NCBI GenBank assembly: GCA_963719145.1
Contig: CAVRAX010000001.1
Location: forward strand, 263,708 to 327,707
Direction: 5' to 3'
Length of the DNA stretch: 64,000 bases
DNA from: an uncultured Chloroflexia bacterium
GTDB lineage: Bacteria > Chloroflexota > Limnocylindria > Limnocylindrales > CSP1-4
In this document: positions 1 to 64,000 of the stretch, piece by piece
Numbering within the stretch: position 1 is the stretch's first letter
How the letters are laid out: every line of letters starts with the position of its first letter
Notes under the pieces: generated by a model
Seen by the model: only the letters and a program-made list of their open reading frames with translations
Databases searched by the model: none
Told to the model about the DNA's origin: nothing
Made by a program: the position numbers and the translations under genes

Positions 1-759
1 GAAGGCCCCGACCTTCGGCCCGACCGAGAGGTAGCCGGTCACCGGCGTCGGCGAGCCCTGATAGGCGTCGGGCGTCCAGTAGTGGAACGGGACCGCTGCG
101 ATCTTGAACGCGACCCCTGTCGTCATGAAGGCCAGCCCGAGCGCGAGCCCCGCCGAGATCCCGCTTCCGGCGACGAGCGCCGCCAGGGCCTCGGCGACGC
201 CGGCGACCCGGGTCGTGCCGGTGAGGCCCCAGACGAAGGCCAGGCCGAACAGGAAGATCGCCGAGCTGAACGAGCCGAGGAGGAAGTACTTGATGGCACC
301 CTCGGTCGAGTAGCCGTCGCCCTTGTGGTAGCCGGCCAGCAGGTAGCCGGGCAGGACCATGAGCTCGAGGCCGATGAACAGGACGAGGAGGTCGGCCGAG
401 GCGGAGATGAGCATCGCCCCGGTCATCGCGAAGATGAGCACGATGGCGAACTCCGCGACCGGCAGGCCGCGCGGCTTCAGGTAGTCCGGCCCGAAGACGA
501 TCGTGAGGGCGATGATCCCGATGAAGACGATGTCGAGGAAGGTCGTCAGGTCGTCGACCTTGTAGGACCCGCCGAACGCGGTGGCCGGCGTCGTGCCGGT
601 GACGAGCGTCAGGACGGCCACGATCGCGAGCCCGCCGAGGCTGACGGCGAGCACCGGCTCGCGCCGGCCCGGCCAGGCCACGTCGACGACGATGACCGCG
701 GCCGCGAGGAGGATGGCCGCAGCGAGCGGCGCGATCGTGACGAGGTCCTGGAAGGTCAT
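1..759 (-). CDS. nuoN: NADH-quinone oxidoreductase subunit N (5' part; gene continues beyond window start)
   Basis: Reverse-complement ATG at 757-759 opens MTFQDLVTIAPLAAAILLAAAVIVVDVAWPG..., a typical hydrophobic NuoN N-terminus. It starts 10 nt after the nuoM stop. The ORF is truncated by the window edge. Confidence 0.8.
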   Translation of the reverse strand, partial: MTFQDLVTIAPLAAAILLAAAVIVVDVAWPGRREPVLAVSLGGLAIVAVLTLVTGTTPATAFGGSYKVDDLTTFLDIVFIGIIALTIVFGPDYLKPRGLPVAEFAIVLIFAMTGAMLISASADLLVLFIGLELMVLPGYLLAGYHKGDGYSTEGAIKYFLLGSFSSAIFLFGLAFVWGLTGTTRVAGVAEALAALVAGSGISAGLALGLAFMTTGVAFKIAAVPFHYWTPDAYQGSPTPVTGYLSVGPKVGAF

Positions 760-768
760 CGCGGCGGC

Positions 769-2436
769 CTACGCCCCGGTCTCGGCGGCGGCCCCGCCGG
801 CACCGGCCGAGCCGGCGGCCGCCGGCCGCGGGCCGAACGGCAGGGTCACGATGCGGGCGACGACGACCGCGGCCAGGAGGCCGAGGCCGGCGGCCACGAC
901 GAGGGGGTCGATCGCGATCGCCGTCCCCCTCGCGGCGTCGTTGAGGGCGCTCGTCGCGCTGCCGTCGATCAGCGTCAGGACGATCCCGGGGAAGAGCCCG
1001 AAGGCGACCACGAGCGCGCCGAGCGGGGCGAGGGTCAGGATCTCGACGGGGCTGATGTCGGTCAGGTGGCCGCCGAGGCCGGCCAGGAAGCCCGACAGCT
1101 CGCCGGTCACGACCCGCTGGAACATCCACAGCAGGTAGGCCGCGGCGAGGATCATCACGAACGTCGCGACGGCCGCCGCGGCCGGGATCGCCGCGAAGGT
1201 GCCGACCAGGGTCAGGAACTCGCCGACGAAGCCGGACAGGCCGGGCAGCCCGGCCGAGGCGAAGACGAAGAATCCAAGGATCGCGGCATAGACGGGCGTC
1301 TTCGCCGCGAGCCCGCCCATCTTCGCGATCGTCCGATCGTGGGTCCGCTCGTAGATGACCCCGACGAGGAGGAACAGGGCCCCGGTGATGAGGCCGTGGT
1401 TGACCATCTGGAGGATCGCCCCGGCCATGGCCTGCGGCTGGAAGACGAAGATCCCCAGGGTCACGAAGCCCATGTGGCTGACGGACGAGTAGGCGACGAG
1501 CTTCTTGAGGTCGGGCTGGACGAGGGCCACGATCGCGCCGTAGATGATCGCGATCAGGCTCAGGACGATGATCGCCGGGGCGTACGTCTGGGCCGCGTCG
1601 GGGTAGAGCGACAGGGTCCAGCGGATGAAGCCATAGCCGCCGAGCTTCAGGAGGACGCCGGCCAGGATCACCGAGCCGGCGGTCGGCGCTTCGACGTGGG
1701 CGTCCGGCAGCCAGGTGTGGAACGGGAACATCGGGACCTTGATCGCAAAGGCCAGGAAGAACGCCGCGAAGGCGAGGAGCTGCAGGGTGTCGCCGAAGCC
1801 GACGCCCTGCGTCGCGTACTGGCGGAGGACCACGAAGTCGAAGGCCCCGGTCCAGTCGCCGCCGTGGGCCGCCTGGAAGGCGAACGCCGTGGCCAGGATC
1901 GCGACGAGCATGAGCAGCGAGCCGACGAGGGTGTAGAGGACGAACTTGATCGTCGCGTAGATCCGGTTGGCGCCGCCCCAGATGCCGATGATCAGGTACA
2001 TCGGGACGAGGACGATCTCCCAGAAGATGTAGAAGAGGAACGCGTCGAGGGCCAGGAAGACGCCGATCATCCCGACCTCGAGGACCAGGAACGAGATCAT
2101 GTATTCCTTGATCCGGGTCTGGATCGGCTTGAAGCTCGCCAGGATGCTGACCCAGGTCAGGGTCGTCGTCAGGACGACGAGGGCGAGCGAGAGGCCGTCG
2201 ACGCCGAGCTTGTACTCGATGCCGAAGTGGGGAATCCAGCCGAGCTCCTCGACGAACTGGAAGAGGCCGCCTCGCTCCGATGAGAACCCCAGCACGAGGA
2301 GCAGCGAGGCCACCCAGGCGATGAGCGCGGCGGCGAGCGCGATCGGCCGGGCATAGCGGGCCGGGAAGAACGCCACCACGAGCGCCCCGACCAGCGGGAC
2401 GAAGGTGATGATCGACAGGATCGGCAGGCCACCCAT
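769..2436 (-). CDS. nuoM: NADH-quinone oxidoreductase subunit M
   Basis: 555-aa ORF with antiporter-like TM helices and conserved NuoM/ND4 motifs (HTWLPDAHVEAPTAGSVILAGVLLKLGGYG). Confidence 0.95.
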   Translation of the reverse strand: MGGLPILSIITFVPLVGALVVAFFPARYARPIALAAALIAWVASLLLVLGFSSERGGLFQFVEELGWIPHFGIEYKLGVDGLSLALVVLTTTLTWVSILASFKPIQTRIKEYMISFLVLEVGMIGVFLALDAFLFYIFWEIVLVPMYLIIGIWGGANRIYATIKFVLYTLVGSLLMLVAILATAFAFQAAHGGDWTGAFDFVVLRQYATQGVGFGDTLQLLAFAAFFLAFAIKVPMFPFHTWLPDAHVEAPTAGSVILAGVLLKLGGYGFIRWTLSLYPDAAQTYAPAIIVLSLIAIIYGAIVALVQPDLKKLVAYSSVSHMGFVTLGIFVFQPQAMAGAILQMVNHGLITGALFLLVGVIYERTHDRTIAKMGGLAAKTPVYAAILGFFVFASAGLPGLSGFVGEFLTLVGTFAAIPAAAAVATFVMILAAAYLLWMFQRVVTGELSGFLAGLGGHLTDISPVEILTLAPLGALVVAFGLFPGIVLTLIDGSATSALNDAARGTAIAIDPLVVAAGLGLLAAVVVARIVTLPFGPRPAAAGSAGAGGAAAETGA

Positions 2437-2439
2437 CGC

Positions 2440-4423
2440 CTAGCGCCCCGCGATCATGAGGTACGACCCGACCATCACGATCAGCCCGATCGCGATGCCG
2501 AGGGCGTAGTTCTGGACGTGGCCGGTCTGGACCCGGGCGAGGCCGCCGCCGCTGCGGCGGGTGACCGAGCCGATGCCGTTGACGATCCCGTCGACGACGT
2601 TGACGTCGAACCACCACATGAACGCCGCGATCCGGCCGCCGATGACGATGAAGAGGAGGTGGTTGAGATCGTCGAACCACCACTTGTTGAGCGAGGCTCG
2701 GTAGAGGAACGGGATCCGCGCCGAGAGGCTGCGGACGTCGGCCTGGCGCGGCCGGGCCCGCAGGCCGGCGATCTCGACCCCGAACAGGCGCCACGCGACG
2801 AGCATGCCGCCGAGGGCGACGGCGATGCTGACGAGGATCAGGGCCCCGTCGATGCCGAAGATCGCGAACGCTTCCTCGTGACGGCCGAGGATCGCGAGGC
2901 CGTGCTCGTAGACCGGCTCCAGCCAGCCGGCCAGGAGGCCCGGGCCCTCCGCCCCGACGAGCGGCCCGAGCGGCGGGCCGGGCCAGCTCAGGATCAGGCC
3001 GAGCACGAGCGACGGGATCGCGAGGAGCCACAGCGGGATGGTCATCACGCGGGGCGACTCGTGGATCTTCGGCTCGACCTCCGGGTCGACCCGGCTCTCG
3101 CCCCAGAACGTCAGGCCGATGAGCCGGAACATGTAGAACGCGGTCATGATCGCGACGACGACGCCGATCGCCCAGACCCAGGCGAAGCCCGCCTTGTAGG
3201 CCTCGCCGAGGATCTCGTCCTTGGAGAAGAAGCCGGCCAGCGGCGGGATGCCCGGAGATGGCGACCGCGCCGATGAGCATCGTCCAGTAGGTGTGCGGGA
3301 TCTTCTTCGCCAGGCCGCCCATCTTCCGCATGTCCTGCTCCTCGTGGACGGCGTGGATGACCGAGCCGGAGCCGAGGAACAGCAGGCCCTTGAAGAAGCC
3401 GTGGGTCATGAGGTGGAAGATCGCCGCCGTCCAGGCGCCGACGCCCAGGGCCGCGAACATGTAGCCGAGCTGGCTGAGCGTGGAATACGCCAGGACCCGC
3501 TTGATGTCGGTCTGGGTCATCGCGATCGAGGCGGCCAGGATCGCGGTGAAGATGCCGATCCCGGCCACGACCACCATCACCTCCGGCGCGCTGGCGAAGA
3601 TCGGGTTGGCCCGGGCCACGAGGTAGACGCCGGCGTTGACCATCGTCGCGGCGTGGATGAGGGCGCTGACCGGCGTCGGGCCCTCCATCGCGTCCGGCAG
3701 CCAGACGTGGAGCGGGAACTGGGCGCTCTTGCCGACGGCCCCGGCGAAGACGAGCAGGGCGATGAGCCAGACCGGCACCGGGAAGGCGACCAGGGTCGGG
3801 CTCGTCAGGACCCGGATGGAGTCCTGGATGTTGAGGGTCCCCGTGTCGACGAAGATCGCCATGATCCCCAGGGCGAAGCCGACGTCGCCGACGCGGTTGA
3901 CGAGGAAGGCCTTCTTGGCCGCCAGCGAGGCCGAGTTCTTGCGGTACCAGAATCCGATGAGCAGGTAGGAGCAGAGGCCCACCAGCTCCCAGGCCACGAA
4001 GACCGTCAGCCAGCTGTCGCCGAGGACGAGCAGCAGCATCGAGAACATGAACAGGTTGAGGTAGGCGAAGAAGCGCCAGTAGCCCGGGTCGTGGCTCATG
4101 TAGCCGATCGAGTAGACGTGGACGAGCAGCCCGATCGTCGTGACGACGATGAGCAGGCAGGCCGTCAGGTTGTCGACGACGAAGGCCGCCTCGACCTGGA
4201 ACGTCCCGGCCGGGATCCAGTCCCACAGCCGGACCGTGACGCTGCCCTCGGCGAAGCCGCCGGTGAGGGCGGTCGCGACGACGATCATCGCGATGACCCA
4301 CGAGGCGAAGACCGCGCCGACGGGGATCCAGTGGGCCTGCTTGCCGAGCCGTCGCCCGATCACGGCGGTGATGACGAACCCGGCGAGGGGCAGCCCGGCG
4401 ATGAGCGGGATCAGGACGTCCAT
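2440..4423 (-). CDS. nuoL: NADH-quinone oxidoreductase subunit L, interrupted by an apparent +1 frameshift at 3251-3253 (pseudogene or sequencing error)
   Basis: Frame A from the ATG at 4421-4423 (rc) reads [15 protein letters not shown] ... LSQLGYMFAALGVGAWTAAIFHLMTHGFFKGLLFLGSGSVIHA...IPHTYWTMLIGAVAISG. Conserved NuoL sequence then continues in a different frame as ...GIPPLAGFFSKDEILGEAYKAGFAWVWAIGVVVAIMTAFYMF..., which is the 2440-3147 ORF. One extra C in the CCC run at 3251-3253 (GGG on the coding strand) accounts for the shift. Confidence 0.8.
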
Positions 4424-4734
4424 CAGCGCCGCATCGCGTCGTACTCGTCGACGAGCGGCGTCTTCCGGTTCCGGTAGATCGCGATGACGATGGCCAGGCC
4501 GACCGTCGCCTCGGCGGCGGCCACGGCGATGACCATCAGGGCGATGACCGCGCCGTCGGCCTTGAGGTCGGGGATGAACGAGCCGAAGGCGACGATGGCG
4601 AGGTTGACCGCGTTGAGCATGAGCTCGATCGACATCAGCATGCTGATCGCGTTCCGGCGGGCAAGGAACCCGAACGTGCCGATCGCGAACAGGGCGCCCG
4701 ACAGGATGAGGTAGGTGTCGAGGGAGTCGGCCAT
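4423..4734 (-). CDS. nuoK: NADH-quinone oxidoreductase subunit K
   Basis: 103-aa [51 protein letters not shown]..., a typical NuoK. Its stop overlaps the nuoL start (TGATG). Confidence 0.95.
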
Positions 4735-5339
4735 CAGTCGGGCTCCACGCCGGCGTCGGCGCTCGGCTCCCGCTTGGCGATGAAGACCCCGCCGATCACC
4801 GCCGCGAGGAGGAGGACGCTGACGATCTCGAACGGCAGGACGTACTGGTCGAAGAGCACCCCGGCCAGGGTGTCCGTGGCCAGGCGGATCCGGTGGCTCA
4901 CCGCGCCCCAGTCGGTCGCCGAGACCCCGAGGCCGATGAGGACCGCGAGGACGATCGCGGCGACCGCGGCCGGCGCCGCCTGGGTCTGGAAGACGAGGCG
5001 GGCGGGCGCGGCCTTCGACTGGGTGAGCATGATCGCGAAGAGGATGAGGACGCTGATCGCGCCGATGTAGACGATGACCTGGGCGGCGGCCACGAGCGGG
5101 GCGCCGACGACGACGTAGATGCCGGCCAGGGCCAGGAAGCAGACGATCATGGCCAGGCCGCAGCGGATGATGTCCCGCATCGTCACAACGGCCAGGGCCG
5201 AAGCGAGCATGAGCGTGGCCAGGGCGGCCAGCAGGGCGTCGTCCACCGAGCCGCCGCCGAGCATGTAGACGAGGATCGCCGGGGTCGTCACGATCGCGCC
5301 CGCGACCGCCGCGGCGATGAGGTAGAGCCAGGCCCGCAT
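4734..5339 (-). CDS. nuoJ: NADH-quinone oxidoreductase subunit J
   Basis: C-terminal 201 aa of track ORF 4734..7553, starting at [17 protein letters not shown] (ATG rc at 5337-5339); NuoJ-like TM protein. The upstream part of that track ORF is an out-of-frame artefact. Confidence 0.85.
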
Positions 5340-5347
5340 CGTGCCGC

Positions 5348-7990
5348 CTACTTCGCGGGGGCGTGCGTGCCGCCCGCGCCGCCGCCGTCGTGGCCGTTCG
5401 TCGTCAGGGCCGAGCCACCGTTCGCGCCGTTCCCGCCGCCGATCGTCAGGCTCGCCGGCAGGACCGGCAGGAGCCTGCCGCGATCCACGAACCGGCCCTC
5501 GTCCGCGGCCCGCTGGAGCCAGTCGCGCTCCTTGTGGATGTAGGTCATCTCGGTCTCGCGGTCGACCTCGGCGAGGGCCATGAGGTCGATCATCGGCTCG
5601 GCCCGGCTGGTGTGCGAGAGCTCGAACTCGCCGCCGTCGCGGAGGGCGTCGTAGGGGCAGGCGTCGACGCAGATGCCGCACAGGATGCAGCGGCTCTCGT
5701 CGACCTCGTACTTGGTCAGGACCCGCGGCTTCGGCATGAGCGCGCCGGTCGGACAGGTCTCGGCGCAGCGGCCGCAGGACACGCAGGGCGTGTCGTTGAG
5801 GCTCATGTCGAGCGGCGTCGTCACGAGGGTGTCGAAGCCGATCCGCATGAAGTCGTAGCAGGCGGCGCCGACGACCTCCGAGCAGACCTGGGCGCAGCGG
5901 CCGCAGTCGATGCAGCGTGACGGCTCGCGGAGGATGAACGCGTGGCTGTCGTCGCGGATGTAGTCGTGGTTGACGCCGGTGAAGCGGTTCTCCGTGACGC
6001 TCCGGTAGCCCGCCCCCTGGTGGTACTGCGGCTCGAGCGTCTGGAGCGTCGTCCCGTACTCGATCCCGAGGCGCCGGAGGTCGCAGAAGCCGATGGCCTC
6101 GCAGGTGCACTGGAGGCAGCGGGTCGACTCGGCGACCGCCTCGGCCCGCGAGTAGGGGATCTCGTACTCGACATAGCTCGTGTTGCGGGCCTCGGCCTCG
6201 AGGGCCTTCAGGCGGTAGCGCGGCTCCTTCACCTCGGCGGTGAAGGGCACGATCGAGAGGAACTCCGGCTTGGGCTCGGCGAGCGTCTGGCGGGTCTTGA
6301 TCTCGGCAAGGTCGTGACCGCGCAGGAAGGCGTCGACCGCGTAGGCCGAGCGGCGGCCCTCGGCGACCGCCTCGACGACCGTGGCGGCCCCCATCCGGAC
6401 ATCGCCGCTGGCGAAGACGCCGGGCCGGCCCGTCTCGAAGGTCACCGCGTCCGCCTGGAGGCGCCGGTTCCTGGTGGCCGTGGGGCCCGTGGAGCCGGGT
6501 CCGATCCAGTCGAGCTCGGGACCCTGGCCGATGGCCAGGAGGACCCGGTCGCAGGGGATCGTGAACTCGGTCCCGGGGGCCGGCTCGGGGCGGCGCCGGC
6601 CCGACGCGTCGGGCTCGCCCAGGGCCATCCGGATGAACTCGACCCCGGTGACGTCGCCCTTCTTGTCGGTCATGACCCGGGTCGGGCCGGCCTGGAAGAT
6701 CGCGGTCACGCCCTCCTCGATCGCCTCGTGGACCTCGCCTGCCGCCGGCATGTCCTTCATGTCGCGGCGATAGACGAGGGTGACCTCCTTCGCGCCCTGG
6801 CGAACGGAGGTCCGCGAGCAGTCCATCGAGGTGAAGCCGCCGCCGATGACGATGACCCGTTTGCCCGCGTGGTCCGGGTAGGGCAGGCCGAGGGTCGCCG
6901 TCCGGAGGTACTCGAGGCCGTCGAGCACCTCTGCGGCGTCCTCGCCCGGGATTCCCAGCTTGTTGGTGTCGTAGCAGCCGATCGCGATCAGGACGGCGTC
7001 GAAGCCCTGGAACTGGAGGTCGTCGAGGGTGAAGTCGCGGCCCAGGCCCTGGTTGCAGACGATCGCGCCGCCCAGCCGGGTCACCGACTCGTATTCCGCC
7101 TCCAGGACCTCGACCTTCGGCAGGCGGTACTGGGGGATGCCGTAGCGGAGCATCCCGCCGGGGGCCGGGTCGCGCTCGAAGACGGTGACGTCGTGGCCGT
7201 TGATGAGCAGGTAATAGGCGGCGGCCATGCCGGCCGGCCCCGAGCCGATGACCGCAACCTTGCGGCCGGTCTTCGCCTGGACCTCGAACGGGACGGGCGG
7301 ATCCTGTCCGTCGTCGAGCATCGCCTTGAGGACCTGGTCGCCGGCGTAGCGATGGCTGTCGCGGATGGCGATCGCCTCGTCGACCTCGTCGCGCCGGCAA
7401 TGCTCCTCGCAGGGCGCCGGGCAGACCCGCCCGAGGACCGACGGGAAGGGGATCGTTCGCTTGAAGATCCGGGTCGACTCGCGCCAGTTGGCGCTGGCGT
7501 TCTCTTTCAGGAAGCCCGGGATGTCGATGTGGCTGGGGCACTTGTTCTGGCACGGCGGCAGGCAGTAGGCGTTGTGGTCGCTGAAGATCAGCTCGAGGTT
7601 CGTCCGCCGCAGGCGGCGCAGCGCCTCGGTCTGGGTCTGGACCGTCATCCCGTCCTCGGCGTCGCGGGAGCAGCTGATCGGCGGGTGCTCCTCACCCTCG
7701 ACCTCGACGACGCACATCCGGCAGGCGCCGAAGCCGGGCAGCTTCGGCTCGTAGCAGAGCGTCGGGATCTCGATCCCGTTGTCCCGGCAGACCTCCAGGA
7801 TCGTCTGGCCCTCGAGGCCCTCGACGACGCGCCCGTCGACCTCCATCCGGATCGGCGGCGTCGACTGGGGGCGCTGCGGGGCCTGGGTCGTGATCAGGCG
7901 CTCGGCGAGCGTGTCCTCCCGCGCCGTGACCGTGTCGTACACGATCGGCGTGTCGGGGCGGTTGTCCGGGCGCGTGATCAGGTCTGCCAA
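5348..7990 (-). CDS. Chimeric Fe-S flavoprotein: NuoG-type N-terminal 2Fe-2S domain, GltD/PreT/NfnB-like NAD(P)H:FAD oxidoreductase, NuoG-type 4Fe-4S segment, NuoI C-terminal half
   Basis: 880-aa ORF with TTG start at 7990 (alternative ATG at 7846, [10 protein letters not shown]). 2Fe-2S motif [19 protein letters not shown]. GltD/DPD N-terminus [20 protein letters not shown]...[22 protein letters not shown] plus Rossmann segment [18 protein letters not shown]. NuoG-like [16 protein letters not shown]...[21 protein letters not shown]-terminus [24 protein letters not shown]...EFEL aligns with the second half of NuoI (E. coli [32 protein letters not shown]). No molybdopterin-like NuoG domain. 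Confidence 0.8.
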
Positions 7991-8000
7991 GCTCGGGGCC

Positions 8001-9392
8001 TCAATGCGTCGCGCTCGCCGCCATCGCGACCGGATGGCAGACGCCGGCGGGGCAGGAGCTGCGCTCGAGATGCTCGTCGAGCTCCGCTCTGAAGTATCGC
8101 ATCCCGCTCATGAGCGGGAGGGTCGCCAGGCGCTCGTGGTCGCACAGGGCCGAGCCCACGATGTCCTCGGCGAGGTTGGCGAGGAGGTCCAGGTCCCCGG
8201 CCCGCGACGTGCCGGCCGCGAGATGGTCGCCGATCTCCGACAGCCGCCGCGTGCCGATCCGGCAGGGGATCGTCTTGCCACAGGCCTCGTCGGCGCAGTA
8301 GCGCGTCAGGACCCGGGCGACGTCGACGATGCAGGCCCGATCGTCGGCCACGATGATCGACCCGGAGCCGATGTGGGCGCCGACCTCGCGGAGCGGCCCG
8401 AAGGCGTACGGGGTGTCGAGCAGCGCCGGCGGCAGGATCCCTCCCGAGGGGCCGCCGACGAGAACAGCCTTCACGGATCTCCCCGGCCCGAGTGGGCCGC
8501 CAAGAGCCGTCACCTCGCGGAGCGGCGTGCCCAGCGGAACCTCGGCGACACCCGACCGCTCGCCGCCACGGACCTGGACGAGGATCGTGCCCGGGCTGTC
8601 GGGGGCGCCGATCGCGCCGAAGGCGTCGGCCCCGTTGACGAGGATCCAGGGGATCGCGGCCAGGGTCTGGACGTTGTGGACGACCGTCGGCAGGCCCCGA
8701 AGGCCCCGCGTCGCGGGGTGGGGCGGGCGCTGCTCCGGCTGGCCCCGCTTGCCCTCGAGGGCCTTGAGGAGAATCGTCTCCTCGCCCAGGAGGTAGGCGC
8801 CCTGGACGGCCTGGATCGCCACGTCGAGATGGCGGCCGGCGCCCAGGACGTTCGAGCCGACGAAGCCGGCCTCGGCGGCGGCGGCCAGCGCCGCCTCGAG
8901 CGTGCGGATCGTGGTCGTCGCGTCCGACCGGACGGCGATGATCGCCTCCTCCGCGCCGATGGCGAAGGCGGCGATCGCCAGGCCTTCGATGACCGCGTAC
9001 GGGTTGCCCTCGAGGACCGCCCGATCCGTCTGGCTGGCCGGGTCGGCGCCGAAGCCGTTGGCGACGACGACACGGCCCCGGGCAGGCGTCTCGCTCGCGG
9101 CTCGCCACTTGTCGGCCGCCGGATACCCGGCGCCGCCGCGACCCCGGAGCCCCGAGGCGCCGACCGCGGCGATCGTGGCCGTCGCCCCGAGGTCGCGGAC
9201 CGCCTTCCGGAGGCCCTCGAAGGCGCCGGCGCGGACGGCCGCGTCGAGATTCGTCGGATCGGTCTGATCGGGCGCCGGCTGCGGGGCGATCTTCTTGCCG
9301 GCCTTCGAACGCCTCGGCGCGCCGGCCGTGGGCCGAGGCAGGAGGATCGCCGGCCAGCCCTTCGGCGTGTCGAGGATCGTGATGTTGCTCAT
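8001..9392 (-). CDS. nuoF: NADH-quinone oxidoreductase subunit F (51 kDa flavoprotein) with a variant N3 cluster motif
   Basis: 463 aa from MSNITILD (ATG rc at 9390-9392); the track ORF 8001..9890 extends upstream out of context. FMN/NADH glycine motif GASGLRGRGGAGYP, then NPYAVIEGLAIAAFAIGA. The N3 region reads EACGKTIPCRIG...LCDHE rather than the canonical CGxCxPC. Confidence 0.9.
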   Translation of the reverse strand: MSNITILDTPKGWPAILLPRPTAGAPRRSKAGKKIAPQPAPDQTDPTNLDAAVRAGAFEGLRKAVRDLGATATIAAVGASGLRGRGGAGYPAADKWRAASETPARGRVVVANGFGADPASQTDRAVLEGNPYAVIEGLAIAAFAIGAEEAIIAVRSDATTTIRTLEAALAAAAEAGFVGSNVLGAGRHLDVAIQAVQGAYLLGEETILLKALEGKRGQPEQRPPHPATRGLRGLPTVVHNVQTLAAIPWILVNGADAFGAIGAPDSPGTILVQVRGGERSGVAEVPLGTPLREVTALGGPLGPGRSVKAVLVGGPSGGILPPALLDTPYAFGPLREVGAHIGSGSIIVADDRACIVDVARVLTRYCADEACGKTIPCRIGTRRLSEIGDHLAAGTSRAGDLDLLANLAEDIVGSALCDHERLATLPLMSGMRYFRAELDEHLERSSCPAGVCHPVAMAASATH

Positions 9393-10054
9393 GCGTCGCC
9401 ACCGGGCCGGCCGCCGAGCGAGGCGTCGAGGCCGGCGAGATAGGCGGCCTCGGCCGGCCGGCGAGCCGCGATCGCGGCGGCCTGCTCGGAATCGGCCGGC
9501 GCCTCGAAGCGGAGGTGACGGTAATAGGACGCCGTGCCGTAGATCATCGCGTACCAGGCGCCCGTGACCTGGCTGATCCGCTTCAGCGCCGCGACCGGCA
9601 GGTAGCCGTAGGCGGCCTGGGTCGCCTCGAGGATCTCGAGCATCCGCTTCGGGTCGTCGTCGTGCTCCTCGAGGATGTCGTCGAGGACCGCCATGTCGAG
9701 TCCCTCGAAACGGGTGTACGCGGCATCCGGGACGGGCCGGCCGGCCCGCCGGAGCGCCGACTCCTCGCGTCGCTCGCCGTACGTCTCGGCCGGACCCCAG
9801 TGGACGTGGAAGCGGCCCTTCGTGTCGAGGCCGCCCATGTCGATGCACTCGATCGGGCAGGCCTGGGCGCACTGGAAGCAGGTCTCGCACTTGAGCGTGC
9901 CGTATTCGTCGTAGAGGAGCTGGAGGCGGCCGCGGAACTTCGGCGGGACGTCGGCCCTGACCTCCGGGTAGCGGATCGTCGCCTTCGGCTCGAAGAAGCG
10001 GCGCAGGGTCAGGCCCAAGCCGCGGACGATGCCGAGTCCGGGGATCAGGCTCAT
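9389..10054 (-). CDS. Fusion protein: NuoI N-terminal half (one 4Fe-4S motif) plus truncated NuoE-like helical domain (no 2Fe-2S cysteines)
   Basis: 221-aa ORF. Residues 1-75, GLGIVRGLGLTLRRFFEPKATIRYPEVRADVPPKFRGRLQLLYDEYGTLKCETCFQCAQACP, align with the NuoI N-terminus and first CxxCxxCxxxCP motif. The C-terminal part, DDILEEHDDDPKRMLEILEATQAAYGYLPVAALKRISQVTGAWYAMIYGTASYY, resembles the NuoE N-terminal domain. No Cys follows the first cluster motif. The stop overlaps the nuoF start (ATGA). Confidence 0.8.
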   Translation of the reverse strand: MSLIPGLGIVRGLGLTLRRFFEPKATIRYPEVRADVPPKFRGRLQLLYDEYGTLKCETCFQCAQACPIECIDMGGLDTKGRFHVHWGPAETYGERREESALRRAGRPVPDAAYTRFEGLDMAVLDDILEEHDDDPKRMLEILEATQAAYGYLPVAALKRISQVTGAWYAMIYGTASYYRHLRFEAPADSEQAAAIAARRPAEAAYLAGLDASLGGRPGGDA

Positions 10055-10094
10055 CGCCTGGGTCCTCGTCGCGCGAGCCGCATCGTCCCGGCCC

Positions 10095-11483
10095 TCATCC
10101 GCCGACCAGGACGACCGCGAAGGCGGTCACGAAGAGGTTCAGCAGGGCGGCCGGCAGGAGCCACTTCCAGGCGAAGCCCATGAGCTGGTCGATCCGGACC
10201 CGGGGCAGCGTCCCCCGCATCCAGACGAAGAGGAAGACGAAGGCAAACGTCTTGCCCAGGAACCACAGCAGGCCGGCGACCCAGTCGAAGCTGACGTAGG
10301 CCCAGGCCAGGATGAGCCCGACGGCGACGACGTTGAAGAGGAGGAAGCCGACGATCAGGGCAACCCACCAGCGCATCGAGCTGCGGAGGAGGTAGAACGG
10401 CGCCGCGAGGAGGAGCGTCCCGAGGACCGGCACCAGCGCGACCACGAAGATCAAGCCCAGGCCGAGGCCGCCCGGGTCGAGCGGGATCGTCACGGGGGTC
10501 GTGATCCCGAGCCCGGGCAGGAGCCCGCCGATCCAGTCGAGGATCGGGTCGATGTCGAACGGCGCGTTCCAGCCGCCCAGGAAGAGGACCACGGTCAGCG
10601 CCGAGAGGATGAACACGTTGACGTACTCGGCGAAGAAGAAGAAGCCGAAACGCATCCCCGAGTACTCGGTGGCGAAGCCGGCCACGATCTCCGAATCGGC
10701 CTCGGTCAGGTCGAACGGCGTCCGATTGCCCTCGGCCGTCGCGGCGATGAAGAAGATCAGGAAGCCGAGCGGCTGCCGGACCAGGTACCAGTCGGTGAAC
10801 CAGCCCGACTGCTGCTCGACGATCGTGTTGAGGCTCATCGTCCCGGCCAGGATCAGCAGGCCCACGACCGAGAGGGTGAGCGGGATCTCGTAGCTGATGA
10901 TCTGGGCGGCAGACCGGAGGCCGCCCAGGAGCGAGTACTTGTTGAAGCTCGACCAGCCACCCATCAGCAGGCCCACGACCCCGAGGCCGCCGACGGCGAA
11001 GAAGTAGAGCAGGCCGATGTTGAAGTCCTGGCCGTACAGGCCGGGCGCGAACGGCAGGACGACGACCGTGAGGACGGCGGCCGCGTAGGTCACCACCGGG
11101 GCCCAGGTGAAGACGACCGCGTCGGCCCCGGTCGGGGTGAAGTCCTCCTTCATGAGGACCTTGAGGCCGTGGACGACGGAGAGGAGGGTGCCCCACGGCC
11201 CGACCCGGTCCGGGCCGATCCGGAGGTTCATGAAGGCGATCACCTTCATCTCCAGGAAGATGTTGAGGAACGCGATCGGGATCGTGATCACCAGGATGAT
11301 CGTCGCCGCGGCCACGAAGCGGACGATGCCCAGGTTCGCGGCGAGGATGTCGACGACCGGTCCGCCGAAGATGACGATGGCCGCGATCAGGCCTGCCGTC
11401 AGGATCGCCAGCAGCGGCACGACCGTGAAGACCACCTTCCCCGGCAGGGTCAGTCGCCCCCAGGCCCTCGCGACGGCCGTCAT
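10095..11483 (-). CDS. nuoH: NADH-quinone oxidoreductase subunit H
   Basis: NuoH/ND1 motifs (MNLRIGPDRVGPWGTLLSVVHGLKVLMKEDFTP, AEGNRTPFDLTEADSEIVAGFATEYSGMRFGFFF). Start taken at the ATG rc at 11481-11483 (MTAVARAWG). The track ORF start at 11579 would overlap the dispersed repeat. Confidence 0.85.
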   Translation of the reverse strand: MTAVARAWGRLTLPGKVVFTVVPLLAILTAGLIAAIVIFGGPVVDILAANLGIVRFVAAATIILVITIPIAFLNIFLEMKVIAFMNLRIGPDRVGPWGTLLSVVHGLKVLMKEDFTPTGADAVVFTWAPVVTYAAAVLTVVVLPFAPGLYGQDFNIGLLYFFAVGGLGVVGLLMGGWSSFNKYSLLGGLRSAAQIISYEIPLTLSVVGLLILAGTMSLNTIVEQQSGWFTDWYLVRQPLGFLIFFIAATAEGNRTPFDLTEADSEIVAGFATEYSGMRFGFFFFAEYVNVFILSALTVVLFLGGWNAPFDIDPILDWIGGLLPGLGITTPVTIPLDPGGLGLGLIFVVALVPVLGTLLLAAPFYLLRSSMRWWVALIVGFLLFNVVAVGLILAWAYVSFDWVAGLLWFLGKTFAFVFLFVWMRGTLPRVRIDQLMGFAWKWLLPAALLNLFVTAFAVVLVGG

Positions 11484-11526
11484 CGGCGGCCCCGGCGTGC
11501 GGTGGAACCGTGACCGCCGGCGGGCG

Positions 11527-11617
11527 AGGTCAGCCCAAGGCGGCGTCGAGCACGCGAGCGAGCGCACCCAAACGTGCATGAGCGAGCGAGCGCAGACGGC
11601 AACGCCGGGCTGGCCCG
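11527..11617. repeat. Dispersed ~90-bp repeat, copy A (nuoD-nuoH intergenic)
   Basis: GGTCAGCCCAAGGCGGCGTCGAGCACGCGAGCGAGCGCACCCAAACGTGCATGAGCGAGCGAGCGCAG...TGGCCCG. About 85% identical to copy B at 27038-27127. Shares the core GAGCGC-N5-7-AACGTGCRTGAGC with copy C at 19645-19740. Confidence 0.7.
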
Positions 11618-11628
11618 TCCGACGGCGG

Positions 11629-12852
11629 TCACTTGTCGACGCCGCCCATGATCGGGTCGAGCGAGGCGTTGATCGTCATCCAGTCGGCGATGAGCCCGCC
11701 CGGCACGAGCCGCCCGAAGCTCTGGAGGTGGAGGAAGCTCGGGTCGTGGATCCGGAACCGGAAGGGCTGGTCCGTGCCGTCGCTCACGGCGTAGATGGCG
11801 TACTCGCCGCGCGGGCCCTCGATCGCGGCGAAGGCGCGGCCGGGGCGCGGCCGGAGGAGCCGCGGCAGCTTCGCCATGACCGGCCCGTCGGGCATCTGGT
11901 GGAGGCACTGGTCGATGATCCTGAGGCTCTGCTTGACCTCGTCGATGCGGAGCAGGTAGCGGGCCAGCGAGTCACCCTCTGTCCGGGTCGGGATGTCGAA
12001 GTCGATCTCGGGATAGACGGAGTAGGGGTGGGCACGCCGAAGATCGAGGGGCACGCCCGAGGCCCGCAGGTTCGGCCCCGTCCAGCACATCTGCAGGGCG
12101 GTCTCGCGATCCATGACCCCGACGCCCCGGTTGCGCCGGGCGAAGATCTCGTTCTCGTTCAGCAGCCCGACGTTGGCCTCGACCTGCTCCGTCGCCCGGC
12201 TCATCCAGTCGCCGAGGCGGCTCATGAACTCGTGGTTCAGGTCGCCGTTGACGCCGCCGATCCGGAAGTAGTTGAAGAGCATCCGCTGGCCCGTGATCGA
12301 GGCGAGCATGTCCACGATCTCGTCGCGCTCGATGAAGCTGTAGAGGATCGGGGTGAGGCCGCCGAGGTCCAGGGCGTGGAAGCCCATCGCCAGGAGGTGG
12401 CTGGAGATCCGGTTGAGCTCCCCGGTCAGGACGCGGATGTACTCGGCCCGCCGCGGGACCTCGACGTCGAGGAGCTTCTCGTAGGCCATGACCGCGGGCC
12501 ACTCGCAGAAGAGCGAGCTGACGTACTCGAGGGGGTCGAGGTAGGCGATCGTCTGGTGGAGGTCGGCGTTCTCGCAGAGCTTCTCGACGCCGCGGTGGAG
12601 ATAGCCCAGGACAGGGTCAAGGTCGACGATCGTCTCGCCGCTCAGCTTCATCACGACCCGCATCACCCCGTGCGTGGCCGGATGGTGGGGGCCCACGTTG
12701 ATGAGCAGCTCGCCGTCCTCGAGGGTGTAGAACTCCGCTTCGCGCTCCGTTCGCGGCGGGTAGGGCGGGACCGGCTCGTAGATCCCGCCGACCTGCTCCT
12801 CGAGCAGGACCCGGGGATCGTCCGCCGACGGGTGGCCGGGCACGGTGGTCAT
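11629..12852 (-). CDS. nuoD: NADH-quinone oxidoreductase subunit D (49 kDa)
   Basis: 407-aa ORF; NuoD motifs (GPHHPATHGVMRVVMKL, RIDEVKQSL, IEGPRGEYAIY). Confidence 0.95.
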   Translation of the reverse strand: MTTVPGHPSADDPRVLLEEQVGGIYEPVPPYPPRTEREAEFYTLEDGELLINVGPHHPATHGVMRVVMKLSGETIVDLDPVLGYLHRGVEKLCENADLHQTIAYLDPLEYVSSLFCEWPAVMAYEKLLDVEVPRRAEYIRVLTGELNRISSHLLAMGFHALDLGGLTPILYSFIERDEIVDMLASITGQRMLFNYFRIGGVNGDLNHEFMSRLGDWMSRATEQVEANVGLLNENEIFARRNRGVGVMDRETALQMCWTGPNLRASGVPLDLRRAHPYSVYPEIDFDIPTRTEGDSLARYLLRIDEVKQSLRIIDQCLHQMPDGPVMAKLPRLLRPRPGRAFAAIEGPRGEYAIYAVSDGTDQPFRFRIHDPSFLHLQSFGRLVPGGLIADWMTINASLDPIMGGVDK

Positions 12853-12862
12853 CGGGACCGGC

Positions 12863-13408
12863 CTAGGTGCGCACCCGGCGGACCGTGCCGGCCGGGGCGT
12901 TTCGAGGCTGGTGGGTGGCCTCCATCGGTCGCACGCCGGCGCCGGGCGAACGGGCCCCGTCGTCGGGCAGGAAGAAGTCCTTGCGGAGCGGGAAGCTGAC
13001 GTAGTCGGGCGGCATGAAGATCCGCCGGAGGTCGCGGTTGCCCTCGAAGATGATCCCGAACATGTCGTAGGCCTCGCGCTCGAGCCACTCCGCGCCGGGC
13101 CACAGCGACGTGATCGACGGGGCGCGGGGGGAGGTCCGGTCCAGGCCCACCGCGATCACCCGGAGCCAGTCCGGCGAGCTCGTGCTCCAGAAGTGGTAGA
13201 CGACCTGCATCGTCTCGCCCGTGTCCACGCCGGCGAGGTCGGCCAGGAGCTTGAAGTCGAGCCCCGGCTCGTCGTGGAGGGCGCGCAGGACGTCGGGCAC
13301 GTCCTTGGGCTCGATCCGGATCTCGGTCTCGTCGTGACGCTGTCGGACGGGGCCGGCCAGAACTTCACCGAAGCGCGCCTCGAGGCGGGCCTTGAGCGCT
13401 CGATCCAC
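12863..13408 (-). CDS. nuoC: NADH-quinone oxidoreductase subunit C (30 kDa)
   Basis: 181-aa ORF with NuoC-like sequence (WPGAEWLEREAYDMFGIIFEGN). Confidence 0.9.
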   Translation of the reverse strand: MDRALKARLEARFGEVLAGPVRQRHDETEIRIEPKDVPDVLRALHDEPGLDFKLLADLAGVDTGETMQVVYHFWSTSSPDWLRVIAVGLDRTSPRAPSITSLWPGAEWLEREAYDMFGIIFEGNRDLRRIFMPPDYVSFPLRKDFFLPDDGARSPGAGVRPMEATHQPRNAPAGTVRRVRT

Positions 13409-13412
13409 GGCC

Positions 13413-14147
13413 TCAGACCCCCGACGGGACGGTGGGGCCCACGGCCCGCTCCGGCCAGTGGCCGCGGCGGTCCTTGACCAGCTGCTGGAGCTTCATCATC
13501 CCGTAGATGAGCCCTTCCGGACGGGGCGGGCAGCCGGGAACGTAGACGTCGACCGGCATGACCCGGTCGATCCCCTCGACCGTGCTGTAGCTCCGCTTGT
13601 AGCGACCGCCCGAGCAGGTGCAATCACCCATCGCAACGCACCACTTGGGCTCGGGCATCTGCTCCCAGAGCCGGACCAGCGGTCCGGCCATCTTCGTCGT
13701 CAGGGTCCCGGCGACGATGAGGACGTCCGCCTGACGGGGCGAGGCCCGGAACGGGAACATCCCCCATCTGTCCATGTCGTTCTTGGATGTCGCCGCGCTC
13801 ATCATCTCGAAGGCGCAGCAGGCGAGGCCCGACAGGAGCGGCCAGAGGCTGTTGGCGCGGAGGAGGTCGAGGACGTAGTCCGCCTTCGTCGGGATGATCT
13901 CGAGGACGCCGGACCAGCGGGCATCGTCACGGGCCTCGACCCCGCTCGCCGCGACGTCGGTGAGGTGGGTGACGTCGGTCGGGAGGCCGCCGCTGTAGGC
14001 GGCCGGATCGGCGGCCGACCAGAGCTCGTTGTGGACGATGATCGGGGTCGTCACCGCATCGGTCCCGGGGACCACGAGCGCCGTCGAGGTGCGCTCGCCC
14101 CCGGACGTGTTGCCCGGCGTTCGGCCGGCGTCGTCCGTCAGCGCCAA
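13413..14147 (-). CDS. nuoB: NADH-quinone oxidoreductase subunit B (with ~85-aa N-terminal extension in the longest ORF)
   Basis: 244-aa ORF; conserved core from [28 protein letters not shown] to [17 protein letters not shown] (N2 cluster cysteines). The start may be internal. Confidence 0.9.
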
Positions 14148-14494
14148 TTGAGGACCCCCTTGCGCCAGGCGTACGCGAGCCCGAGGAGGAGGATCGCGAC
14201 GAAGATGAACATGCTGATGAACCCGCCGAGCAGCAGGTCCCGGAAGACGATCGCCCAGAGATAGATGAAGACGACCTCGATGTCGAAGGCGACGAACAGG
14301 AGGGCGTAGATGTAGAACGAGAGGCCGAAACGACCGTGCGTGTCGCCGACCGTGTCGATGCCGGATTCGTAGGGCAGGCCTTTGTGGCCGTCGCCCCGAT
14401 TGCGGTGGGAGATGAGCCAGGCGGCGCCGAAGGTCAGAAACGTGAACGACCCGGCAGCGATGGCGAACCCCACGATGTACCAGATCCCGGTCAA
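14138..14494 (-). CDS. nuoA: NADH-quinone oxidoreductase subunit A
   Basis: 118-aa TM protein ([14 protein letters not shown]...[13 protein letters not shown]...LWAIVF). TTG start at 14494, with GTGAGG 7 nt upstream as a possible RBS. Confidence 0.85.
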
Positions 14495-14630
14495 CCGAAC
14501 CTCACTCCGAACGGCGCCGGAAACGGGCGACGTTCACGCTGAGAGCCAACGCCCTTGGGCGGGACGACCCTGGGACGACCCCTGAAAGGCAGTCGCAACG
14601 CGCCGTTTCGAACGGCCGTCGCCCGTGGGC

Positions 14631-14636
14631 ATTCTA
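14631..14636 (-). promoter_or_regulatory. Candidate -10 hexamer (TAGAAT) of the nuo operon promoter within a 509-bp leader
   Basis: The rc of attcta is TAGAAT, ~135 nt upstream of the nuoA start. No clear -35 element, which is usual in high-GC genomes. A small hairpin GCCGTTtcgAACGGC lies at 14602-14616. Confidence 0.25.
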
Positions 14637-15003
14637 GCAGCGGCGGCTTCGGGAGGCGGTCGCGGGCGAGGGTCCGCGAGCGCCTCCGGGAGGGCTCCGG
14701 GGGCGCGGTTCGACGGCCGCGTTCAAGGGGTGCCGCGAACTCCGCTGCCGGCCCGGGACGTCATCAGGGCACGCCGGCGGGCGTGAAGACCGGCGAAGGA
14801 GGAGGAGGAACCGGAGAGGTCGGGGGGCGGGTCACGCCGAGCGCGCGTGCAGGATCGCGAACCGCCCCCCGGCGGGTGTCCCCCACGGCAGGGTGGCGAT
14901 TCTGGTGTCGCGGCCGCAATAGGTACGGTTACCTACCGGATGGCCGGCCCTGCCGGCCGGCATTCGGCGGTCCGGGCCGCCACCCCGACCGACGGCCGAC
15001 GCG

Positions 15004-16083
15004 TCAGCGGGCCGCACGCAGCCTGAAGCCGAATCCGGCCAACGGCGTCGACGGCAGGTCTCGCCCGAAGCCGAGCACCGCGAACCGTCCAGTGACCGCC
15101 GGATCGACCATCCGCAACAGGGCCGACCTCGCATCGAGATAGTCCTGTAGCGTCGTCGTCGGGTCGGACTGGAGCCGGACCAGGTCGGCTCCGATGTCGA
15201 GGCCGGCGAGGAACTCGGCCTGGCTGGCTGTCCCGTGGTGAGCGAGGCCGGCCGCCGTCGCGGCCCGTTCGACGGCGCTGAGGTCGACGTGGGCCGTGAG
15301 GTCCTGGCGGCCGACATTGGCGAGGGCGTCGTCGTGAACGCGGTGCTGGACGTAGGCTCGAAGCAGGCTGCCGCGGTCCGGGTCGTAGAGCTGCTCCGCG
15401 GGGTGTCCGTAGTCGATGATGAGCAGCAGGCCACGCTCGAGCCCGGCGCCGGCGCCGGCGACCCATCCGTCCAGCGCCAGGCAGATCTCGGCCCGCTGGC
15501 CCGGGGCGAGGCGGACCCCCTCGGCGTCCAGGCGCGCGGCGAGGGCGGGCGTCGAGGGTGGCCCGGTCGTCGACGTCAGCTGGCCGGTGGCGTCGAGGGC
15601 GACGAACAGCTCCTGGATGGTCCCGGCGGGGCCGCCCTCGACCCGGTGCACCGGCAGGGCGTCGATGACCTCATTGGCCAGGACGGCGCCCCGGATCGGC
15701 TGCCCGTCGTCCGGCTCGAGGACGTCGCCGGCTCCGATCGCTGCCAGTCGCTCCGCGACCTGCGCCTCGCGCGCGGCCGAGCGCTCGACGACCCGGTAGC
15801 GGACGGCCCGGCGGAGCGGTGAGCCGAGCCGGTCCAGGCCCTCGACGATGCCGGCCGCGAGAGCCCCGCTGCCCGCGCCGTGCTCACGAACCGTGAACCG
15901 TGCGGGCCGGCCCAGGCGGTCCCAGACCTCGTCGAGCTGGCGGGCCATGGCCCAGCCGAAGATCGGGTGGGTCTCAGGAGCGGTCAGGAAGTCGGCCGCG
16001 CGCCCGGGCCCTCGGCGACCCGTCACGTAGAAGCCGAGCTCCGGGTCGTAGAGGGCGAGGTCCATGAACCGGGCGAAGGTCAT
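15004..16083 (-). CDS. MidA/NDUFAF7-family (DUF185, COG1565) SAM-dependent methyltransferase
   Basis: C-terminal ~375 aa of the track ORF: GPMTFARFMDLALYDPELGFYVTG...ADFLTAPETHPIFGWAMARQL...EHGAGSGALAAGIV...VLANEVIDALPVHRV, typical MidA motifs. The first ATG is at 16081-16083. The conserved region extends ~15 aa upstream (KLVALIETEIRASGP), so the true start may be non-canonical. The N-terminal 225 aa of the track ORF is an RG/P-rich artefact. Confidence 0.7.
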   Translation of the reverse strand: MTFARFMDLALYDPELGFYVTGRRGPGRAADFLTAPETHPIFGWAMARQLDEVWDRLGRPARFTVREHGAGSGALAAGIVEGLDRLGSPLRRAVRYRVVERSAAREAQVAERLAAIGAGDVLEPDDGQPIRGAVLANEVIDALPVHRVEGGPAGTIQELFVALDATGQLTSTTGPPSTPALAARLDAEGVRLAPGQRAEICLALDGWVAGAGAGLERGLLLIIDYGHPAEQLYDPDRGSLLRAYVQHRVHDDALANVGRQDLTAHVDLSAVERAATAAGLAHHGTASQAEFLAGLDIGADLVRLQSDPTTTLQDYLDARSALLRMVDPAVTGRFAVLGFGRDLPSTPLAGFGFRLRAAR

Positions 16084-16223
16084 CGGTCCCGATGCCCGGA
16101 TCTCCGTCTCGATCAGCGCGACGAGCTTCGGCTCGTGGCCCGGATCCGGGCGATGTTCGAGATCGGCCGGGCGGCGGAGCCCGACGACGGGCCCGGCAGC
16201 GGGCCCGTCGAGCGGGTCGCCCG

Positions 16224-17255
16224 TCACCGACGGCGGCTGCCGAGGAGCAACCGGAGGCCCGGCCCGACGAGGGTGTGCCCGCCGAGCAAGACCGGGATCG
16301 GCGCCTCCAGCGCGGCCCGGGTGAGCTCGCGGAGCCAGGGATCGGCGACCTGCTCGGGCTCGAGGAGATCGCTGGCGAATCGGTCCTCGGGTCCCGGCCA
16401 GGACGCCTCGTCCCGGCCGAGGCGATGTGCCAGGAGGACGCGGCTGTCGACGACGGCCGCGTCGGCCAACTCGGCGAGGACGGAGCCGAGGCCGCCCGGA
16501 CCGGCCTGGTCCAGGACCAGGCCGAGCGTCGAGCGGGCCGGTCGCTGACCCGGGAGCGCGGTCCGCATGCCGCGCTCCTCGACCAGGGCCCGGGTCCGGC
16601 TCCGTGTCCCGGACTCGAGCCAGTCCAGGCTGGCGGCCGACGTCCGGCCCGCGACGAGCAGCTCCGCACGTGGGTCGGCGGCCACGCTCCTGACCCGCGC
16701 CGCGGTCTCGCGGACCCGGTCCAGGGACGGATCGCCCGGCGTGGCGAGACCTGCCACGACGGCGTCGATGGGCGAATCCAGATCGACCTGGAGGCGCCAC
16801 TTCCGGTGGAGGTCGCGAACGACGACGCCGCGCTCGGCCAGCCAGCGGGGCAGGCCGTTGTCGGCCGTCGTGGCCGGCAGGGAAGACAGGTCGAGGCCGG
16901 CGGGGAGCGCGACGATGTCGGCCGAGAATCGACTGTTGGCGAGCGCGTCGCCACCTCCAGCCGCGGCCGCGGCGACGAAGGTGCGACGGTCCGCGGCCGT
17001 CGCCAGCGGCACGCTGCCGGACCCCAGGACGACGAATCCGGCGCCCGCGTCGAGGGCGGCCAGGCGCCGCAGCCGCGTGCCGAACGGGGCACCGTCGGCC
17101 TTCGTCTCGATGACCCGGGCCGTGGCCCCCGCGGTCCCGAATCCGCGCGCCTGGCGGGCCGCGTTCGCAGCCCGCACGCTCGCGAACGCGGTCTCGAGGG
17201 GCCCGGCGCCCGGGCCCGCGACCGCGTGGAGGATGATGGCGACAACCTGACTCAT
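16224..17255 (-). CDS. Hypothetical protein (343 aa)
   Basis: Long ORF with a Shine-Dalgarno-like context, co-oriented with the midA-like gene; no recognisable family. Confidence 0.45.
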   Translation of the reverse strand: MSQVVAIILHAVAGPGAGPLETAFASVRAANAARQARGFGTAGATARVIETKADGAPFGTRLRRLAALDAGAGFVVLGSGSVPLATAADRRTFVAAAAAGGGDALANSRFSADIVALPAGLDLSSLPATTADNGLPRWLAERGVVVRDLHRKWRLQVDLDSPIDAVVAGLATPGDPSLDRVRETAARVRSVAADPRAELLVAGRTSAASLDWLESGTRSRTRALVEERGMRTALPGQRPARSTLGLVLDQAGPGGLGSVLAELADAAVVDSRVLLAHRLGRDEASWPGPEDRFASDLLEPEQVADPWLRELTRAALEAPIPVLLGGHTLVGPGLRLLLGSRRR

Positions 17256-17290
17256 ACCACGAGTCTAGCGAGAGGAGGACAGGCCGCTCG

Positions 17291-17917
17291 ATGCGTCTCG
17301 TCAGGGCGTACGTCGGGATGGGCTCGAATCTCGGCGACTCGGCGGGGACGATGGCGGCCGCCGTGCATGGGCTCGCGGCGCTGCCGGGGGTCCGACTCCG
17401 CGGCGTCTCCCGCCTCTACGCGACGCGCCCGGTCGGCCTGACGGGGCAGCCCGAGTTCCGGAATGCCGTCGTCGCCCTGGACGTGCCGGCGGGGCCGGAC
17501 CCGGCGACAGGAGCGCTCGCTCTCCTCGTCGCCCTGAAGGGCCTCGAACGCGCCTTCGGGCGGCGCGACGGCGAGCGCTGGGGGCCACGCGAGCTCGATC
17601 TCGACCTCCTCGTCTTCGGGCGGGCCCGGCTGGCGCTGGATCGGCCGCCCGGGGCCCGATCCGTCGACCCGGGCAAGGCCGACCATCTTCTCGTCGTCCC
17701 GCACCCGGCGGCGGCGGAGCGCCTGTTCGTCCTCGCCCCGCTGGCCGACCTCGCGCCCGGCCTCGTGCCGCCAGGCTGGAAGCATACCGTCGAGTCGGTC
17801 CGCGATCGACGAGCCATGATCGACGGCCCGGACGCCGTCCGCCTGATCGGAGCCTGGGACGAGGGTGCCGGCAGGTGGGTCTCCGGCGGACGCCGGGGAG
17901 CTGAGCCGCCGCCCTAG
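17291..17917 (+). CDS. folK: 2-amino-4-hydroxy-6-hydroxymethyldihydropteridine pyrophosphokinase (HPPK)
   Basis: MRLVRAYVGMGSNLGD...RWGPRELDLDLLVFG...VVPHPAAAERLFVLAPLADLAPG, typical HPPK motifs. Confidence 0.85.
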   Translation: MRLVRAYVGMGSNLGDSAGTMAAAVHGLAALPGVRLRGVSRLYATRPVGLTGQPEFRNAVVALDVPAGPDPATGALALLVALKGLERAFGRRDGERWGPRELDLDLLVFGRARLALDRPPGARSVDPGKADHLLVVPHPAAAERLFVLAPLADLAPGLVPPGWKHTVESVRDRRAMIDGPDAVRLIGAWDEGAGRWVSGGRRGAEPPP

Positions 17918-18624
17918 CCGCGCAGCAGTCTCGGCTTCATCGACGTCTCGTCGACCCCGCCCCCGGCCCGCTCGACGCGGAACGCCCGCGACTCCGGCAT
18001 CGACGCGACGACCTCGGCCAGCGACGTCTCGCTGAACAGGAGCCCAACCCCGTCGTCCGCCGCGTAGCCCGCCGGGAGCTCGCCCGACGCGACCATCTCG
18101 TGATAGCGCGGCCGGCGGGCGGATTCGCTGTCGTAATGGGGGCAGAAGCTTCCGGGCAGGAAGGCCAGCCCGTCGCGCAGGGCGCTGAGCCCCGGGCCGA
18201 AGGAATCGGTCGTCCCGCCCTCGAACCAGCAGACGGCGCCGGCCGACGAGCCGGCCAGGATCACCCCGGCCTGCCAGGCCCGTCGCAGCGCGTCGTCGAT
18301 GCCGTGGGTTCGCCAGACCGCGAGCATGTTCGCCGTGTTGCCGCCGCCGACGTAGACGATGTCGTGCTCGGTCAGAAATCCGACGATGTCGTCGACGCGT
18401 CGGTCGAACAGGCCGAGATGCGTCGCCTGGGCCCGGCGGGCGAACCAGCCGTAGAAGGCGGCCGTGTAGCCCGGGTCGTCACCGCTGGCCGTGCCGAGGA
18501 AGCAGACTCGCGGGTAGCTCTCGCCGGTCAGGTCGAGGAGGTACTGATGGAGTGGGCCATCGACCGAGCCGGCCAGCAGGGACGCATTCCCGAAGGCCAC
18601 GATCCGTCGCTCCGAGCCGGCCAC
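17914..18624 (-). CDS. Peptidase S51 family (dipeptidase E/cyanophycinase-like)
   Basis: 236 aa: VYVGGGNTANMLAVWRTHGIDDALRRAWQAGVILAGSSAGAVCWFEGG, Ser/His motifs of S51. Confidence 0.65.
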   Translation of the reverse strand: MAGSERRIVAFGNASLLAGSVDGPLHQYLLDLTGESYPRVCFLGTASGDDPGYTAAFYGWFARRAQATHLGLFDRRVDDIVGFLTEHDIVYVGGGNTANMLAVWRTHGIDDALRRAWQAGVILAGSSAGAVCWFEGGTTDSFGPGLSALRDGLAFLPGSFCPHYDSESARRPRYHEMVASGELPAGYAADDGVGLLFSETSLAEVVASMPESRAFRVERAGGGVDETSMKPRLLRG

Positions 18625-18641
18625 CGCGACGCCGCCGCCGG

Positions 18642-19622
18642 CTAGAGTCGAACGCTCGGCGGCCGCTCGCGGTCGAACATGTGGACGGTGTCGACGAAGC
18701 GGACCGTCTTGGTCTGGTAGGCCATCACGAGCGAATGCGTCCGGGCCCCGCCGCCGAAGAAGCGGACGCCCTCGAGCAGGTCGCCGCTGGTGACGCCGGT
18801 GGCGGCGAAGACGAGATGATCGCCCGAGGCGAGGTCCTCCGTGTGGTAGACCCGGGTCTCGTCGCCATGGCCCATTCGAGCGGCCCGCTCGCGGTCCTCG
18901 GCCGACCGGAATCGGAAGCGAGCCTGGATCTCACCGCCGAGGCAACGCAGGGCCGCCGCCGTGATGACACCCTCGGGCGCTCCGCCGATCCCCATGACGG
19001 CATGGACGCCCGTCCCGGAGACGGCACAGCTGATCGCGGCCGAGAGGTCGCCGTCGGTGATCAGCTTGATCCGGGCTCCGGTGGCCCGGACCTCGCTGAT
19101 CAGCGCCTCGTGGCGCGGCCGGTCCAGGATGATGACGGTGATGTCGCCCGGCTTTCGTCGGAGGGCCTCGGCGATCCGATGGATGTTCTCCGTCGGGCTG
19201 ACGGTGATGTCGACGTGGCCGGCGACGAAGGGCCCGACGCACAGCTTCTCGAGGTAGGTGTCGGGCGCATGGACGAGGCCGCCCCGCTCGGACGCGGCCA
19301 GGACGGTGATCGCATTCGCCGAGCCCGTCGCGACGAGGTTCGTGCCCTCGAGCGGGTCGACCGCGATGTCGATCTCGGGCACTCCGCCACCGACCCCGGC
19401 CGAGCCCACCTGCTCGCCGATGTAGAGCATCGGCGCATCGTCCCGCTCGCCCTCGCCGATGACGATCGTGCCGGCCATCTCGATCTCGTCCATCGCGACC
19501 CGCATCGCCTCGGTCGCGACGAGATCCGCTTCCGTCCGATCGCCGCGGCCCATCAGCCGAGCCGACGCGATCGCCGCGGCCTCCGTGACCCGGATCATCT
19601 CGAGCGCCAACAGCTTTTCCAT
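18642..19622 (-). CDS. glpX: Fructose-1,6-bisphosphatase class II
   Basis: 326 aa: [61 protein letters not shown]...[10 protein letters not shown], typical GlpX. Confidence 0.9.
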
Positions 19623-19644
19623 CGCGGCTAGAACCTCCCGGTCC

Positions 19645-19740
19645 GGTCAGGCGAACGCCCGGCAAGGTGCGACCGAGCACCCGAACGAGCGCCCTCGAAC
19701 GTGCGTGAGCAAGGGAGAGGGCGCATCGCCGCGGGGAGCC
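19645..19740. repeat. Dispersed repeat, copy C (purH-glpX intergenic)
   Basis: GGTCAGGCGAACGCCCGG...GAGCGCCCTCGAACGTGCGTGAGCAAGGGAGAGGGCGCATCGCCG; shares the GGTCAG start and the CGAACGTGCGTGAGC core with copies A and B. Confidence 0.55.
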
Positions 19741-19759
19741 GCATCACCGGGCCGTACCT

Positions 19760-21307
19760 CTAGTGTCTGAAATGTCGGCGACCAGTGAACACCATCGCCA
19801 GATGGTGTCGATCCGCGACTTCGATCGCCATCTCATCGCGGATCGAGCCACCCGGCTGGATGATCGCGGTCACGCCGGCCTGGGCCGCGATCTGGATCCC
19901 GTCGGGGAATGGGAAGTAGGCGTCGCTGGCCATGACGCTGAGACGCGCTCGGTCCCCGGCCCGCCGGAGGGCGATCTCGACCGAGACCTGGCGGCTGGCC
20001 TGGCCAGCCCCGATGCCGACCGTCGCCCCGTTCCGGGCGAGCACGATCGCGTTCGAGCGGACGTGACGCACCGTCCGCCAGGCGAAGAGGAGGTCGGTCA
20101 GCTCCTCGAGCGTGGGCTTGCGCTTGGTGACGACCTGGAGCTGGCCGCGGTCGATGCCGAGGGTATCGAGCGTCTCCACGAGGAGCCCGCCGCCGACCCG
20201 CTTGAAGTCGAGGTTGGCGATGCCATAGTCGCGCATCCCCTCGGTAGGGTCCGCCGGCACGGCCAGGATCTCGAGGCCGGCCTTCTGGCCCAGGATTCCG
20301 AGCGCCGACTGGTCGTAGCCGGGGGCGACGACCGCCTCGTAGGAGTTGTCTGCGATCGCCCGCGCCGTCGCCCCGTCGAGCTCCCGGTTCACCCCGACGA
20401 TGCCCCCGAACGATGCCACGGGGTCCGTCTCGAGGGCCTTGCGATAGGCCTCGACGAGAACGTCGGCGGAGGCCACGCCGACGGGATCGGTGTGCTTGGC
20501 GATGGCGACCGTCGGGCCGGTGAAGTCCTCCGCGATGCGATAGGCGGCGTCGAGGTCGAGGAGGTTGTTGAAGGACGGTCGATCGCCCTGCAGCTGGGTG
20601 CTGTCGGCGAGGCTGCCGGAGCGATGGGTGGTCTCGCGATAGAACGCCGCGGGCTGGTGCGGGTTCTCGCCGTAGCGGAGGTCGGCGACCTTCTCGAGGA
20701 CCACGGCGAGGCGCTTCGGGAAGATCGTGCCGGAGAGCTGGTTCAGATAGGCGGCGATCTCGGCGTGGTAGGCGGCGACGGCCCCGAAGGCCTCGGCGGC
20801 GAGCTGGGCCCGGAACTCGGGGCTCACGAGACCGCGCTCCCGGAGCTCGGCGAGGATCCGCGGATAGTGCTCCGGGCTGCTGACTGCCGCGACGCCGGCG
20901 GCGTTGCGGGCGGCCGCGCCGAGCAATGCCGCCCCGCCCACGTCGATCATCTCGATGGCCTGCTCGATGCCGACGAGGCTGCGCCCGATCTCGGCGCCGA
21001 ACGGCTTGACGTTGACGACGACGATGTCGATGGTGCCGATCCCCTGGGCGGCCAGCTCCGCCAGCTGCTCGGGCTTGTCGCGTCGGGCAAGGATCCCGGC
21101 GTAGACGGCCGGGTGGAACGTCTTGACCTGCCCGCCGAGGAGGGCCGGGATGCCCGTCAGGTCCGAGACCGGAGCGGCCTCGACACCGTCGGCGTGGAGG
21201 TGCTCGCGCGTGCCGTCGGTCGCGTAGACCTCGACATCGAGACTCTGGAGATCGCGGGCAAAGGCTGTGATGCCGTCGCGCGTGGCGACCGACAGCAGGG
21301 CTCGCAA
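19760..21307 (-). CDS. purH: Bifunctional AICAR transformylase/IMP cyclohydrolase
   Basis: 515 aa; MGS-like N-terminus [20 protein letters not shown] and AICARFT motifs ([19 protein letters not shown]). Confidence 0.95.
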
Positions 21308-21434
21308 TCGCCTTCCTCCATCCGCCGTCTACCGGTCGCGCGCCAGGAGGCCGAGTATACCTGCGGCCCATGGCATACTCCACGCTCGTCCGACCCGCCG
21401 GGCACGGCGGCCCGCCGACCAACCTGGAGAGATC

Positions 21435-21863
21435 GTGACGCTCCCGCCCTGGGAATACCTCTGGCTCCCGTTCTCGCGAACCCTGTTTCCGGACCTCTAC
21501 GACCCGATCTGGATCTCGTCCCTGGTCCTGCTCGTCGTCCTGATCGTCCTCTACAACGTCCGAACCCGGGCCCTCCATCGGCACCGCCTCTACACCGACA
21601 TGTGGGAGTGGCTGCTGTGGACAGGGTTGATCACGTTCTTCCTGCTCGCCGTCGGGGCGCTGTTCCTGTTCGACTTCGCGGTCGAGCTGGTGATCCTGGC
21701 CAGTGGCCTCGGGGTCATGGTCTGGGCCCGTTTCCGGCGCTACCCGCCCCTCTTCGCGGCCTATGAGCAGCAGCTCGCCCGGCAGCGCTACCTCAGCCGG
21801 ACCCGGGCCGCTCGCCCGGAGGCGACGATCCGGTCGCGAGCGTCGCGCCGTCGGCGCCGCTGA
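21435..21863 (+). CDS. Hypothetical small membrane protein
   Basis: GTG start at 21435 (VTLPPWEY...); ~3 predicted TM helices; basic C-terminus. Confidence 0.4.
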   Translation: MTLPPWEYLWLPFSRTLFPDLYDPIWISSLVLLVVLIVLYNVRTRALHRHRLYTDMWEWLLWTGLITFFLLAVGALFLFDFAVELVILASGLGVMVWARFRRYPPLFAAYEQQLARQRYLSRTRAARPEATIRSRASRRRRR

Positions 21864-21918
21864 CGGTCCCGGGCAGGAGCCGGCCGGACGACGCGGGGCC
21901 CGGAAAGGCGAGCGGTCC

Positions 21919-22398
21919 ATGCCGATCGAGGTCCAACGCTTCGGGGTGGGCCACCGGCGCCCGGAAGGGCCGCCGGGCACGCACGGCCTGACCGGTCAGG
22001 TCATCCACTCTGACGGCCGCGGTGTCGTCTCGGAGCTGGCCTTCACCCGCGGCGGCGGGATCGCGCCCCACGCGAACCCGAACACGACCTGGTTCTGCGT
22101 CATCGAGGGCGGCGGCTGGGTGGCCGTCGGGGAGGAGCGGCGACGTGTGACCTCCGGGGAGGCGGTTCTGTGGCCGGCCGACGTCGTGCACGCTGCCTGG
22201 ACGGATCACGCCGAGATGCGGGCCATCGTCGTGGAGTTCGCGGGCGCGGACGACGCGGCCGCGCGCGCCATCCTCGATGGGGAGGCTCGGCGGCTCGGCC
22301 CGGGCGAGGCCGGCGGCGTCGCGCGCGGCGAGGGTCAGCTGGCCGACCGACCGACGGATCCCGATCGCCACGACCGGACCCAGGGCGAGCCGCTCTGA
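21919..22398 (+). CDS. Cupin-domain protein
   Basis: ATG at 21919 (MPIEVQRF); GGIAPHANPNTTWFCVIEGGGWVAV...AVLWPADVVHA, a cupin-2 signature. Confidence 0.55.
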   Translation: MPIEVQRFGVGHRRPEGPPGTHGLTGQVIHSDGRGVVSELAFTRGGGIAPHANPNTTWFCVIEGGGWVAVGEERRRVTSGEAVLWPADVVHAAWTDHAEMRAIVVEFAGADDAAARAILDGEARRLGPGEAGGVARGEGQLADRPTDPDRHDRTQGEPL

Positions 22399-22455
22399 CG
22401 CCCTCCGCCGGGCGGCGGCACCATTGCGACCGGGCTCCCGCGCCGGCCGCCCGTG

Positions 22456-23040
22456 TCAGTCGGGACCGAGGATCGCGCCGAGCTGGCCGAGGATCCGGGC
22501 GGTCGCGCCCCAGACGCGGAGGCCGCTGGTCGGATAGGCCCCAAATCGCAAGGCGTTGCCGCCGATCTCGGTCTCGACGACCTCGATGGGGGCCCCGGGG
22601 AGAAACGCCTCGAGCGGTGCCCGCACGATCGCGTCGACCTCGTCGGGCGACGGTTCCAGCTCCGGCCGACTGCTGGCGATGGCGAGGACCGGCGTAACCC
22701 GGTAGTCGGAGACGGGTATCCAGAACGTCTCCAGCTCGCCGACGACCCGGAGTCCGCAGGCCGCGGGATCGAGGCCGACCTCCTCGGCTGCTTCGCGCAG
22801 GGCCGCGGCCGCGGCGTCGCGGTCGCCGGTCTCCTGTCGGCCCCCCGGCAGGGCCACGTCGCCCGAGTGATGGCCACCACGATTGACGCGCCGAATGAGG
22901 ATGACCTCGGCGTCCGCGTCCGCGTCCGGTCGGTCCGGACCCGGGGCGATGAGGACGAGGACCGCAGCCGGACGCGCCGTCTCGGGCTCGGCGAGGATGG
23001 CCGGCCCGCGCCACTCGCCGGTGTCCAGGCGCATCGGCAT
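22456..23040 (-). CDS. NUDIX hydrolase (CoA pyrophosphatase-like)
   Basis: 194 aa; Nudix box SGDVALPGGRQETGDRDAAAAALREAAEEVGL. Confidence 0.75.
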   Translation of the reverse strand: MPMRLDTGEWRGPAILAEPETARPAAVLVLIAPGPDRPDADADAEVILIRRVNRGGHHSGDVALPGGRQETGDRDAAAAALREAAEEVGLDPAACGLRVVGELETFWIPVSDYRVTPVLAIASSRPELEPSPDEVDAIVRAPLEAFLPGAPIEVVETEIGGNALRFGAYPTSGLRVWGATARILGQLGAILGPD

Positions 23041-23108
23041 GAGCGCGGCCGGCGGCCGCGGCAGCTTCGCCGGAAGGGTCGCGAGCCGGGACGCTGCCTC
23101 GGTGTGCC

Positions 23109-25880
23109 TCAGTTGACGAGCTCTCCGTCGTCGCGCTTCCCAGGCGACGACTCGGGCAGGTCGAGGACCGAACGCCGCCGCCGCCCCCGTCCGGACCCGG
23201 CACCGACGAGGCCGCCTTCGCCGTCGGCGGCCGCGCCCGAGCGTGCGTCGCGGTGTTCCGCGGCATCGGTGACGAGGGTCTCGTCACCCGACGAGAAGAC
23301 GAGCGTCGATCCGACCGGGTCCGCGTCCGTGACGATCCGGGCGCCGGGCTGGAAGCGGCCCTCCACGAGCGCCCGGGCGAGGGGGTTCTCGACCAGCCGC
23401 TGGATCGTCCGCTTCAGTGGCCGTGCCCCGAAGGTCGGGTCGTGGCCCTCGCGGGCCACGAGGGCCCGCGCGGCGGGCGTCAGCTCGAGGACGAGGTCCT
23501 GCGTCGCCAGGCGGCGCTGGAGATCGGCCAGGAGCAGGTCCACGATCGAGGTCAGGTCCGCGTCCGTCAGGGCGTGGAAGACGATGACCTCATCGACCCG
23601 GTTGAGGAACTCCGGCCTGAACTGCTGGCGCAGGGCGTCGGTCACCTCGCGCTTCATGGCCTCATAGGCGTCGGCGTCCTCGGCTCGGCCGGCATATGAC
23701 TGGATGACCGTCGAGCCGACGTTGCTGGTCATGATCACGACGGCGTTCTTGAAGTCGACCGTCCGGCCCTGGCCGTCGGTCAGCCGGCCGTCGTCGAGGA
23801 CCTGCAGCAGGATGTTGAAGACGTCCGGGTGGGCCTTCTCGATCTCGTCGAGGAGGATCACCTGGTACGGCCGGCGGCGAACGGCCTCGGTCAGCTGGCC
23901 GCCCTCCTCGTAGCCGACGTAGCCGGGCGGCGCGCCGACGAGCCGGGAGACGCTGAACTTCTCCATGTACTCGCTCATGTCGATCCGGACCATCGCCGCC
24001 TCGTCATCGAACAGGAACGCGGCGAGCGCCCTGGCCAGCTCCGTCTTGCCGACCCCGGTCGGGCCGAGGAACAGGAACGAGCCGATCGGGCGGCGGGGAT
24101 CCTTGAGCCCGGCCCGGGCCCGGCGAACCGCGTCGGAAACGGCGGCGATCGCCTCGTCCTGGCCGACGACCCGCTCGTGAAGCCGCTCCTCCATGTGGAT
24201 GAGCTTGGCCGTCTCGCCCTCCATCAGCTTCGAGACCGGGATGCCGGTCCAGGCGCCGACGATCTCGGCGATGTCGTCCGCGGTGACCTCCTCCTTGAGC
24301 AGGGCTCCGGGGCCCTGGAGGGCGGCGATCGCCGCCTCCTGCTCGGTGAGGCGCTCCTGGAGCTCGCGCTGGGTGCCGTACTTCAGCTGGGCGGCCCGCT
24401 CATAGTCGGCCTCGCGCTCGGCCTGCTCGATCCGGACCTGGAGCTGCTCGAGCTCCGACTTCGTGGCCCGGATCGCCGAGATCGCGGTCTTCTCGGCCTC
24501 CCAGCGCTGCTTCATCGCGCCGGCCTCCTCGGCGATCTCGGCCAGCTCCTTCTCGAGGGCCTCGAGCCGGGCCTTCGAGGCATCGTCGGTCTCCTTGCGG
24601 AGGGCCTCGCGCTCGATCTCGAGCTGGATCCGGCGGCGCTCCAGCTCGTCGAGCTCGATCGGCATCGAGTCGATCTCCATCCGGAGGCGGGAAGCGGCCT
24701 CGTCGACGAGGTCGATCGCCTTGTCCGGCAGGAACCGCTCGGTGATGTAGCGATTCGAGAGGGTGGCCGCAGCCACGAGGGCCGAATCCGTGATCCGGAC
24801 GCCGTGGTGGACCTCGTATCGCTCGCGGAGGCCGCGCAGGATCGAGATCGTCTCCTCGACCGTCGGCTGGTCGACCATGACCGGCTGGAAGCGGCGCTCG
24901 AGGGCGGCGTCCTTCTCGATGTGCTTGCGGTACTCGTCGAGGGTGGTGGCCCCGATGGTGTGGAGCTCGCCGCGGGCGAGCATCGGCTTCAGGAGGTTGG
25001 AGGCATCCATCGCCCCCTCGGCCGCCCCGGCCCCGACGACGGTGTGGAGCTCGTCGATGAACAGGATGACCGTCCCCTCGCTGTCCTTGATCTCCTTGAG
25101 GACGGCCTTGAGCCGCTCCTCGAACTCGCCCCGGAACTTGGCCCCGGCGATGATCGCCCCGAGATCGAGGGCCACGACCCGCTTGTCCTTGAGGCCTTCC
25201 GGCACGTCGCCCCGGACGATCCGCTGGGCGAGGCCCTCGGCGATGGCGGTCTTGCCCACGCCAGGCTCGCCGATGAGGACGGGGTTGTTCTTCGTCCGGC
25301 GCGACAGGACTTGCATGACCCGTCGGATCTCGTCGTCCCGGCCGATCACGGGATCGAGCGTGCCGGCCCGCGCCTCGGCCGTCAGGTCGCGGCCGTACTT
25401 CTCGAGCGCCTGGTACGTGCCCTCGGGGTTCGGCGAGGTGACGCGCTGGCCGCCGCGGACCGAGGCGAGAGCGTTGAGGATGGCCTCGCGGCTGGCGCCG
25501 TGGCTGTCGAGCAGCTTCTGGCCCTCGCCGCCGACCTCGGCCGCGCCGAGGAGGAGATGCTCGGTCGAGGTGTACTCGTCGCCGAGCCGGCGGGCCTCCT
25601 CCTGGGCCCGGTCGACGACCCGCTTCGCCCGCGGGTCGAGGGTCAGGGACCCTCCCTGGATCTTTGCCCGCCGGGCGAGGGTCGCCGCCAGCTCGCCGCG
25701 GAAGGCGAGCAGGTCCACGCCGAGGCGGCGCAGCGTCTCCGCGGGCACCCCGTCATCCGGCTCGACCAGGGCGGCCAGCAGGTGCTCGGCGTCGAGCACG
25801 GGACTCTGGAGTCGCTCGGCGAGCTGCTGGGCGGCGAGGACGGTTTCCTGGGCCTTCTCGGTGAAGCGGTCGAGCTGCAT
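23109..25880 (-). CDS. clpB: ATP-dependent chaperone ClpB
   Basis: Start at [18 protein letters not shown] (ATG rc at 25878-25880). Two AAA+ modules ([30 protein letters not shown]); long M-domain coiled coil; ~60-aa acidic/Gly C-terminal extension. Confidence 0.95.
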
Positions 25881-25914
25881 GTCGGTCTCGGTCTGTTCGT
25901 CGGGTTGCCGCGGG

Positions 25915-26997
25915 TCAGGCCCGCGGGTTGGGTTGGTGGGCGAGGTCGAGGAAGCGCTCCGCTCCCTCCTTCGCCGCGTCGGACAGGCTCGTCGGCAGGA
26001 CGACCCGGATCCGGACGTAGAGATCGCCGGCATCGCCGCCCTTCAGCCGGGGCATGCCCTGGCCCGCGAGCCGGAACGTCTTCCCGTTCTGGGTCGCGGC
26101 CGGGATCGTGAGGAGGACCGTGCCCTTGAGCGTCCGGACCGGCACCTCGCCACCCAGGAGCGCCTCCCGGAGGGTAACCGGGAGCTCGCGCTCGAGGTCG
26201 GGCCCGCGACGAGTGAAGATCCGGTGGGGCTGCATCCGGATGACGACGACGAGGTCGCGCCCGTCGGGCCCCTTGCCCGACAGGCGGACCCGGCTCCCGG
26301 TGTCGACGCCCCGGGGGATCGTCACCTCCAGGCGCTTGCCGCCGATCTCGACGATCCGGCTCGTGCCGTGGAAGGCTTCTTCGAGGCCGACTTCGGCGGT
26401 CGCCTCGACCGGTGGAGCGACGCGGCTGGCAGCGCTCCGGCCGGCGGCGCTCCGTCGGGATCCGTCGCCGCGGCCCGAGGCGTCGACGCCCATGCCGGCC
26501 AGGAGATCCTCGATGGAGGTCGCGCCGCCGCTGCCGCCGGCGGTCCGGAACGTCCGCCCGCCGCGGCCGGAGTCGCCGCCGCCCTCGCCGAACATCATCC
26601 GGAAGAAGTCGCTGAACTGACCGGCGTCGCCGGTCGTGTGGAACTCGTAGCGGACGTTGCCGCCGGGGCCGCCATAGGCGGTGTAGGCCTCGAACGGTCC
26701 GCCGGGTCCGAATGGGTCGCCGGCCCGGCCTGGGCCGCTCCGGGCGGCTGCAGCACCGGCCCGCGCGTAGGCCTCCCAGTCCTTCCCGAAGCGGTCGTAC
26801 TTCGCCCGCTTCTCCGGGTCGGACAGGACCTCGTTGGCCTCGTTGATGTCCTTGAATCGCTGCTCAGCGACCTTGTCGCCGGGCTTCTTGTCCGGGTGGT
26901 GCTCGCGGGCGAGCTTCCGGAACGCCTTCTTGATGTCGGCCGCGGACGCCGTCCTCGAGACCCCGAGGGTCTCGTAGTAGTCCCGTACGTCGACCAC
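25915..26997 (-). CDS. dnaJ: DnaJ-family co-chaperone lacking the Zn-finger (CbpA/DnaJ2-like)
   Basis: J-domain [33 protein letters not shown]; Gly-rich linker; C-terminal DnaJ_C; no CxxCxGxG repeats. Confidence 0.85.
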
Positions 26998-27037
26998 GTT
27001 CAGGTCACTCTCGAGCTGATCGTCGCCGCTCGGGCTC

Positions 27038-27127
27038 GGTCAGCCCAAGGCGGAGTCGAGTGCGTTCGCGAGCGCACTCGAACGTGCGTGAGCGAGGTAG
27101 CGCAGGTTCCAACGCGGGCGTGGCCCG
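27038..27127. repeat. Dispersed repeat, copy B (lon-dnaJ intergenic)
   Basis: GGTCAGCCCAAGGCGGAGTCGAGTGCGTTCGCGAGCGCACTCGAACGTGCGTGAGCGAGGTAGCGCAG...TGGCCCG. Contains a perfect 8-bp stem CGAGTGCG-N8-CGCACTCG that overlaps an alternative stem CGCAC-TCGAAC-GTGCG. Confidence 0.7.
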
Positions 27128-27159
27128 CCCGGGCGGCGCCCATCGTTCTCCACCACTCC

Positions 27160-29622
27160 TCAGACCACGACCGGTGGCTGGTCCGGTTGTGGATAGCTCG
27201 GCCGTCGGACGGTCGGGGTCTCGGGGCGCTCACCGGATCCGGGCTTGGCCGCGCCGGCGAGCGGCTTCGGGCGGCGCCGGAGGGCCGCGTCGAGGACCTG
27301 CTCCATCGAGTCGACGAGGACCAGCTTCATCGACTTGCGGATCTCCTCCGGGATGTCGCGCAGGTCCTTCTCGTTCTTGCGCGGCAGGATCACCATCCTC
27401 GCCCCGGACAGATGCGCGGCGAGGATCTTGCTCTTGAGGCCGCCGATCGGCAGGACCCGGCCACGGAGGGTGATCTCGCCGGTCATCGCCACGTCCTTGC
27501 GGACGGGGACGCCGGTGAAGGCGGAGATCATCGCCGTCGCCATCGTGATCCCGGCAGACGGACCGTCCTTGGGGATCGCCCCGGCGGGGACGTGGATGTG
27601 GAGGGTCTGCTTCTCGAAGGTCTCGCGCGGGATGCCGAGGTCATCGGCGTGGGTCCGGATCCAGGACAGGCCGGCCCGGGCAGATTCGCGCATCACCTCG
27701 CCCAGCTGGCCGGTCAGGATGAAGTCCTCCTTGCCCTCCATGCGGGTGACCTCGATGGCGATGATGTCGCCGCCGACCTCGGTCACGACGAGGCCCGTGG
27801 CGGAGCCGATCTGGTCCTCCGGCTCGAGCTCGCCGTACTCCCAGCGCGGCGGCCCGAGGAACTCGACGAGCTTCTTGCGGTCGACGAGGGTCTTCCGCTT
27901 GCGGCCCTCGGCCACGCTCCGGGCCACCTTGCGCATGACGTTGGCGATCTCGCGCTCGAGATTCCGGACGCCGGCCTCCTTCGTGTAGGCCTGGACGAGC
28001 TCGGTCATCGCCTCGTCGGTGATCTCGATATGGCCGGCCTTCAGGCCGTGGTTGGTCATCTGCTTGGGGACCAGGAAGCGCTTCCCGATCTCGACCTTCT
28101 CGCGCTGGGTGTAGCCCGGCAGCTGGATGATCTCCATGCGGTCGCGGAGCGCCGCCGGGATCGGGTCCATGAGATTCCCGGTGGCGATGAAGAGGACCTT
28201 GCTGAGGTCGAACGGCACCTCGAGGTAGTTGTCCTGGAAGGTGTTGTTCTGCTCCGGGTCGAGGACCTCGAGGAGGGCCGACGAGGGGTCACCCCGGAAG
28301 TCCATCCCGATCTTGTCGACCTCGTCGAGCATGAAGACGGGGTTGTTGGTGCCGGCCGTCTTGATGTTCTGGATGATCCGGCCGGGCAGCGCGCCGATGT
28401 AGGTTCGGCGGTGGCCACGGATCTCGGCTTCGTCGTGGATGCCGCCGAGGCTCATCCGGACGAACTTGCGGCCCATGGCCCGGGCGACGCTCTTGCCGAG
28501 TGAGGTCTTGCCGACGCCGGGCGGGCCGATGAGGGCGAGAATCGGGCTGCGGATCGTGTCCGCGAGCGAGCGGACGGCGAGGTACTCGAGGATCCGCTCC
28601 TTGATCTTCTCGAGGCCGTAGTGGTCCTCGTCGAGGATCTTGGCGGCCTCCTTGATGTCGTAGCGGTCCTCGGTCGTCACGTTCCAGGGCAGGCTGACGA
28701 GCCAGTCGACGTACGTGCGGATGACGCCGACCTCGGGCGAGGCCGACGGGATCCGGCTCATCCGGTCGATCTCCTTGATCGCCCGGGCCTGGACCTCTTC
28801 GGGCATGCCCGACTGCTCGACCTTCTCACGAAGCTCGTTGACCTCGGCCTGCTGCGGGTCGTCCTCGCCGAGCTCGCGCTGGATGGCCTTCAGCTGCTCG
28901 CGAAGGATGTACTCGCGCTGGGTCTTGTCCATCTCGGACTTGACCTCGGACTGGATCTTGCCCTTGAGCTCCAGGATCTCGATCTGGCGGGCGAGGAAGG
29001 TCGACACGAGCTTGAGCCGTTCGACGATGTCGACCGTCTCGAGAAGCTCCTGGCGCTGCTCGGTGGTCATGTCCGGGCTGTAGGCCGTCATGTCCGCGAG
29101 CAGACCGGGCTCGGTGATGTTCTTGGCGGCGACGGCCGCCTCCGGCGGGACCGGCGCTCCGGCCTGGACGTACTGCTCGACCTGGGTCTGGACGGAGCGC
29201 ATCAGCGCCTCGAGCTCGACGTTCGGCGGCGTGGTGTCGTGGAGCTCCTCGACGCGGACTCGAAGATAGGGGCTCGTCGCGGCGAAGCCGTGGACCCTGA
29301 TCCGGGTCTGACCCTGGACGATCGCCCGAACGGTGCCGTCCTGGAGCTGGACGACCTGGGCGATCTTGGCCAGGGTGCCGATCTCGTACAGCTCGGACGG
29401 GTCGTCGATGTCTTCCTGGTCCGCGACGCGCTGGGTCACCAGCCCGATGGGGCTGCCCGCGTCGACCGCGGCATTGAGGGCGGCGACGCTCTTCTCGCGG
29501 CCGACCGTGAGGGGCACGATCATCTCCGGGAAGATCACCGTCTCTCGGAGGGCGACGAGCGGCAGCTCCTGGATCTTCGGTTCGGTCCGCTCGGCGTCTC
29601 GGGTGGATGGTCGCTTGGCCAT
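27160..29622 (-). CDS. lon: ATP-dependent Lon protease
   Basis: 820 aa; LON N-domain, AAA+ motif [15 protein letters not shown], protease domain [19 protein letters not shown]...K. Confidence 0.95.
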
Positions 29623-29703
29623 CGAGTTCTCCTGCGTGAAGAGCTCCGGCCGACGGGCCGGTGGCTCATGGTGGGCTGGGTCGGTGGGCCCGGCCGGGCC
29701 CGA

Positions 29704-30066
29704 TCAGGCGGTTGAGTTGCTCGGCTCGCTGTCGGCGGCAGCCTCGGCTGCCTCCGCCGCACTGGCGCCTTCGTCGTAGAGGCGCTCGAGGATCCTCGTC
29801 CCGAGGCGCTCCTCGAGCTCGAACAGGATCCGGACCCCGGCGAGGTTGACGCCGAGGTTTTGGGTCAGATGGCGGATCCACGTGACCCGCCGGATGTCGT
29901 TCTCGGAGTAGAGGCGGATGTTGGTCGGGGTCCGTGCGGGACAGACCAGGCCGGCGTCCTCGTAGATCCGGAGCGTCCGGGGATGGACGCTCACGATGCT
30001 CGCCGCCACGCTGATGACGTAGACGGGTCGCCCCGGATCGCGGGGATCGGGTCGGCGGAAGGTCAC
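29704..30066 (-). CDS. hspR: MerR-family heat-shock repressor HspR
   Basis: HTH VYVISVAASIVSVHPRTLRIYEDAGLVCPARTPTNIRLYSENDIRRVTWIRHL matches S. coelicolor HspR. Likely GTG start at 30064-30066, 26 nt after the hsp20 stop; the track ORF start at 30144 overlaps hsp20. Confidence 0.75.
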   Translation of the reverse strand: MTFRRPDPRDPGRPVYVISVAASIVSVHPRTLRIYEDAGLVCPARTPTNIRLYSENDIRRVTWIRHLTQNLGVNLAGVRILFELEERLGTRILERLYDEGASAAEAAEAAADSEPSNSTA

Positions 30067-30091
30067 CCGCACGGGCCTCGACGCTCCCCGC

Positions 30092-30592
30092 TCAGGCCTT
30101 CGAGGACTCGGCTGGAACGTCCGCCGCTCGACTTGTCGAACCATCGGTGACTGGGGAAATGCGGATCTGGCGGGGCTTCATCTGCTCGGCCTTGGGGATC
30201 TCGAGCTTGAGGACGCCGTGCTCGAAGGTGGCGGTCGCCTTGTCCGGCTCGAGGCCGTTGGGCAGGGTCACCGAGCGGCTGAAGCTGCCGCGGCGGATCT
30301 CCTGGACGAGGTAGCTGCCGTCCTCGGCCTCGCGCTGTTCGGCGGTGCGGCCGGTGATCGTGAGGGTCCCGTTCTCGATCATGATCTCGACGTCCTCGGG
30401 CTTGATGCCCGCGAGAGACGCCTCGACCACGAGGGCGTCAGGCGTGGTCACGACGTCAAGGGGAAGTGCAGGTCCGTCGACGGTCCCGCTCCAGCTGAAC
30501 GGCCGGAACACGTCGTCGTCGAAGAGTCGATCCATCGCCCGGCGAAGGGTCATGAACTCGCCGCGGGGCGGGGTTCGGCGCACGATGGTCAT
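30092..30592 (-). CDS. Hsp20/alpha-crystallin small heat-shock protein
   Basis: MDRLFDDDVFRPF...GVLKLEIPKA, an alpha-crystallin domain. Start taken at the ATG rc at 30590-30592; the GTG at 30601 is also possible. Confidence 0.85.
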   Translation of the reverse strand: MTIVRRTPPRGEFMTLRRAMDRLFDDDVFRPFSWSGTVDGPALPLDVVTTPDALVVEASLAGIKPEDVEIMIENGTLTITGRTAEQREAEDGSYLVQEIRRGSFSRSVTLPNGLEPDKATATFEHGVLKLEIPKAEQMKPRQIRISPVTDGSTSRAADVPAESSKA

Positions 30593-30666
30593 CTCGCACA
30601 CCTCCTGTACTGTGCAATGCGGCCCCCAGAACGGGCCGAATATCCTGATGTCGGGAAGCCTAGAAT

Positions 30667-30687
30667 CCTGACAATGCCATTGTCAAG
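30667..30687. promoter_or_regulatory. HAIR-like inverted repeat (putative HspR operator) upstream of hsp20-hspR
   Basis: CCTGACAATGcCATTGTCAAG, a 21-bp near-perfect palindrome. The outer half-sites CTTGA...TCAAG have the spacing of the HAIR consensus CTTGAGT-N7-ACTCAAG. It lies ~75 bp upstream of the hsp20 start. Confidence 0.5.
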
Positions 30688-30923
30688 ATGGTTGCGAAAT
30701 ATTGATCTGGGTTCGCGAGCCAGGTGATGCCCGCAACGGACTCCAGGGTGCGGCCGTCTCTCGGGGTTTGTGGCCATCCGAGCTCGCAGAACGAGGTGAC
30801 GCCGGACCCGATCTGCCAGGGCCGCACGACGGGAGTGGTCCTCATGACCACGACCGACGGTGGCGCGGCCTGGTCACCGATCCGGCCAGTAGGGCTCGCT
30901 GCGAGCCCTCGTGCGGCGCGGCT

Positions 30924-31610
30924 TCAGGGGCTCGGCGCGGCCGCCACGGCGGAATCGCCGATGAGCTGCTCGTGGAGGGCCGCCTCGCACTCGCTTGGGC
31001 CGATCGCGATGACCTTGTCGCCGACGCGGAGCGTCATGTCGGGTCGGAGCGGGCTGGCGACGCCGCCTCGGACAACCGCGAAGAGCGAGCAGCCCTCGGG
31101 CATCACGATGTCGCCGGCCGGCCGGCCGGCGGCCGGCGAACCCGCCTGGAGGTGGGCCTCGACGATCTCCAGCTCGCCTTCGCCGAGCGCGGCCAGGTGG
31201 AGCAGCTCGTGGACCGGGATGTCCTGCTCGATCGAGGCGAGGACCATCCGCGTCGGGCTGATGATCTCGTCGACGCCGAGGTGCCGGAAGAGGTCCTCGT
31301 TCTTCGGGTTGTTGACCCGGGCGATCGTTCGTCGGACGTCGAAGTGATGCTTGGCCATCTGGCAGATCACGAGGTTGTCCTCGTCGTCGCCGGTGACGGC
31401 GGCCACGATGTCGGCCCGGGCGCAGCCGGCCTCGCCGAGGTACTTGCCCTCGCAGCCGTCGTGGCCCACGACGATCGAGCCGATCTCGTCGGCGATCTGC
31501 TCGGCCCGGGCGCGGTCCTTCTCCATCAGAACGACCTCGTGGCCGTTCTCGATGAGCTCCTTGGACAGGTAATAGCCGACCTTCCCGCCGCCGACCACGA
31601 GGACGAACAC
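30924..31610 (-). CDS. trkA: TrkA-family K+ transport regulatory protein (TrkA-N + TrkA-C)
   Basis: GTG start; FVLVVGGGKVGYYLSKELIENGHEVVLME, a Rossmann NAD-binding fold; C-terminal TrkA-C domain. Confidence 0.85.
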   Translation of the reverse strand: MFVLVVGGGKVGYYLSKELIENGHEVVLMEKDRARAEQIADEIGSIVVGHDGCEGKYLGEAGCARADIVAAVTGDDEDNLVICQMAKHHFDVRRTIARVNNPKNEDLFRHLGVDEIISPTRMVLASIEQDIPVHELLHLAALGEGELEIVEAHLQAGSPAAGRPAGDIVMPEGCSLFAVVRGGVASPLRPDMTLRVGDKVIAIGPSECEAALHEQLIGDSAVAAAPSP

Positions 31611-31612
31611 GG

Positions 31613-32239
31613 CTAACCCTCCCGGCCGGCGGTGGTGCCCGACGTGGTGGCGGCACCGGCGGGCATGTCGGTCGCCGGGGCCCGGCCGGCGGCGGCGCTG
31701 CTGCCCGAGGTGGCAGCCGCCGAGCCCGGTTCAGCGGCGTTCCCGGCGCCGGCTGCGGCGACCGCGGCGCGGAGCGGCGGATGGTTCGCCCCGTCGTGGT
31801 GGCTCGCGTTCGGCGCGATGAGGCTCGGGACCCCGCTCAGCGGGAGCCCGAGATACGTGCTGACGGCATCGGCCAGCATCGTCGTTCGGCAGACGGTGGC
31901 CAGGCCGAGCTCGGCGTAGGCGGCGGCCCGAACCGGATCGTTGATCTTCGCCAGGACGCGTTCGATCTCGAGCTTCTCGACCGCCACCTGGGCGGCCATG
32001 ACGTTCCGGTTGTCGCCCTCGGTCAGCGACAGGAAGACATCGGCGTTCTCGGCCCCCGCCCGGCGCAGAGTGTCCTCGTCTGTTCCGTCCCCGCGGACGG
32101 CGCTGCCCTGAAACTCGATCGGCAGGCGGTCGAACGCCCGGGTCGAGATGTCGAGAACGATGACCTCGTGTCCCGCCGCGTCATACGTCTCGGCCAGCGC
32201 CGCGCCGACCCGGCCGCAGCCGACGATCACGATCTTCAC
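31613..32239 (-). CDS. TrkA-N domain protein (second Trk regulatory subunit)
   Basis: KIVIVGCGRVGAALAETYDAAGHEVIVLD. Likely GTG start at 32237-32239, overlapping the usp stop (GTGA). Ala/Gly-rich C-terminal tail. Confidence 0.75.
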   Translation of the reverse strand: MKIVIVGCGRVGAALAETYDAAGHEVIVLDISTRAFDRLPIEFQGSAVRGDGTDEDTLRRAGAENADVFLSLTEGDNRNVMAAQVAVEKLEIERVLAKINDPVRAAAYAELGLATVCRTTMLADAVSTYLGLPLSGVPSLIAPNASHHDGANHPPLRAAVAAAGAGNAAEPGSAAATSGSSAAAGRAPATDMPAGAATTSGTTAGREG

Positions 32240-32694
32240 GCTCCATCCTCGGGTATGGGCTCGCGTACGACCCACACGGTACACGGCGCGTTCTTCAGGA
32301 CGTACGGAATTGTCCGTCCGATCGCGAAGTCACCTCCGAAGCGCTTCCGGTAGGGAAGTCCCAGCACGAGCAGGTCGGCGTCGCGCTCGGTCGCCTCGTC
32401 CACGAGCGCCGCGCCCACATCGCGCGCCTGGAGGAGCACGGCTTCGAGGTTGATCCGCGAGCCCTCGGCCACGGCCTCGGCCGCGTCGAGGATCTGCTGG
32501 ACCTCCTCGGACCGGCCGGCGACGTCCGCGTCGAGCGGGAGGGACCAGCCGATCTCCACGACGTGGACCGCGGTGAGCTCCGCATGAGCCGGCTTGGCCA
32601 GCTCCGAGACCATGCGCACGATCCGCTCGTCACCGGGTCCGCCGGCGAGGGCGACGAGGGCGCGCCGGAAGACCGGCGCTGTGGTCTCGGACAA
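32236..32694 (-). CDS. Universal stress protein (UspA domain)
   Basis: C-terminal 150 aa of track ORF 32236..33444: VFRRALVALAGGPGDERIVRMVSELAKPAHAELTAVHVVE...DADLLVLGLPYRKRFGGDFAIGRTIPYVLKNAPCTVWVV. Possible TTG start at 32692-32694. The remainder of the track ORF is an artefact overlapping the permease gene. Confidence 0.55.
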   Translation of the reverse strand: MSETTAPVFRRALVALAGGPGDERIVRMVSELAKPAHAELTAVHVVEIGWSLPLDADVAGRSEEVQQILDAAEAVAEGSRINLEAVLLQARDVGAALVDEATERDADLLVLGLPYRKRFGGDFAIGRTIPYVLKNAPCTVWVVREPIPEDGA

Positions 32695-32849
32695 CAGGGT
32701 GGCTGGAGCCTCGGGTTGGGCGGATGTCTGCGGGTCCGCGGGTCCGGGCGCGGGTGGGGCCGTCGCGGCGGTCACGATACCACCGCGGGCCGCGTCCGCG
32801 ATCCCTCGCCACGCGCCCCACGTCGAGACCGGCCCGGGTCGGAGAAGGG

Positions 32850-34769
32850 TCAGTGGTCGCGTCGATACGGGACGTCGGCGATGACGGTGTGCTCGCGGCC
32901 GACGATCGCGGCCTTGAGCCGCTTCGCGGTCTGGTTGTAGAGGACCCGGTCCCACCAGCGCTTGGCGACGTACTCGGGCAGGACGACGATCGTCACCGGG
33001 GCCTCGCGGTCTGGCGGCCACGTCTCGGCGAGGACGTCGAGGTAGGCCACGAATGGCTCGACGATCGCCCGATACGGCGACTCGACGATGACCAGCGGGA
33101 TGCCCGGGAGCTGCCGTTCCCAGCGGCGGCGAAGTGCCTCGCCGTCCTCGGCATCCTCGGTGATGTAGACGGCCCGAACGTCCGGGGCGAGGGTCCGGGC
33201 GAAGGTCACCGCCTGGACCACGGCCCGGTTGATGCCGTTGACCGGGACCACCACCCGCTGGTCGCGGTTCGGCCCCGCGAAGACGGTGTCCTCGCGGACG
33301 TGGAGCTCCTGTGCCTGGGCCTCGTACTGGCGGCGGATACCGAGCTGGAGGAGGACGAGGAGCGGGATGAGGGCGAGGACGATCAGCGACTCCGGGGCCT
33401 TGGCGTAGGTCACCACGACAGCCACGATCGCGGTGAGGACGCAACCGAAGGCGTTGATCGTCAACCGTCGCCGCCAGCCCGACGGGCGCTCCCGCAGCCA
33501 GTGCCGGATCATGCCGGCCTGGCTGATGGTGAAGTCGATGAAGACGCCGACCGCGTAGAGCGGGATCAGGAGGTGGGTCTCGCCCTTGAAGGCCCAGACC
33601 AGGGTCGAGGCCACGACCGCCAGGGCGATGATCCCGTAGGAATAGGCCAGGCGATCACCGCGGAGCGCGAACTGGCGCGGCATGTGGCTGTCGCCGGCCA
33701 GGATCGCGAGCAGCCGGGGAAAGGCGTTGAAGCTCGTGTTCGCGGCGAGGAACAGGAGCAGTGCGGTGAACGACTGGAACAGGTAGAACGGAATCGAGCC
33801 GTCGCCGTAGACGTGTCGGGCGACCTGGCTGATGACGGTCTGCTTCTCGGGCAGCTCGACGTGGGTCAGCCCGAAGTTCACCGCCAGGAAGGTGATCCCG
33901 ATGAAGAGCACACCGAGGAGCGCGGCCATCGCCGCGAGGGTCGTGGCGGCGTTCTTCGATTCGGGCGGCTTGAAGGCCGGAACGCCGGTCGCGATCGCCT
34001 CGGTCCCGGTCAGGGCGACGGCTCCGGCGGCGAAGGCCTTGAGGAGGAGCAGGACGCCGACGTTCTCGACCGTCGTCTGGCCCGCGGCTGCGAGGGCCTG
34101 ATCAACGGCGGCGTCGGAGAAGTCGCCGTGCTCGCCGCCGACGACGATCCGGAACGTCCCGATCGCGATCATGAGCAGCGTCGACCCCACGAAGAGGTAC
34201 GTCGGGATCGCGAAGATGTTGCCGGCCTCGCGGAGGCCCCGCAGGTTGCCGATCGTGATCAGGGTGATCGCGGCGATCCCGATGACGACCCGCTGGTCGA
34301 TGAGCGCCGGGATCGCCGAGGTGATCTGCTCCACGGCCGAGGTCGTCGAGACGGCGACCGTCATGACGTAGTCGATCAGGAGCGCCGAGGCCGCGATCAG
34401 CGACGCGTTCCGACCGAAGTTCCGTTTCGAGACGGAGTACGAGCCGCCACCGCTGGGATAGGCCAGGCACACCTGGCGGTAGCTGAAGGCCACCGCGACG
34501 AGAAGGATCGTGATCGCGATTGCGATCTGGAGCCCAAGGACCAGCCCGGCGACACCGGCGAGGATGAGGACGCGCAGGATCTCCTCGGTTGCGTAGGCCG
34601 ATGACGAGATCGCGTCGGAGCTGAAGATGGCGAGGGCCTTCCTCTTCGAGAGCCGCTCCCCGATCTCCTCGCCCGATGCCAGCGGCCGGCCGAGGAAGAA
34701 CCGCCGGAGGGCGGCCCAGACGCGGCCGGGCCCGGTCGTCGGCGTGCTCGCGGCCGCCTTGGCCGTCAT
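32850..34769 (-). CDS. APC-superfamily transporter with cytoplasmic C-terminal domain (KimA-like K+ or amino-acid transporter)
   Basis: Start at MTAKAAAST (ATG rc at 34767-34769); ~12 TM helices of the amino-acid-permease fold plus a ~200-aa soluble C-terminal domain; adjacent to the trkA genes. Confidence 0.75.
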   Translation of the reverse strand: MTAKAAASTPTTGPGRVWAALRRFFLGRPLASGEEIGERLSKRKALAIFSSDAISSSAYATEEILRVLILAGVAGLVLGLQIAIAITILLVAVAFSYRQVCLAYPSGGGSYSVSKRNFGRNASLIAASALLIDYVMTVAVSTTSAVEQITSAIPALIDQRVVIGIAAITLITIGNLRGLREAGNIFAIPTYLFVGSTLLMIAIGTFRIVVGGEHGDFSDAAVDQALAAAGQTTVENVGVLLLLKAFAAGAVALTGTEAIATGVPAFKPPESKNAATTLAAMAALLGVLFIGITFLAVNFGLTHVELPEKQTVISQVARHVYGDGSIPFYLFQSFTALLLFLAANTSFNAFPRLLAILAGDSHMPRQFALRGDRLAYSYGIIALAVVASTLVWAFKGETHLLIPLYAVGVFIDFTISQAGMIRHWLRERPSGWRRRLTINAFGCVLTAIVAVVVTYAKAPESLIVLALIPLLVLLQLGIRRQYEAQAQELHVREDTVFAGPNRDQRVVVPVNGINRAVVQAVTFARTLAPDVRAVYITEDAEDGEALRRRWERQLPGIPLVIVESPYRAIVEPFVAYLDVLAETWPPDREAPVTIVVLPEYVAKRWWDRVLYNQTAKRLKAAIVGREHTVIADVPYRRDH

Positions 34770-34887
34770 CCGGCCCTTGCCGCTCCAGCGGAAGTAGGCG
34801 GAGTGGGGCCGCTCGACGCGAACCCGACGGTCGCCGAGCTTCCGCCCGCGGAGCGGCTGCCGACCGCCGATCACGGTGGGTCGACGG

Positions 34888-35610
34888 TCACAGGCCGACC
34901 CCGAGGCGGGCGACCAGCCAGGCCGGGAGGCCGGCCGCAGCCATCGCCGCCTGGACGGCCTCGATGTCGTAGGCGACCCGTTGCCAGCTCACGCTGTCTG
35001 CGTCGGTGTCGAGGACGAGGAACGAGCTTCGGGGGTCGCCATCGCGAGCCTGGCCGACGCTACCCGGGTTGACGAGGCAGCGACGACCGCGGAGCTCCAG
35101 GACGGACCCGTCGCCGGGGCTGACGACCTCGATCCGACCGTCCTCCTCGAGGAATGCCACGGGAATGTGCGTGTGGCCGTGGAGCCCGACCCGCGTCTCC
35201 AGGACGGCGAGGTTGGCGCGGGCGACGGGAACCGATGTGACGTACTCCCAGAGCGGCTCGCGCGGGCTCCCGTGGACAAGGGTGCAACCGGCGCGCCGGA
35301 TGACTTCCGGCAGCGCCTCGAGCCAGGTCGTGGTGGCCGGCGCGATCCGGTCCCGCGTCCACTCGATCGCCCGCCTGGCGTCGGGGTTGAACCAGTCGAT
35401 CTCCGAGCTGCCGAGCGCCGCCGCATCGTGGTTGCCCCGGACGCCGATTGCCCCCACGGTCCGCAGCCGCTCGACCACCGCGTCCGGCTCTGGTCCGTAC
35501 CCCACGGTGTCGCCGAGGTGCCAGACGGCGTCCACGCTCCCGAGGGCTGCGAGGACCGCGTCGAGGGCGATGAGGTTGGCGTGGATGTCGGACAGGACCG
35601 CGATCCGCAT
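34888..35610 (-). CDS. Metallophosphoesterase (YfcE/MJ0936 calcineurin-like family)
   Basis: MRIAVLSDIHANLIALDAVL...HLGDTVGYGP...GNHD...GHTH, typical MPP motifs. Confidence 0.8.
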   Translation of the reverse strand: MRIAVLSDIHANLIALDAVLAALGSVDAVWHLGDTVGYGPEPDAVVERLRTVGAIGVRGNHDAAALGSSEIDWFNPDARRAIEWTRDRIAPATTTWLEALPEVIRRAGCTLVHGSPREPLWEYVTSVPVARANLAVLETRVGLHGHTHIPVAFLEEDGRIEVVSPGDGSVLELRGRRCLVNPGSVGQARDGDPRSSFLVLDTDADSVSWQRVAYDIEAVQAAMAAAGLPAWLVARLGVGL

Positions 35611-35637
35611 TCGGCTGCCAGCGTACCAGCGCCGGAG

Positions 35638-36474
35638 TCACCATGGCCGCCGCTTCCGGACCGCGGGCGGGCGCGGATATCCGCTCGGTGTGGGCCCGGT
35701 CTTGGTCACCTCGACGAGGACGTGGCCGGACAGCCCAAGGCCGGCCGGGAAGGGGTGGACGGCGGGCTCTCTGGCCTCGAGGGCGAGCGCCGCCCGACGT
35801 CCGGCCTCGAGCTCGACGGACAGATCGCCCCGCTTCCAGGCGACCAGCCGGCCGCCGACGACGAGAAGGGGCAGGGCCAGCTCGAGGAGGTCGTCGAGCG
35901 CCGCCACGGCACGGGCCGTGACGACGTCCCACCCACCGGCGGCGGACGACGGCGGGCGGAGGTCCTCGGCCCGGCCGGTCGCGACGTCGACCCGCTCCCC
36001 GAGCCCGACGGCCTGCCGGACGGCCTCGAGGAAGGCGGTCTTCTTGGCGATCGAATCCAGGAGCGTGACGCGGCTCTCGGCCAGGCTGGCGGCCAGCGGC
36101 AGCCCCGGGAAGCCGCCGCCGCTGCCGAGGTCGAGGATGGAGCCGTGCGGGCCGGACCGGATCAGCTCCACCGCGGCGAGGCTGTCGGCGACGTGGCGAT
36201 GGGCGATCTCGGCCGGAGATGCCGCCGCGATGAGGTTGATCGCCTCGTTCCAGGCGATGAGCAGCCGGACGTGTCCATCGATTGCCGCGCGGGCGTCCCC
36301 GCCCGGCGCGAGGCCGAGGATCACGAGGGCCTGCCCGAGCGCACCTTCGAACTCGTCGGGGAGAGAAGGACGGGAACCGACGTCCGTCGGGAGCGGTTCT
36401 CGCTGGCGGTTCAGGCGTGCCTCCTCGCGAGGTGACGCGCCGCCGCCGGAGAGAGCCACCCCCGGCGTCGTCAT
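35638..36474 (-). CDS. rsmG: 16S rRNA (guanine527-N7)-methyltransferase
   Basis: LIAWNEAINLIAAASPAEIAHRHVADSL...ILDLGSGGGFPGLPLA...VTLLDSIAKKTAFLE, typical GidB/RsmG. Confidence 0.85.
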   Translation of the reverse strand: MTTPGVALSGGGASPREEARLNRQREPLPTDVGSRPSLPDEFEGALGQALVILGLAPGGDARAAIDGHVRLLIAWNEAINLIAAASPAEIAHRHVADSLAAVELIRSGPHGSILDLGSGGGFPGLPLAASLAESRVTLLDSIAKKTAFLEAVRQAVGLGERVDVATGRAEDLRPPSSAAGGWDVVTARAVAALDDLLELALPLLVVGGRLVAWKRGDLSVELEAGRRAALALEAREPAVHPFPAGLGLSGHVLVEVTKTGPTPSGYPRPPAVRKRRPW

Positions 36475-36670
36475 TCCATCGCAGCCGTGACCTCGGTCTG
36501 GCGCGCCTCGGCAGGTTCGTGGCCGGGTCTCCCCGTGCCCCTCGCGAGCCGCGCTCCCCGGTGCCGCCCCGGTGCGGATGCTGGACGCTACGAGCCGCCG
36601 TTCGCCGCGTCAACCAGGTTATCCACGAAGACCGGCGGATCAGCGCGGGCGGCAGTGGAAAACCTGCGGA

Positions 36671-37018
36671 TCAGCTCCTGGTAGCGCTCCGGACGGGGCG
36701 CCCGAGCGTTCGCCGGACGACATCGACCACCTCGTCGACGTAGCGGTCCGCGTCACCGTGCTCGGCGGCGGTCCGGACGCAGCCCTGGACATGGTCTTCC
36801 AGGACGAGGATGGCCAGGGAGTCGACCGCGGCGCGGAGGGCGGACGTCTGCTGGAGGATGTCGACGCAGTACTCCTCCCGCTCGATCATCCGGGCGATGC
36901 CGCGAACCTGGCCCTCGATTCGGGCGAGCCGGCGGACCAGCTGCGCCCGATCCTTCGAGTAGCTGTGTCGAAACGTGTCCGTGCCGTGGGCCGCGGCGTG
37001 GCCGGATGTCGTCGCCAT
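36671..37018 (-). CDS. csoR: CsoR-family metal-sensing transcriptional repressor (Cys-His-Cys, Cu(I)-sensor type)
   Basis: 115 aa from MATTSGHAAAHGT (ATG rc at 37016-37018): LVRRLARIEGQVRGIARMIEREEYCVDILQQTSALRAAVDSLAILVLEDHVQGCV, the CsoR signature with putative C-H-C ligands. Confidence 0.8.
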   Translation of the reverse strand: MATTSGHAAAHGTDTFRHSYSKDRAQLVRRLARIEGQVRGIARMIEREEYCVDILQQTSALRAAVDSLAILVLEDHVQGCVRTAAEHGDADRYVDEVVDVVRRTLGRPVRSATRS

Positions 37019-37075
37019 GAGGCGGGATGCTGCTCCCCTCTGTCGCCGTCGATGGGCCCGACGGTTCTCTCGATC

Positions 37076-37092
37076 ATACCCCCTGGGGGTAT
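37076..37092. promoter_or_regulatory. Putative CsoR operator (GC-tract palindrome)
   Basis: ATACCCCCTGGGGGTAT, an 8-1-8 perfect inverted repeat resembling known CsoR operators (for example B. subtilis ATACCCTACGGGGGTAT). It is 58 bp upstream of csoR and 60 bp upstream of the divergent Zn-ribbon gene. Confidence 0.55.
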
Positions 37093-37152
37093 CGGGGACA
37101 AGGGATCTCCGCTCTGGCCGCGGAACGGCCCGACCCGCTACACTCCGGGTGA

Positions 37153-37506
37153 ATGGGTCCACAGGAGCACCTTGGCGCGTTTCCGGGCGGAATGGGGTGC
37201 ACCGTGTGCGACGAGCTCGTCCCATCCGATCGGGTTCGCCTGCTGGCCCGTCGCGACGACCTCCTGTTCCTGCAGGTCGATTGCTCGGCCTGCGGCAGCA
37301 CCTCGCTCGGGTTCCTCGAGGGCGACGGCGCGATCGGAGTCGATGCGGCCGCCGCCGGTCCGGCCATCTCGTCTGACGACGTGCTCGACATGCACGCCCT
37401 CCTCGCCTCGTGGAGCGGAGGCCTGGCGGGCCTCGTCCGCGTTCCCGGGGCCGCCGACGACCGCGCCGGCGACCGCGCCGACCGCCGGACCAGGCCACCC
37501 GCGTGA
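37153..37506 (+). CDS. Hypothetical Zn-ribbon protein (CxxC...CxxC)
   Basis: 117 aa; GCTVCDELVPSDRVRLLARRDDLLFLQVDCSACGS, a zinc-ribbon-like pair of CxxC motifs; divergent from csoR. Confidence 0.4.
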   Translation: MGPQEHLGAFPGGMGCTVCDELVPSDRVRLLARRDDLLFLQVDCSACGSTSLGFLEGDGAIGVDAAAAGPAISSDDVLDMHALLASWSGGLAGLVRVPGAADDRAGDRADRRTRPPA

Positions 37507-37643
37507 CCGACGGGACCGGAGCGGGGCCGGAGACGCCCGGCCAGTCGTCGCCCCCGGCGACGACGGAGATATCAGGCGCGGACCGCGGGCTTGATTCGGG
37601 CGGCCGTCCGTGGCCGACCTTCGCCCACGGGAGCGAGGCCGAG

Positions 37644-38345
37644 ATGGCCCGGATCCTGGACTTCTACGCGGTGCGCTGGGAGTACGAGCCACGCACCTTC
37701 CCGATCCTCTGGAACCTCGAAGGAGATGTCGTCGAGAGCTTCTCGCCGGACTTCTACCTCCCGGACATCGACCTCTTCCTCGAGCTGACGACCCTCCGCC
37801 AGCGTCTCGTCCGGAAGAAGAACCGCAAGCTCCGCCGTATCCGCGAGCTCTACCCGGACATCCGGATCAAGCTCTTCTACGCGCGCGACTTCCGGGCGAT
37901 GATGCTCAAGTACGGCCGCCTGGCGCTCGCCGATTCGCTGTCCGGAACGCTCGGCCAGGTCGTGCCCGACCGCGATGGAACGGGGAGCGTCGCCGCCGAT
38001 GTCGGCGCAGCTCCGGGTTCCGCAGCCCCGGCGGACGTTCCGACGCCGGCGGACGTTCAGACGCCGGCCGACGTTCCGACGCCGACCGGGGCGACGCCGA
38101 CCGGGGCGACGCCGACCGGGGCGACGCCGACCGGGGCGACGCGGGATCTCGGTTCCGGAACCGACGCCGCGGCGCCGGGCGAGAACGGCGGGCCACCGCC
38201 GACCGGCGAACGTGACGGCCGGCGACACGCAGCGCGATCCCGGCGACGCCGGGCCGCGGCGGCCGCCCGCACGGCGGCGCGCCTCGATGGGCCTGCCCCG
38301 GCACCACGAGCGACCGGAGCCAAGCCTGAGCGATCGTCGCGATGA
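37644..38345 (+). CDS. Hypothetical protein with putative PD-(D/E)xK-like N-terminal domain and Pro/Thr-rich tandem-repeat tail
   Basis: ATG at 37644 (MARILDFYAVRWEYEPRTFPILWNLEGDVVESFSPDFYLPDIDLFLELTTLRQRLVRKKNRK). The conserved region may begin ~15 aa upstream. The C-terminus carries 3 copies of ADV(P/Q)TP and 4 copies of TGATP. Confidence 0.45.
   Translation: MARILDFYAVRWEYEPRTFPILWNLEGDVVESFSPDFYLPDIDLFLELTTLRQRLVRKKNRKLRRIRELYPDIRIKLFYARDFRAMMLKYGRLALADSLSGTLGQVVPDRDGTGSVAADVGAAPGSAAPADVPTPADVQTPADVPTPTGATPTGATPTGATPTGATRDLGSGTDAAAPGENGGPPPTGERDGRRHAARSRRRRAAAAARTAARLDGPAPAPRATGAKPERSSR
38031..38144 (+). repeat. In-frame tandem DNA repeats: 3 x 18 bp (GCGGACGTTCCGACGCCG) followed by 4 x 15 bp (ACCGGGGCGACGCCG)
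   Basis: Direct visual alignment of consecutive near-identical units inside the 37644..38345 CDS. Confidence 0.8.
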
Positions 38346-38908
38346 TGACCGGCACCGACATGCAGGCCGACATCGGCGAGATCCTCCTGACCGAGACCCA
38401 GATCCAGGCACGCGTGGCCGAGCTGGGCGCCGAGATCAACCGAGACTACGCCGGCCGCCGCCTGACCCTCGTGAGCGTCCTCAAGGGTTCGTTGCCCTTC
38501 ATGGCCGATCTGATGCGCTCGATCAGGCTGCCTCTCCGGATCGACCTCATGGAGGTCTCCTCCTACGGCGGAGCCACGACCGAGTCGTCCGGTCTCGTCC
38601 GCATCCTCAAGGACCTCTCGACCAGCATCGAGGGCGAGGAAGTCCTCATCTGCGAGGACATCATCGACACCGGCCTCACGTTGAACTACCTGATCCGCTA
38701 CCTCGGCGGGAAGAAGCCGGCCTCCCTCCGGATCTGCACCCTCCTGGACAAGCCGGCCCGCCGCCTCGTCGACATCCCCGTCGACTACACAGGCTTCACG
38801 ATCCCCGACCAGTTCGTCGTCGGCTACGGCCTCGACTACGGCGAGCTGTACCGCAACCTGCGCTTCGTCGGCGTTCTCAAGCCCGAGGTCTACGCGGACC
38901 CCGGATGA
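38342..38908 (+). CDS. hpt: Hypoxanthine-guanine phosphoribosyltransferase
   Basis: LTLVSVLKGSLPFMADLMRSI...VLICEDIIDTGLTLNYLIRYL, a PRPP-binding motif. Confidence 0.9.
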   Translation: MMTGTDMQADIGEILLTETQIQARVAELGAEINRDYAGRRLTLVSVLKGSLPFMADLMRSIRLPLRIDLMEVSSYGGATTESSGLVRILKDLSTSIEGEEVLICEDIIDTGLTLNYLIRYLGGKKPASLRICTLLDKPARRLVDIPVDYTGFTIPDQFVVGYGLDYGELYRNLRFVGVLKPEVYADPG

Positions 38909-39345
38909 CGATGCATCGGCGCCCGCTCGGCCGGGCCCGCCTCCTGGCCGCCCTGGCGGCCATCGTCGTGGTGGCCGGCTGCGTCCTGCCGTGGTGGTCC
39001 GTGGGTGGCACGGAGGGCCTCCCCGCGTTCGGCGGGAACGCCTTCGATGGCTTCGGCATCATGGTCTTCGTCGTCGCCCTGGCCACGATCGCCCTTGTGA
39101 CCCTGCCGTACGCGACGGATCGCCCGGTCACCGCGGATCGCTGGCCGGCCTACGCAATCCTTGCGGCACTGGGCTGGATCGGATTCGCGCTTCGGATCAT
39201 CGAGCTGATCTCGCTCCGGGCCTTCCTCTTCGACCAACCGACCGATGTCTTCACCCGGGGGCCGGGCCTGTGGGTCACCGGGATCGGGCTCGCGATGCTC
39301 GCTCGCGCCGCGTACGACCTGTGGCGGGCGCCGGACGGGCGGTAG
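38905..39345 (+). CDS. Hypothetical membrane protein
   Basis: ATG at 38905 overlapping the hpt stop (ATGA); MTMHRRPLGRARLLAALAAIVVVAGC...; 4 predicted TM helices. Confidence 0.45.
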   Translation: MTMHRRPLGRARLLAALAAIVVVAGCVLPWWSVGGTEGLPAFGGNAFDGFGIMVFVVALATIALVTLPYATDRPVTADRWPAYAILAALGWIGFALRIIELISLRAFLFDQPTDVFTRGPGLWVTGIGLAMLARAAYDLWRAPDGR

Positions 39346-39363
39346 GCACCTGCCCGGATCCGG

Positions 39364-40074
39364 CTACGGCCGCGGCGATGCGATCGCCGGCTCGCCCTGC
39401 TGCTTGACGATCGTCTCGGCCAGGCCGCAGTAGCGGGAGCTGGAGGTCTCAACGAGGCTGTCGTCGAGGCCGAACGGAATCACCACCTCGACCGGCGAGA
39501 GGTCGACCGGGCCCGCCGAGGCGCCGGCCACGATGGGCTCGACGGACGCGTCAAGGCGCCACTCCCCGGGGGCGTAGTCGCAGCGGACCTCGCCGCGTCG
39601 GAGGTCGACCACCAGCTCGACCGGTCGGTCGGCGCGGAGGATCGGCTGGCCGATCGAGGTCGTCGCCAGCTGCGCAGCAAGTTCCAGGCCGAGGTCGGGC
39701 TCACCCCAGCAGGGAATGCTGAGGCCGGCGTCGTCTGGCGCCGAATACGGGCCCACGAGGCAGGCGGTGGGGCCCCTCGCGAGCTCGACGTCGACGTCGC
39801 TCGACAGCCGGACCGTGAGGCGCAGCCCATCGACGATTCGGACGCGGACGAGTCGAACCTCGTTGCCGATGCCGAAGTCCGCAATCGCCCGGCCGGCGAG
39901 CAGGGAGCTGTCATCGACGGTCACGGTCACCGCGATCGCCGAGGCCAGGTCGCGGGCCGCCATGCGCACATCGTCCGGCGATCGTGGACGGGTCAAGGCC
40001 CACCCGGCGAGCAGAATCGCTGTCCCAGCGGCGAGAACGATGACGGCGGCGAAGCGTCGCCCCGGGCGGTTCAC
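39364..40074 (-). CDS. Hypothetical membrane-anchored/secreted protein
   Basis: 236 aa; N-terminal TM anchor (RRFAAVIVLAAGTAILLAGWAL); four Cys; no family recognised. Confidence 0.4.
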   Translation of the reverse strand: MNRPGRRFAAVIVLAAGTAILLAGWALTRPRSPDDVRMAARDLASAIAVTVTVDDSSLLAGRAIADFGIGNEVRLVRVRIVDGLRLTVRLSSDVDVELARGPTACLVGPYSAPDDAGLSIPCWGEPDLGLELAAQLATTSIGQPILRADRPVELVVDLRRGEVRCDYAPGEWRLDASVEPIVAGASAGPVDLSPVEVVIPFGLDDSLVETSSSRYCGLAETIVKQQGEPAIASPRP

Positions 40075-40077
40075 CGG

Positions 40078-40791
40078 TCAGGCGATGCCGAGATAGACCT
40101 TCTGGACGTTCGGGTCCTCGCGGAGCGCGGCGGCGGTGTCCGTCATCACGATCGCGCCGGTTTCGATGACGTAGGCCCGGTCGGCGATCCGGAGCGCCAT
40201 CCGGGCGTTCTGCTCGACGAGCAGGATCGTGGTCCCGGCAGCATGCAGCCGCTCGATCGTTTCGAAGATCGAGTCGACGAGCACCGGTGCGAGGCCCATC
40301 GACGGCTCATCGAGCAGGAGGATCCGCGGCTGGGACATCAGCGCCCGGGCGATCGCGAGCATCTGCTGCTCCCCCCCGCTCAGCGTTCCCGCAACCTGGC
40401 TGCGGCGTTCTTGGAGGCGGGGGAACATCTGGTAGGCCCGATCGATGCCGGCCCGGATCCCTGCCGGGTCCTTGACGGTGTACCCGCCCATCTTGAGGTT
40501 CTCATCGACCGTCAGGCGGGCGAACATCCGCCGACCCTCGGGGACCTGGACCACGCCGCGCATGACGATGCTGTGCGGCGAATCGTGGGTGACGTCCTCG
40601 CCGGCCAGCCGAACCGTCCCCGAGCGGGCCCGCACGATTCCGCTGATGGTGTTGAGCGTCGTCGTCTTGCCGGCGCCGTTCGAGCCGATCAGGGTCACGA
40701 TCTCGCCCTCGTCGACCGACAGGGAGATCCCCTTGAGCGCGTGGATGCTGCCGTAGTAGGTGTGGAGCCCCTCGACCTCGAGAATCGCCAT
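40078..40791 (-). CDS. livF: Branched-chain amino acid ABC transporter ATP-binding protein
   Basis: 237 aa from MAILEVEGLHTYYG; Walker A GSNGAGKTT, signature LSGGEQQMLAIARAL, Walker B LLLDEPS. Confidence 0.9.
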   Translation of the reverse strand: MAILEVEGLHTYYGSIHALKGISLSVDEGEIVTLIGSNGAGKTTTLNTISGIVRARSGTVRLAGEDVTHDSPHSIVMRGVVQVPEGRRMFARLTVDENLKMGGYTVKDPAGIRAGIDRAYQMFPRLQERRSQVAGTLSGGEQQMLAIARALMSQPRILLLDEPSMGLAPVLVDSIFETIERLHAAGTTILLVEQNARMALRIADRAYVIETGAIVMTDTAAALREDPNVQKVYLGIA

Positions 40792-40796
40792 CGGCT

Positions 40797-41648
40797 TCAG
40801 CCCGCGCTCGCCGAGGCGCTCGACGGCCCGGCGTCGTGATCGCCCGCCTCGCGCTGACGGCCCGCATCGGTGGCATCGTCGGCGCCGCCGCCGCGGCCGA
40901 GGTAGGCCTCGATGACCTTCTCGTTGGTCTGGATCTCGCGGGGTGTGCCCTCGGCGATCTTCTCGCCGTAGTCGAGGACCGTGATCCGTTCCGAGATTCC
41001 CATCACGACCCGCATCTGATGCTCGATCAGCAGGATCGTGATGCCGAGATCGTCGCGCAGCGACTTGATGAAGGTGGTCAGCTGGGCCGTCTCGACGGGG
41101 TTCATCCCCGCCGTCGGCTCGTCGAGCAGGAGCAGCTTCGGCCGGTTGGCGAGCGCCCGGGCGATCTCGAGCCTGCGCTGGTCCCCGTACGGGAGCTTGT
41201 CGGCCTCGGCGTCGCCCTTGCCCTGCAGGCCGACGAAGCGCAGCAAGCGCCCGGCCTCCTCGTGGACCGAGTCCTCCTCGGCGCGGACGCCCGGCGTGTT
41301 GAGGATGGCGCCGATCCAGCTGGCGTGCATCAAGTGGTGCTCGCCGACCATGATGTTCTCGATCGCGGTCATCTTCGCGAAGAGGCGGATGTTCTGGTAC
41401 GTGCGGGCGATCCCGAGATGGGCGATCTTGTCGCGCCGGAGCCCCTGGATCGGCGTGCCGTCGAAGATGATGCGGCCCTCTTCCGGGTGGTAGAAGCCGG
41501 CGATGCAGTTGAAGAAGGTCGTCTTTCCTGCGCCGTTCGGGCCGATGACGCTGACGATCGAGCCTTCTTCGACGGTGAAGTCGAGCGCCCGGACGGCGCT
41601 GAGGCCCCCGAACCGCTTCGTCACCTGGCTGGCGACCAAGAGGCTCAC
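40797..41648 (-). CDS. livG: Branched-chain amino acid ABC transporter ATP-binding protein
   Basis: Walker A GPNGAGKTTFFN; LivG-type insertion. Likely GTG start at 41646-41648, overlapping the livM stop; the track ORF extends to 41684. Confidence 0.9.
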   Translation of the reverse strand: MSLLVASQVTKRFGGLSAVRALDFTVEEGSIVSVIGPNGAGKTTFFNCIAGFYHPEEGRIIFDGTPIQGLRRDKIAHLGIARTYQNIRLFAKMTAIENIMVGEHHLMHASWIGAILNTPGVRAEEDSVHEEAGRLLRFVGLQGKGDAEADKLPYGDQRRLEIARALANRPKLLLLDEPTAGMNPVETAQLTTFIKSLRDDLGITILLIEHQMRVVMGISERITVLDYGEKIAEGTPREIQTNEKVIEAYLGRGGGADDATDAGRQREAGDHDAGPSSASASAG

Positions 41649-43389
41649 GGGCGGCCCCCCGGCGCCGGCGGCGCCTGTTCCCACGCCGCTGCGACCGCTC
41701 CGAGGCCGGGCTCGACGTTCGCCTCGACGTGCAGCTCACGCTGGGTGATCCGGGATGGCAGCAGGCCCTCCGGCCGGAAGATCATCATCGCGATCAGAGC
41801 GATCCCGTAGAAGAGGTAGCGGTACTCGGAGAACTCCCGGAACGCCTCGGGGATGCCGATCAGGAAGATCGCGCCGACGACGACGCCGGGGATGCTGCCC
41901 ATCCCGCCGACGATGATCAGCGCCGCCACGTTGATCGAGACGATCAGCTGGATGCTGCTCGGGAACATCGATCCCAGCAGGGCCGCGAAGATGGCGCCGC
42001 CCAGCCCGGCGAACGCCGCGCCGAGCATGTACGCGAGGAGCTTTGTCCGGACCAGGTTGACGCCCAGTGCCTCCGCGACGTCCTCGTCCTCGCGGATCGC
42101 GAGCCAGGCTCGCCCGAGGCGTGACGCCCGCAGGCGAACGGCAACGAAGGCCACGACCGCGGCCGCAGCCAGGGCTATGTAGTAGATCTGGAGCGGTCCG
42201 GCCAGGAAGCTGTCTGGCGCCACCTCCACCGGCTTGGGGATGTTGATGATCCCGCGCGGCCCGCCCAGCAATGGCTTCATCAGGTCGGAGCCGACGAGGA
42301 GGCGGATGATCTCGCCGAATCCGAGCGTGGCGATCGCGAGATAATCCCCGCGGATCCCGAGAATCGGCAACCCGAAGAAGGCGCCGAAGGCCATCGCCAG
42401 GATCACCGCGAACGGGACAGCGGCCCAGAACGGCCACTGTGCGATCCCGTACTCCGCGGTCGAGGTCAACAGGCCGACGGTATAGGCCCCGACGGCGAAG
42501 AAGGCGACGAACCCGAGGTCGAGCAGGCCGGCGAGCCCGAGCGTGATGTTCAGGCCAAGGCCCATCAGCACGTACAGGGCCACGACCGCGACGACCTGGG
42601 CGAAGAACGATCCGACGCCCTGCGGCAGCCAGAGCACGAACGCCAGCCCGATCAGGATCGCGATCGGCCGCAGGGTTCGCCGTCGCTCGGGGGTCAGCGC
42701 ACCGATCCGGGCCTGGGTACCGACGGCCTGCCGGAGCAGTCGGCCCGCGAGCACCACGACGACCGTGACGACGGCCCCGATCGGGGTCAGGCCCGACTCG
42801 GCGAACAGCAATCGGCCGAGGCCCGCCGTGAGCGGACTGGCCAGGAGGGGTGGCCGAAGGAGCCCGGCGAACAGGCCGAGCATCAAGAGGAAGCTCAGCA
42901 CGGCCGAGATCGGCGCCCGGAAACGCGTCGGGGCGGCCATCAGGAGGCCCGTCAGCCCCCCGACCAGGCCGAGCGCGAGGATCGGGACCCAGATCGCCCA
43001 CGGCCCCATGCCGATCGAGACGACATCGAACGTGATGGGCGCGGCGTGCAGGAAGACGGCTCGCAGGTTGACGAGGTTCGAAAGCACCATGAGCGCCGCC
43101 AGCAGGCAACCGGTCAGGGCCCCTGCGAGCGCACCCGAGAGGGCCGCGAGGCGACTGCCGAGCGCCTCATCACGGGCCGCGAGGAAGCCCGCACCGACGC
43201 CGGTCAGCACCAGCGCGGTCTGGCCGAGGCTGATGACGTCGGTGATCAGTGCCCGGGGGCTGAACACCTCGACGATGCCGACCAGGCACAGGTAGACGGC
43301 CACGATCCCGGCCAGCAGGCCGATGCGGGCGGTCCGTCCCCAGTCCAGCGTTGTGGGGCTGGTCATGGCGGTGGCCTCGGCGGTGCCGG

Positions 43390-43393
<4 letters not shown>
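41645..43393 (-). CDS. livM: Branched-chain amino acid ABC transporter permease (long N-terminal extension)
   Basis: 582 aa from MTGTAEATAM (ATG rc at 43391-43393, overlapping the livH stop); LivM core LGFVAFFAVGAYTVGLLTS...GGPRGIINIP. Confidence 0.9.
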
Positions 43394-44466
<1,073 letters not shown>

Positions 44467-44506
44467 CAGCTGCCCTCACTGCTTGCCGTCAACAGTGCGA
44501 GGTATT

Positions 44507-44538
44507 GAGCGAGCCGGGCGGCGACGCCCGGCTCGCTC
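44507..44538 (-). promoter_or_regulatory. Intercistronic perfect hairpin between livJ and livH (possible attenuator or partial terminator)
   Basis: GAGCGAGCCGGGCG-GCGA-CGCCCGGCTCGCTC, a 14-bp perfect stem with a 4-nt loop, 64 nt downstream of the livJ stop. No U-tract, as is common in high-GC genomes. Confidence 0.4.
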
Positions 44539-44601
44539 CGTCCGGTCAGCGATCCGTCGGGACGCTGTGCCAGGAACGACTGGTTCGGCTCGGTCCGGCG
44601 A

Positions 44602-45831
44602 CTACTTCGGCCAGACCGGCGCCTCCGGTGGCCACTGGCCGCCGGTCTCGCGTGAGGTGATCTGGTACATCGCGATGAGCGGGGCCCCACAGTCGCCCGT
44701 CGGGCTGCACGACAGCACGCCGGTGATCCCCTGGAAGTCCTTCGTCGCGAAGACCGCGTCGCGGAGTGCCTGCTTGGGAATGTAGAGCGTGCCGTCACTG
44801 GTCTTGACGGCGACCTTCTCGATCGCCGCCATGAGGATGTTCGTGGCGTCGTAGGCATGGGCATGGAAGGCAGAGATCGGGGCCTTGCCGACCTTGGCCT
44901 GGTACTTGGTGAGGAAGTCCGCGTAGCCGGCCTGGAAGGCCGAGAAGTTCGGGCTTGACAGGTAGTTGCCCTCGGCCGCCGACCCGGCGGCGTTGACGAA
45001 GTCCGGGGTGAACATGCCGTCGGAGCCGATCATGACGACGTTCTCGAGGCCCGGCACATCCTTGTGCTGGGCCCACAGGAACCCGCCCTCGGCCACGAAC
45101 ACCGGGTCGTAGATGACCTCGGGCTTGGCCGCGGCGACCGTGGTCAGGACTGGCTTCATGTCGGTCTGGCCCTTCGACACGGCTTCCTGGGCGACGATCG
45201 TGCCACCGAGCGCCGTGAAGTCGTCGGCGAAGACCTGCTGGAGGGCCTCGGCGTAGGCGCTGCCGTCGTGGATCGTGGCTGCCTTGGTCAGCCCGAGCTC
45301 CGTGTAGACGAAGTCCGCGACCGCCTTGCCCTGGAAGGCATCGCTGTGGGCGGTTCGGGCGTACCCGGCGTACGTCGCGTCTCGATCGGGCGCGGTGAGG
45401 GCCGGTCGCGTGTTCGACGGCGAGATCGTCGTCAGCCCGGCCTGCGTGAGCGCCGCGATGCCGCCGACGGTCTCATCCGAGCAGCTCGACCCGACGAGCC
45501 CGACGATCGTGTTGTCGGCCGCCATCTTCGCGGCCGCCGCCGCCCCGCCGTCGACGGTGCAGAGGCCGTCCTCGGTCGTGAGGTTGATGTCATGGTCAAG
45601 GAGCTTGCCGCCCTTGTCGTCGACGGCGATCTGGGCGCCATACAGGGAGTCCTGGCCGAGCGAGGCATCGGCGCCCGAGAGCACGCCCCAGAACGCGATG
45701 TGGATCTTCTCGCCCGATGGGATGGTGATGACGCCGAGCGCGTCGGGCGGCGCGGTCGTACCTGAACCGCTACACGCGGAAAAGGCGAGCACCGCGATCG
45801 CGGCGAGCGCGCCAACCTTTGTGAGCTTCAT
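44602..45831 (-). CDS. livJ: Branched-chain amino acid ABC transporter substrate-binding lipoprotein
   Basis: 409 aa; lipoprotein signal MKLTKVGALAAIAVLAFSAC; periplasmic binding protein type I (LivJ/LivK-like). Confidence 0.9.
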   Translation of the reverse strand: MKLTKVGALAAIAVLAFSACSGSGTTAPPDALGVITIPSGEKIHIAFWGVLSGADASLGQDSLYGAQIAVDDKGGKLLDHDINLTTEDGLCTVDGGAAAAAKMAADNTIVGLVGSSCSDETVGGIAALTQAGLTTISPSNTRPALTAPDRDATYAGYARTAHSDAFQGKAVADFVYTELGLTKAATIHDGSAYAEALQQVFADDFTALGGTIVAQEAVSKGQTDMKPVLTTVAAAKPEVIYDPVFVAEGGFLWAQHKDVPGLENVVMIGSDGMFTPDFVNAAGSAAEGNYLSSPNFSAFQAGYADFLTKYQAKVGKAPISAFHAHAYDATNILMAAIEKVAVKTSDGTLYIPKQALRDAVFATKDFQGITGVLSCSPTGDCGAPLIAMYQITSRETGGQWPPEAPVWPK

Positions 45832-46250
45832 GCAGTCTCCTCCTCAGAACCGATCGCCCCGGGATCTCCCGGCGCGATCCCCGGTCGGCCAGCCGACGCC
45901 CCGGCCCGAGGCCGGGACCGGCGAGGCGACCTCGCGCCCGTTCCGGGTCGGGGACCCCGACCACCCGGCTCCAGACGAAGGCGGGCAGGTTCGGGGGACG
46001 CGGAGGTGGTGCGCGACGGTGGACGACTCCGGACCGGTTTCGGGCGGCGCGCAGGTTGCCGCCGAAGCGATGACGTATGATAGGGCTCGGCGCACCGATT
46101 GCAACACCGGTTGGCGCGACCCGGGACGGTTCATCGAACGTGTGTCGTTCGCGTCCCCTGCGGTCAGCGGCAACGGAAGCGACCCCGGTCGGCCCCGGTC
46201 GGGGCGGTCGCATCGAGCTGGCGCCACCCGATCGAGGTACCAGCGGCGGC

Positions 46251-46718
46251 GTGGAATACACGGTCCGAGCAGCCCGGATCACGGACATCGACAAGCTCGT
46301 CGCGCTGAGCGGCGAGCGGATCGGCGGCCGTGGTGCCCGGACGGCGCTCGACGCCGCGGACCTGCTCCGTCAGCTGGTCTACCTCCCCCACGCGAGCGTC
46401 CTCGTCGCGGAACGGCGACGGGAGATCGTGGGCGGCGCGATCCTCGCGATCCGCCCCTCGGTTCGGTCCGGCGGCTACGTCGGCACGATCGATCTCCTCG
46501 TCGTTGCCCCGAACATGAACGCGGACGAGGTCACGGAGTCCCTCCTCGAGGAGGCTCTCCGGTCGGCGGCCAACAAGGGCTGCGCGTCCGTCGAGGCGCC
46601 GCGGCCGGACGATCCCATCGAGCGGGCCCGATGGGAGCGCCAGGGATTCGACGAGCTCGGCCCGCTCATGGGACGCACGCTGGCGCCGGCCGGGGCCGGC
46701 GCGCGGCGGTCCCGTTGA
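46251..46718 (+). CDS. GNAT family N-acetyltransferase
   Basis: GTG start at 46251 (VEYTVRAARITDIDKLVAL...GGYVGTIDLLVVAPNMNADEVTESLLEEALRSAANKGCASV...ERARWERQGF), a GNAT fold signature. The upstream part of track ORF 46077 is unlikely to be coding. Confidence 0.6.
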   Translation: MEYTVRAARITDIDKLVALSGERIGGRGARTALDAADLLRQLVYLPHASVLVAERRREIVGGAILAIRPSVRSGGYVGTIDLLVVAPNMNADEVTESLLEEALRSAANKGCASVEAPRPDDPIERARWERQGFDELGPLMGRTLAPAGAGARRSR

Positions 46719-46773
46719 ACGTACGCGCCGTCCGGTCACTCGGACACCGCGTCCCCAAGGAATAGGAGACCCA

Positions 46774-48696
46774 GTGGGCAAGAACGTCGCCGTCTTCGTG
46801 GACGTGGCGAACATCTTCTACGCGGCCAAGGCGGCCGGCGTGGACATCGATTACGTCACGCTGCTGAAGACGGCCTCGGCCGGGCGAGACCTCGTGCGCG
46901 CCTATGCGTACACCGGCCTGGACCCGGACAACGAGAACCAGCGCAACTTCCACGACTTCCTTCGGCGGCACGGCTACAAGGTCGTCAGCAAGGACATCCG
47001 GAAGTACGGCGACGGCAAGGTCAAGGCCAACCTCGACATCGAGCTCGTCGTCGACATGATGAAGACGGCCCGGAACCTCGACATCGCGATCGTGGTCTCC
47101 GGCGACGGTGACTTCGCGCCCGCCATCCGGGCGGTCCAGGAGATGGGTGTCCGCTGCGAGGTCATCAGCTTCCGCGGCAACACCTCCTCGGACCTCATCG
47201 AGGTCGCCGACCAGTTCACCGAGATCACCCAGGTCGCGAGGGTGGAGAAGGGGTCCTCGCGCTCCGGTCGCCGCGTTGCCGGCGACGAGGAGGACCTGTC
47301 GATGACAGAGGTTCCCGACAAGCAGAGCGAGGGGACCGGCGGCCGCGGCCGGGGCCGAGGCCGGGGACGCGCCCGCGTCGCCGAGGCGGAGCCCGCGGCG
47401 GCGCCGCGCGCTCGCGGACGATCGCGAGCCACGCCGGCCGCGTCGGCCACGTCGGCCGCTTCGGCACCCGCCGAGGCGATCGCCGCAGTGACGTCGGATG
47501 GGACACCCCTGGTGGTCCTGCCGGGCGAGAAGCTCTCGCGGGCCGCAACGCCGGCCTCGGAGCCGGTGGCGTCGGAGGCTCCGGATTCGGAGCCCGCCGA
47601 GGACCAGGACGCGGCCGTCGCGTCCGGTGACGACGACGGGGAGCCCATGGACGCCAACGGCGAAGAGCCTCGGCGCCGGCGACGACGGCGAGGCGGTCGT
47701 GGTCGTGGTCGTGGTCGGGGCCACGGATTCGATGAGGAAACCACCGTCGGCGCGACCGATCCCGGAGCTCTCGCGGACCCGGAAGACGAGGCACCCGAGC
47801 CGGCACCGGCGCCCGTCAAGCGATCCGGCCACGCCTTCGGTTCTGTCTGGGATTCCCAGATCGGCATGCCCACGTCGGCGGTCGGCGGCGCGCCGCCCCT
47901 GCCGGATGACGAGGACCTCGACGAACCGCCGATCCCCGAGTACCTGATCGCCGAGCGGCGCCAGCGCAACGGGGGCCGGGGTGGACCCGGCACAAGGACG
48001 GGCGGAGGTCGAAGCCGCGGCGCCTATGCCGCCGCTCTCGATCGAGAGCGATACGGCGCTGGCCATGGTGGCGGGGGAACCCGGTTCGCAGAGCCCGCTC
48101 CGCGCGGCGGGCGGAGCGACGACCGCTCCCGGGGCGGGCGCGTCGAGGACCGCGCCCGCGGCGATCGGGCCGCTCCTCGGCCGCCCGCTCGCGGCCGATC
48201 GGGCGACGAGCCCTGGAGCGAGGTACCGCCGGAGATCGAGGCGATGCTCCGGGCGCAGCTCGGCGGCTCGCCCGGCCAGGCGCCGCGGACCGCGCGGCCG
48301 ACGACCGAGCGGGCGGCGGTCGCTGCGGACGCCGTCGGGGCTGACGCGGTCGAGTCGCCGGCCGAAGCGACCGAGCCCGTGCCGGCCCCGCCGGAGGCCC
48401 CGACGCCGCGTCGACGGGCCACCCGGACGACGGCCAAGGCGGCGCCCACCGAGGCAGCCGAGGCTGTCGCGGCCACTCCGAAGCGACGGACGACCCGCAA
48501 GGCGGCCGCGGTGGCGACGCCCGCCGAGGCTCCCGCCGACGGCGACGCGGAGGCCACGGCTCCCCCGAAGCGACGGACGACGCGGAAGTCGGCGGCGAAC
48601 CCGGATGTCGGCGCCGATGGCGCGCCGCTCGAGGCCGCGGTCGCTGCGCCGAAGCGTCGCACGACCCGCAGAAAGGCCGACGCCCCCGAGTCCTGA
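46774..48696 (+). CDS. NYN/LabA-like (PIN-fold) domain protein with long disordered RG-rich region and C-terminal KRRTTRK repeats
   Basis: GTG start with AGGAGA RBS. N-terminus VAVFVDVANIFYAAKAAGVDIDYVTLL...IAIVVSGDGDFAPAIRAVQEMGVRCEVISF, a NYN domain. Then ~450 aa of low-complexity sequence with RGRGRGRGR runs and three PKRRTTRK(A/S) motifs. Confidence 0.7.
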   Translation: MGKNVAVFVDVANIFYAAKAAGVDIDYVTLLKTASAGRDLVRAYAYTGLDPDNENQRNFHDFLRRHGYKVVSKDIRKYGDGKVKANLDIELVVDMMKTARNLDIAIVVSGDGDFAPAIRAVQEMGVRCEVISFRGNTSSDLIEVADQFTEITQVARVEKGSSRSGRRVAGDEEDLSMTEVPDKQSEGTGGRGRGRGRGRARVAEAEPAAAPRARGRSRATPAASATSAASAPAEAIAAVTSDGTPLVVLPGEKLSRAATPASEPVASEAPDSEPAEDQDAAVASGDDDGEPMDANGEEPRRRRRRRGGRGRGRGRGHGFDEETTVGATDPGALADPEDEAPEPAPAPVKRSGHAFGSVWDSQIGMPTSAVGGAPPLPDDEDLDEPPIPEYLIAERRQRNGGRGGPGTRTGGGRSRGAYAAALDRERYGAGHGGGGTRFAEPAPRGGRSDDRSRGGRVEDRARGDRAAPRPPARGRSGDEPWSEVPPEIEAMLRAQLGGSPGQAPRTARPTTERAAVAADAVGADAVESPAEATEPVPAPPEAPTPRRRATRTTAKAAPTEAAEAVAATPKRRTTRKAAAVATPAEAPADGDAEATAPPKRRTTRKSAANPDVGADGAPLEAAVAAPKRRTTRRKADAPES

Positions 48697-48713
48697 ACGC
48701 GCCGCGAACGATC

Positions 48714-50003
48714 ATGGACGGCATGCGGACCCTCGGCCATCGGGGGGCGGTGGCCACGATCCAGGCGCTCCTGGCGTCAGGGTTTCCACATGCCGTCCTC
48801 CTCGCCGGTCCGTCGGGCGTCGGGAAGTCGACGCTCGCTCTCGATGTCGCTGCGGCGCTCCTTTGCACGGTCGGAGACGCGGCCTCGCGGCCCTGTCGAA
48901 CATGCCGGGGCTGTCGAATGGTCGAGCACGGCAATCATCCGGATCTGCATCGGCTCGCCCCTTCCGGCGCCAGCATGTCCATCCCGATCGGCGGGCGCGG
49001 GGAGCGTGGCGTCCGCGACCTGGTGGGGGAGTTGGCGCTCCTGCCGGTCGAGGGCGGAGCGCGGGTGGCGATCATCGAGGCCGCCGACCGCATGCCGGAG
49101 GACGCCCAGTCTGCCCTGCTCAAGACCCTGGAGGAGCCGCCCACGGGGACGACGATCCTGCTGTGCGCCGACGGCGAGGAGCGCCTCCTGCCGACGATTC
49201 GGTCGCGCTGCATCCGGGTCCGGCTGGGCCCGCTCGGGATTCGCGATGTCGAGGCCGTCCTCACCCAGCGGGGAGTCGCAGATCCTCCGACCGCGGCCCG
49301 CCTGGCCCGGATCGTCGACGGGCGACCCGGGCACGCAATCGCCTACGCTCTCGCGCCCGGCGCGGCCCGGGTCCGGGGCGAGATTGCGAGGGGCCTCCTC
49401 GACCTGCTCGACGCCCGGCTGACGGAGCGCCTGACCGGGATCCGCGATCTCGCCGGTCGCGCGGCCGACCTCGCCCGCGACCTCGAGGCCGGAGCCGCTC
49501 GGGCCGCGCAGGCCGAGTCGATGGACGGCGGACCCCCCGGCGGCTCCAGGGATCCAGCTGAGACGCGACGGAAGCGTTCGGGCGGGCGGTCGAGGGCCGG
49601 CGCCGGTGACGGCGATCCGGCACGTGGGGAGGCGCCGGGCACGGGCGATGGCCCTCGATCCGCCGCCGACGCCGACCCGGCAGCCGCGGAGGTCTCCCCG
49701 GCGGATGCGCCGGCGCGCGTCCCGGCCGCCGAGCGGCGGCGCGGCGCACTCACGCTCGTCGCCGTCTGGCGGGCGGTCCTCCGCGACCTGGCCGTGTCGG
49801 GAAGCGACGCCGCGGCCTCAGTCCGGGACATGGACCTGCTGGAGGACCTCAGGGCTGTCTCGGGGCGGCTCTCCCCGGCGGAGGCGGGCAGGATCCTCCG
49901 CGAGCTCGACGTGGCCGGCGAGCGTCTCGAGGGCAATGTCAGCCCGGAGCTCGTGCTCGACGTCCTCGCCCTCCGCTGGGTCGCCGGCGCGCGAGCCGCA
50001 TGA
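48714..50003 (+). CDS. holB: DNA polymerase III delta-prime subunit
   Basis: HAVLLAGPSGVGKSTLALDVAAALLC...CRTCRGCRMVEHGNHPDL...ALLKTLEEPP...IRSRC. Confidence 0.85.
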   Translation: MDGMRTLGHRGAVATIQALLASGFPHAVLLAGPSGVGKSTLALDVAAALLCTVGDAASRPCRTCRGCRMVEHGNHPDLHRLAPSGASMSIPIGGRGERGVRDLVGELALLPVEGGARVAIIEAADRMPEDAQSALLKTLEEPPTGTTILLCADGEERLLPTIRSRCIRVRLGPLGIRDVEAVLTQRGVADPPTAARLARIVDGRPGHAIAYALAPGAARVRGEIARGLLDLLDARLTERLTGIRDLAGRAADLARDLEAGAARAAQAESMDGGPPGGSRDPAETRRKRSGGRSRAGAGDGDPARGEAPGTGDGPRSAADADPAAAEVSPADAPARVPAAERRRGALTLVAVWRAVLRDLAVSGSDAAASVRDMDLLEDLRAVSGRLSPAEAGRILRELDVAGERLEGNVSPELVLDVLALRWVAGARAA

Positions 50004-50320
50004 ACGAGCCCGGGCCGGCGCCCGACGCGGCGCGTCGCCTCGACGCCGTCGTCCGCGGCCGTGTCCAGGGCGTGGGCTATCGCGTCTTCGTCCTTCGGGC
50101 GGCCATGGAGCTCGGGCTCACCGGCTGGGTGGCGAACCTGCCGGACGGCGCCGTCCGCTGCGTCGCCGAGGGCGACCCAGCTGCCCTCGAGGCCCTCGAG
50201 GAGCGCCTCCGGCGAGGGCCGGCCTCGGCCTTCGTCGACCAGGTCCTGGCGGCATGGCCGCCGGCAACGGGAGAGTTCCGGTCGTTCGAGCTGCGCTCGG
50301 GCTGGCACGGCGGCGACTGA
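50000..50320 (+). CDS. acyP: Acylphosphatase
   Basis: VRGRVQGVGYRVFVLRAAMELGLTGWVANLPDGAV...GPASAFVDQV; overlaps the holB stop (ATGA). Confidence 0.8.
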   Translation: MNEPGPAPDAARRLDAVVRGRVQGVGYRVFVLRAAMELGLTGWVANLPDGAVRCVAEGDPAALEALEERLRRGPASAFVDQVLAAWPPATGEFRSFELRSGWHGGD

Positions 50321-50510
50321 GCCCGGCGGCGACGGAGCCCGACGATGACGGAGCCCGACGGCGACGGAGCCCGACGATGACCGAGCCCGACGGCGACGGA
50401 GCCCGACGATGACCGAGCCCGACGGCGACGGAGCCCGACGATGACCGAGCCCGACGGCGACGGAGCCCGACGATGACGGAGCCCGACGATGACTGAGCCC
50501 GTCGGGGCCA
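50318..50510. repeat. Intergenic 16-bp tandem repeat, 12 copies (GAGCCCGACGRYGACN), alternating GC/AT variants
   Basis: GAGCC recurs at exactly 16-bp spacing from 50319 to 50495. The first unit includes the acyP TGA stop. The array fills the convergent gap between acyP and the SDR gene. The period is not a multiple of 3. Confidence 0.9.
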
Positions 50511-50522
50511 ACGGTTCGGGAG

Positions 50523-51314
50523 CTACGGAAGGCCCATCACGATCCCGCCGTCGATCGTGGTGAACGTCCCCGTCTGGTAGCTTGCCGGCTCCGAGCACAG
50601 CCAGGCCACGTACGCTGCGAACTCATCGGGTCGGCCATATCGCCCGGCCGGGATCGAGGCCAGGTGGGCAGCCCGGACCTCGTCGACCGAGCGGCCGGAC
50701 CGCTCCGCTGCGGCCCGATCGAGCTGCTCGATCCGCGGCGTGGCGTGCCTTCCCGGCAGGGCCCCGTTCACCGTCACGCCGTCGGCGGCGACGGTCCGGG
50801 CGACGGTCTTGAGCCAGCCTACCAGGGCGCTGCGCCCGGCATTCGAGTACGACAGCTCCTCGACGGGCTGGCGAACGGTGTAGGAGATGATCGCGACGAC
50901 CCGGCCCCACCCTCGTTCCCGCATCTCCGGCAGGAGCGCCGTCGCCAGCTCGATCGGCGAGGTGGCCAGGAGCTGGAACGCGGCGGCCCATCCGGTCGGG
51001 TTCGTGGCCGCCGGGTCGACCGGCGGCGGACCGCCGGCGTTGAGGACGGCGATGTCGATCCCGCCGAGGGCCTCGGCCGCCGCCGCGGCGAGGGCTCGCG
51101 GCGCAGCCGGCTCGGCGAGGTCGGCCGGGATCCCCACGGCGCGGACGCCGTGCCGCGCGGTCAGGTCGGCGGCGAGGCCGGCGAGGACGTCCGCGCGCCG
51201 GGCTGTGACGACGACGTCACAGCCCTCGGCCGCGAGACGCTCGGCGACCGCCCGACCGAGCCCGCTCGAGGCGCCCCCGACGAGCGCCCGTCGCCCGCGG
51301 ATCCCGAGGTCCAT
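50523..51314 (-). CDS. SDR-family oxidoreductase
   Basis: Start at MDLGIRGRRALVGGASSGLGRAVAERLAAEG (ATG rc at 51312-51314); TGxxxGxG and NAG motifs; catalytic YSNAGRSALVGWLK. Confidence 0.8.
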   Translation of the reverse strand: MDLGIRGRRALVGGASSGLGRAVAERLAAEGCDVVVTARRADVLAGLAADLTARHGVRAVGIPADLAEPAAPRALAAAAAEALGGIDIAVLNAGGPPPVDPAATNPTGWAAAFQLLATSPIELATALLPEMRERGWGRVVAIISYTVRQPVEELSYSNAGRSALVGWLKTVARTVAADGVTVNGALPGRHATPRIEQLDRAAAERSGRSVDEVRAAHLASIPAGRYGRPDEFAAYVAWLCSEPASYQTGTFTTIDGGIVMGLP

Positions 51315-51438
51315 TCGTGAGTGCCTCCCACGCCGTCTCCAACGGGTCGGAGCGTACATCCGGCCGGCCGAATGCCTGTCGCCGCATGGGACGAGCGGGC
51401 TATTCCCGATCGGGGGCCTCGCGCGCATCCTCGGGACT

Positions 51439-51708
51439 GTGGAAGGCACCTCCGTGGCGAGCGAGCTGCCGGAGCTCTATCGGGCAGTCCTCGAGAGGGT
51501 CGGCTCCCTGGAGCTGACTGGCCGCCGGCGTGAGGGCCACCTCATCCGGCGCGAGGCCATCGCCGCCTACTCGCGAGCCTGGGACGACGTCGCATTCCGA
51601 CGCCTCGAGCAGCTTCGCGTCCGGGCCGAACGTGCCCTCGACGGGGCGGAGCGACCGCGGGCCGACCGCCTTCCCCGGCTTCCGGCGCGAGGCCCCGGGA
51701 CCGTCTGA
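51439..51708 (+). CDS. Hypothetical small protein (weak call)
   Basis: Possible GTG start inside track ORF 50887..51708; charged, helical-looking sequence; precedes the 51762 gene. Confidence 0.2.
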   Translation: MEGTSVASELPELYRAVLERVGSLELTGRRREGHLIRREAIAAYSRAWDDVAFRRLEQLRVRAERALDGAERPRADRLPRLPARGPGTV

Positions 51709-51761
51709 CCCGGCCACCCGCCTGCCGTCGGCCCCGACCGCGGGCGGGGTACGCTTCCGCC

Positions 51762-52097
51762 ATGCCCGACACTCTCGAGCTCGCCGAGCGCGTGGTCGCC
51801 GCGATCAGCCGGCTGGTCGAACGGGCCGAATTGGTCGAGGATGAATGGATCTACATCCACGATCTCGAGACAGTCTGGGTCGCTCGCCTGCGGGCGGTCG
51901 CGGCGGCCCGATCCGTCGCCGCTGCCGACGGTGACCCGGCGGCGGGACTGTCGCCCGCGGCCGCGGAGGGACTCGAAATCGCCCTCGACCGGCTCGTGGC
52001 GGAGGCCGACCTCGTCGCCGATCCGCATCGCGCGATCGACTGGCTGTCGACGGTGCCCCAGGCCGCGCTCGTCGCTCTCCGTGAGGTCGCCTGGTGA
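51762..52097 (+). CDS. Hypothetical protein (111 aa)
   Basis: ATG start; the stop overlaps the next gene (ATGA). Confidence 0.4.
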   Translation: MPDTLELAERVVAAISRLVERAELVEDEWIYIHDLETVWVARLRAVAAARSVAAADGDPAAGLSPAAAEGLEIALDRLVAEADLVADPHRAIDWLSTVPQAALVALREVAW

Positions 52098-52801
52098 GGT
52101 TCCAGGACGCGGCGCGGGATGCCCGGGCGGTCGTCTACGCGGGGATCCAGGCGGACCTCCTCGTCGCGCGGGCGGCGGCCCTCCTGGCCGATGCGACCCC
52201 GGCCCAGCGGGTGCTCGCCCGGGCGGTGATGAACGGCGAGTCCACGGCCGCCGACACTTGGCGGGCGATGTTCCCGTCCCTGTTCGGGTCCACCACGCCC
52301 ACCGGGAGCGACGATGAGCGCCGCCGTTCGGAGGAGATCCTCGCGGCATCCCTCGAGGTCGCCGGGCGGGGCGAGCAGGTCCGCAGCCAGTTCCGCGGGG
52401 CGATCGTGGAGGCCGTCACCGTGCGTCTCCTCGCCCGCCGCGTCGATGCGGCCGCGATCCGCCGCGAGCGCCGCATCCTGTTCGATGGGGTCCAGGCCGA
52501 GATCCACCCCTACGACGTGACCGTCGAGGTCCCGGGGGCCGCCGAAGCCTACGACTGCAAGTGGGGCGCGCGAGGCATCTCCGCGGACGTGCTGCACCAG
52601 TTGGACGACGCGCGGGCCAACGCAGCCGCCGAGGGCGAGCGCCTCCTGCCGGTGCTGGTCGTCTTCGACGCTCGCCGCTCGTGCGAGGTTCGTCTGGCCC
52701 GCCAGACGGCACCTCGCGCCGGAACGCGGCTCGTGACCCTCGAGACGCTCGACCGGCTCGCCGGCCGGGGAGTCGGGACAGCGGCCCGGCCATCGACATG
52801 A
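52094..52801 (+). CDS. Hypothetical protein (235 aa), possible PD-(D/E)xK-like core
   Basis: HPYDVTVEVPGAAEAYDCKWGARGI...LLPVLVVFD pattern; translationally coupled to its flanking genes by ATGA overlaps. Confidence 0.4.
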   Translation: MRFQDAARDARAVVYAGIQADLLVARAAALLADATPAQRVLARAVMNGESTAADTWRAMFPSLFGSTTPTGSDDERRRSEEILAASLEVAGRGEQVRSQFRGAIVEAVTVRLLARRVDAAAIRRERRILFDGVQAEIHPYDVTVEVPGAAEAYDCKWGARGISADVLHQLDDARANAAAEGERLLPVLVVFDARRSCEVRLARQTAPRAGTRLVTLETLDRLAGRGVGTAARPST

Positions 52802-53688
52802 GCGACCGTGAGGGCGGTAGCGCCGGCGGCCCGCAGCGCACCGTGATCGGCGCCGGGATGGCGGCGACCGCCGGCCCGGAATCTTCCAAGCAGGCCGCCT
52901 CACTCGATCCCGGCCTCGCCGGCCGGCAGGATCGACCGATCGCCGGGCTCGACAACGGCTTCGTGGCCGGCTACCGCGTTCGGTTCGACGAGGCCGGAGC
53001 CGATGGGCTGATGCGGACGTCGGCCCTCCTGCGTTATGCCCAGGACGTGGCCTGGCGCCATTCCGAGGACCTCGGCTTCGATCGCGGCTGGTACATGGAG
53101 CGAGGTCTCTGGTGGGTCGTCCGGTCGGTCGAGCTCGAGGTCGTCGCCCCCGTGGCCATGGGCCGGACGCTCCGGGTCTCGACGGCCGTGATCGGCCATC
53201 GCCGGATCTGGGCCCGCCGGCGAGGTGAGTTCCGGCTTCCGGACGGAGCGATCGCCGCGGTCGCGACGACCGACTGGGTGATCGTCGACGAGCGTGGCCG
53301 GATCATCCGGATCCCGGGCGACTTCGGCCACGCCTTCCCCAATGTCGAGCTCGAGGGCGACATCATCCGGGTCGCTCCGCCACCGGCCGCGCGGGACGCC
53401 TCCCGGCTGGCCTTCCACGTTCGGCCCCAGGACCTCGACCCGATGGGCCACGTGAACAACGCCGTCTACCTGGACTGGCTCGAGGAGGCCGTCGCGTCGG
53501 CCGGCGCAGCGGATCTCACGACCGCGATCCCCCGCCGGATCGCCCTCGAGTACGCGGCGTCGGCCGGACCGGGCGAAGAGCTCGAGGCGCTCGCCTGGCG
53601 GAGCGACGCCGGCTGGTGGGTTCGCCTCCGGCGGGCTGCCGATGGCACGGACCTGCTCCGGGCCCGCGTGGCCGTCGAATTGGGCTGA
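52798..53688 (+). CDS. Acyl-ACP thioesterase-like protein (tandem hotdog)
   Basis: ATG at 52798; two hotdog halves (YRVRFDEAGADGLMRTSALLRYAQDVAWRH...WVVRSVELEVV; FHVRPQDLDPMGHVNNAVYLDWLEEAV). Confidence 0.6.
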   Translation: MSDREGGSAGGPQRTVIGAGMAATAGPESSKQAASLDPGLAGRQDRPIAGLDNGFVAGYRVRFDEAGADGLMRTSALLRYAQDVAWRHSEDLGFDRGWYMERGLWWVVRSVELEVVAPVAMGRTLRVSTAVIGHRRIWARRRGEFRLPDGAIAAVATTDWVIVDERGRIIRIPGDFGHAFPNVELEGDIIRVAPPPAARDASRLAFHVRPQDLDPMGHVNNAVYLDWLEEAVASAGAADLTTAIPRRIALEYAASAGPGEELEALAWRSDAGWWVRLRRAADGTDLLRARVAVELG

Positions 53689-53804
53689 TCGTCCCCCCCG
53701 CGGCGCCGGTCACGGTCGGGCGATTCGGCCCCCCGCGACCGATCCAGTGGCCGTGGCGCGCGCGATCTGCCGGATGCAGATTTCCCGGCACTGGAGGTGC
53801 CCAC

Positions 53805-54044
53805 GTGATCCTCTACTCGCTCGGCCGCAACGGCGGCCGGATCATCATCGGCGTGACCCTGCTCCTGGTCGGCGGTTACTACTTCCTGCGCAACACCCTC
53901 GGCCTCGATCTCGGCGATCTCGACGAGGACGCCATCTGGCCGGTGATCGTGCTGGCCCTCGGCGCCTGGATCGTCTTCCGAGGCCTGACCCCTCACATCG
54001 ACCCTCGCGTCAACGACGAGCCGCGGGCCGACGTTCCGCGCTGA
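53805..54044 (+). CDS. Hypothetical small membrane protein
   Basis: GTG start at 53805 (VILYSLGRNGGRIIIGVTLLLVGGYYFL...IWPVIVLALGAWIVF); two TM helices. An inverted repeat ATCTGCcggatGCAGAT lies at 53765-53781 just upstream. Confidence 0.35.
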   Translation: MILYSLGRNGGRIIIGVTLLLVGGYYFLRNTLGLDLGDLDEDAIWPVIVLALGAWIVFRGLTPHIDPRVNDEPRADVPR

Positions 54045-54284
54045 GGAGCGCTCCCGCGTTGACCGCCGGGACCCAGCGATCTGCCCGGATCTCACGGACC
54101 GCTGGTACCGCTTCCCGGCCGGCGATCACCGGCTGAAGCGCCCGCGATCGAGCCGGTCGCCGGGAGGGCGATTCTTCGGGCGAAAGATGGGCCGGTCAGC
54201 ACTGATCGCGATCGGCATCGCCGCAAATACTCATCCGGTCCCAAACGTCGGTTCCCAGGCAGTTGGCGTCCCGAAGGATGCCCA

Positions 54285-55460
54285 ATGCACTACCTGCGCA
54301 ATCTCGGTCGGCGGAAGGTCCGAACCACGCTGACCATCCTCGGGATCACCATCGGGATCTGGGCCCTCGTGGTGTTCGGCTCCATGGCCAACAAGATCAG
54401 CGCCCTCGTCGAGGGCGGCAGCTCCTACTACGCGGACAAGCTGTCGCTGAGCGACCAGTCGGGCTCGCAGGGCGGATTCTCGAGCGCGCCGATGTCGCTC
54501 TCGACGGCCGACCTGGTCCGGAAGGTCGACGGCGTCGCCGCCGTCACGCCCGCGATCATGATGCTGATGGACGACCAGGTGGCGACGGTGAACATGGGCG
54601 TCCCGCCGATGATCACCGCCTCGGTCGCGGGCTCGGATGAGGGCCACGAGAGCTTTGGCCTGAACTACGCCGAGGGCCGGGGCCTGGCGGCCGCGGATGA
54701 GGGCCAGCACGTCGCCGTCCTCGGATCCGACATCGCCCGGAAGTACGACAAGCACGCCGGCGACACGATCGTGCTCAAGAGCGAGATCTTCGAGGTCGTG
54801 GGGATCCTGGAACCGACCCTGACCGCGCCGGACCAGGCCGCGTCGATTCCGTTCGACATCGCCCAGGAGATGTTCGTCGGCACCCTCCCACCGGTCATCC
54901 AGCAGCAGCTCAACCCGGCGGACCTGGCGACGTCGATGACGGTCTATCCGGAGGCGGGCGTCGATCCCGAGGTGCTCGCCACCCGCATCGAGACCCAGAT
55001 CCCGAGCGTGGCGGCGATGACCGGCAAGGACTTCGACCAGCAGATCGGGTCGGCCACGGGGATCCTCAACTCGATCCTCATCGGGATCGCCCTCATCAGC
55101 CTCGCCGTCGGCGGCCTGTCCGTAGTCAACACGATGGCGATGTCGATCGCCGAGCGGACCCGCGAGATCGGGATCAAGCGCGCCATCGGCGGGAGTCGCA
55201 CCCGGATCGTGCGCGAGCTCGTCACCGAGTCGGCCCTGATCGGCTTCGTGGGCGGTGGAATTGGGCTGATCCTCGGGGCCGTCGTCGTCGTCATCGCCAA
55301 CGAGGCAGGTCGGACGTCCGGGACAGTCCTCTTCGAGCTGACGCCCGGGACCGCCGTCACGGCGGTGGCGTTCGCCACCATCCTCGGTGCCCTCGCCGGC
55401 TTCGTCCCCGCCCTCCACGCGGCCCGGCTCGATCCGGTCGCCGCCCTGCGTTACGAATGA
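54285..55460 (+). CDS. ABC transporter permease, FtsX/MacB-like (4 TM with large extracytoplasmic domain)
   Basis: N-terminal TM, ~230-aa periplasmic domain, C-terminal FtsX fold (ERTREIGIKRAIGGSRTRIVRELVTESALIG). Confidence 0.85.
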   Translation: MHYLRNLGRRKVRTTLTILGITIGIWALVVFGSMANKISALVEGGSSYYADKLSLSDQSGSQGGFSSAPMSLSTADLVRKVDGVAAVTPAIMMLMDDQVATVNMGVPPMITASVAGSDEGHESFGLNYAEGRGLAAADEGQHVAVLGSDIARKYDKHAGDTIVLKSEIFEVVGILEPTLTAPDQAASIPFDIAQEMFVGTLPPVIQQQLNPADLATSMTVYPEAGVDPEVLATRIETQIPSVAAMTGKDFDQQIGSATGILNSILIGIALISLAVGGLSVVNTMAMSIAERTREIGIKRAIGGSRTRIVRELVTESALIGFVGGGIGLILGAVVVVIANEAGRTSGTVLFELTPGTAVTAVAFATILGALAGFVPALHAARLDPVAALRYE

Positions 55461-56290
55461 ACCGCCAGCCGACAGCCGGAGACCGACCGATGCCCCTCCT
55501 CGAAGCCCACAACCTCCGCAAGACCTATCGGCTCAGCAAGCGCAATGTCGTCTTCGCCTTGCGCGGCGTCGACATCTCGATCGAGCCGGGCGAGATGGTC
55601 GCGATCATGGGACCGTCCGGGTCCGGCAAGAGCACCCTGATGCACATTCTCGGCCTGCTCCACGGGCCGGACATGGACAACGGGCCCCGACCGAGCCTCG
55701 CCTTCGACGGCCGTGACATGGTCGACATGGGCGAGGACGAGCGGACGAGGATCCGAGCCCGCCAGATGGGCTTCGTCTTCCAGGACTTCAACCTCGTGCC
55801 GACCCTCACGGCGCTCGAGAACGTCATGCTCGCCTGCGACTACGCGGGCGTCGGTGGGGCGGTCGCGAAGTCCCGGGCCGTCGAGGCCCTCGCCCTCGTG
55901 GAGCTCGCCGATCGGGCCGATCACCGGCCGGCCGAGCTCTCGGGCGGCGAGCAGCAGCGGGTGGCAATCGCGCGGGCGCTCGTCAACAAGCCCGCGTTGA
56001 TTCTGGCCGACGAGCCGACCGGCAACCTCGATTCCGAGCGGACCGAGGACGTCCTCGGGCTCCTCCGGGAGTTCAACCGGCGAGAGGGCCAGACGTTCGT
56101 GCTCGTGACCCACGAGCCCGACGTGGGCCTGGCCTGCGATCGCGTGATCCGGATGCGGGACGGCACGATCCGTGAGGAGATCCGGGCGTCGGCCCAGCCG
56201 CCGGCCGGGCTGGGGCCCGAGCTCGAGCGGATCCCGAGGCCGGAGGTCGCACCGGAGCCTGCGGTGCCGGAATCCGCGGTCGCCGGCTGA
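55457..56290 (+). CDS. ABC transporter ATP-binding protein (MacB/LolD-like)
   Basis: GPSGSGKSTLMHIL, LSGGEQQRVAIARAL, ILADEPTGNLD; overlaps the permease stop (ATGA). Confidence 0.9.
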   Translation: MNRQPTAGDRPMPLLEAHNLRKTYRLSKRNVVFALRGVDISIEPGEMVAIMGPSGSGKSTLMHILGLLHGPDMDNGPRPSLAFDGRDMVDMGEDERTRIRARQMGFVFQDFNLVPTLTALENVMLACDYAGVGGAVAKSRAVEALALVELADRADHRPAELSGGEQQRVAIARALVNKPALILADEPTGNLDSERTEDVLGLLREFNRREGQTFVLVTHEPDVGLACDRVIRMRDGTIREEIRASAQPPAGLGPELERIPRPEVAPEPAVPESAVAG

Positions 56291-56527
56291 GAGGGGCCGA
56301 CCCGAGGCGGCTTGGGCCGGACGCTCCGCGCGGGCCGGAGAGGGCGGCCTACCGGCGCTCGACCGCTAGCCGCAGCCCGAGGGCGACGAGGACCGCCCCG
56401 GTCAGGGTGTCGAACGCTCGGCGGATGCGGGGTCAACGCACGGCGTCGCCCGCCCGGGCGATGACGGCCGCGAACGCGACGGGCTCGCGCGACGCCGGGG
56501 ACCCGGCAAGCAGCCCTATGCGTCGAC

Positions 56528-58204
56528 TCAGGCGAACGGGATCTCTGCCACGAGCAGCGTTCCCTGGCCTGGCGCGCTGTCCACCCTCAGTCGCCCGCCA
56601 AGGGCGTTGACGCGGTCATGCAGCCCGCGGATGCCAGTGCCCTGGCTCTCGTCGGCGCCGCCGATCCCGTCATCGCCCACCGCCACGCGCAGGGTCGTGC
56701 CGTGGCACTCGGCACCGATCGTGACCCCGCTGGCGGACGCGTACTTGGCAATGTTCGCCAGCGCCTCCGAGACGATGAAGTAGGCCGTCGCCTCGACCGC
56801 CGGCGGGAGACCGCGATCCGGGAGTGACGTCACGACGGCGGGGACCGCCGAGCGATCGGCGAGGCTGGTGATCGCCGCACTGAGCCCGGCTTCCGTCAGG
56901 ATCGCCGGGTGGATGCCGCGAGCCAGCTCACGTAGTTCATGGACCGCGGTCCGCAGCTCGGCGCTTGCGGCATCCGCGGCGGCGATCACCTCGTCGTTCG
57001 ATGCGCCCGGGCCGGCGAGTCGGTTCCGCAGCATTCGCAGCAGCAGCGACAGGGAGACCAGCCGCTGCTGCGCCCCGTCGTGAAGGTCCCGCTCGAGCTT
57101 GCGGCGGGCGGCGTCGGTCGCCTCGACGATCCTCACCCTGGAGCGCCGGACCTCCTCTTCGATGGCCCGCTGGACCGTGAAGTCGCGGATGATCGCAGTG
57201 ACCTCGTCTCGTCCGCTCGGCGCGACCCGAACCTCGAGGTTGCGCCGGCCGTCGGTCAGCTCGGGCGAGAAGTCGAAGGCCTGGAGCTCGCCGGTGTCGA
57301 GCGCTTGACGGGCTGCCTCCAGCGCCGGCTGACGCGCGTCCGCGAAGATCACCGCGTGGAGCCGTCGGCCGCTGAAGCCGCCCGGGAACTTCGCCCGGCT
57401 CCCGGGATCGGCGTCGTCAGTGCCGACGAACGTCCCGTCGCGCGTGAATTGGATCATCTGGTCCGGGATCGCGTCGAGGAGGGCCGCCAGGCGCAGCTCG
57501 CTCTGCCGGTAGAACCCGACCAGGAGGGCGACCGGGATGGCGGCTGGGGCGAGGTTGAAGACCGCCACGAGGATCGCCCCAACGTCGTCGGGGACGCCGA
57601 TCAGCCGGCGCAGGATGTTGATGGTGATGAACGTGACGTAGACGGCCCCGGCGACGAGGACCGGCAGGAGCTCGCGGCGTGACGTCGCCGGGGCGATGAG
57701 CCAGCGCCGGACGACCACGGCGGCGATGATGATCGCCAGCGACAGCGCGCCGTAGAGGCCATTGTTGCCCTCGTTGATGACCAGCGGAACGGGGATCGCG
57801 TACAGCACCGTGAGGGCCGTCGCCCCGACGGCCAGGACCGCGACCGCGACGCGATCGACGCGTGTCTCGAGGCGGCCGCCCGGGTAGGCCAGCACGAGTG
57901 CGACGAGGATTATTGAAGAGGTGTCCTGGAGCGCCAGCGCGAGCTCGTCGACGATCGGCAGCCCGGATTCAATCAGGTTCGGGATGAACCACGTGAGCCC
58001 GACCGAGGTCATGAGCGGCCCCGTCCGGTTCGCCGGATCGTGGCTCCAGATCGCGAGGCCGCCGTAGACGTACGTCAGGCCGATCGCGAGCTCGAGCAGG
58101 GCCGACTCCGGGGTCCACCCGGCGCCGAGCGCGATCCCCGTCGCGAGCACCCCGATGACGGTGCCGATGACGCCGATGACGAGACGGATGGACCGACCGC
58201 TCAC
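56528..58204 (-). CDS. Sensor histidine kinase (HisKA_3 / NarL-partner type)
   Basis: Likely GTG start at 58202-58204 (VSGRSIRLVIGVIG...); ~8 TM helices, a PAS/GAF-like linker, H-box LERDLHDGAQQRLVSLSLLL, HATPase_c. The upstream part of track ORF 56528..58633 is antisense to the REC gene. Confidence 0.8.
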   Translation of the reverse strand: MSGRSIRLVIGVIGTVIGVLATGIALGAGWTPESALLELAIGLTYVYGGLAIWSHDPANRTGPLMTSVGLTWFIPNLIESGLPIVDELALALQDTSSIILVALVLAYPGGRLETRVDRVAVAVLAVGATALTVLYAIPVPLVINEGNNGLYGALSLAIIIAAVVVRRWLIAPATSRRELLPVLVAGAVYVTFITINILRRLIGVPDDVGAILVAVFNLAPAAIPVALLVGFYRQSELRLAALLDAIPDQMIQFTRDGTFVGTDDADPGSRAKFPGGFSGRRLHAVIFADARQPALEAARQALDTGELQAFDFSPELTDGRRNLEVRVAPSGRDEVTAIIRDFTVQRAIEEEVRRSRVRIVEATDAARRKLERDLHDGAQQRLVSLSLLLRMLRNRLAGPGASNDEVIAAADAASAELRTAVHELRELARGIHPAILTEAGLSAAITSLADRSAVPAVVTSLPDRGLPPAVEATAYFIVSEALANIAKYASASGVTIGAECHGTTLRVAVGDDGIGGADESQGTGIRGLHDRVNALGGRLRVDSAPGQGTLLVAEIPFA

Positions 58205-58301
58205 GAGGCCACTTTGCCACACCGAACCGGGCCAGAGGGCCCCGCCACGGTTAGGGCTAGCCCCGTGGGCGGCGCGGGGGAGGTCGTGCGAGGATGCATC
58301 C

Positions 58302-58667
58302 ATGACCACGATCCTGATCATCGACGACAACGTCGACTTCCGGGCCCAGGCCCGCGCGCTGCTCGAGGCCGACGGCTTCTCCGTCGTCGGCGAGTCCGGC
58401 GACGGCGCCTCCGGCCTGGCGGCCGCGCGGGAGATCCGACCGGACCTCGTCCTCCTCGACATCGGCCTGCCCGACGTCGAGGGCTTCGAGGTGGCCCGGG
58501 CACTTGCTGGCGACGACCCTGCCCCACGCGTCGTGCTGACCTCGAGCCGCGAGGCGAGCGAGTACGGCCACCGGATCGCCGAGAGCCGGGTCCTCGGGTT
58601 CATTCCCAAGGAGGAGCTGTCGGGCGAGGCCATCCGGGCGCTCGCTCCGGCCGCCTCGCCCGGCTAG
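58302..58667 (+). CDS. Single-domain (REC-only) response regulator
   Basis: ATG at 58302: MTTILIIDDNVDFRAQARALLEADGFSVVGESGDG...DLVLLDIGLPDVEGFEV; 121 aa, no output domain. Confidence 0.8.
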   Translation: MTTILIIDDNVDFRAQARALLEADGFSVVGESGDGASGLAAAREIRPDLVLLDIGLPDVEGFEVARALAGDDPAPRVVLTSSREASEYGHRIAESRVLGFIPKEELSGEAIRALAPAASPG

Positions 58668-58756
58668 CCAGCACATCCGATCCGGTCACCGACCCGCGGG
58701 TGGACGCGGCCCTGGCCCTCGCGAGCGCTTCGAAGACCGTGAGGCGGCTCACTCCT

Positions 58757-58813
58757 GCGCCGCTGAACGGGCGCGGCGCCGCTGAACGAGCGCGGCGCCG
58801 CTGAACCGGCGCC
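58757..58813. repeat. Three tandem 19-bp direct repeats (GCGCCGCTGAACGRGCGCG) upstream of the P-type ATPase gene
   Basis: Consecutive units at 58757, 58776 and 58795; each unit is itself partly palindromic (GCGCC...GGCGC). Confidence 0.6.
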
Positions 58814-58938
58814 GCGCCGCGAGCGCCGCGCCGGCCTCCCTCGAGACAGGGCAAGCCCCAACCCGGAACTCGTGACGGCCCCATTGGCGCGGCGGCGCTC
58901 ACGGTTGATGGTGGGTTGGCAGCCGGATCATCCGCCAG

Positions 58939-61569
58939 GTGCCTCCGGTCCGCGAACCGGAGGACGACGTGCCCGGAACCGACGCCGCCACGCGACCACT
59001 CGCCTGCCCCGGACCGGGGCGGGACGGCGTGGCGACTGCAGCCCGGGAGGCCTGGATCGCGACCGACCCCGCTCGGGGCCTCAGTGCCGCCGACGTCGAG
59101 ACCCGCCGGTCCGCCGGTCTCGCGAACGACTTCCGGAGCCCGACCAGTCGGACGTACTGGGAGATCTTCCGCGACAACAGCTACCCGCTCATCAACGGCC
59201 CGCTGCTGGCGGTCACCGCAGCGCTCGTCGCCCTGGGCGCCTACCCCGAGGCCCTGATCACCGGCCTCCCGATCATCGGCAACATCGCCATCGGCGTCAT
59301 CCAGGGCTCGCGGGCGAAGCAGCAGCTCGACCGCGTGGCCGTGCTCACACGGGCCGGGACCCGGGTCGTCCGCGATGGCGAGGAGGCCGAGGTCGCGCGC
59401 GAGAACGTCGTCGTCGGCGACATCGTGATCGCCCACCGCGGCGACGAGATCCAGGTCGACGGCCGAATCGTGGGGTCGGACCGGTCGGCGGTCGACGAGT
59501 CGGCCCTCACGGGCGAGCCCGACGCGATCGAGAAGGCCGGCGACGATCCCGTGCTCTCGGGGAGCGTGGTCGTCCGCGGCACCGCGCGTTACGTCGTCGA
59601 GGCCGTCGGTGCCGAGACATTCGCGAACCGGATCCTCGCCCAGGCCAGGGGTCGGCGTGACACCGAGACCCCCCTCCAGGCCGATGTCCGACGGGCCTTC
59701 GTCGCGGTCGCCGGGCTGATCGCCGCGTCCTCGCTGATCGTCGCGGCAACCCTCGGCCTGGGCCACGGGATCGTCGCCGTGGAGCGCGACGCGGTCTTCG
59801 CCGCGGCGGTCCTGGTGACGCTCGTGCCGCAGGGCCTGGCCCTGATGCTGACCGTGACCTACACCGCGGCCGCGGTCCGGATCTCCAGGCTCGGGGCCCT
59901 CGCCCAGCGCCAGAGCGCCATCGAGGCGATGAGCCGCATCGACACCTTCTGCACTGACAAGACCGGGACGCTGACGACGCAGCGGATCCGGTTCGGCTCG
60001 ATCGAGCCGGTCGGCCCAGCGCCGCTTCCGATAGCGATTCGAGAGCTGCTCGCGGCCGCGGCCGCCGGGGCGAGCGCCCCGAACCCCACGACGCTCGCCC
60101 TCCGGGAAGCCCTGCCGGGAATGCCCCTCGCCGTTCGCGACGAGGTTCCGTTCTCGTCGACGCTGCGCTGGTCGGCCGTCCGCTTCGAGGTCGACACGGC
60201 GACCCATCCGGCCGCGGGCGGAACGTTCGTCATGGGCGCGCCGGAGGTGCTTGCGCCGGCCCTCATCGACGGCGGCACGGAGGTGGGGCGCCGCGCCCAG
60301 GGGCTGGCCCGGAACGGCGATCGGGTGCTCCTGTTCGCCCGTGGTTCGGCCGACGCGTCGCTCGACGCCGGCGGCAGGGCCGCCATCCCGGGGCCCCTCG
60401 AGGCGCTCGCCCTGTTGACCTTTCGTGAGGAGCTTCGTCCCGAAGCGGGCGCGACGATCGAGGGCCTGCGGGCCCGGGGCATCGACGTCAAGATCGTGTC
60501 GGGGGACGATCCGACGACCGTCGCCGCCATCGGGCGACGCCTCGGGCTCGACGGCGGGGCGGTCGCCTCAGGTCGCGACCTCACGGCCCTCGATGATGCC
60601 CGCCTGGCCGAGGTCGCGGAGCGGACGACGATCTTCGGACGGGTCGATCCGGAGCTCAAGGCCCGGCTGGTCGGGGCCCTCAAGGCCCGCGGGCGCTACG
60701 TCGCGATGACGGGCGACGGCGTCAACGACATCCTGCCCGTGCGGACGGCGAACGTCGGTGTGGCGATGCGCAGCGGCAGCCCGGCCACACGCGGCGTGGC
60801 CGACCTCGTCCTCGTCAAGGACGACTTCTCGATCGTGCCCGAGGCGATCCGTGACGGCCAGCGGATCGTGGCCGCGATGGCGGCGACGCTGACCATCCTG
60901 CTGGCCCGGACCTTCTACGTCCTCGCCATCATCGTCGGCGCGGCGCTCCTGGGGCTGCCGTTCCCGCTCACGCCTCGCGAGAACTCGATCCTGGCCCTGG
61001 TGACCGTCGGCGTCCCCGTCCTCGTATTCGCGGCCTGGGTCGAGCCCCGTCAGTCGCGCCCGCGGTTGCTCGGCCTGACGCTCCGGACGTCGATCCCCCT
61101 GGCGGTCGGCGTGGTCGCCGTGGGCCTCCCGCTCTATGCCGCCGCCGTCGCCGCCGGTGCGACACCGGCAATGGCGCGGACGATCCTGACCACCGTCACC
61201 AGCTTCCTCGGCATCGGCGCGCTGGCCCTGATCCCGACCGCCGCTGGCAGAATCCGGGGGCTGCGGCTCCCGCCGGCCGTCCGGAGCGCCGCGCTCGTGG
61301 CCGGCCTGGTCACCGGCTACCTGGCGGTCCTCGCGAGCGAACCAGGGCGCGCATTCTTCGAGCTGGAGGCCCTGCCGACTGACCTGGTCATGGCGATCTC
61401 GGCGGTCTCGGCGGGCTGGACGGCGATCGTCCTCGTCCTCCACCGCCTGGGAACGGTCCAGCCGGCAATCGATACGCTGGCCGCCCGAGCCCGCCCGGCA
61501 GCCCGCTTCCCCCGGGCACTCGGCCGGTTGGGGCCCGCTGGCCAGGTCTCCGTGGGCGACGCCGGCTGA
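58939..61569 (+). CDS. Cation-transporting P-type ATPase (P2-like; specificity unknown)
   Basis: Cation_ATPase_N (GLSAADVETRRSAGLANDF); phosphorylation site CTDKTGTLT; TM4 VPQGL; hinge MTGDGVNDILPV; 876 aa. Confidence 0.85.
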   Translation: MPPVREPEDDVPGTDAATRPLACPGPGRDGVATAAREAWIATDPARGLSAADVETRRSAGLANDFRSPTSRTYWEIFRDNSYPLINGPLLAVTAALVALGAYPEALITGLPIIGNIAIGVIQGSRAKQQLDRVAVLTRAGTRVVRDGEEAEVARENVVVGDIVIAHRGDEIQVDGRIVGSDRSAVDESALTGEPDAIEKAGDDPVLSGSVVVRGTARYVVEAVGAETFANRILAQARGRRDTETPLQADVRRAFVAVAGLIAASSLIVAATLGLGHGIVAVERDAVFAAAVLVTLVPQGLALMLTVTYTAAAVRISRLGALAQRQSAIEAMSRIDTFCTDKTGTLTTQRIRFGSIEPVGPAPLPIAIRELLAAAAAGASAPNPTTLALREALPGMPLAVRDEVPFSSTLRWSAVRFEVDTATHPAAGGTFVMGAPEVLAPALIDGGTEVGRRAQGLARNGDRVLLFARGSADASLDAGGRAAIPGPLEALALLTFREELRPEAGATIEGLRARGIDVKIVSGDDPTTVAAIGRRLGLDGGAVASGRDLTALDDARLAEVAERTTIFGRVDPELKARLVGALKARGRYVAMTGDGVNDILPVRTANVGVAMRSGSPATRGVADLVLVKDDFSIVPEAIRDGQRIVAAMAATLTILLARTFYVLAIIVGAALLGLPFPLTPRENSILALVTVGVPVLVFAAWVEPRQSRPRLLGLTLRTSIPLAVGVVAVGLPLYAAAVAAGATPAMARTILTTVTSFLGIGALALIPTAAGRIRGLRLPPAVRSAALVAGLVTGYLAVLASEPGRAFFELEALPTDLVMAISAVSAGWTAIVLVLHRLGTVQPAIDTLAARARPAARFPRALGRLGPAGQVSVGDAG

Positions 61570-61715
61570 GCCGGACGCCGTCGATCTCGCACCCGCGGAG
61601 CCCGCCCGGACGACATGGTCCGGCGCCGACCCCGGCGACACCCGGAGCCTGAGACGGTCATCGCGCAGATCGGCGCACTCGCTCCGTGTCTCGGGGAGCA
61701 CGTCATCCCGCCGGC

Positions 61716-63572
61716 TCAGTCGCCGCTGATCTCGACCTCTCGCCAGGCGACCCAGGACGGGCTCTGGGTCGTGACGATGCGAACGATTCGAACCCCTGCC
61801 TCGGGCGTCGCGGGAGCGTAGAGGAGCTCCTGGCGGTCGTCCGTGGGGCCATCGAAGGTATGGACGAGCCGGAGGCTCGACTCGGACTCCCCGACCCAGA
61901 CCTGGTGGACGGTCCGGCCGGCCGGGTATTGGGAGGTGACGAGCCGGATCCGGGTGACGTCGGTCGGTTGACCGAGATCGACCTGGATCCACTGCTCCGC
62001 ATCAGTCCCCGCGCTCCAGATCGTTTCGTCGTCGCCGTCGAGCGCGTTTGACGGGGGGCTGTCGGGCAGCGATTGGGAGGCCGTGGCCGTCAACGCTCCA
62101 GGCGGGCTCGGCACGGGCGTCGCCGCTTCGGTCGGGCTGGACGCATTCGGGCCCGAGGCCGTCGGACACAGCGACTCGGACCCCGGCGCGCAGAACTCGA
62201 CCCGGCCGCCGATCAGCGTCTCGAGCGTCTCGATCTCGTTGATCTGCCCCGGGCCGACGCCGAGCGGATCGGCGGACAGGACCACGAGGTCGGCCAGCTT
62301 CCCGGTGGTGAGGCTCCCCTTGGTGTCCTCCTCGACGGCCGCTCGCGCCGCGTTCACCGTGATCGAGCGCAAGGCGTCCTCGACGCCGATGGCCTGGTCG
62401 AGCAGCTCGGCCGGGGACGTCCGCCCGAGGTTGCCCACCCGGGTGACGGCCTGGTAGACGAGGTGCATCGGGGAGCCGAACGGGTCGCCGGACGGCTCGT
62501 CGACGTAGAAGCTCGGGAATGCCGACATGCCGGCCGCCGGGATCCCGGCCTCGAAGACACTCCGCCACGGGGTGTATGAGCCCGGCGGCTCACTGGCGAT
62601 GAGCTCGTCGACGTCGGAGAGCCCGACCAGCTGGCCCGGGTTGTTGAGGTTGATGACCGGCAGCAGCCCCAGCGACTCGATGTCGGCGATCTGGTCGGGC
62701 GCCGCGAAGAGCAGGTGCTCGAGCCGGCCGCGGGCGGTGGCCAGGCCCGGATCGACGGCGTCGATGGCCTTGAACGCGGTGAGGATCATCGCCAGCGACC
62801 TCGTGCTGACCGTCTTGACCGCCAGGGGCCAGCCCTTCTGATGCTGCTGCAGCAGGAAGGCATTCAGGTCGTCCTGCGTCCAGAGGAGGATCTTGGCGTT
62901 GTCGAAGTCGGTGAAGACCTTCAGCCCGGCCACGCGGACGTGCGGGCTCAGCATCTGGCCCGGCGTGTAGGCGTCGAAGTAGTCGCCGAGGAGGCGGCCC
63001 TCGGCGCTGTTCTCCTGGACCGGCAGATAGGCGTTCACCCGCAGCCGGAGGACACCGGCATCGTCGAGGCTGCGAAGCTGGTCGAGCCGGCCCTCGTCGA
63101 CGTACAGCTCGTCGATCGTCGTCCAGCCCTGGGCGATCGCGGCATCGATGAGCGGTCCGGGCGAGTCGAGGCCGAGGGCGGCCGGGCCATCGCCGATGCG
63201 ATGCTGGTGGGCGTCGATGAAGCCCGGCGTGATCGTGCGCCCGGCGAGGCCCACAACCGTGGTGGCCGGACCCTGGTAGCCGCTGATGTCCTCGCTCGTG
63301 CCGACGGCCAGGATCGTCGACCCGCGAATGGCGACGGCCTGTGCCCGCGGGTTGTCGTCATCCATCGTGATCACGTTCGCGTCGTCGAAGATCACGTCGG
63401 CGACCTGGCCGGCCCGCGAGGTCGACCCCGGCGGGTTGCTCGCCCCGGGGCTGGCCGCCGTCGGCGAGGTCGCCTGGATGGAGCATCCGGCGAGCAGCAA
63501 CGCGAGGGCGACTTTGCCGCCCTGCCCGGCCGTCCTGGCGCGGTGGGTCCCAACCCACGCGACGTTCCGCAT
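61716..63572 (-). CDS. Lipoprotein amidohydrolase (Amidohydro_3-like) with C-terminal F5/8 type C (discoidin) domain
   Basis: Start at MRNVAWVG (ATG rc at 63570-63572); lipobox ALALLLAGCS; metal-dependent hydrolase motifs (GFIDAHQH, VNAARAAVEEDTKGSLTTGKLADLVVL); C-terminal DGDDETIWSAG...WIQVDLG. Confidence 0.7.
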   Translation of the reverse strand: MRNVAWVGTHRARTAGQGGKVALALLLAGCSIQATSPTAASPGASNPPGSTSRAGQVADVIFDDANVITMDDDNPRAQAVAIRGSTILAVGTSEDISGYQGPATTVVGLAGRTITPGFIDAHQHRIGDGPAALGLDSPGPLIDAAIAQGWTTIDELYVDEGRLDQLRSLDDAGVLRLRVNAYLPVQENSAEGRLLGDYFDAYTPGQMLSPHVRVAGLKVFTDFDNAKILLWTQDDLNAFLLQQHQKGWPLAVKTVSTRSLAMILTAFKAIDAVDPGLATARGRLEHLLFAAPDQIADIESLGLLPVINLNNPGQLVGLSDVDELIASEPPGSYTPWRSVFEAGIPAAGMSAFPSFYVDEPSGDPFGSPMHLVYQAVTRVGNLGRTSPAELLDQAIGVEDALRSITVNAARAAVEEDTKGSLTTGKLADLVVLSADPLGVGPGQINEIETLETLIGGRVEFCAPGSESLCPTASGPNASSPTEAATPVPSPPGALTATASQSLPDSPPSNALDGDDETIWSAGTDAEQWIQVDLGQPTDVTRIRLVTSQYPAGRTVHQVWVGESESSLRLVHTFDGPTDDRQELLYAPATPEAGVRIVRIVTTQSPSWVAWREVEISGD

Positions 63573-63841
63573 CCCTGTGAATTCTAGGTCCCCGGGACGT
63601 GGGGACGGCGCCGCACTGGCCCGGAGCATCACGCGATCGTCGGCGCCCGGCGGGCTCGTCCGGCGGGGGCGGTCTCGACTCGCCGGGCGCGGGCGACAGC
63701 GGGAAGGTCGGCAACCGGCACGATGCCGCCGGTGTTCAGTTGGCGTGGGCACCCGCCGGGGTTCGAGATCGGCGCCGCCCGGCGAGGATCGGGTCGGCCG
63801 AGGGCCCTCGTGGGCATCGAGCGACTCGGTCCGGGCGAGTA

Positions 63842-64000
63842 TGCAGGGCAACCGCTCGCGCGACACTCGCCCGGAGCTGGCGATCCGCTCTGCGCTGCAC
63901 CGGCTCGGCCGACGGTTCAGGGTCAACGTCCGCCCCGACTCGACGGTTCCTCGCAGCGCCGACGTCGTCCTCCGGGGAGCCCGGCTGGCCGTCTTCGTCG
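63842..64000 (+). CDS. vsr: Very-short-patch-repair endonuclease Vsr (5' part; continues beyond window end)
   Basis: MQGNRSRDTRPELAIRSALHRLGRRFRVNVRPDSTVPRSADVVLRGARLAVFV, a Vsr N-terminal signature (...TKPE...R..L...G.RFR....LPG.PD.V......VFVDG). Confidence 0.6.

Follow-up and report, generated by a model that had tools for sequence, protein, structure and literature searches.

The minus-strand operon described here, nuoA-B-C-D-H-X-F-Y-J-K-L-M-N, is moderately likely to encode a 13-gene, non-bifurcating complex I in which an input module derived from an Nfn-type transhydrogenase is covalently joined to the enzyme through a split NuoI and offers two points of hydride entry. The operon lies in the 64-kb stretch of DNA that was analysed (the window), and its genes were identified by open reading frame checks and domain searches (Table 1). 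Every element listed in the original prediction was found on the minus strand at the position proposed for it. No nuoE, nuoG or intact nuoI was detected in the operon or elsewhere within the window; outside it, these genomes may carry a second, canonical nuoE/F/G/I set. As far as could be found, a complex I with a transhydrogenase-type input joined via a split NuoI is undescribed; a literature search returned no account of this architecture and only a predicted complex, Nuo-Bfu, which has neither the GltD module nor a split NuoI. The original prediction, too, did not place the arrangement within canonical Nuo/Nqo descriptions. The remainder of the window carries ordinary heterotroph housekeeping genes.

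Table 1. Positions in the window of the operon genes and of the segments of proteins X and Y.
Feature	Coordinates	Strand	Match or content
nuoA	14138-14494	-	Pfam Oxidored_q4, E=1e-31
nuoB (N2 cluster subunit)	13413-14147	-	Pfam Oxidored_q6
nuoC	12863-13408	-	Pfam Complex1_30kDa
nuoD (quinone-site subunit)	11629-12852	-	Pfam Complex1_49kDa, E=9e-85
nuoH	10095-11579	-	Pfam NADHdh, E=2e-104
X	9389-10054	-	NuoI N-half, NuoE-type helical domain
X residues 1-85, NuoI N-half	9800-10054	-	amphipathic N-terminus, first CxxCxxCxxxCP
X residues 86-116, conserved linker from NuoI half to NuoE-type domain	9707-9799	-	16/35 columns invariant
X residues 117-190, NfnC/NuoE-type N-terminal helical domain	9485-9706	-	no 2Fe-2S (C1/N1a)
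X residues 191-221 and stop, Ala/Gly-rich tail, poorly conserved	9389-9484	-	0/31 columns invariant
nuoF (F)	8001-9392	-	Pfam Complex1_51K, NADH_4Fe-4S
Y	5348-7990	-	2Fe-2S, GltD-like, three [4Fe-4S] motifs, NuoI C-half
Y residues 1-45, N-terminal extension	7856-7990	-	
Y residues 46-125, [2Fe-2S] domain, A1/N1b type	7616-7855	-	Fer2_4 (46-121), E=1e-20
Y residues 126-230, GltD-type 2x[4Fe-4S] (A6/A7)	7301-7615	-	Fer4_20 (143-222)
Y residues 231-560, GltD/NfnL-like FAD and NAD(P)H domains	6311-7300	-	Pyr_redox_2 (244-545), E=3e-30
Y residues 561-620, linker	6131-6310	-	aligned to NfnA and StnC
Y residues 621-752, three [4Fe-4S] sites homologous to NfnA A2-A4	5735-6130	-	Fer4_Nqo3, Fer4_7
Y residues 753-850, NuoI C-half	5441-5734	-	TIGR01971 positions 71-116 (residues 756-801)
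Y residues 851-880 and stop, Gly-rich unconserved tail	5348-5440	-	0/30 columns invariant
nuoJ	4734-5339	-	Pfam Oxidored_q3, E=9e-31
nuoK	4423-4734	-	Pfam Oxidored_q2
nuoL	2440-4426	-	1-nt insertion near 3253 interrupts frame
nuoM	769-2436	-	Pfam Proton_antipo_M
nuoN, 5' part (partial, leaves window)	1-768	-	Pfam Proton_antipo_M

Judged from its residues, the quinone module is intact. The nuoB translation, which has an N-terminal extension of ~85-100 residues, contains the N2 ligand motifs (one of 14 residues, and PGCPP), and the quinone-site His and Tyr of NuoD are kept in GPHHPATHG and LGYLHRG. The insertion in nuoL is probably a consensus error; at this site the reading frame is intact in 60 of 63 orthologous loci.

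On sequence evidence, NuoI is split in two genes around an embedded E'-F-G'::GltD cassette. Residues 12-74 of X correspond to positions 1-62 of the 121 in the NuoI model TIGR01971, complementing the stretch found in Y, and PDB NuoI/TYKY chains match residues 9-73 (E=3e-11). When joined in silico, the halves gave one continuous match to positions 1-116 at 104 bits, just below the curated cutoff of 113 bits, compared with 52 and 45 bits for the halves singly. As a control, in unsplit metagenome nuoI genes the match to the X N-half lay directly beside that to the Y C-half. The halves are thus complementary, as had been proposed. A single-sequence AlphaFold model of the joined halves, with a pLDDT of 47.8, was uninformative. 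These results bear on the idea that X, F and Y constitute a separate soluble NAD(P)H oxidoreductase lodged inside the nuo operon, the real NuoI being encoded elsewhere. Related X-F-Y cassettes, as in locus L122, do occur with nuoB and nuoD alone beside them and no genes for membrane subunits close by. However, even short clusters retain NuoB and NuoD as partners, the NuoI halves are invariant as well as complementary, and the position of the cassette between nuoH and nuoJ, the normal place of nuoI, is conserved across two phyla. Moreover, the operon would otherwise be without the NuoI needed to link any donor to N2. On the evidence of the window and the related loci, we therefore consider a separate enzyme very improbable.

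In X, the cysteines of the first CxxCxxCxxxCP motif (C56, C59, C62 and C66) are invariant in 81 orthologs, as are all five cysteines of the protein, and there is no cysteine beyond C70. Residues 125-184 match positions 2-61 of the 145 in PF01257. The best solved match to residues 117-184 is NfnC (9bov_C residues 19-86, E=8e-10), which was also the top Foldseek match to the helical domain (rmsd 1.4 A); AF2 modelled this domain (residues 117-190) with pLDDT values of 79-94. The TIGR01971 and PF01257 matches agree with the original reading of X as a NuoI N-half followed by a cysteine-free, NuoE-like helical domain. X and nuoF are joined by an ATGA overlap.

Y starts at a TTG codon 8 nt after the nuoF stop, and tblastn matches begin at residue 1 in most loci. 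Over their whole length, residues 47-780 align with NfnA (9bov_A, E=2.5e-162) and StnC (8oh5_C, 4e-141); the alignment ends where the Fdh-like domain of those proteins starts. Y thus corresponds to about the first 700 residues of NfnA, with the NuoI C-half taking over at precisely that point. The [2Fe-2S] cysteines (C79, C90, C93 and C107), in a domain aligned to NfnA and StnC, are invariant. So is His213, which occupies the position of the Lys ligand to A7 in NfnA and StnC, a residue described as 'strictly conserved' in StnC homologs. The FAD/NAD(P)H motifs GSGPAG and GGGFTSMD...VYRR are likewise invariant, and structures of the NfnB/GltD/DPD type match this module (4ylf_B at 2e-74, 5jca_L and 2vdc_G). 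Residues 621-752 contain a CxxCxCx5C motif and a two-motif ferredoxin domain, with 102 of 127 columns invariant, and Fer4_Nqo3 and Fer4 matches span residues 686-784. The NuoI C-half contains C768, C771, C774 and C778-P, an EFEL motif and a C-terminal helix. Across 62 orthologs, all 28 cysteines assigned to FeS ligation are invariant, as is the YRR motif. Pfam and TIGR01971 searches thereby recovered the four predicted modules (NuoG-type 2Fe-2S, GltD-type, NuoG-like and NuoI C-half), and the Fer4_20 and Pyr_redox_2 matches correspond to the predicted second, FAD-containing dinucleotide site beside NuoF. The N1a domain and the NuoG molybdopterin-like domain, reported missing, are indeed absent. 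Since the NADPH-domain motifs that Y shares with the NADPH-oxidising NfnA and StnC are invariant, the suggested use of NADPH is plausible; motif conservation with NADPH-using homologs is what suggests specificity for it.

F consists only of the core of a NuoF/BfuB-type FMN subunit and has neither the B5 N-terminal domain nor the B3/B4 C-terminal ferredoxin domain. Its best PDB match is NfnB, at 350 bits over residues 113-525 of 584; scores for this core region were 341-350 bits with NfnB, StnB and HydB, as against at most 282 bits with complex I NuoF. The cluster motif, CGK[T]IPC, has lost the second Cys of B1/N3, unlike NfnABC, in 70 of 70 clade orthologs (Thr in 47, Ser in 23), and the position is Ala in the L083 and L086 relatives. 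In the FMN loop NADEGDPGAF has become NG[Y/F]GADPASQ, so that two acidic residues are replaced, and NNVET has become xNVQT. From these changes, the FMN branch may be altered or weakened. Of the three proteins in the cassette, F is also the least conserved (58-79% identity, against 80-93% for Y). Such changes would suit a proton-pumping NADPH:quinone oxidoreductase in which the NuoF-like subunit, its B1 cluster or FMN site being impaired, has become a structural relic that passes on no electrons and the GltD-like FAD is the sole entry, a reading that we consider unlikely. Purifying selection on F is evident: GRGGAG, GEET and K95 do not vary, and the remodelled motifs NGYGADP and C-D-H-E-R are fixed clade-wide, which suggests that the site has been remodelled and is not dead. 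Of the five residues that PMC11829005 names as NADH contacts in NfnB, four persist (Phe159 as Tyr or Phe), so the NADH site is probably retained; at the position of NfnB Phe294 the clade has His or Tyr. In addition, the fourth Cys is followed by an invariant His or Asp that could serve as a replacement cluster ligand.

Since the best solved matches of the C-terminal part of X, of F and of Y are NfnC, NfnB and NfnA, respectively, the cassette is, on these alignments, a stripped-down derivative of an NfnABC/Stn (Bfu-family) electron-bifurcating transhydrogenase that replaces NuoE/F/G. A rearranged NuoE/F/G, as the original prediction read the E'-F-G' pieces, is rejected on the same grounds. NfnABC/Stn, or Nfn-Bfu (C. 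saccharolyticus 9bov/9bp5, S. ovata 8oh5, T. sibiricus 9n5u), is the closest system known, with a three-subunit C-B-A design. NfnA/StnC and Y have the same order of [2Fe-2S] domain, GltD-like FAD/NADPH module and A2-A4, the aligned cluster cysteines are all conserved, and both have the YRR motif and the arginine of GIPQYRL. However, NfnABC is soluble whereas the window cassette lies inside a nuo operon and lacks C1, B5, B3/B4 and the C-terminal Fdh-like domain of NfnA (cluster A5); its C-type and A-type subunits each carry a fused NuoI half.

PMC11829005 and PMC9304861 set out which parts define a Bfu enzyme; the bifurcation site is [B1-FMN-C1] and the ferredoxin site B3/B4 (PMC11829005). The split-NuoI operon also occurs, with its Bfu module complete, in L081, a sister lineage labelled Thermoleophilia; the C1, B3/B4 and B5 that the window lineage lacks are present there. 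The simplest reading of the window form is therefore that it descends from this state by reduction. Bifurcation or confurcation, as originally proposed, could for example couple NADH/NADPH transhydrogenation or ferredoxin to quinone reduction, or take place at the GltD-type FAD as in NfnSL. The cassette's ancestors belong to a bifurcating family, L081 keeps every Bfu part in the same operon design, and NfnSL shows that the GltD/NfnL fold is capable of bifurcation (PMC10482914). Nevertheless, characterised homologs without C1, B3, B4 and B5 do not bifurcate (PMC9304861), and the StnC FAD, which a single cluster chain leaves, is reported to be non-bifurcating (PMC10482914). Persistence of bifurcation in the window lineage is therefore decidedly improbable.

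Other relatives of the complex differ more widely. Nuo-Bfu is a predicted, uncharacterised 14-subunit complex I of Geobacter, Deferribacteres, Planctomycetes and Nitrospirae in which BfuABC replaces NuoEFG (Schut et al., 2022, PMC9304861). There too, a Bfu-family module whose genes sit midway along the nuo cluster would feed electrons into a proton-pumping complex I. As described, it has subunits A-N, a complete bifurcating BfuBC core, no Nfn/GltD FAD domain and NADH and ferredoxin as donors, and NuoI is not mentioned in that paper; the operon in the window comprises 13 genes, divides NuoI between two of them, encodes an Nfn-type A subunit together with a reduced BC core that probably does not bifurcate, and occurs in different phyla. 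Canonical complex I (T. thermophilus 2fug/4hea, M. smegmatis 8e9g) shares subunits A-D, H and J-N, the N2 ligands, the quinone-site residues and a path from FMN through N3-like, N1b-like and [4Fe-4S] clusters to N6a/b and N2. Compared with it, the window complex has no N1a or NuoG molybdopterin-like domain, carries NuoI in two polypeptides and has an extra FAD/NAD(P)H site and two extra clusters; its input genes lie between nuoH and nuoJ rather than between nuoD and nuoH. In Mbx-like operons a gltD-related flavoprotein takes the place of NuoI (Degli Esposti, 2015, PMC4758237), so that a complex-I-like membrane complex again has a GltD-type NAD(P)-binding flavoprotein attached where NuoI would be; by description, though, NuoI is replaced there and NuoF absent, whereas here NuoI is split but kept and a NuoF-type subunit is present. 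Finally, NfnSL (NfnAB), GltD and PreT/DPD share the Fer4_20 plus Pyr_redox_2 module with Y. Bifurcation in NfnSL is centred on the FAD, and the proximal cluster has a Glu ligand, while in Y the module is part of an NfnA-type chain with a His ligand.

In the mechanism we favour, the NuoI halves of X and Y would come together as a single 2x[4Fe-4S] ferredoxin fold whose clusters (N6a/N6b type) each take cysteine ligands from both polypeptides, and this shared ligation would lock the input module onto NuoB/D/H. NADPH would deliver hydride to the FAD of Y, with electrons passing through A7, A6 and A3 to A2; the second donor, probably NADH, would enter at the FMN of F and reach A2 through B1 and A1. 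From A2, electrons would take the A2-to-A4 branch to the split-NuoI clusters (a connection from A4 suggested by sequence order), then pass to N2 in NuoB and to quinone, with protons pumped by an ordinary membrane arm (A, H, J, K, L, M and N). Since C1 [2Fe-2S], B3/B4 and B5 are absent, neither bifurcation nor ferredoxin use is predicted, and the expected activity is that of an NAD(P)H:quinone oxidoreductase. If the proposal is true, the A2-to-A4 branch, which leads nowhere in free NfnA and StnC, becomes the route to quinone. Complex I is reversible, and the same architecture would also fit an enzyme running mainly in reverse, with the pmf driving quinol electrons to NADP+ (and NAD+) and so supplying NADPH for biosynthesis; it would then act as an NADP+ reductase linked to the respiratory chain rather than as a dehydrogenase. 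Indeed, making NADPH is the role of free NfnABC (PMC11829005). The sequence carries no directional sign, however, and the window has no lithotrophy genes among its heterotroph ones; reverse operation as the main mode is decidedly improbable.

The architecture is widespread. The chimera has 2954 homologs, with 543 confirmed matches in species-representative genomes, and the hosts, numbering hundreds of genomes, are a large group of soil and freshwater Chloroflexota, all uncultured. The family is thus common, running to thousands of proteins, and its annotation is generic only, so one half of the objection anticipated in the original prediction, a common and already annotated family, applies. 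The gene order of the operon, including the predicted D-H-X-F-Y run, recurs in 80 of 80 related loci, 53 of them complete and the rest carrying shorter runs. This order and the invariant FeS cysteines argue that the architecture is not an artefact. The nuoL frameshift does point to indel errors in this assembly, and L052, one of the 80 loci, breaks off ~30 codons into Y. Nevertheless, the same architecture with invariant cofactor ligands appears in hundreds of independent assemblies from various projects and sequencing platforms; the comparative data thus refute an assembly artefact, and this or a pseudogenised operon has next to no probability. Elsewhere in the operon, the true start of nuoH is probably Met33, and alignment with the L081 NuoH revealed an ~80-residue insertion and an N-terminal extension in the window's nuoH.

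The operon lies in a region of about 70% G+C, in which open reading frames were chosen by homology and third-position GC. On the minus strand the order is nuoA, nuoB, nuoC, nuoD, nuoH, X, nuoF, Y, nuoJ, nuoK, nuoL, nuoM and the start of nuoN, which is truncated at the window edge. The membrane-arm and Q-module core of complex I is co-encoded, as Pfam matches were obtained for each of A, B, C, D, H, J, K, L, M and N. The N2 ligand motifs of NuoB (CC...C...CP) are present, as are the quinone-site His and Tyr of NuoD (HHPxxHG, GYLHRG). Neither nuoE, nuoG nor an intact nuoI was found in the operon or in the rest of the 64-kb window, whose other genes encode GlpX, PurH, ClpB, Lon, transporters and proteins of similar functions. 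The operon order and the lack of nuoE and nuoG, both part of the original prediction, are therefore borne out by the Pfam matches and the ORF survey of the window.

Coordinates of the operon, of diagnostic sites within it and of related loci (window positions unless a locus is named)
Feature	Position	Strand	Remark
nuoA	14138-14494	-	Pfam match
NuoB N-terminal extension	13893-14147		Low complexity, before the Oxidored_q6 domain
nuoH	10095-11579	-	Pfam match
X	9389-10054	-	Between nuoH and nuoF
nuoF	8001-9392	-	Pfam match; ATGA overlap with X
F residue 374	8271-8273		Second B1/N3 Cys position
F residues 417-420	8133-8144		D-H-E-R, after the fourth B1 Cys
Y	5348-7990	-	TTG start, 8 nt past the nuoF stop
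Y His213	7352-7354		Non-Cys ligand position of cluster A7
nuoJ	4734-5339	-	Starts 8 nt past the Y stop
nuoL	2440-4426	-	1-nt frameshift
nuoL G-run	3245-3260	-	Extra G
L081 operon	6255-20762		GCA_040769125.1, JAXGLO010000001.1
Intermediate X	L083:809-1666		282 aa; also L086
nuoB-nuoD-X-F-Y cluster	L122:5835-12454		Also L101, L103, L105, L108, L111-L134; flanked by PhoD and ABC-transporter genes
Break within Y	L052:12011-12110		Limnocylindrales contig

Residues 12-74 of X match positions 1-62 of the 121-position NuoI model TIGR01971, and a NuoE-family match (PF01257, first 60 positions) covers residues 125-184. No cysteine occurs beyond C70 in X across 81 orthologs, and the cysteines and thioredoxin-like domain of NuoE are absent. 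The nuoF product, F, matched only Complex1_51K and NADH_4Fe-4S and scored below the NuoF equivalog cutoffs (340 versus 559 bits). In Y, we found Fer2_4 (residues 46-121), Fer4_20 (143-222), Pyr_redox_2 (244-545), Fer4_Nqo3 with Fer4 (686-784) and a match to TIGR01971 positions 71-116 of 121 (residues 756-801); the molybdopterin domain of NuoG was not detected in Y by domain search or alignment. Fer4_20 and Pyr_redox_2, both above their Pfam cutoffs, represent a GltD/NfnL/PreT module consisting of a 2x[4Fe-4S] unit and two Rossmann domains, in which the FAD motif GxGxxG and the NADPH motif GxGxxx...YRR are invariant among orthologs. The predicted domain make-up of all three proteins, including the GltD-type NAD(P)H-FAD module of Y, proved accurate in these Pfam and TIGR01971 searches.

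The same holds for the proposal that X and Y carry complementary halves of NuoI. X(1-79) joined in silico to Y from residue 754 onwards yielded one unbroken match, across TIGR01971 positions 1-116 of 121, at 104 bits, just under the curated cutoff of 113.05 bits, compared with 51.8 and 45.0 bits for the separate pieces. As a positive control, unsplit NuoI genes in metagenome loci L140-L162 matched the N-half in X (query residues about 21-69) and the C-half in Y (about 728-805) at adjacent coordinates. The single chain that complex I has as NuoI is thus divided here between two polypeptides. Each cluster of a 2x[4Fe-4S] ferredoxin fold is bound by three cysteines of one CxxCxxCxxxCP motif and a fourth cysteine of the other motif, hence X and Y would together supply the ligands of both NuoI clusters. 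A single-sequence AlphaFold model of the joined halves, made for the window only, was uninformative on the fold (pLDDT 47.8). The model of X is confident only in the NuoE-like domain (residues 121-200, pLDDT 79-94) and does not inform the NuoI half.

To place the cassette among known enzymes, we compared its parts with solved structures. From end to end, residues 47-780 of Y align with the N-terminal ~700 residues of NfnA, the A subunit of the Bfu-family electron-bifurcating transhydrogenase NfnABC (Stn), with E=2.5e-162 for Caldicellulosiruptor saccharolyticus NfnA (9bov_A) and 4e-141 for Sporomusa ovata StnC (8oh5_C); archaeal NfnA (9n5u_A) aligns as well. Y shares with NfnA/StnC the [2Fe-2S] domain, the GltD-like FAD/NADPH module and clusters A2-A4, and every aligned cluster cysteine is kept. 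F scored 350, 346 and 341 bits against NfnB, StnB and HydB, but 282 bits against the best complex I NuoF (M. smegmatis) and 238 bits against that of T. thermophilus. Residues 117-184 of X matched NfnC (9bov_C, 8e-10), StnA and HydC, with no complex I NuoE among the solved-structure matches to this segment, and the confident part of the X model superposes best on NfnC (1.4 A over 69 columns). Since all three parts are closer to NfnCBA than to complex I subunits, the cassette is a derivative of the NADPH-linked bifurcating transhydrogenase NfnABC/Stn, and we rejected a rearranged canonical NuoEFG on the same grounds.

NfnABC/Stn uses NADPH to reduce NAD+ and ferredoxin in tight coupling, and the Fdh/molybdopterin-like C-terminal domain of its A subunit is needed for assembly of StnABC. 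Electrons follow the path FAD-A7-A6-A3-A2-A1-B1-FMN, bifurcation requires at a minimum the flavobicluster [B1-FMN-C1], and low-potential electrons exit via C1 to B3/B4, where ferredoxin binds; a branch through A2-A4-A5 into the cofactor-less Fdh-like domain has been called a non-functional remnant (PMC11829005; PMC10482914). Compared with this enzyme, X lacks the entire C1 [2Fe-2S] domain. F aligns only to residues 113-525 of the 584 in NfnB and ends 9 residues later, so that the N-terminal B5 domain and the C-terminal 2x[4Fe-4S] ferredoxin domain (B3/B4) are missing; the domain search gave no Fer4 match in F. Y lacks the Fdh-like domain, stopping ~100 residues past the A4 motif, and its NuoI C-half begins exactly where the Fdh-like domain and cluster A5 of NfnA start. 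The non-Cys ligand of the FAD-proximal cluster A7, a Lys in NfnA/StnC and strictly conserved among homologs of StnC, is replaced in Y by His213, which all 62 orthologs share; at the corresponding position in NfnB of NfnAB, Glu is reported in the Stn paper. A His ligand seems to mark the form embedded in complex I.

F carries further changes. At residue 374, the position of the second B1/N3 cysteine, 47 of 70 orthologs have Thr and 23 Ser. The fourth B1 cysteine is followed by D-H-E-R, invariant in the 70 orthologs of the window's own clade, in place of the x-L-G-x-T of Bfu proteins. The B1 site may therefore bind a [4Fe-4S] cluster whose fourth ligand is not Cys, or else a [3Fe-4S] cluster. 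In addition, the FMN loop reads NG[Y/F]GADPASQ rather than NADEGDPGAF as in NfnB, and NNVET is replaced by xNVQT, while GRGGAG, GEET and K95 stay invariant. These changes are fixed motifs and not scattered decay. A NuoF in the course of decay was rejected as an explanation because the altered motifs are themselves fixed and have invariant cofactor motifs on either side. Of the five NADH-contact residues named for NfnB, four are kept: G156, K164 and E274 are identical, and F159 is present as Tyr or Phe. His or Tyr occupies the F294 position in the clade, and five of nine positions are kept in loop 3.

To assess how widely the arrangement is distributed, we surveyed relatives of X. There are 2954 homologs at E<=1e-3; the 120 best show 77-100% identity at a length of about 221 aa, and the named ones among them are labelled Chloroflexota or Ca. 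Limnocylindrales. In a species-representative genome collection, relatives of X occur on at least 543 genome stretches, the best 80 of which are nearly all from Chloroflexota MAGs. The predicted D-H-X-F-Y order is kept in these relatives: the full run A-B-C-D-H-X-F-Y-J-K-M is present in 53 of the 80 best loci, and the remainder carry only shorter runs in the same order, as expected at contig ends. Conservation of the arrangement over hundreds of assemblies led us to reject an artefact or pseudogene. Y is the most conserved cassette protein (80-93% identity, versus 58-79% for F); all 28 of its FeS-assigned cysteines are invariant in 62 orthologs, 72-80% of the columns in its FeS domains are invariant, and the five cysteines of X are invariant in 81 orthologs. 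The original prediction had raised the possibility of a common, already annotated family. Common it is, the Y family having at least 5887 members, but the names attached to it are generic only ('FAD-dependent oxidoreductase', 'formate dehydrogenase major subunit', 'hypothetical protein'). Taxa are given as labelled in the deposited records, and the cluster-member records of X-family proteins bear MAG or metagenome labels only, with no cultured carrier among them. On one contig (L052), Y starts normally after nuoF and switches abruptly to unrelated sequence ~30 codons in, and J, K and M are absent. Such a break reflects either a chimeric join made in assembly or a true local rearrangement; a Y-less variant was rejected because the contig breakpoint lies 30 codons into Y.

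Split NuoI was also found in more distant lineages. A family of ~1200 proteins of 253 aa, two of them labelled Thermoleophilia, has the NuoI N-half fused to a complete NuoE with four 2Fe-2S cysteines. In a locus of this type, L081, the order is A-B-C-D-H-X'-F'-Y'-J-K-L-M-N. Its F' (636 aa) has both the thioredoxin-like N-terminal domain (B5) and a C-terminal pair of [4Fe-4S] motifs (B3/B4), its Y' (824 aa) carries the NuoI C-half at its end, and the C1-type domain that the window's X lacks is kept here and in P0249-type database proteins. Identities to the window are 29% for X, 43% for F, 46% for Y, 46% for NuoD and 53% for NuoM. Judged by sequence, L081 has a full Nfn-type Bfu module set within complex I, which makes its operon a candidate to encode a complex I linked to ferredoxin and NADPH, possibly a bifurcating one. 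An intermediate X of 282 aa in proteins labelled Ca. Limnocylindria (P0161/P0390) retains the NuoE thioredoxin-like domain and the first 2Fe-2S cysteine pair but not the second; the F beside it (L083, L086) has Ala at the second B1 Cys position. A soil-metagenome group (L122 and about 30 other loci) has nuoB-nuoD-X-F-Y only, without adjacent membrane-subunit genes. Its F is reduced, with an intact four-Cys B1 motif, and the N2 motifs of NuoB and quinone-site motifs of NuoD are kept; either its membrane arm is encoded elsewhere, or it forms a soluble unit of Q-module and N-module. In L122, the X-like protein closely resembles P0247, whose cluster includes a Ca. Limnocylindria-labelled protein.

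Split NuoI and the His ligand are both present in every locus examined across these lineages, with the His seen in L081, L083, L101, L105 and L122 and in every split-NuoI lineage examined. The B1 cysteine is lost only in the window clade and two related loci, L083 and L086. The Asp-to-Tyr change in the FMN loop occurs in the window clade, L104 and most nuoB-nuoD-X-F-Y loci but not in L083 or L086. The simplest reading of these patterns would be a series from a full Bfu module to a reduced and then a further remodelled form.

With an intact Q-module and an ordinary membrane arm, the split NuoI fold would dock the input module onto complex I. Hydride would enter at the GltD-type FAD of Y, and NADPH is suggested as the donor because YRR and GIPQYRL, common to the NADPH-oxidising NfnA/StnC, are invariant. 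Electrons would then pass along the A2-to-A4 branch of Y to the N6a/b-type clusters of the split NuoI, and from there to N2 and quinone; the A4-to-NuoI step in this route is proposed from sequence order. A second hydride entry, from NADH, is probably provided by the FMN of F. The leading rival is an NADPH-only enzyme with an inactive F branch, and the three-Cys B1 site makes activity of that branch the main uncertainty. Loss of the ferredoxin site is predicted for the window enzyme, and characterized homologs without C1, B3, B4 and B5 neither bifurcate nor use ferredoxin (PMC9304861). Taking these absences together, we predict a non-bifurcating NAD(P)H:quinone oxidoreductase, as with all function assigned here by deduction from sequence. 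We consider it improbable that the split-NuoI complex is instead a quinone-coupled, proton-pumping bifurcating transhydrogenase, one machine that couples the proton-motive force to three or four redox pools and in which exergonic quinone reduction drives electrons uphill from NADH to NADP+ (or drives ferredoxin reduction in the full-Bfu sister lineage), the window form keeping part of this through its two flavin sites and remodelled B1. Were that reading true, it would be an energy-coupling mode not known for complex I.

The locus differs from each of its nearest known systems. It has neither the single-chain NuoI nor the canonical N-module (N1a NuoE, NuoF, molybdopterin-like NuoG) of complex I. 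Relative to the Bfu family, C1, B3/B4 and B5 are missing. The BfuB-type core recognizable in F at 350 bits keeps GRGGAG, GEET and K95 but has Thr/Ser for the second B1 Cys and an altered FMN loop. The absent Fdh-like domain and the His-for-Lys exchange set Y apart from Nfn-Bfu. Nuo-Bfu, predicted by Schut et al. (2022) in Deferribacteres, Proteobacteria, Planctomycetes and Nitrospirae, has 14 subunits, A-N, with a complete, bifurcating BfuABC substituting for NuoEFG and with NADH and ferredoxin as donors; neither NuoI nor an Nfn-type A subunit in a Nuo context is mentioned there (PMC9304861). The window operon falls outside it, since its genes number 13, its BC core is reduced, its A subunit is of Nfn type and its NuoI is split. 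The locus thus lacks defining features of all four systems, yet is clearly built from complex I and Nfn-Bfu parts. Elsewhere, Mbx-like operons with a gltD-like flavoprotein in place of NuoI have been described (Degli Esposti, 2015; PMC4758237), and a 2025 HMM survey of complex I variants reported only fused C/D and B/C/D subunits. A split NuoI or an Nfn-type module in complex I is not described in the literature searched, the coverage of which was incomplete, so that this is absence of evidence.

The predicted enzyme would amount to a naturally occurring complex I in which NADPH has an entry site of its own, altering models of respiration and NADPH balance for the Limnocylindria, which are abundant in soils and freshwaters. 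It would also provide a natural 2x[4Fe-4S] ferredoxin fold shared by two polypeptides as a docking joint, which bears on how modular redox enzymes recruit input modules. The A2-A4(-A5) branch would gain a functional reading, the equivalent branch here being the presumed main route to quinone, and the series of full, partly degraded and reduced forms could be used to test the determinants of Bfu bifurcation and the evolution of the complex I N-module. Pipelines that score complex I by nuoE, nuoG and nuoI are likely to call such operons incomplete.

Several minor features of the window were also noted. In nuoL, an extra G in a G-run breaks the gene into two frames, the site reading 'TCC GGG CAT' where 'TCC GGC ATC' is expected (…AISG followed by IPPLAGFFSKDEIL…). 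The site is in frame in 60 of 63 orthologous loci, the frameshift being specific to the window's assembly; it is therefore probably a consensus indel error rather than a sign of a pseudogene. Among database proteins related to X, P0140, P0204, P0210, P0215 and P0234 are frameshifted read-throughs in which an X-like segment runs into an Arg/Pro-rich out-of-frame translation, and hence indel errors seem common in public assemblies of such high-GC genomes. Compared with the 375-aa NuoH of L081, the window NuoH has an insertion of ~80 aa, roughly two extra hydrophobic helices, ahead of the last conserved helices, and tblastn coverage suggests that it is common to the clade. An N-terminal extension adds another hydrophobic helix to NuoH, the true start of which is probably Met33. 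NuoB has an N-terminal extension of ~85-100 aa if the TTG at 14147 is its start, and the NuoB-like ORF of L122 has a long N-terminal region too.
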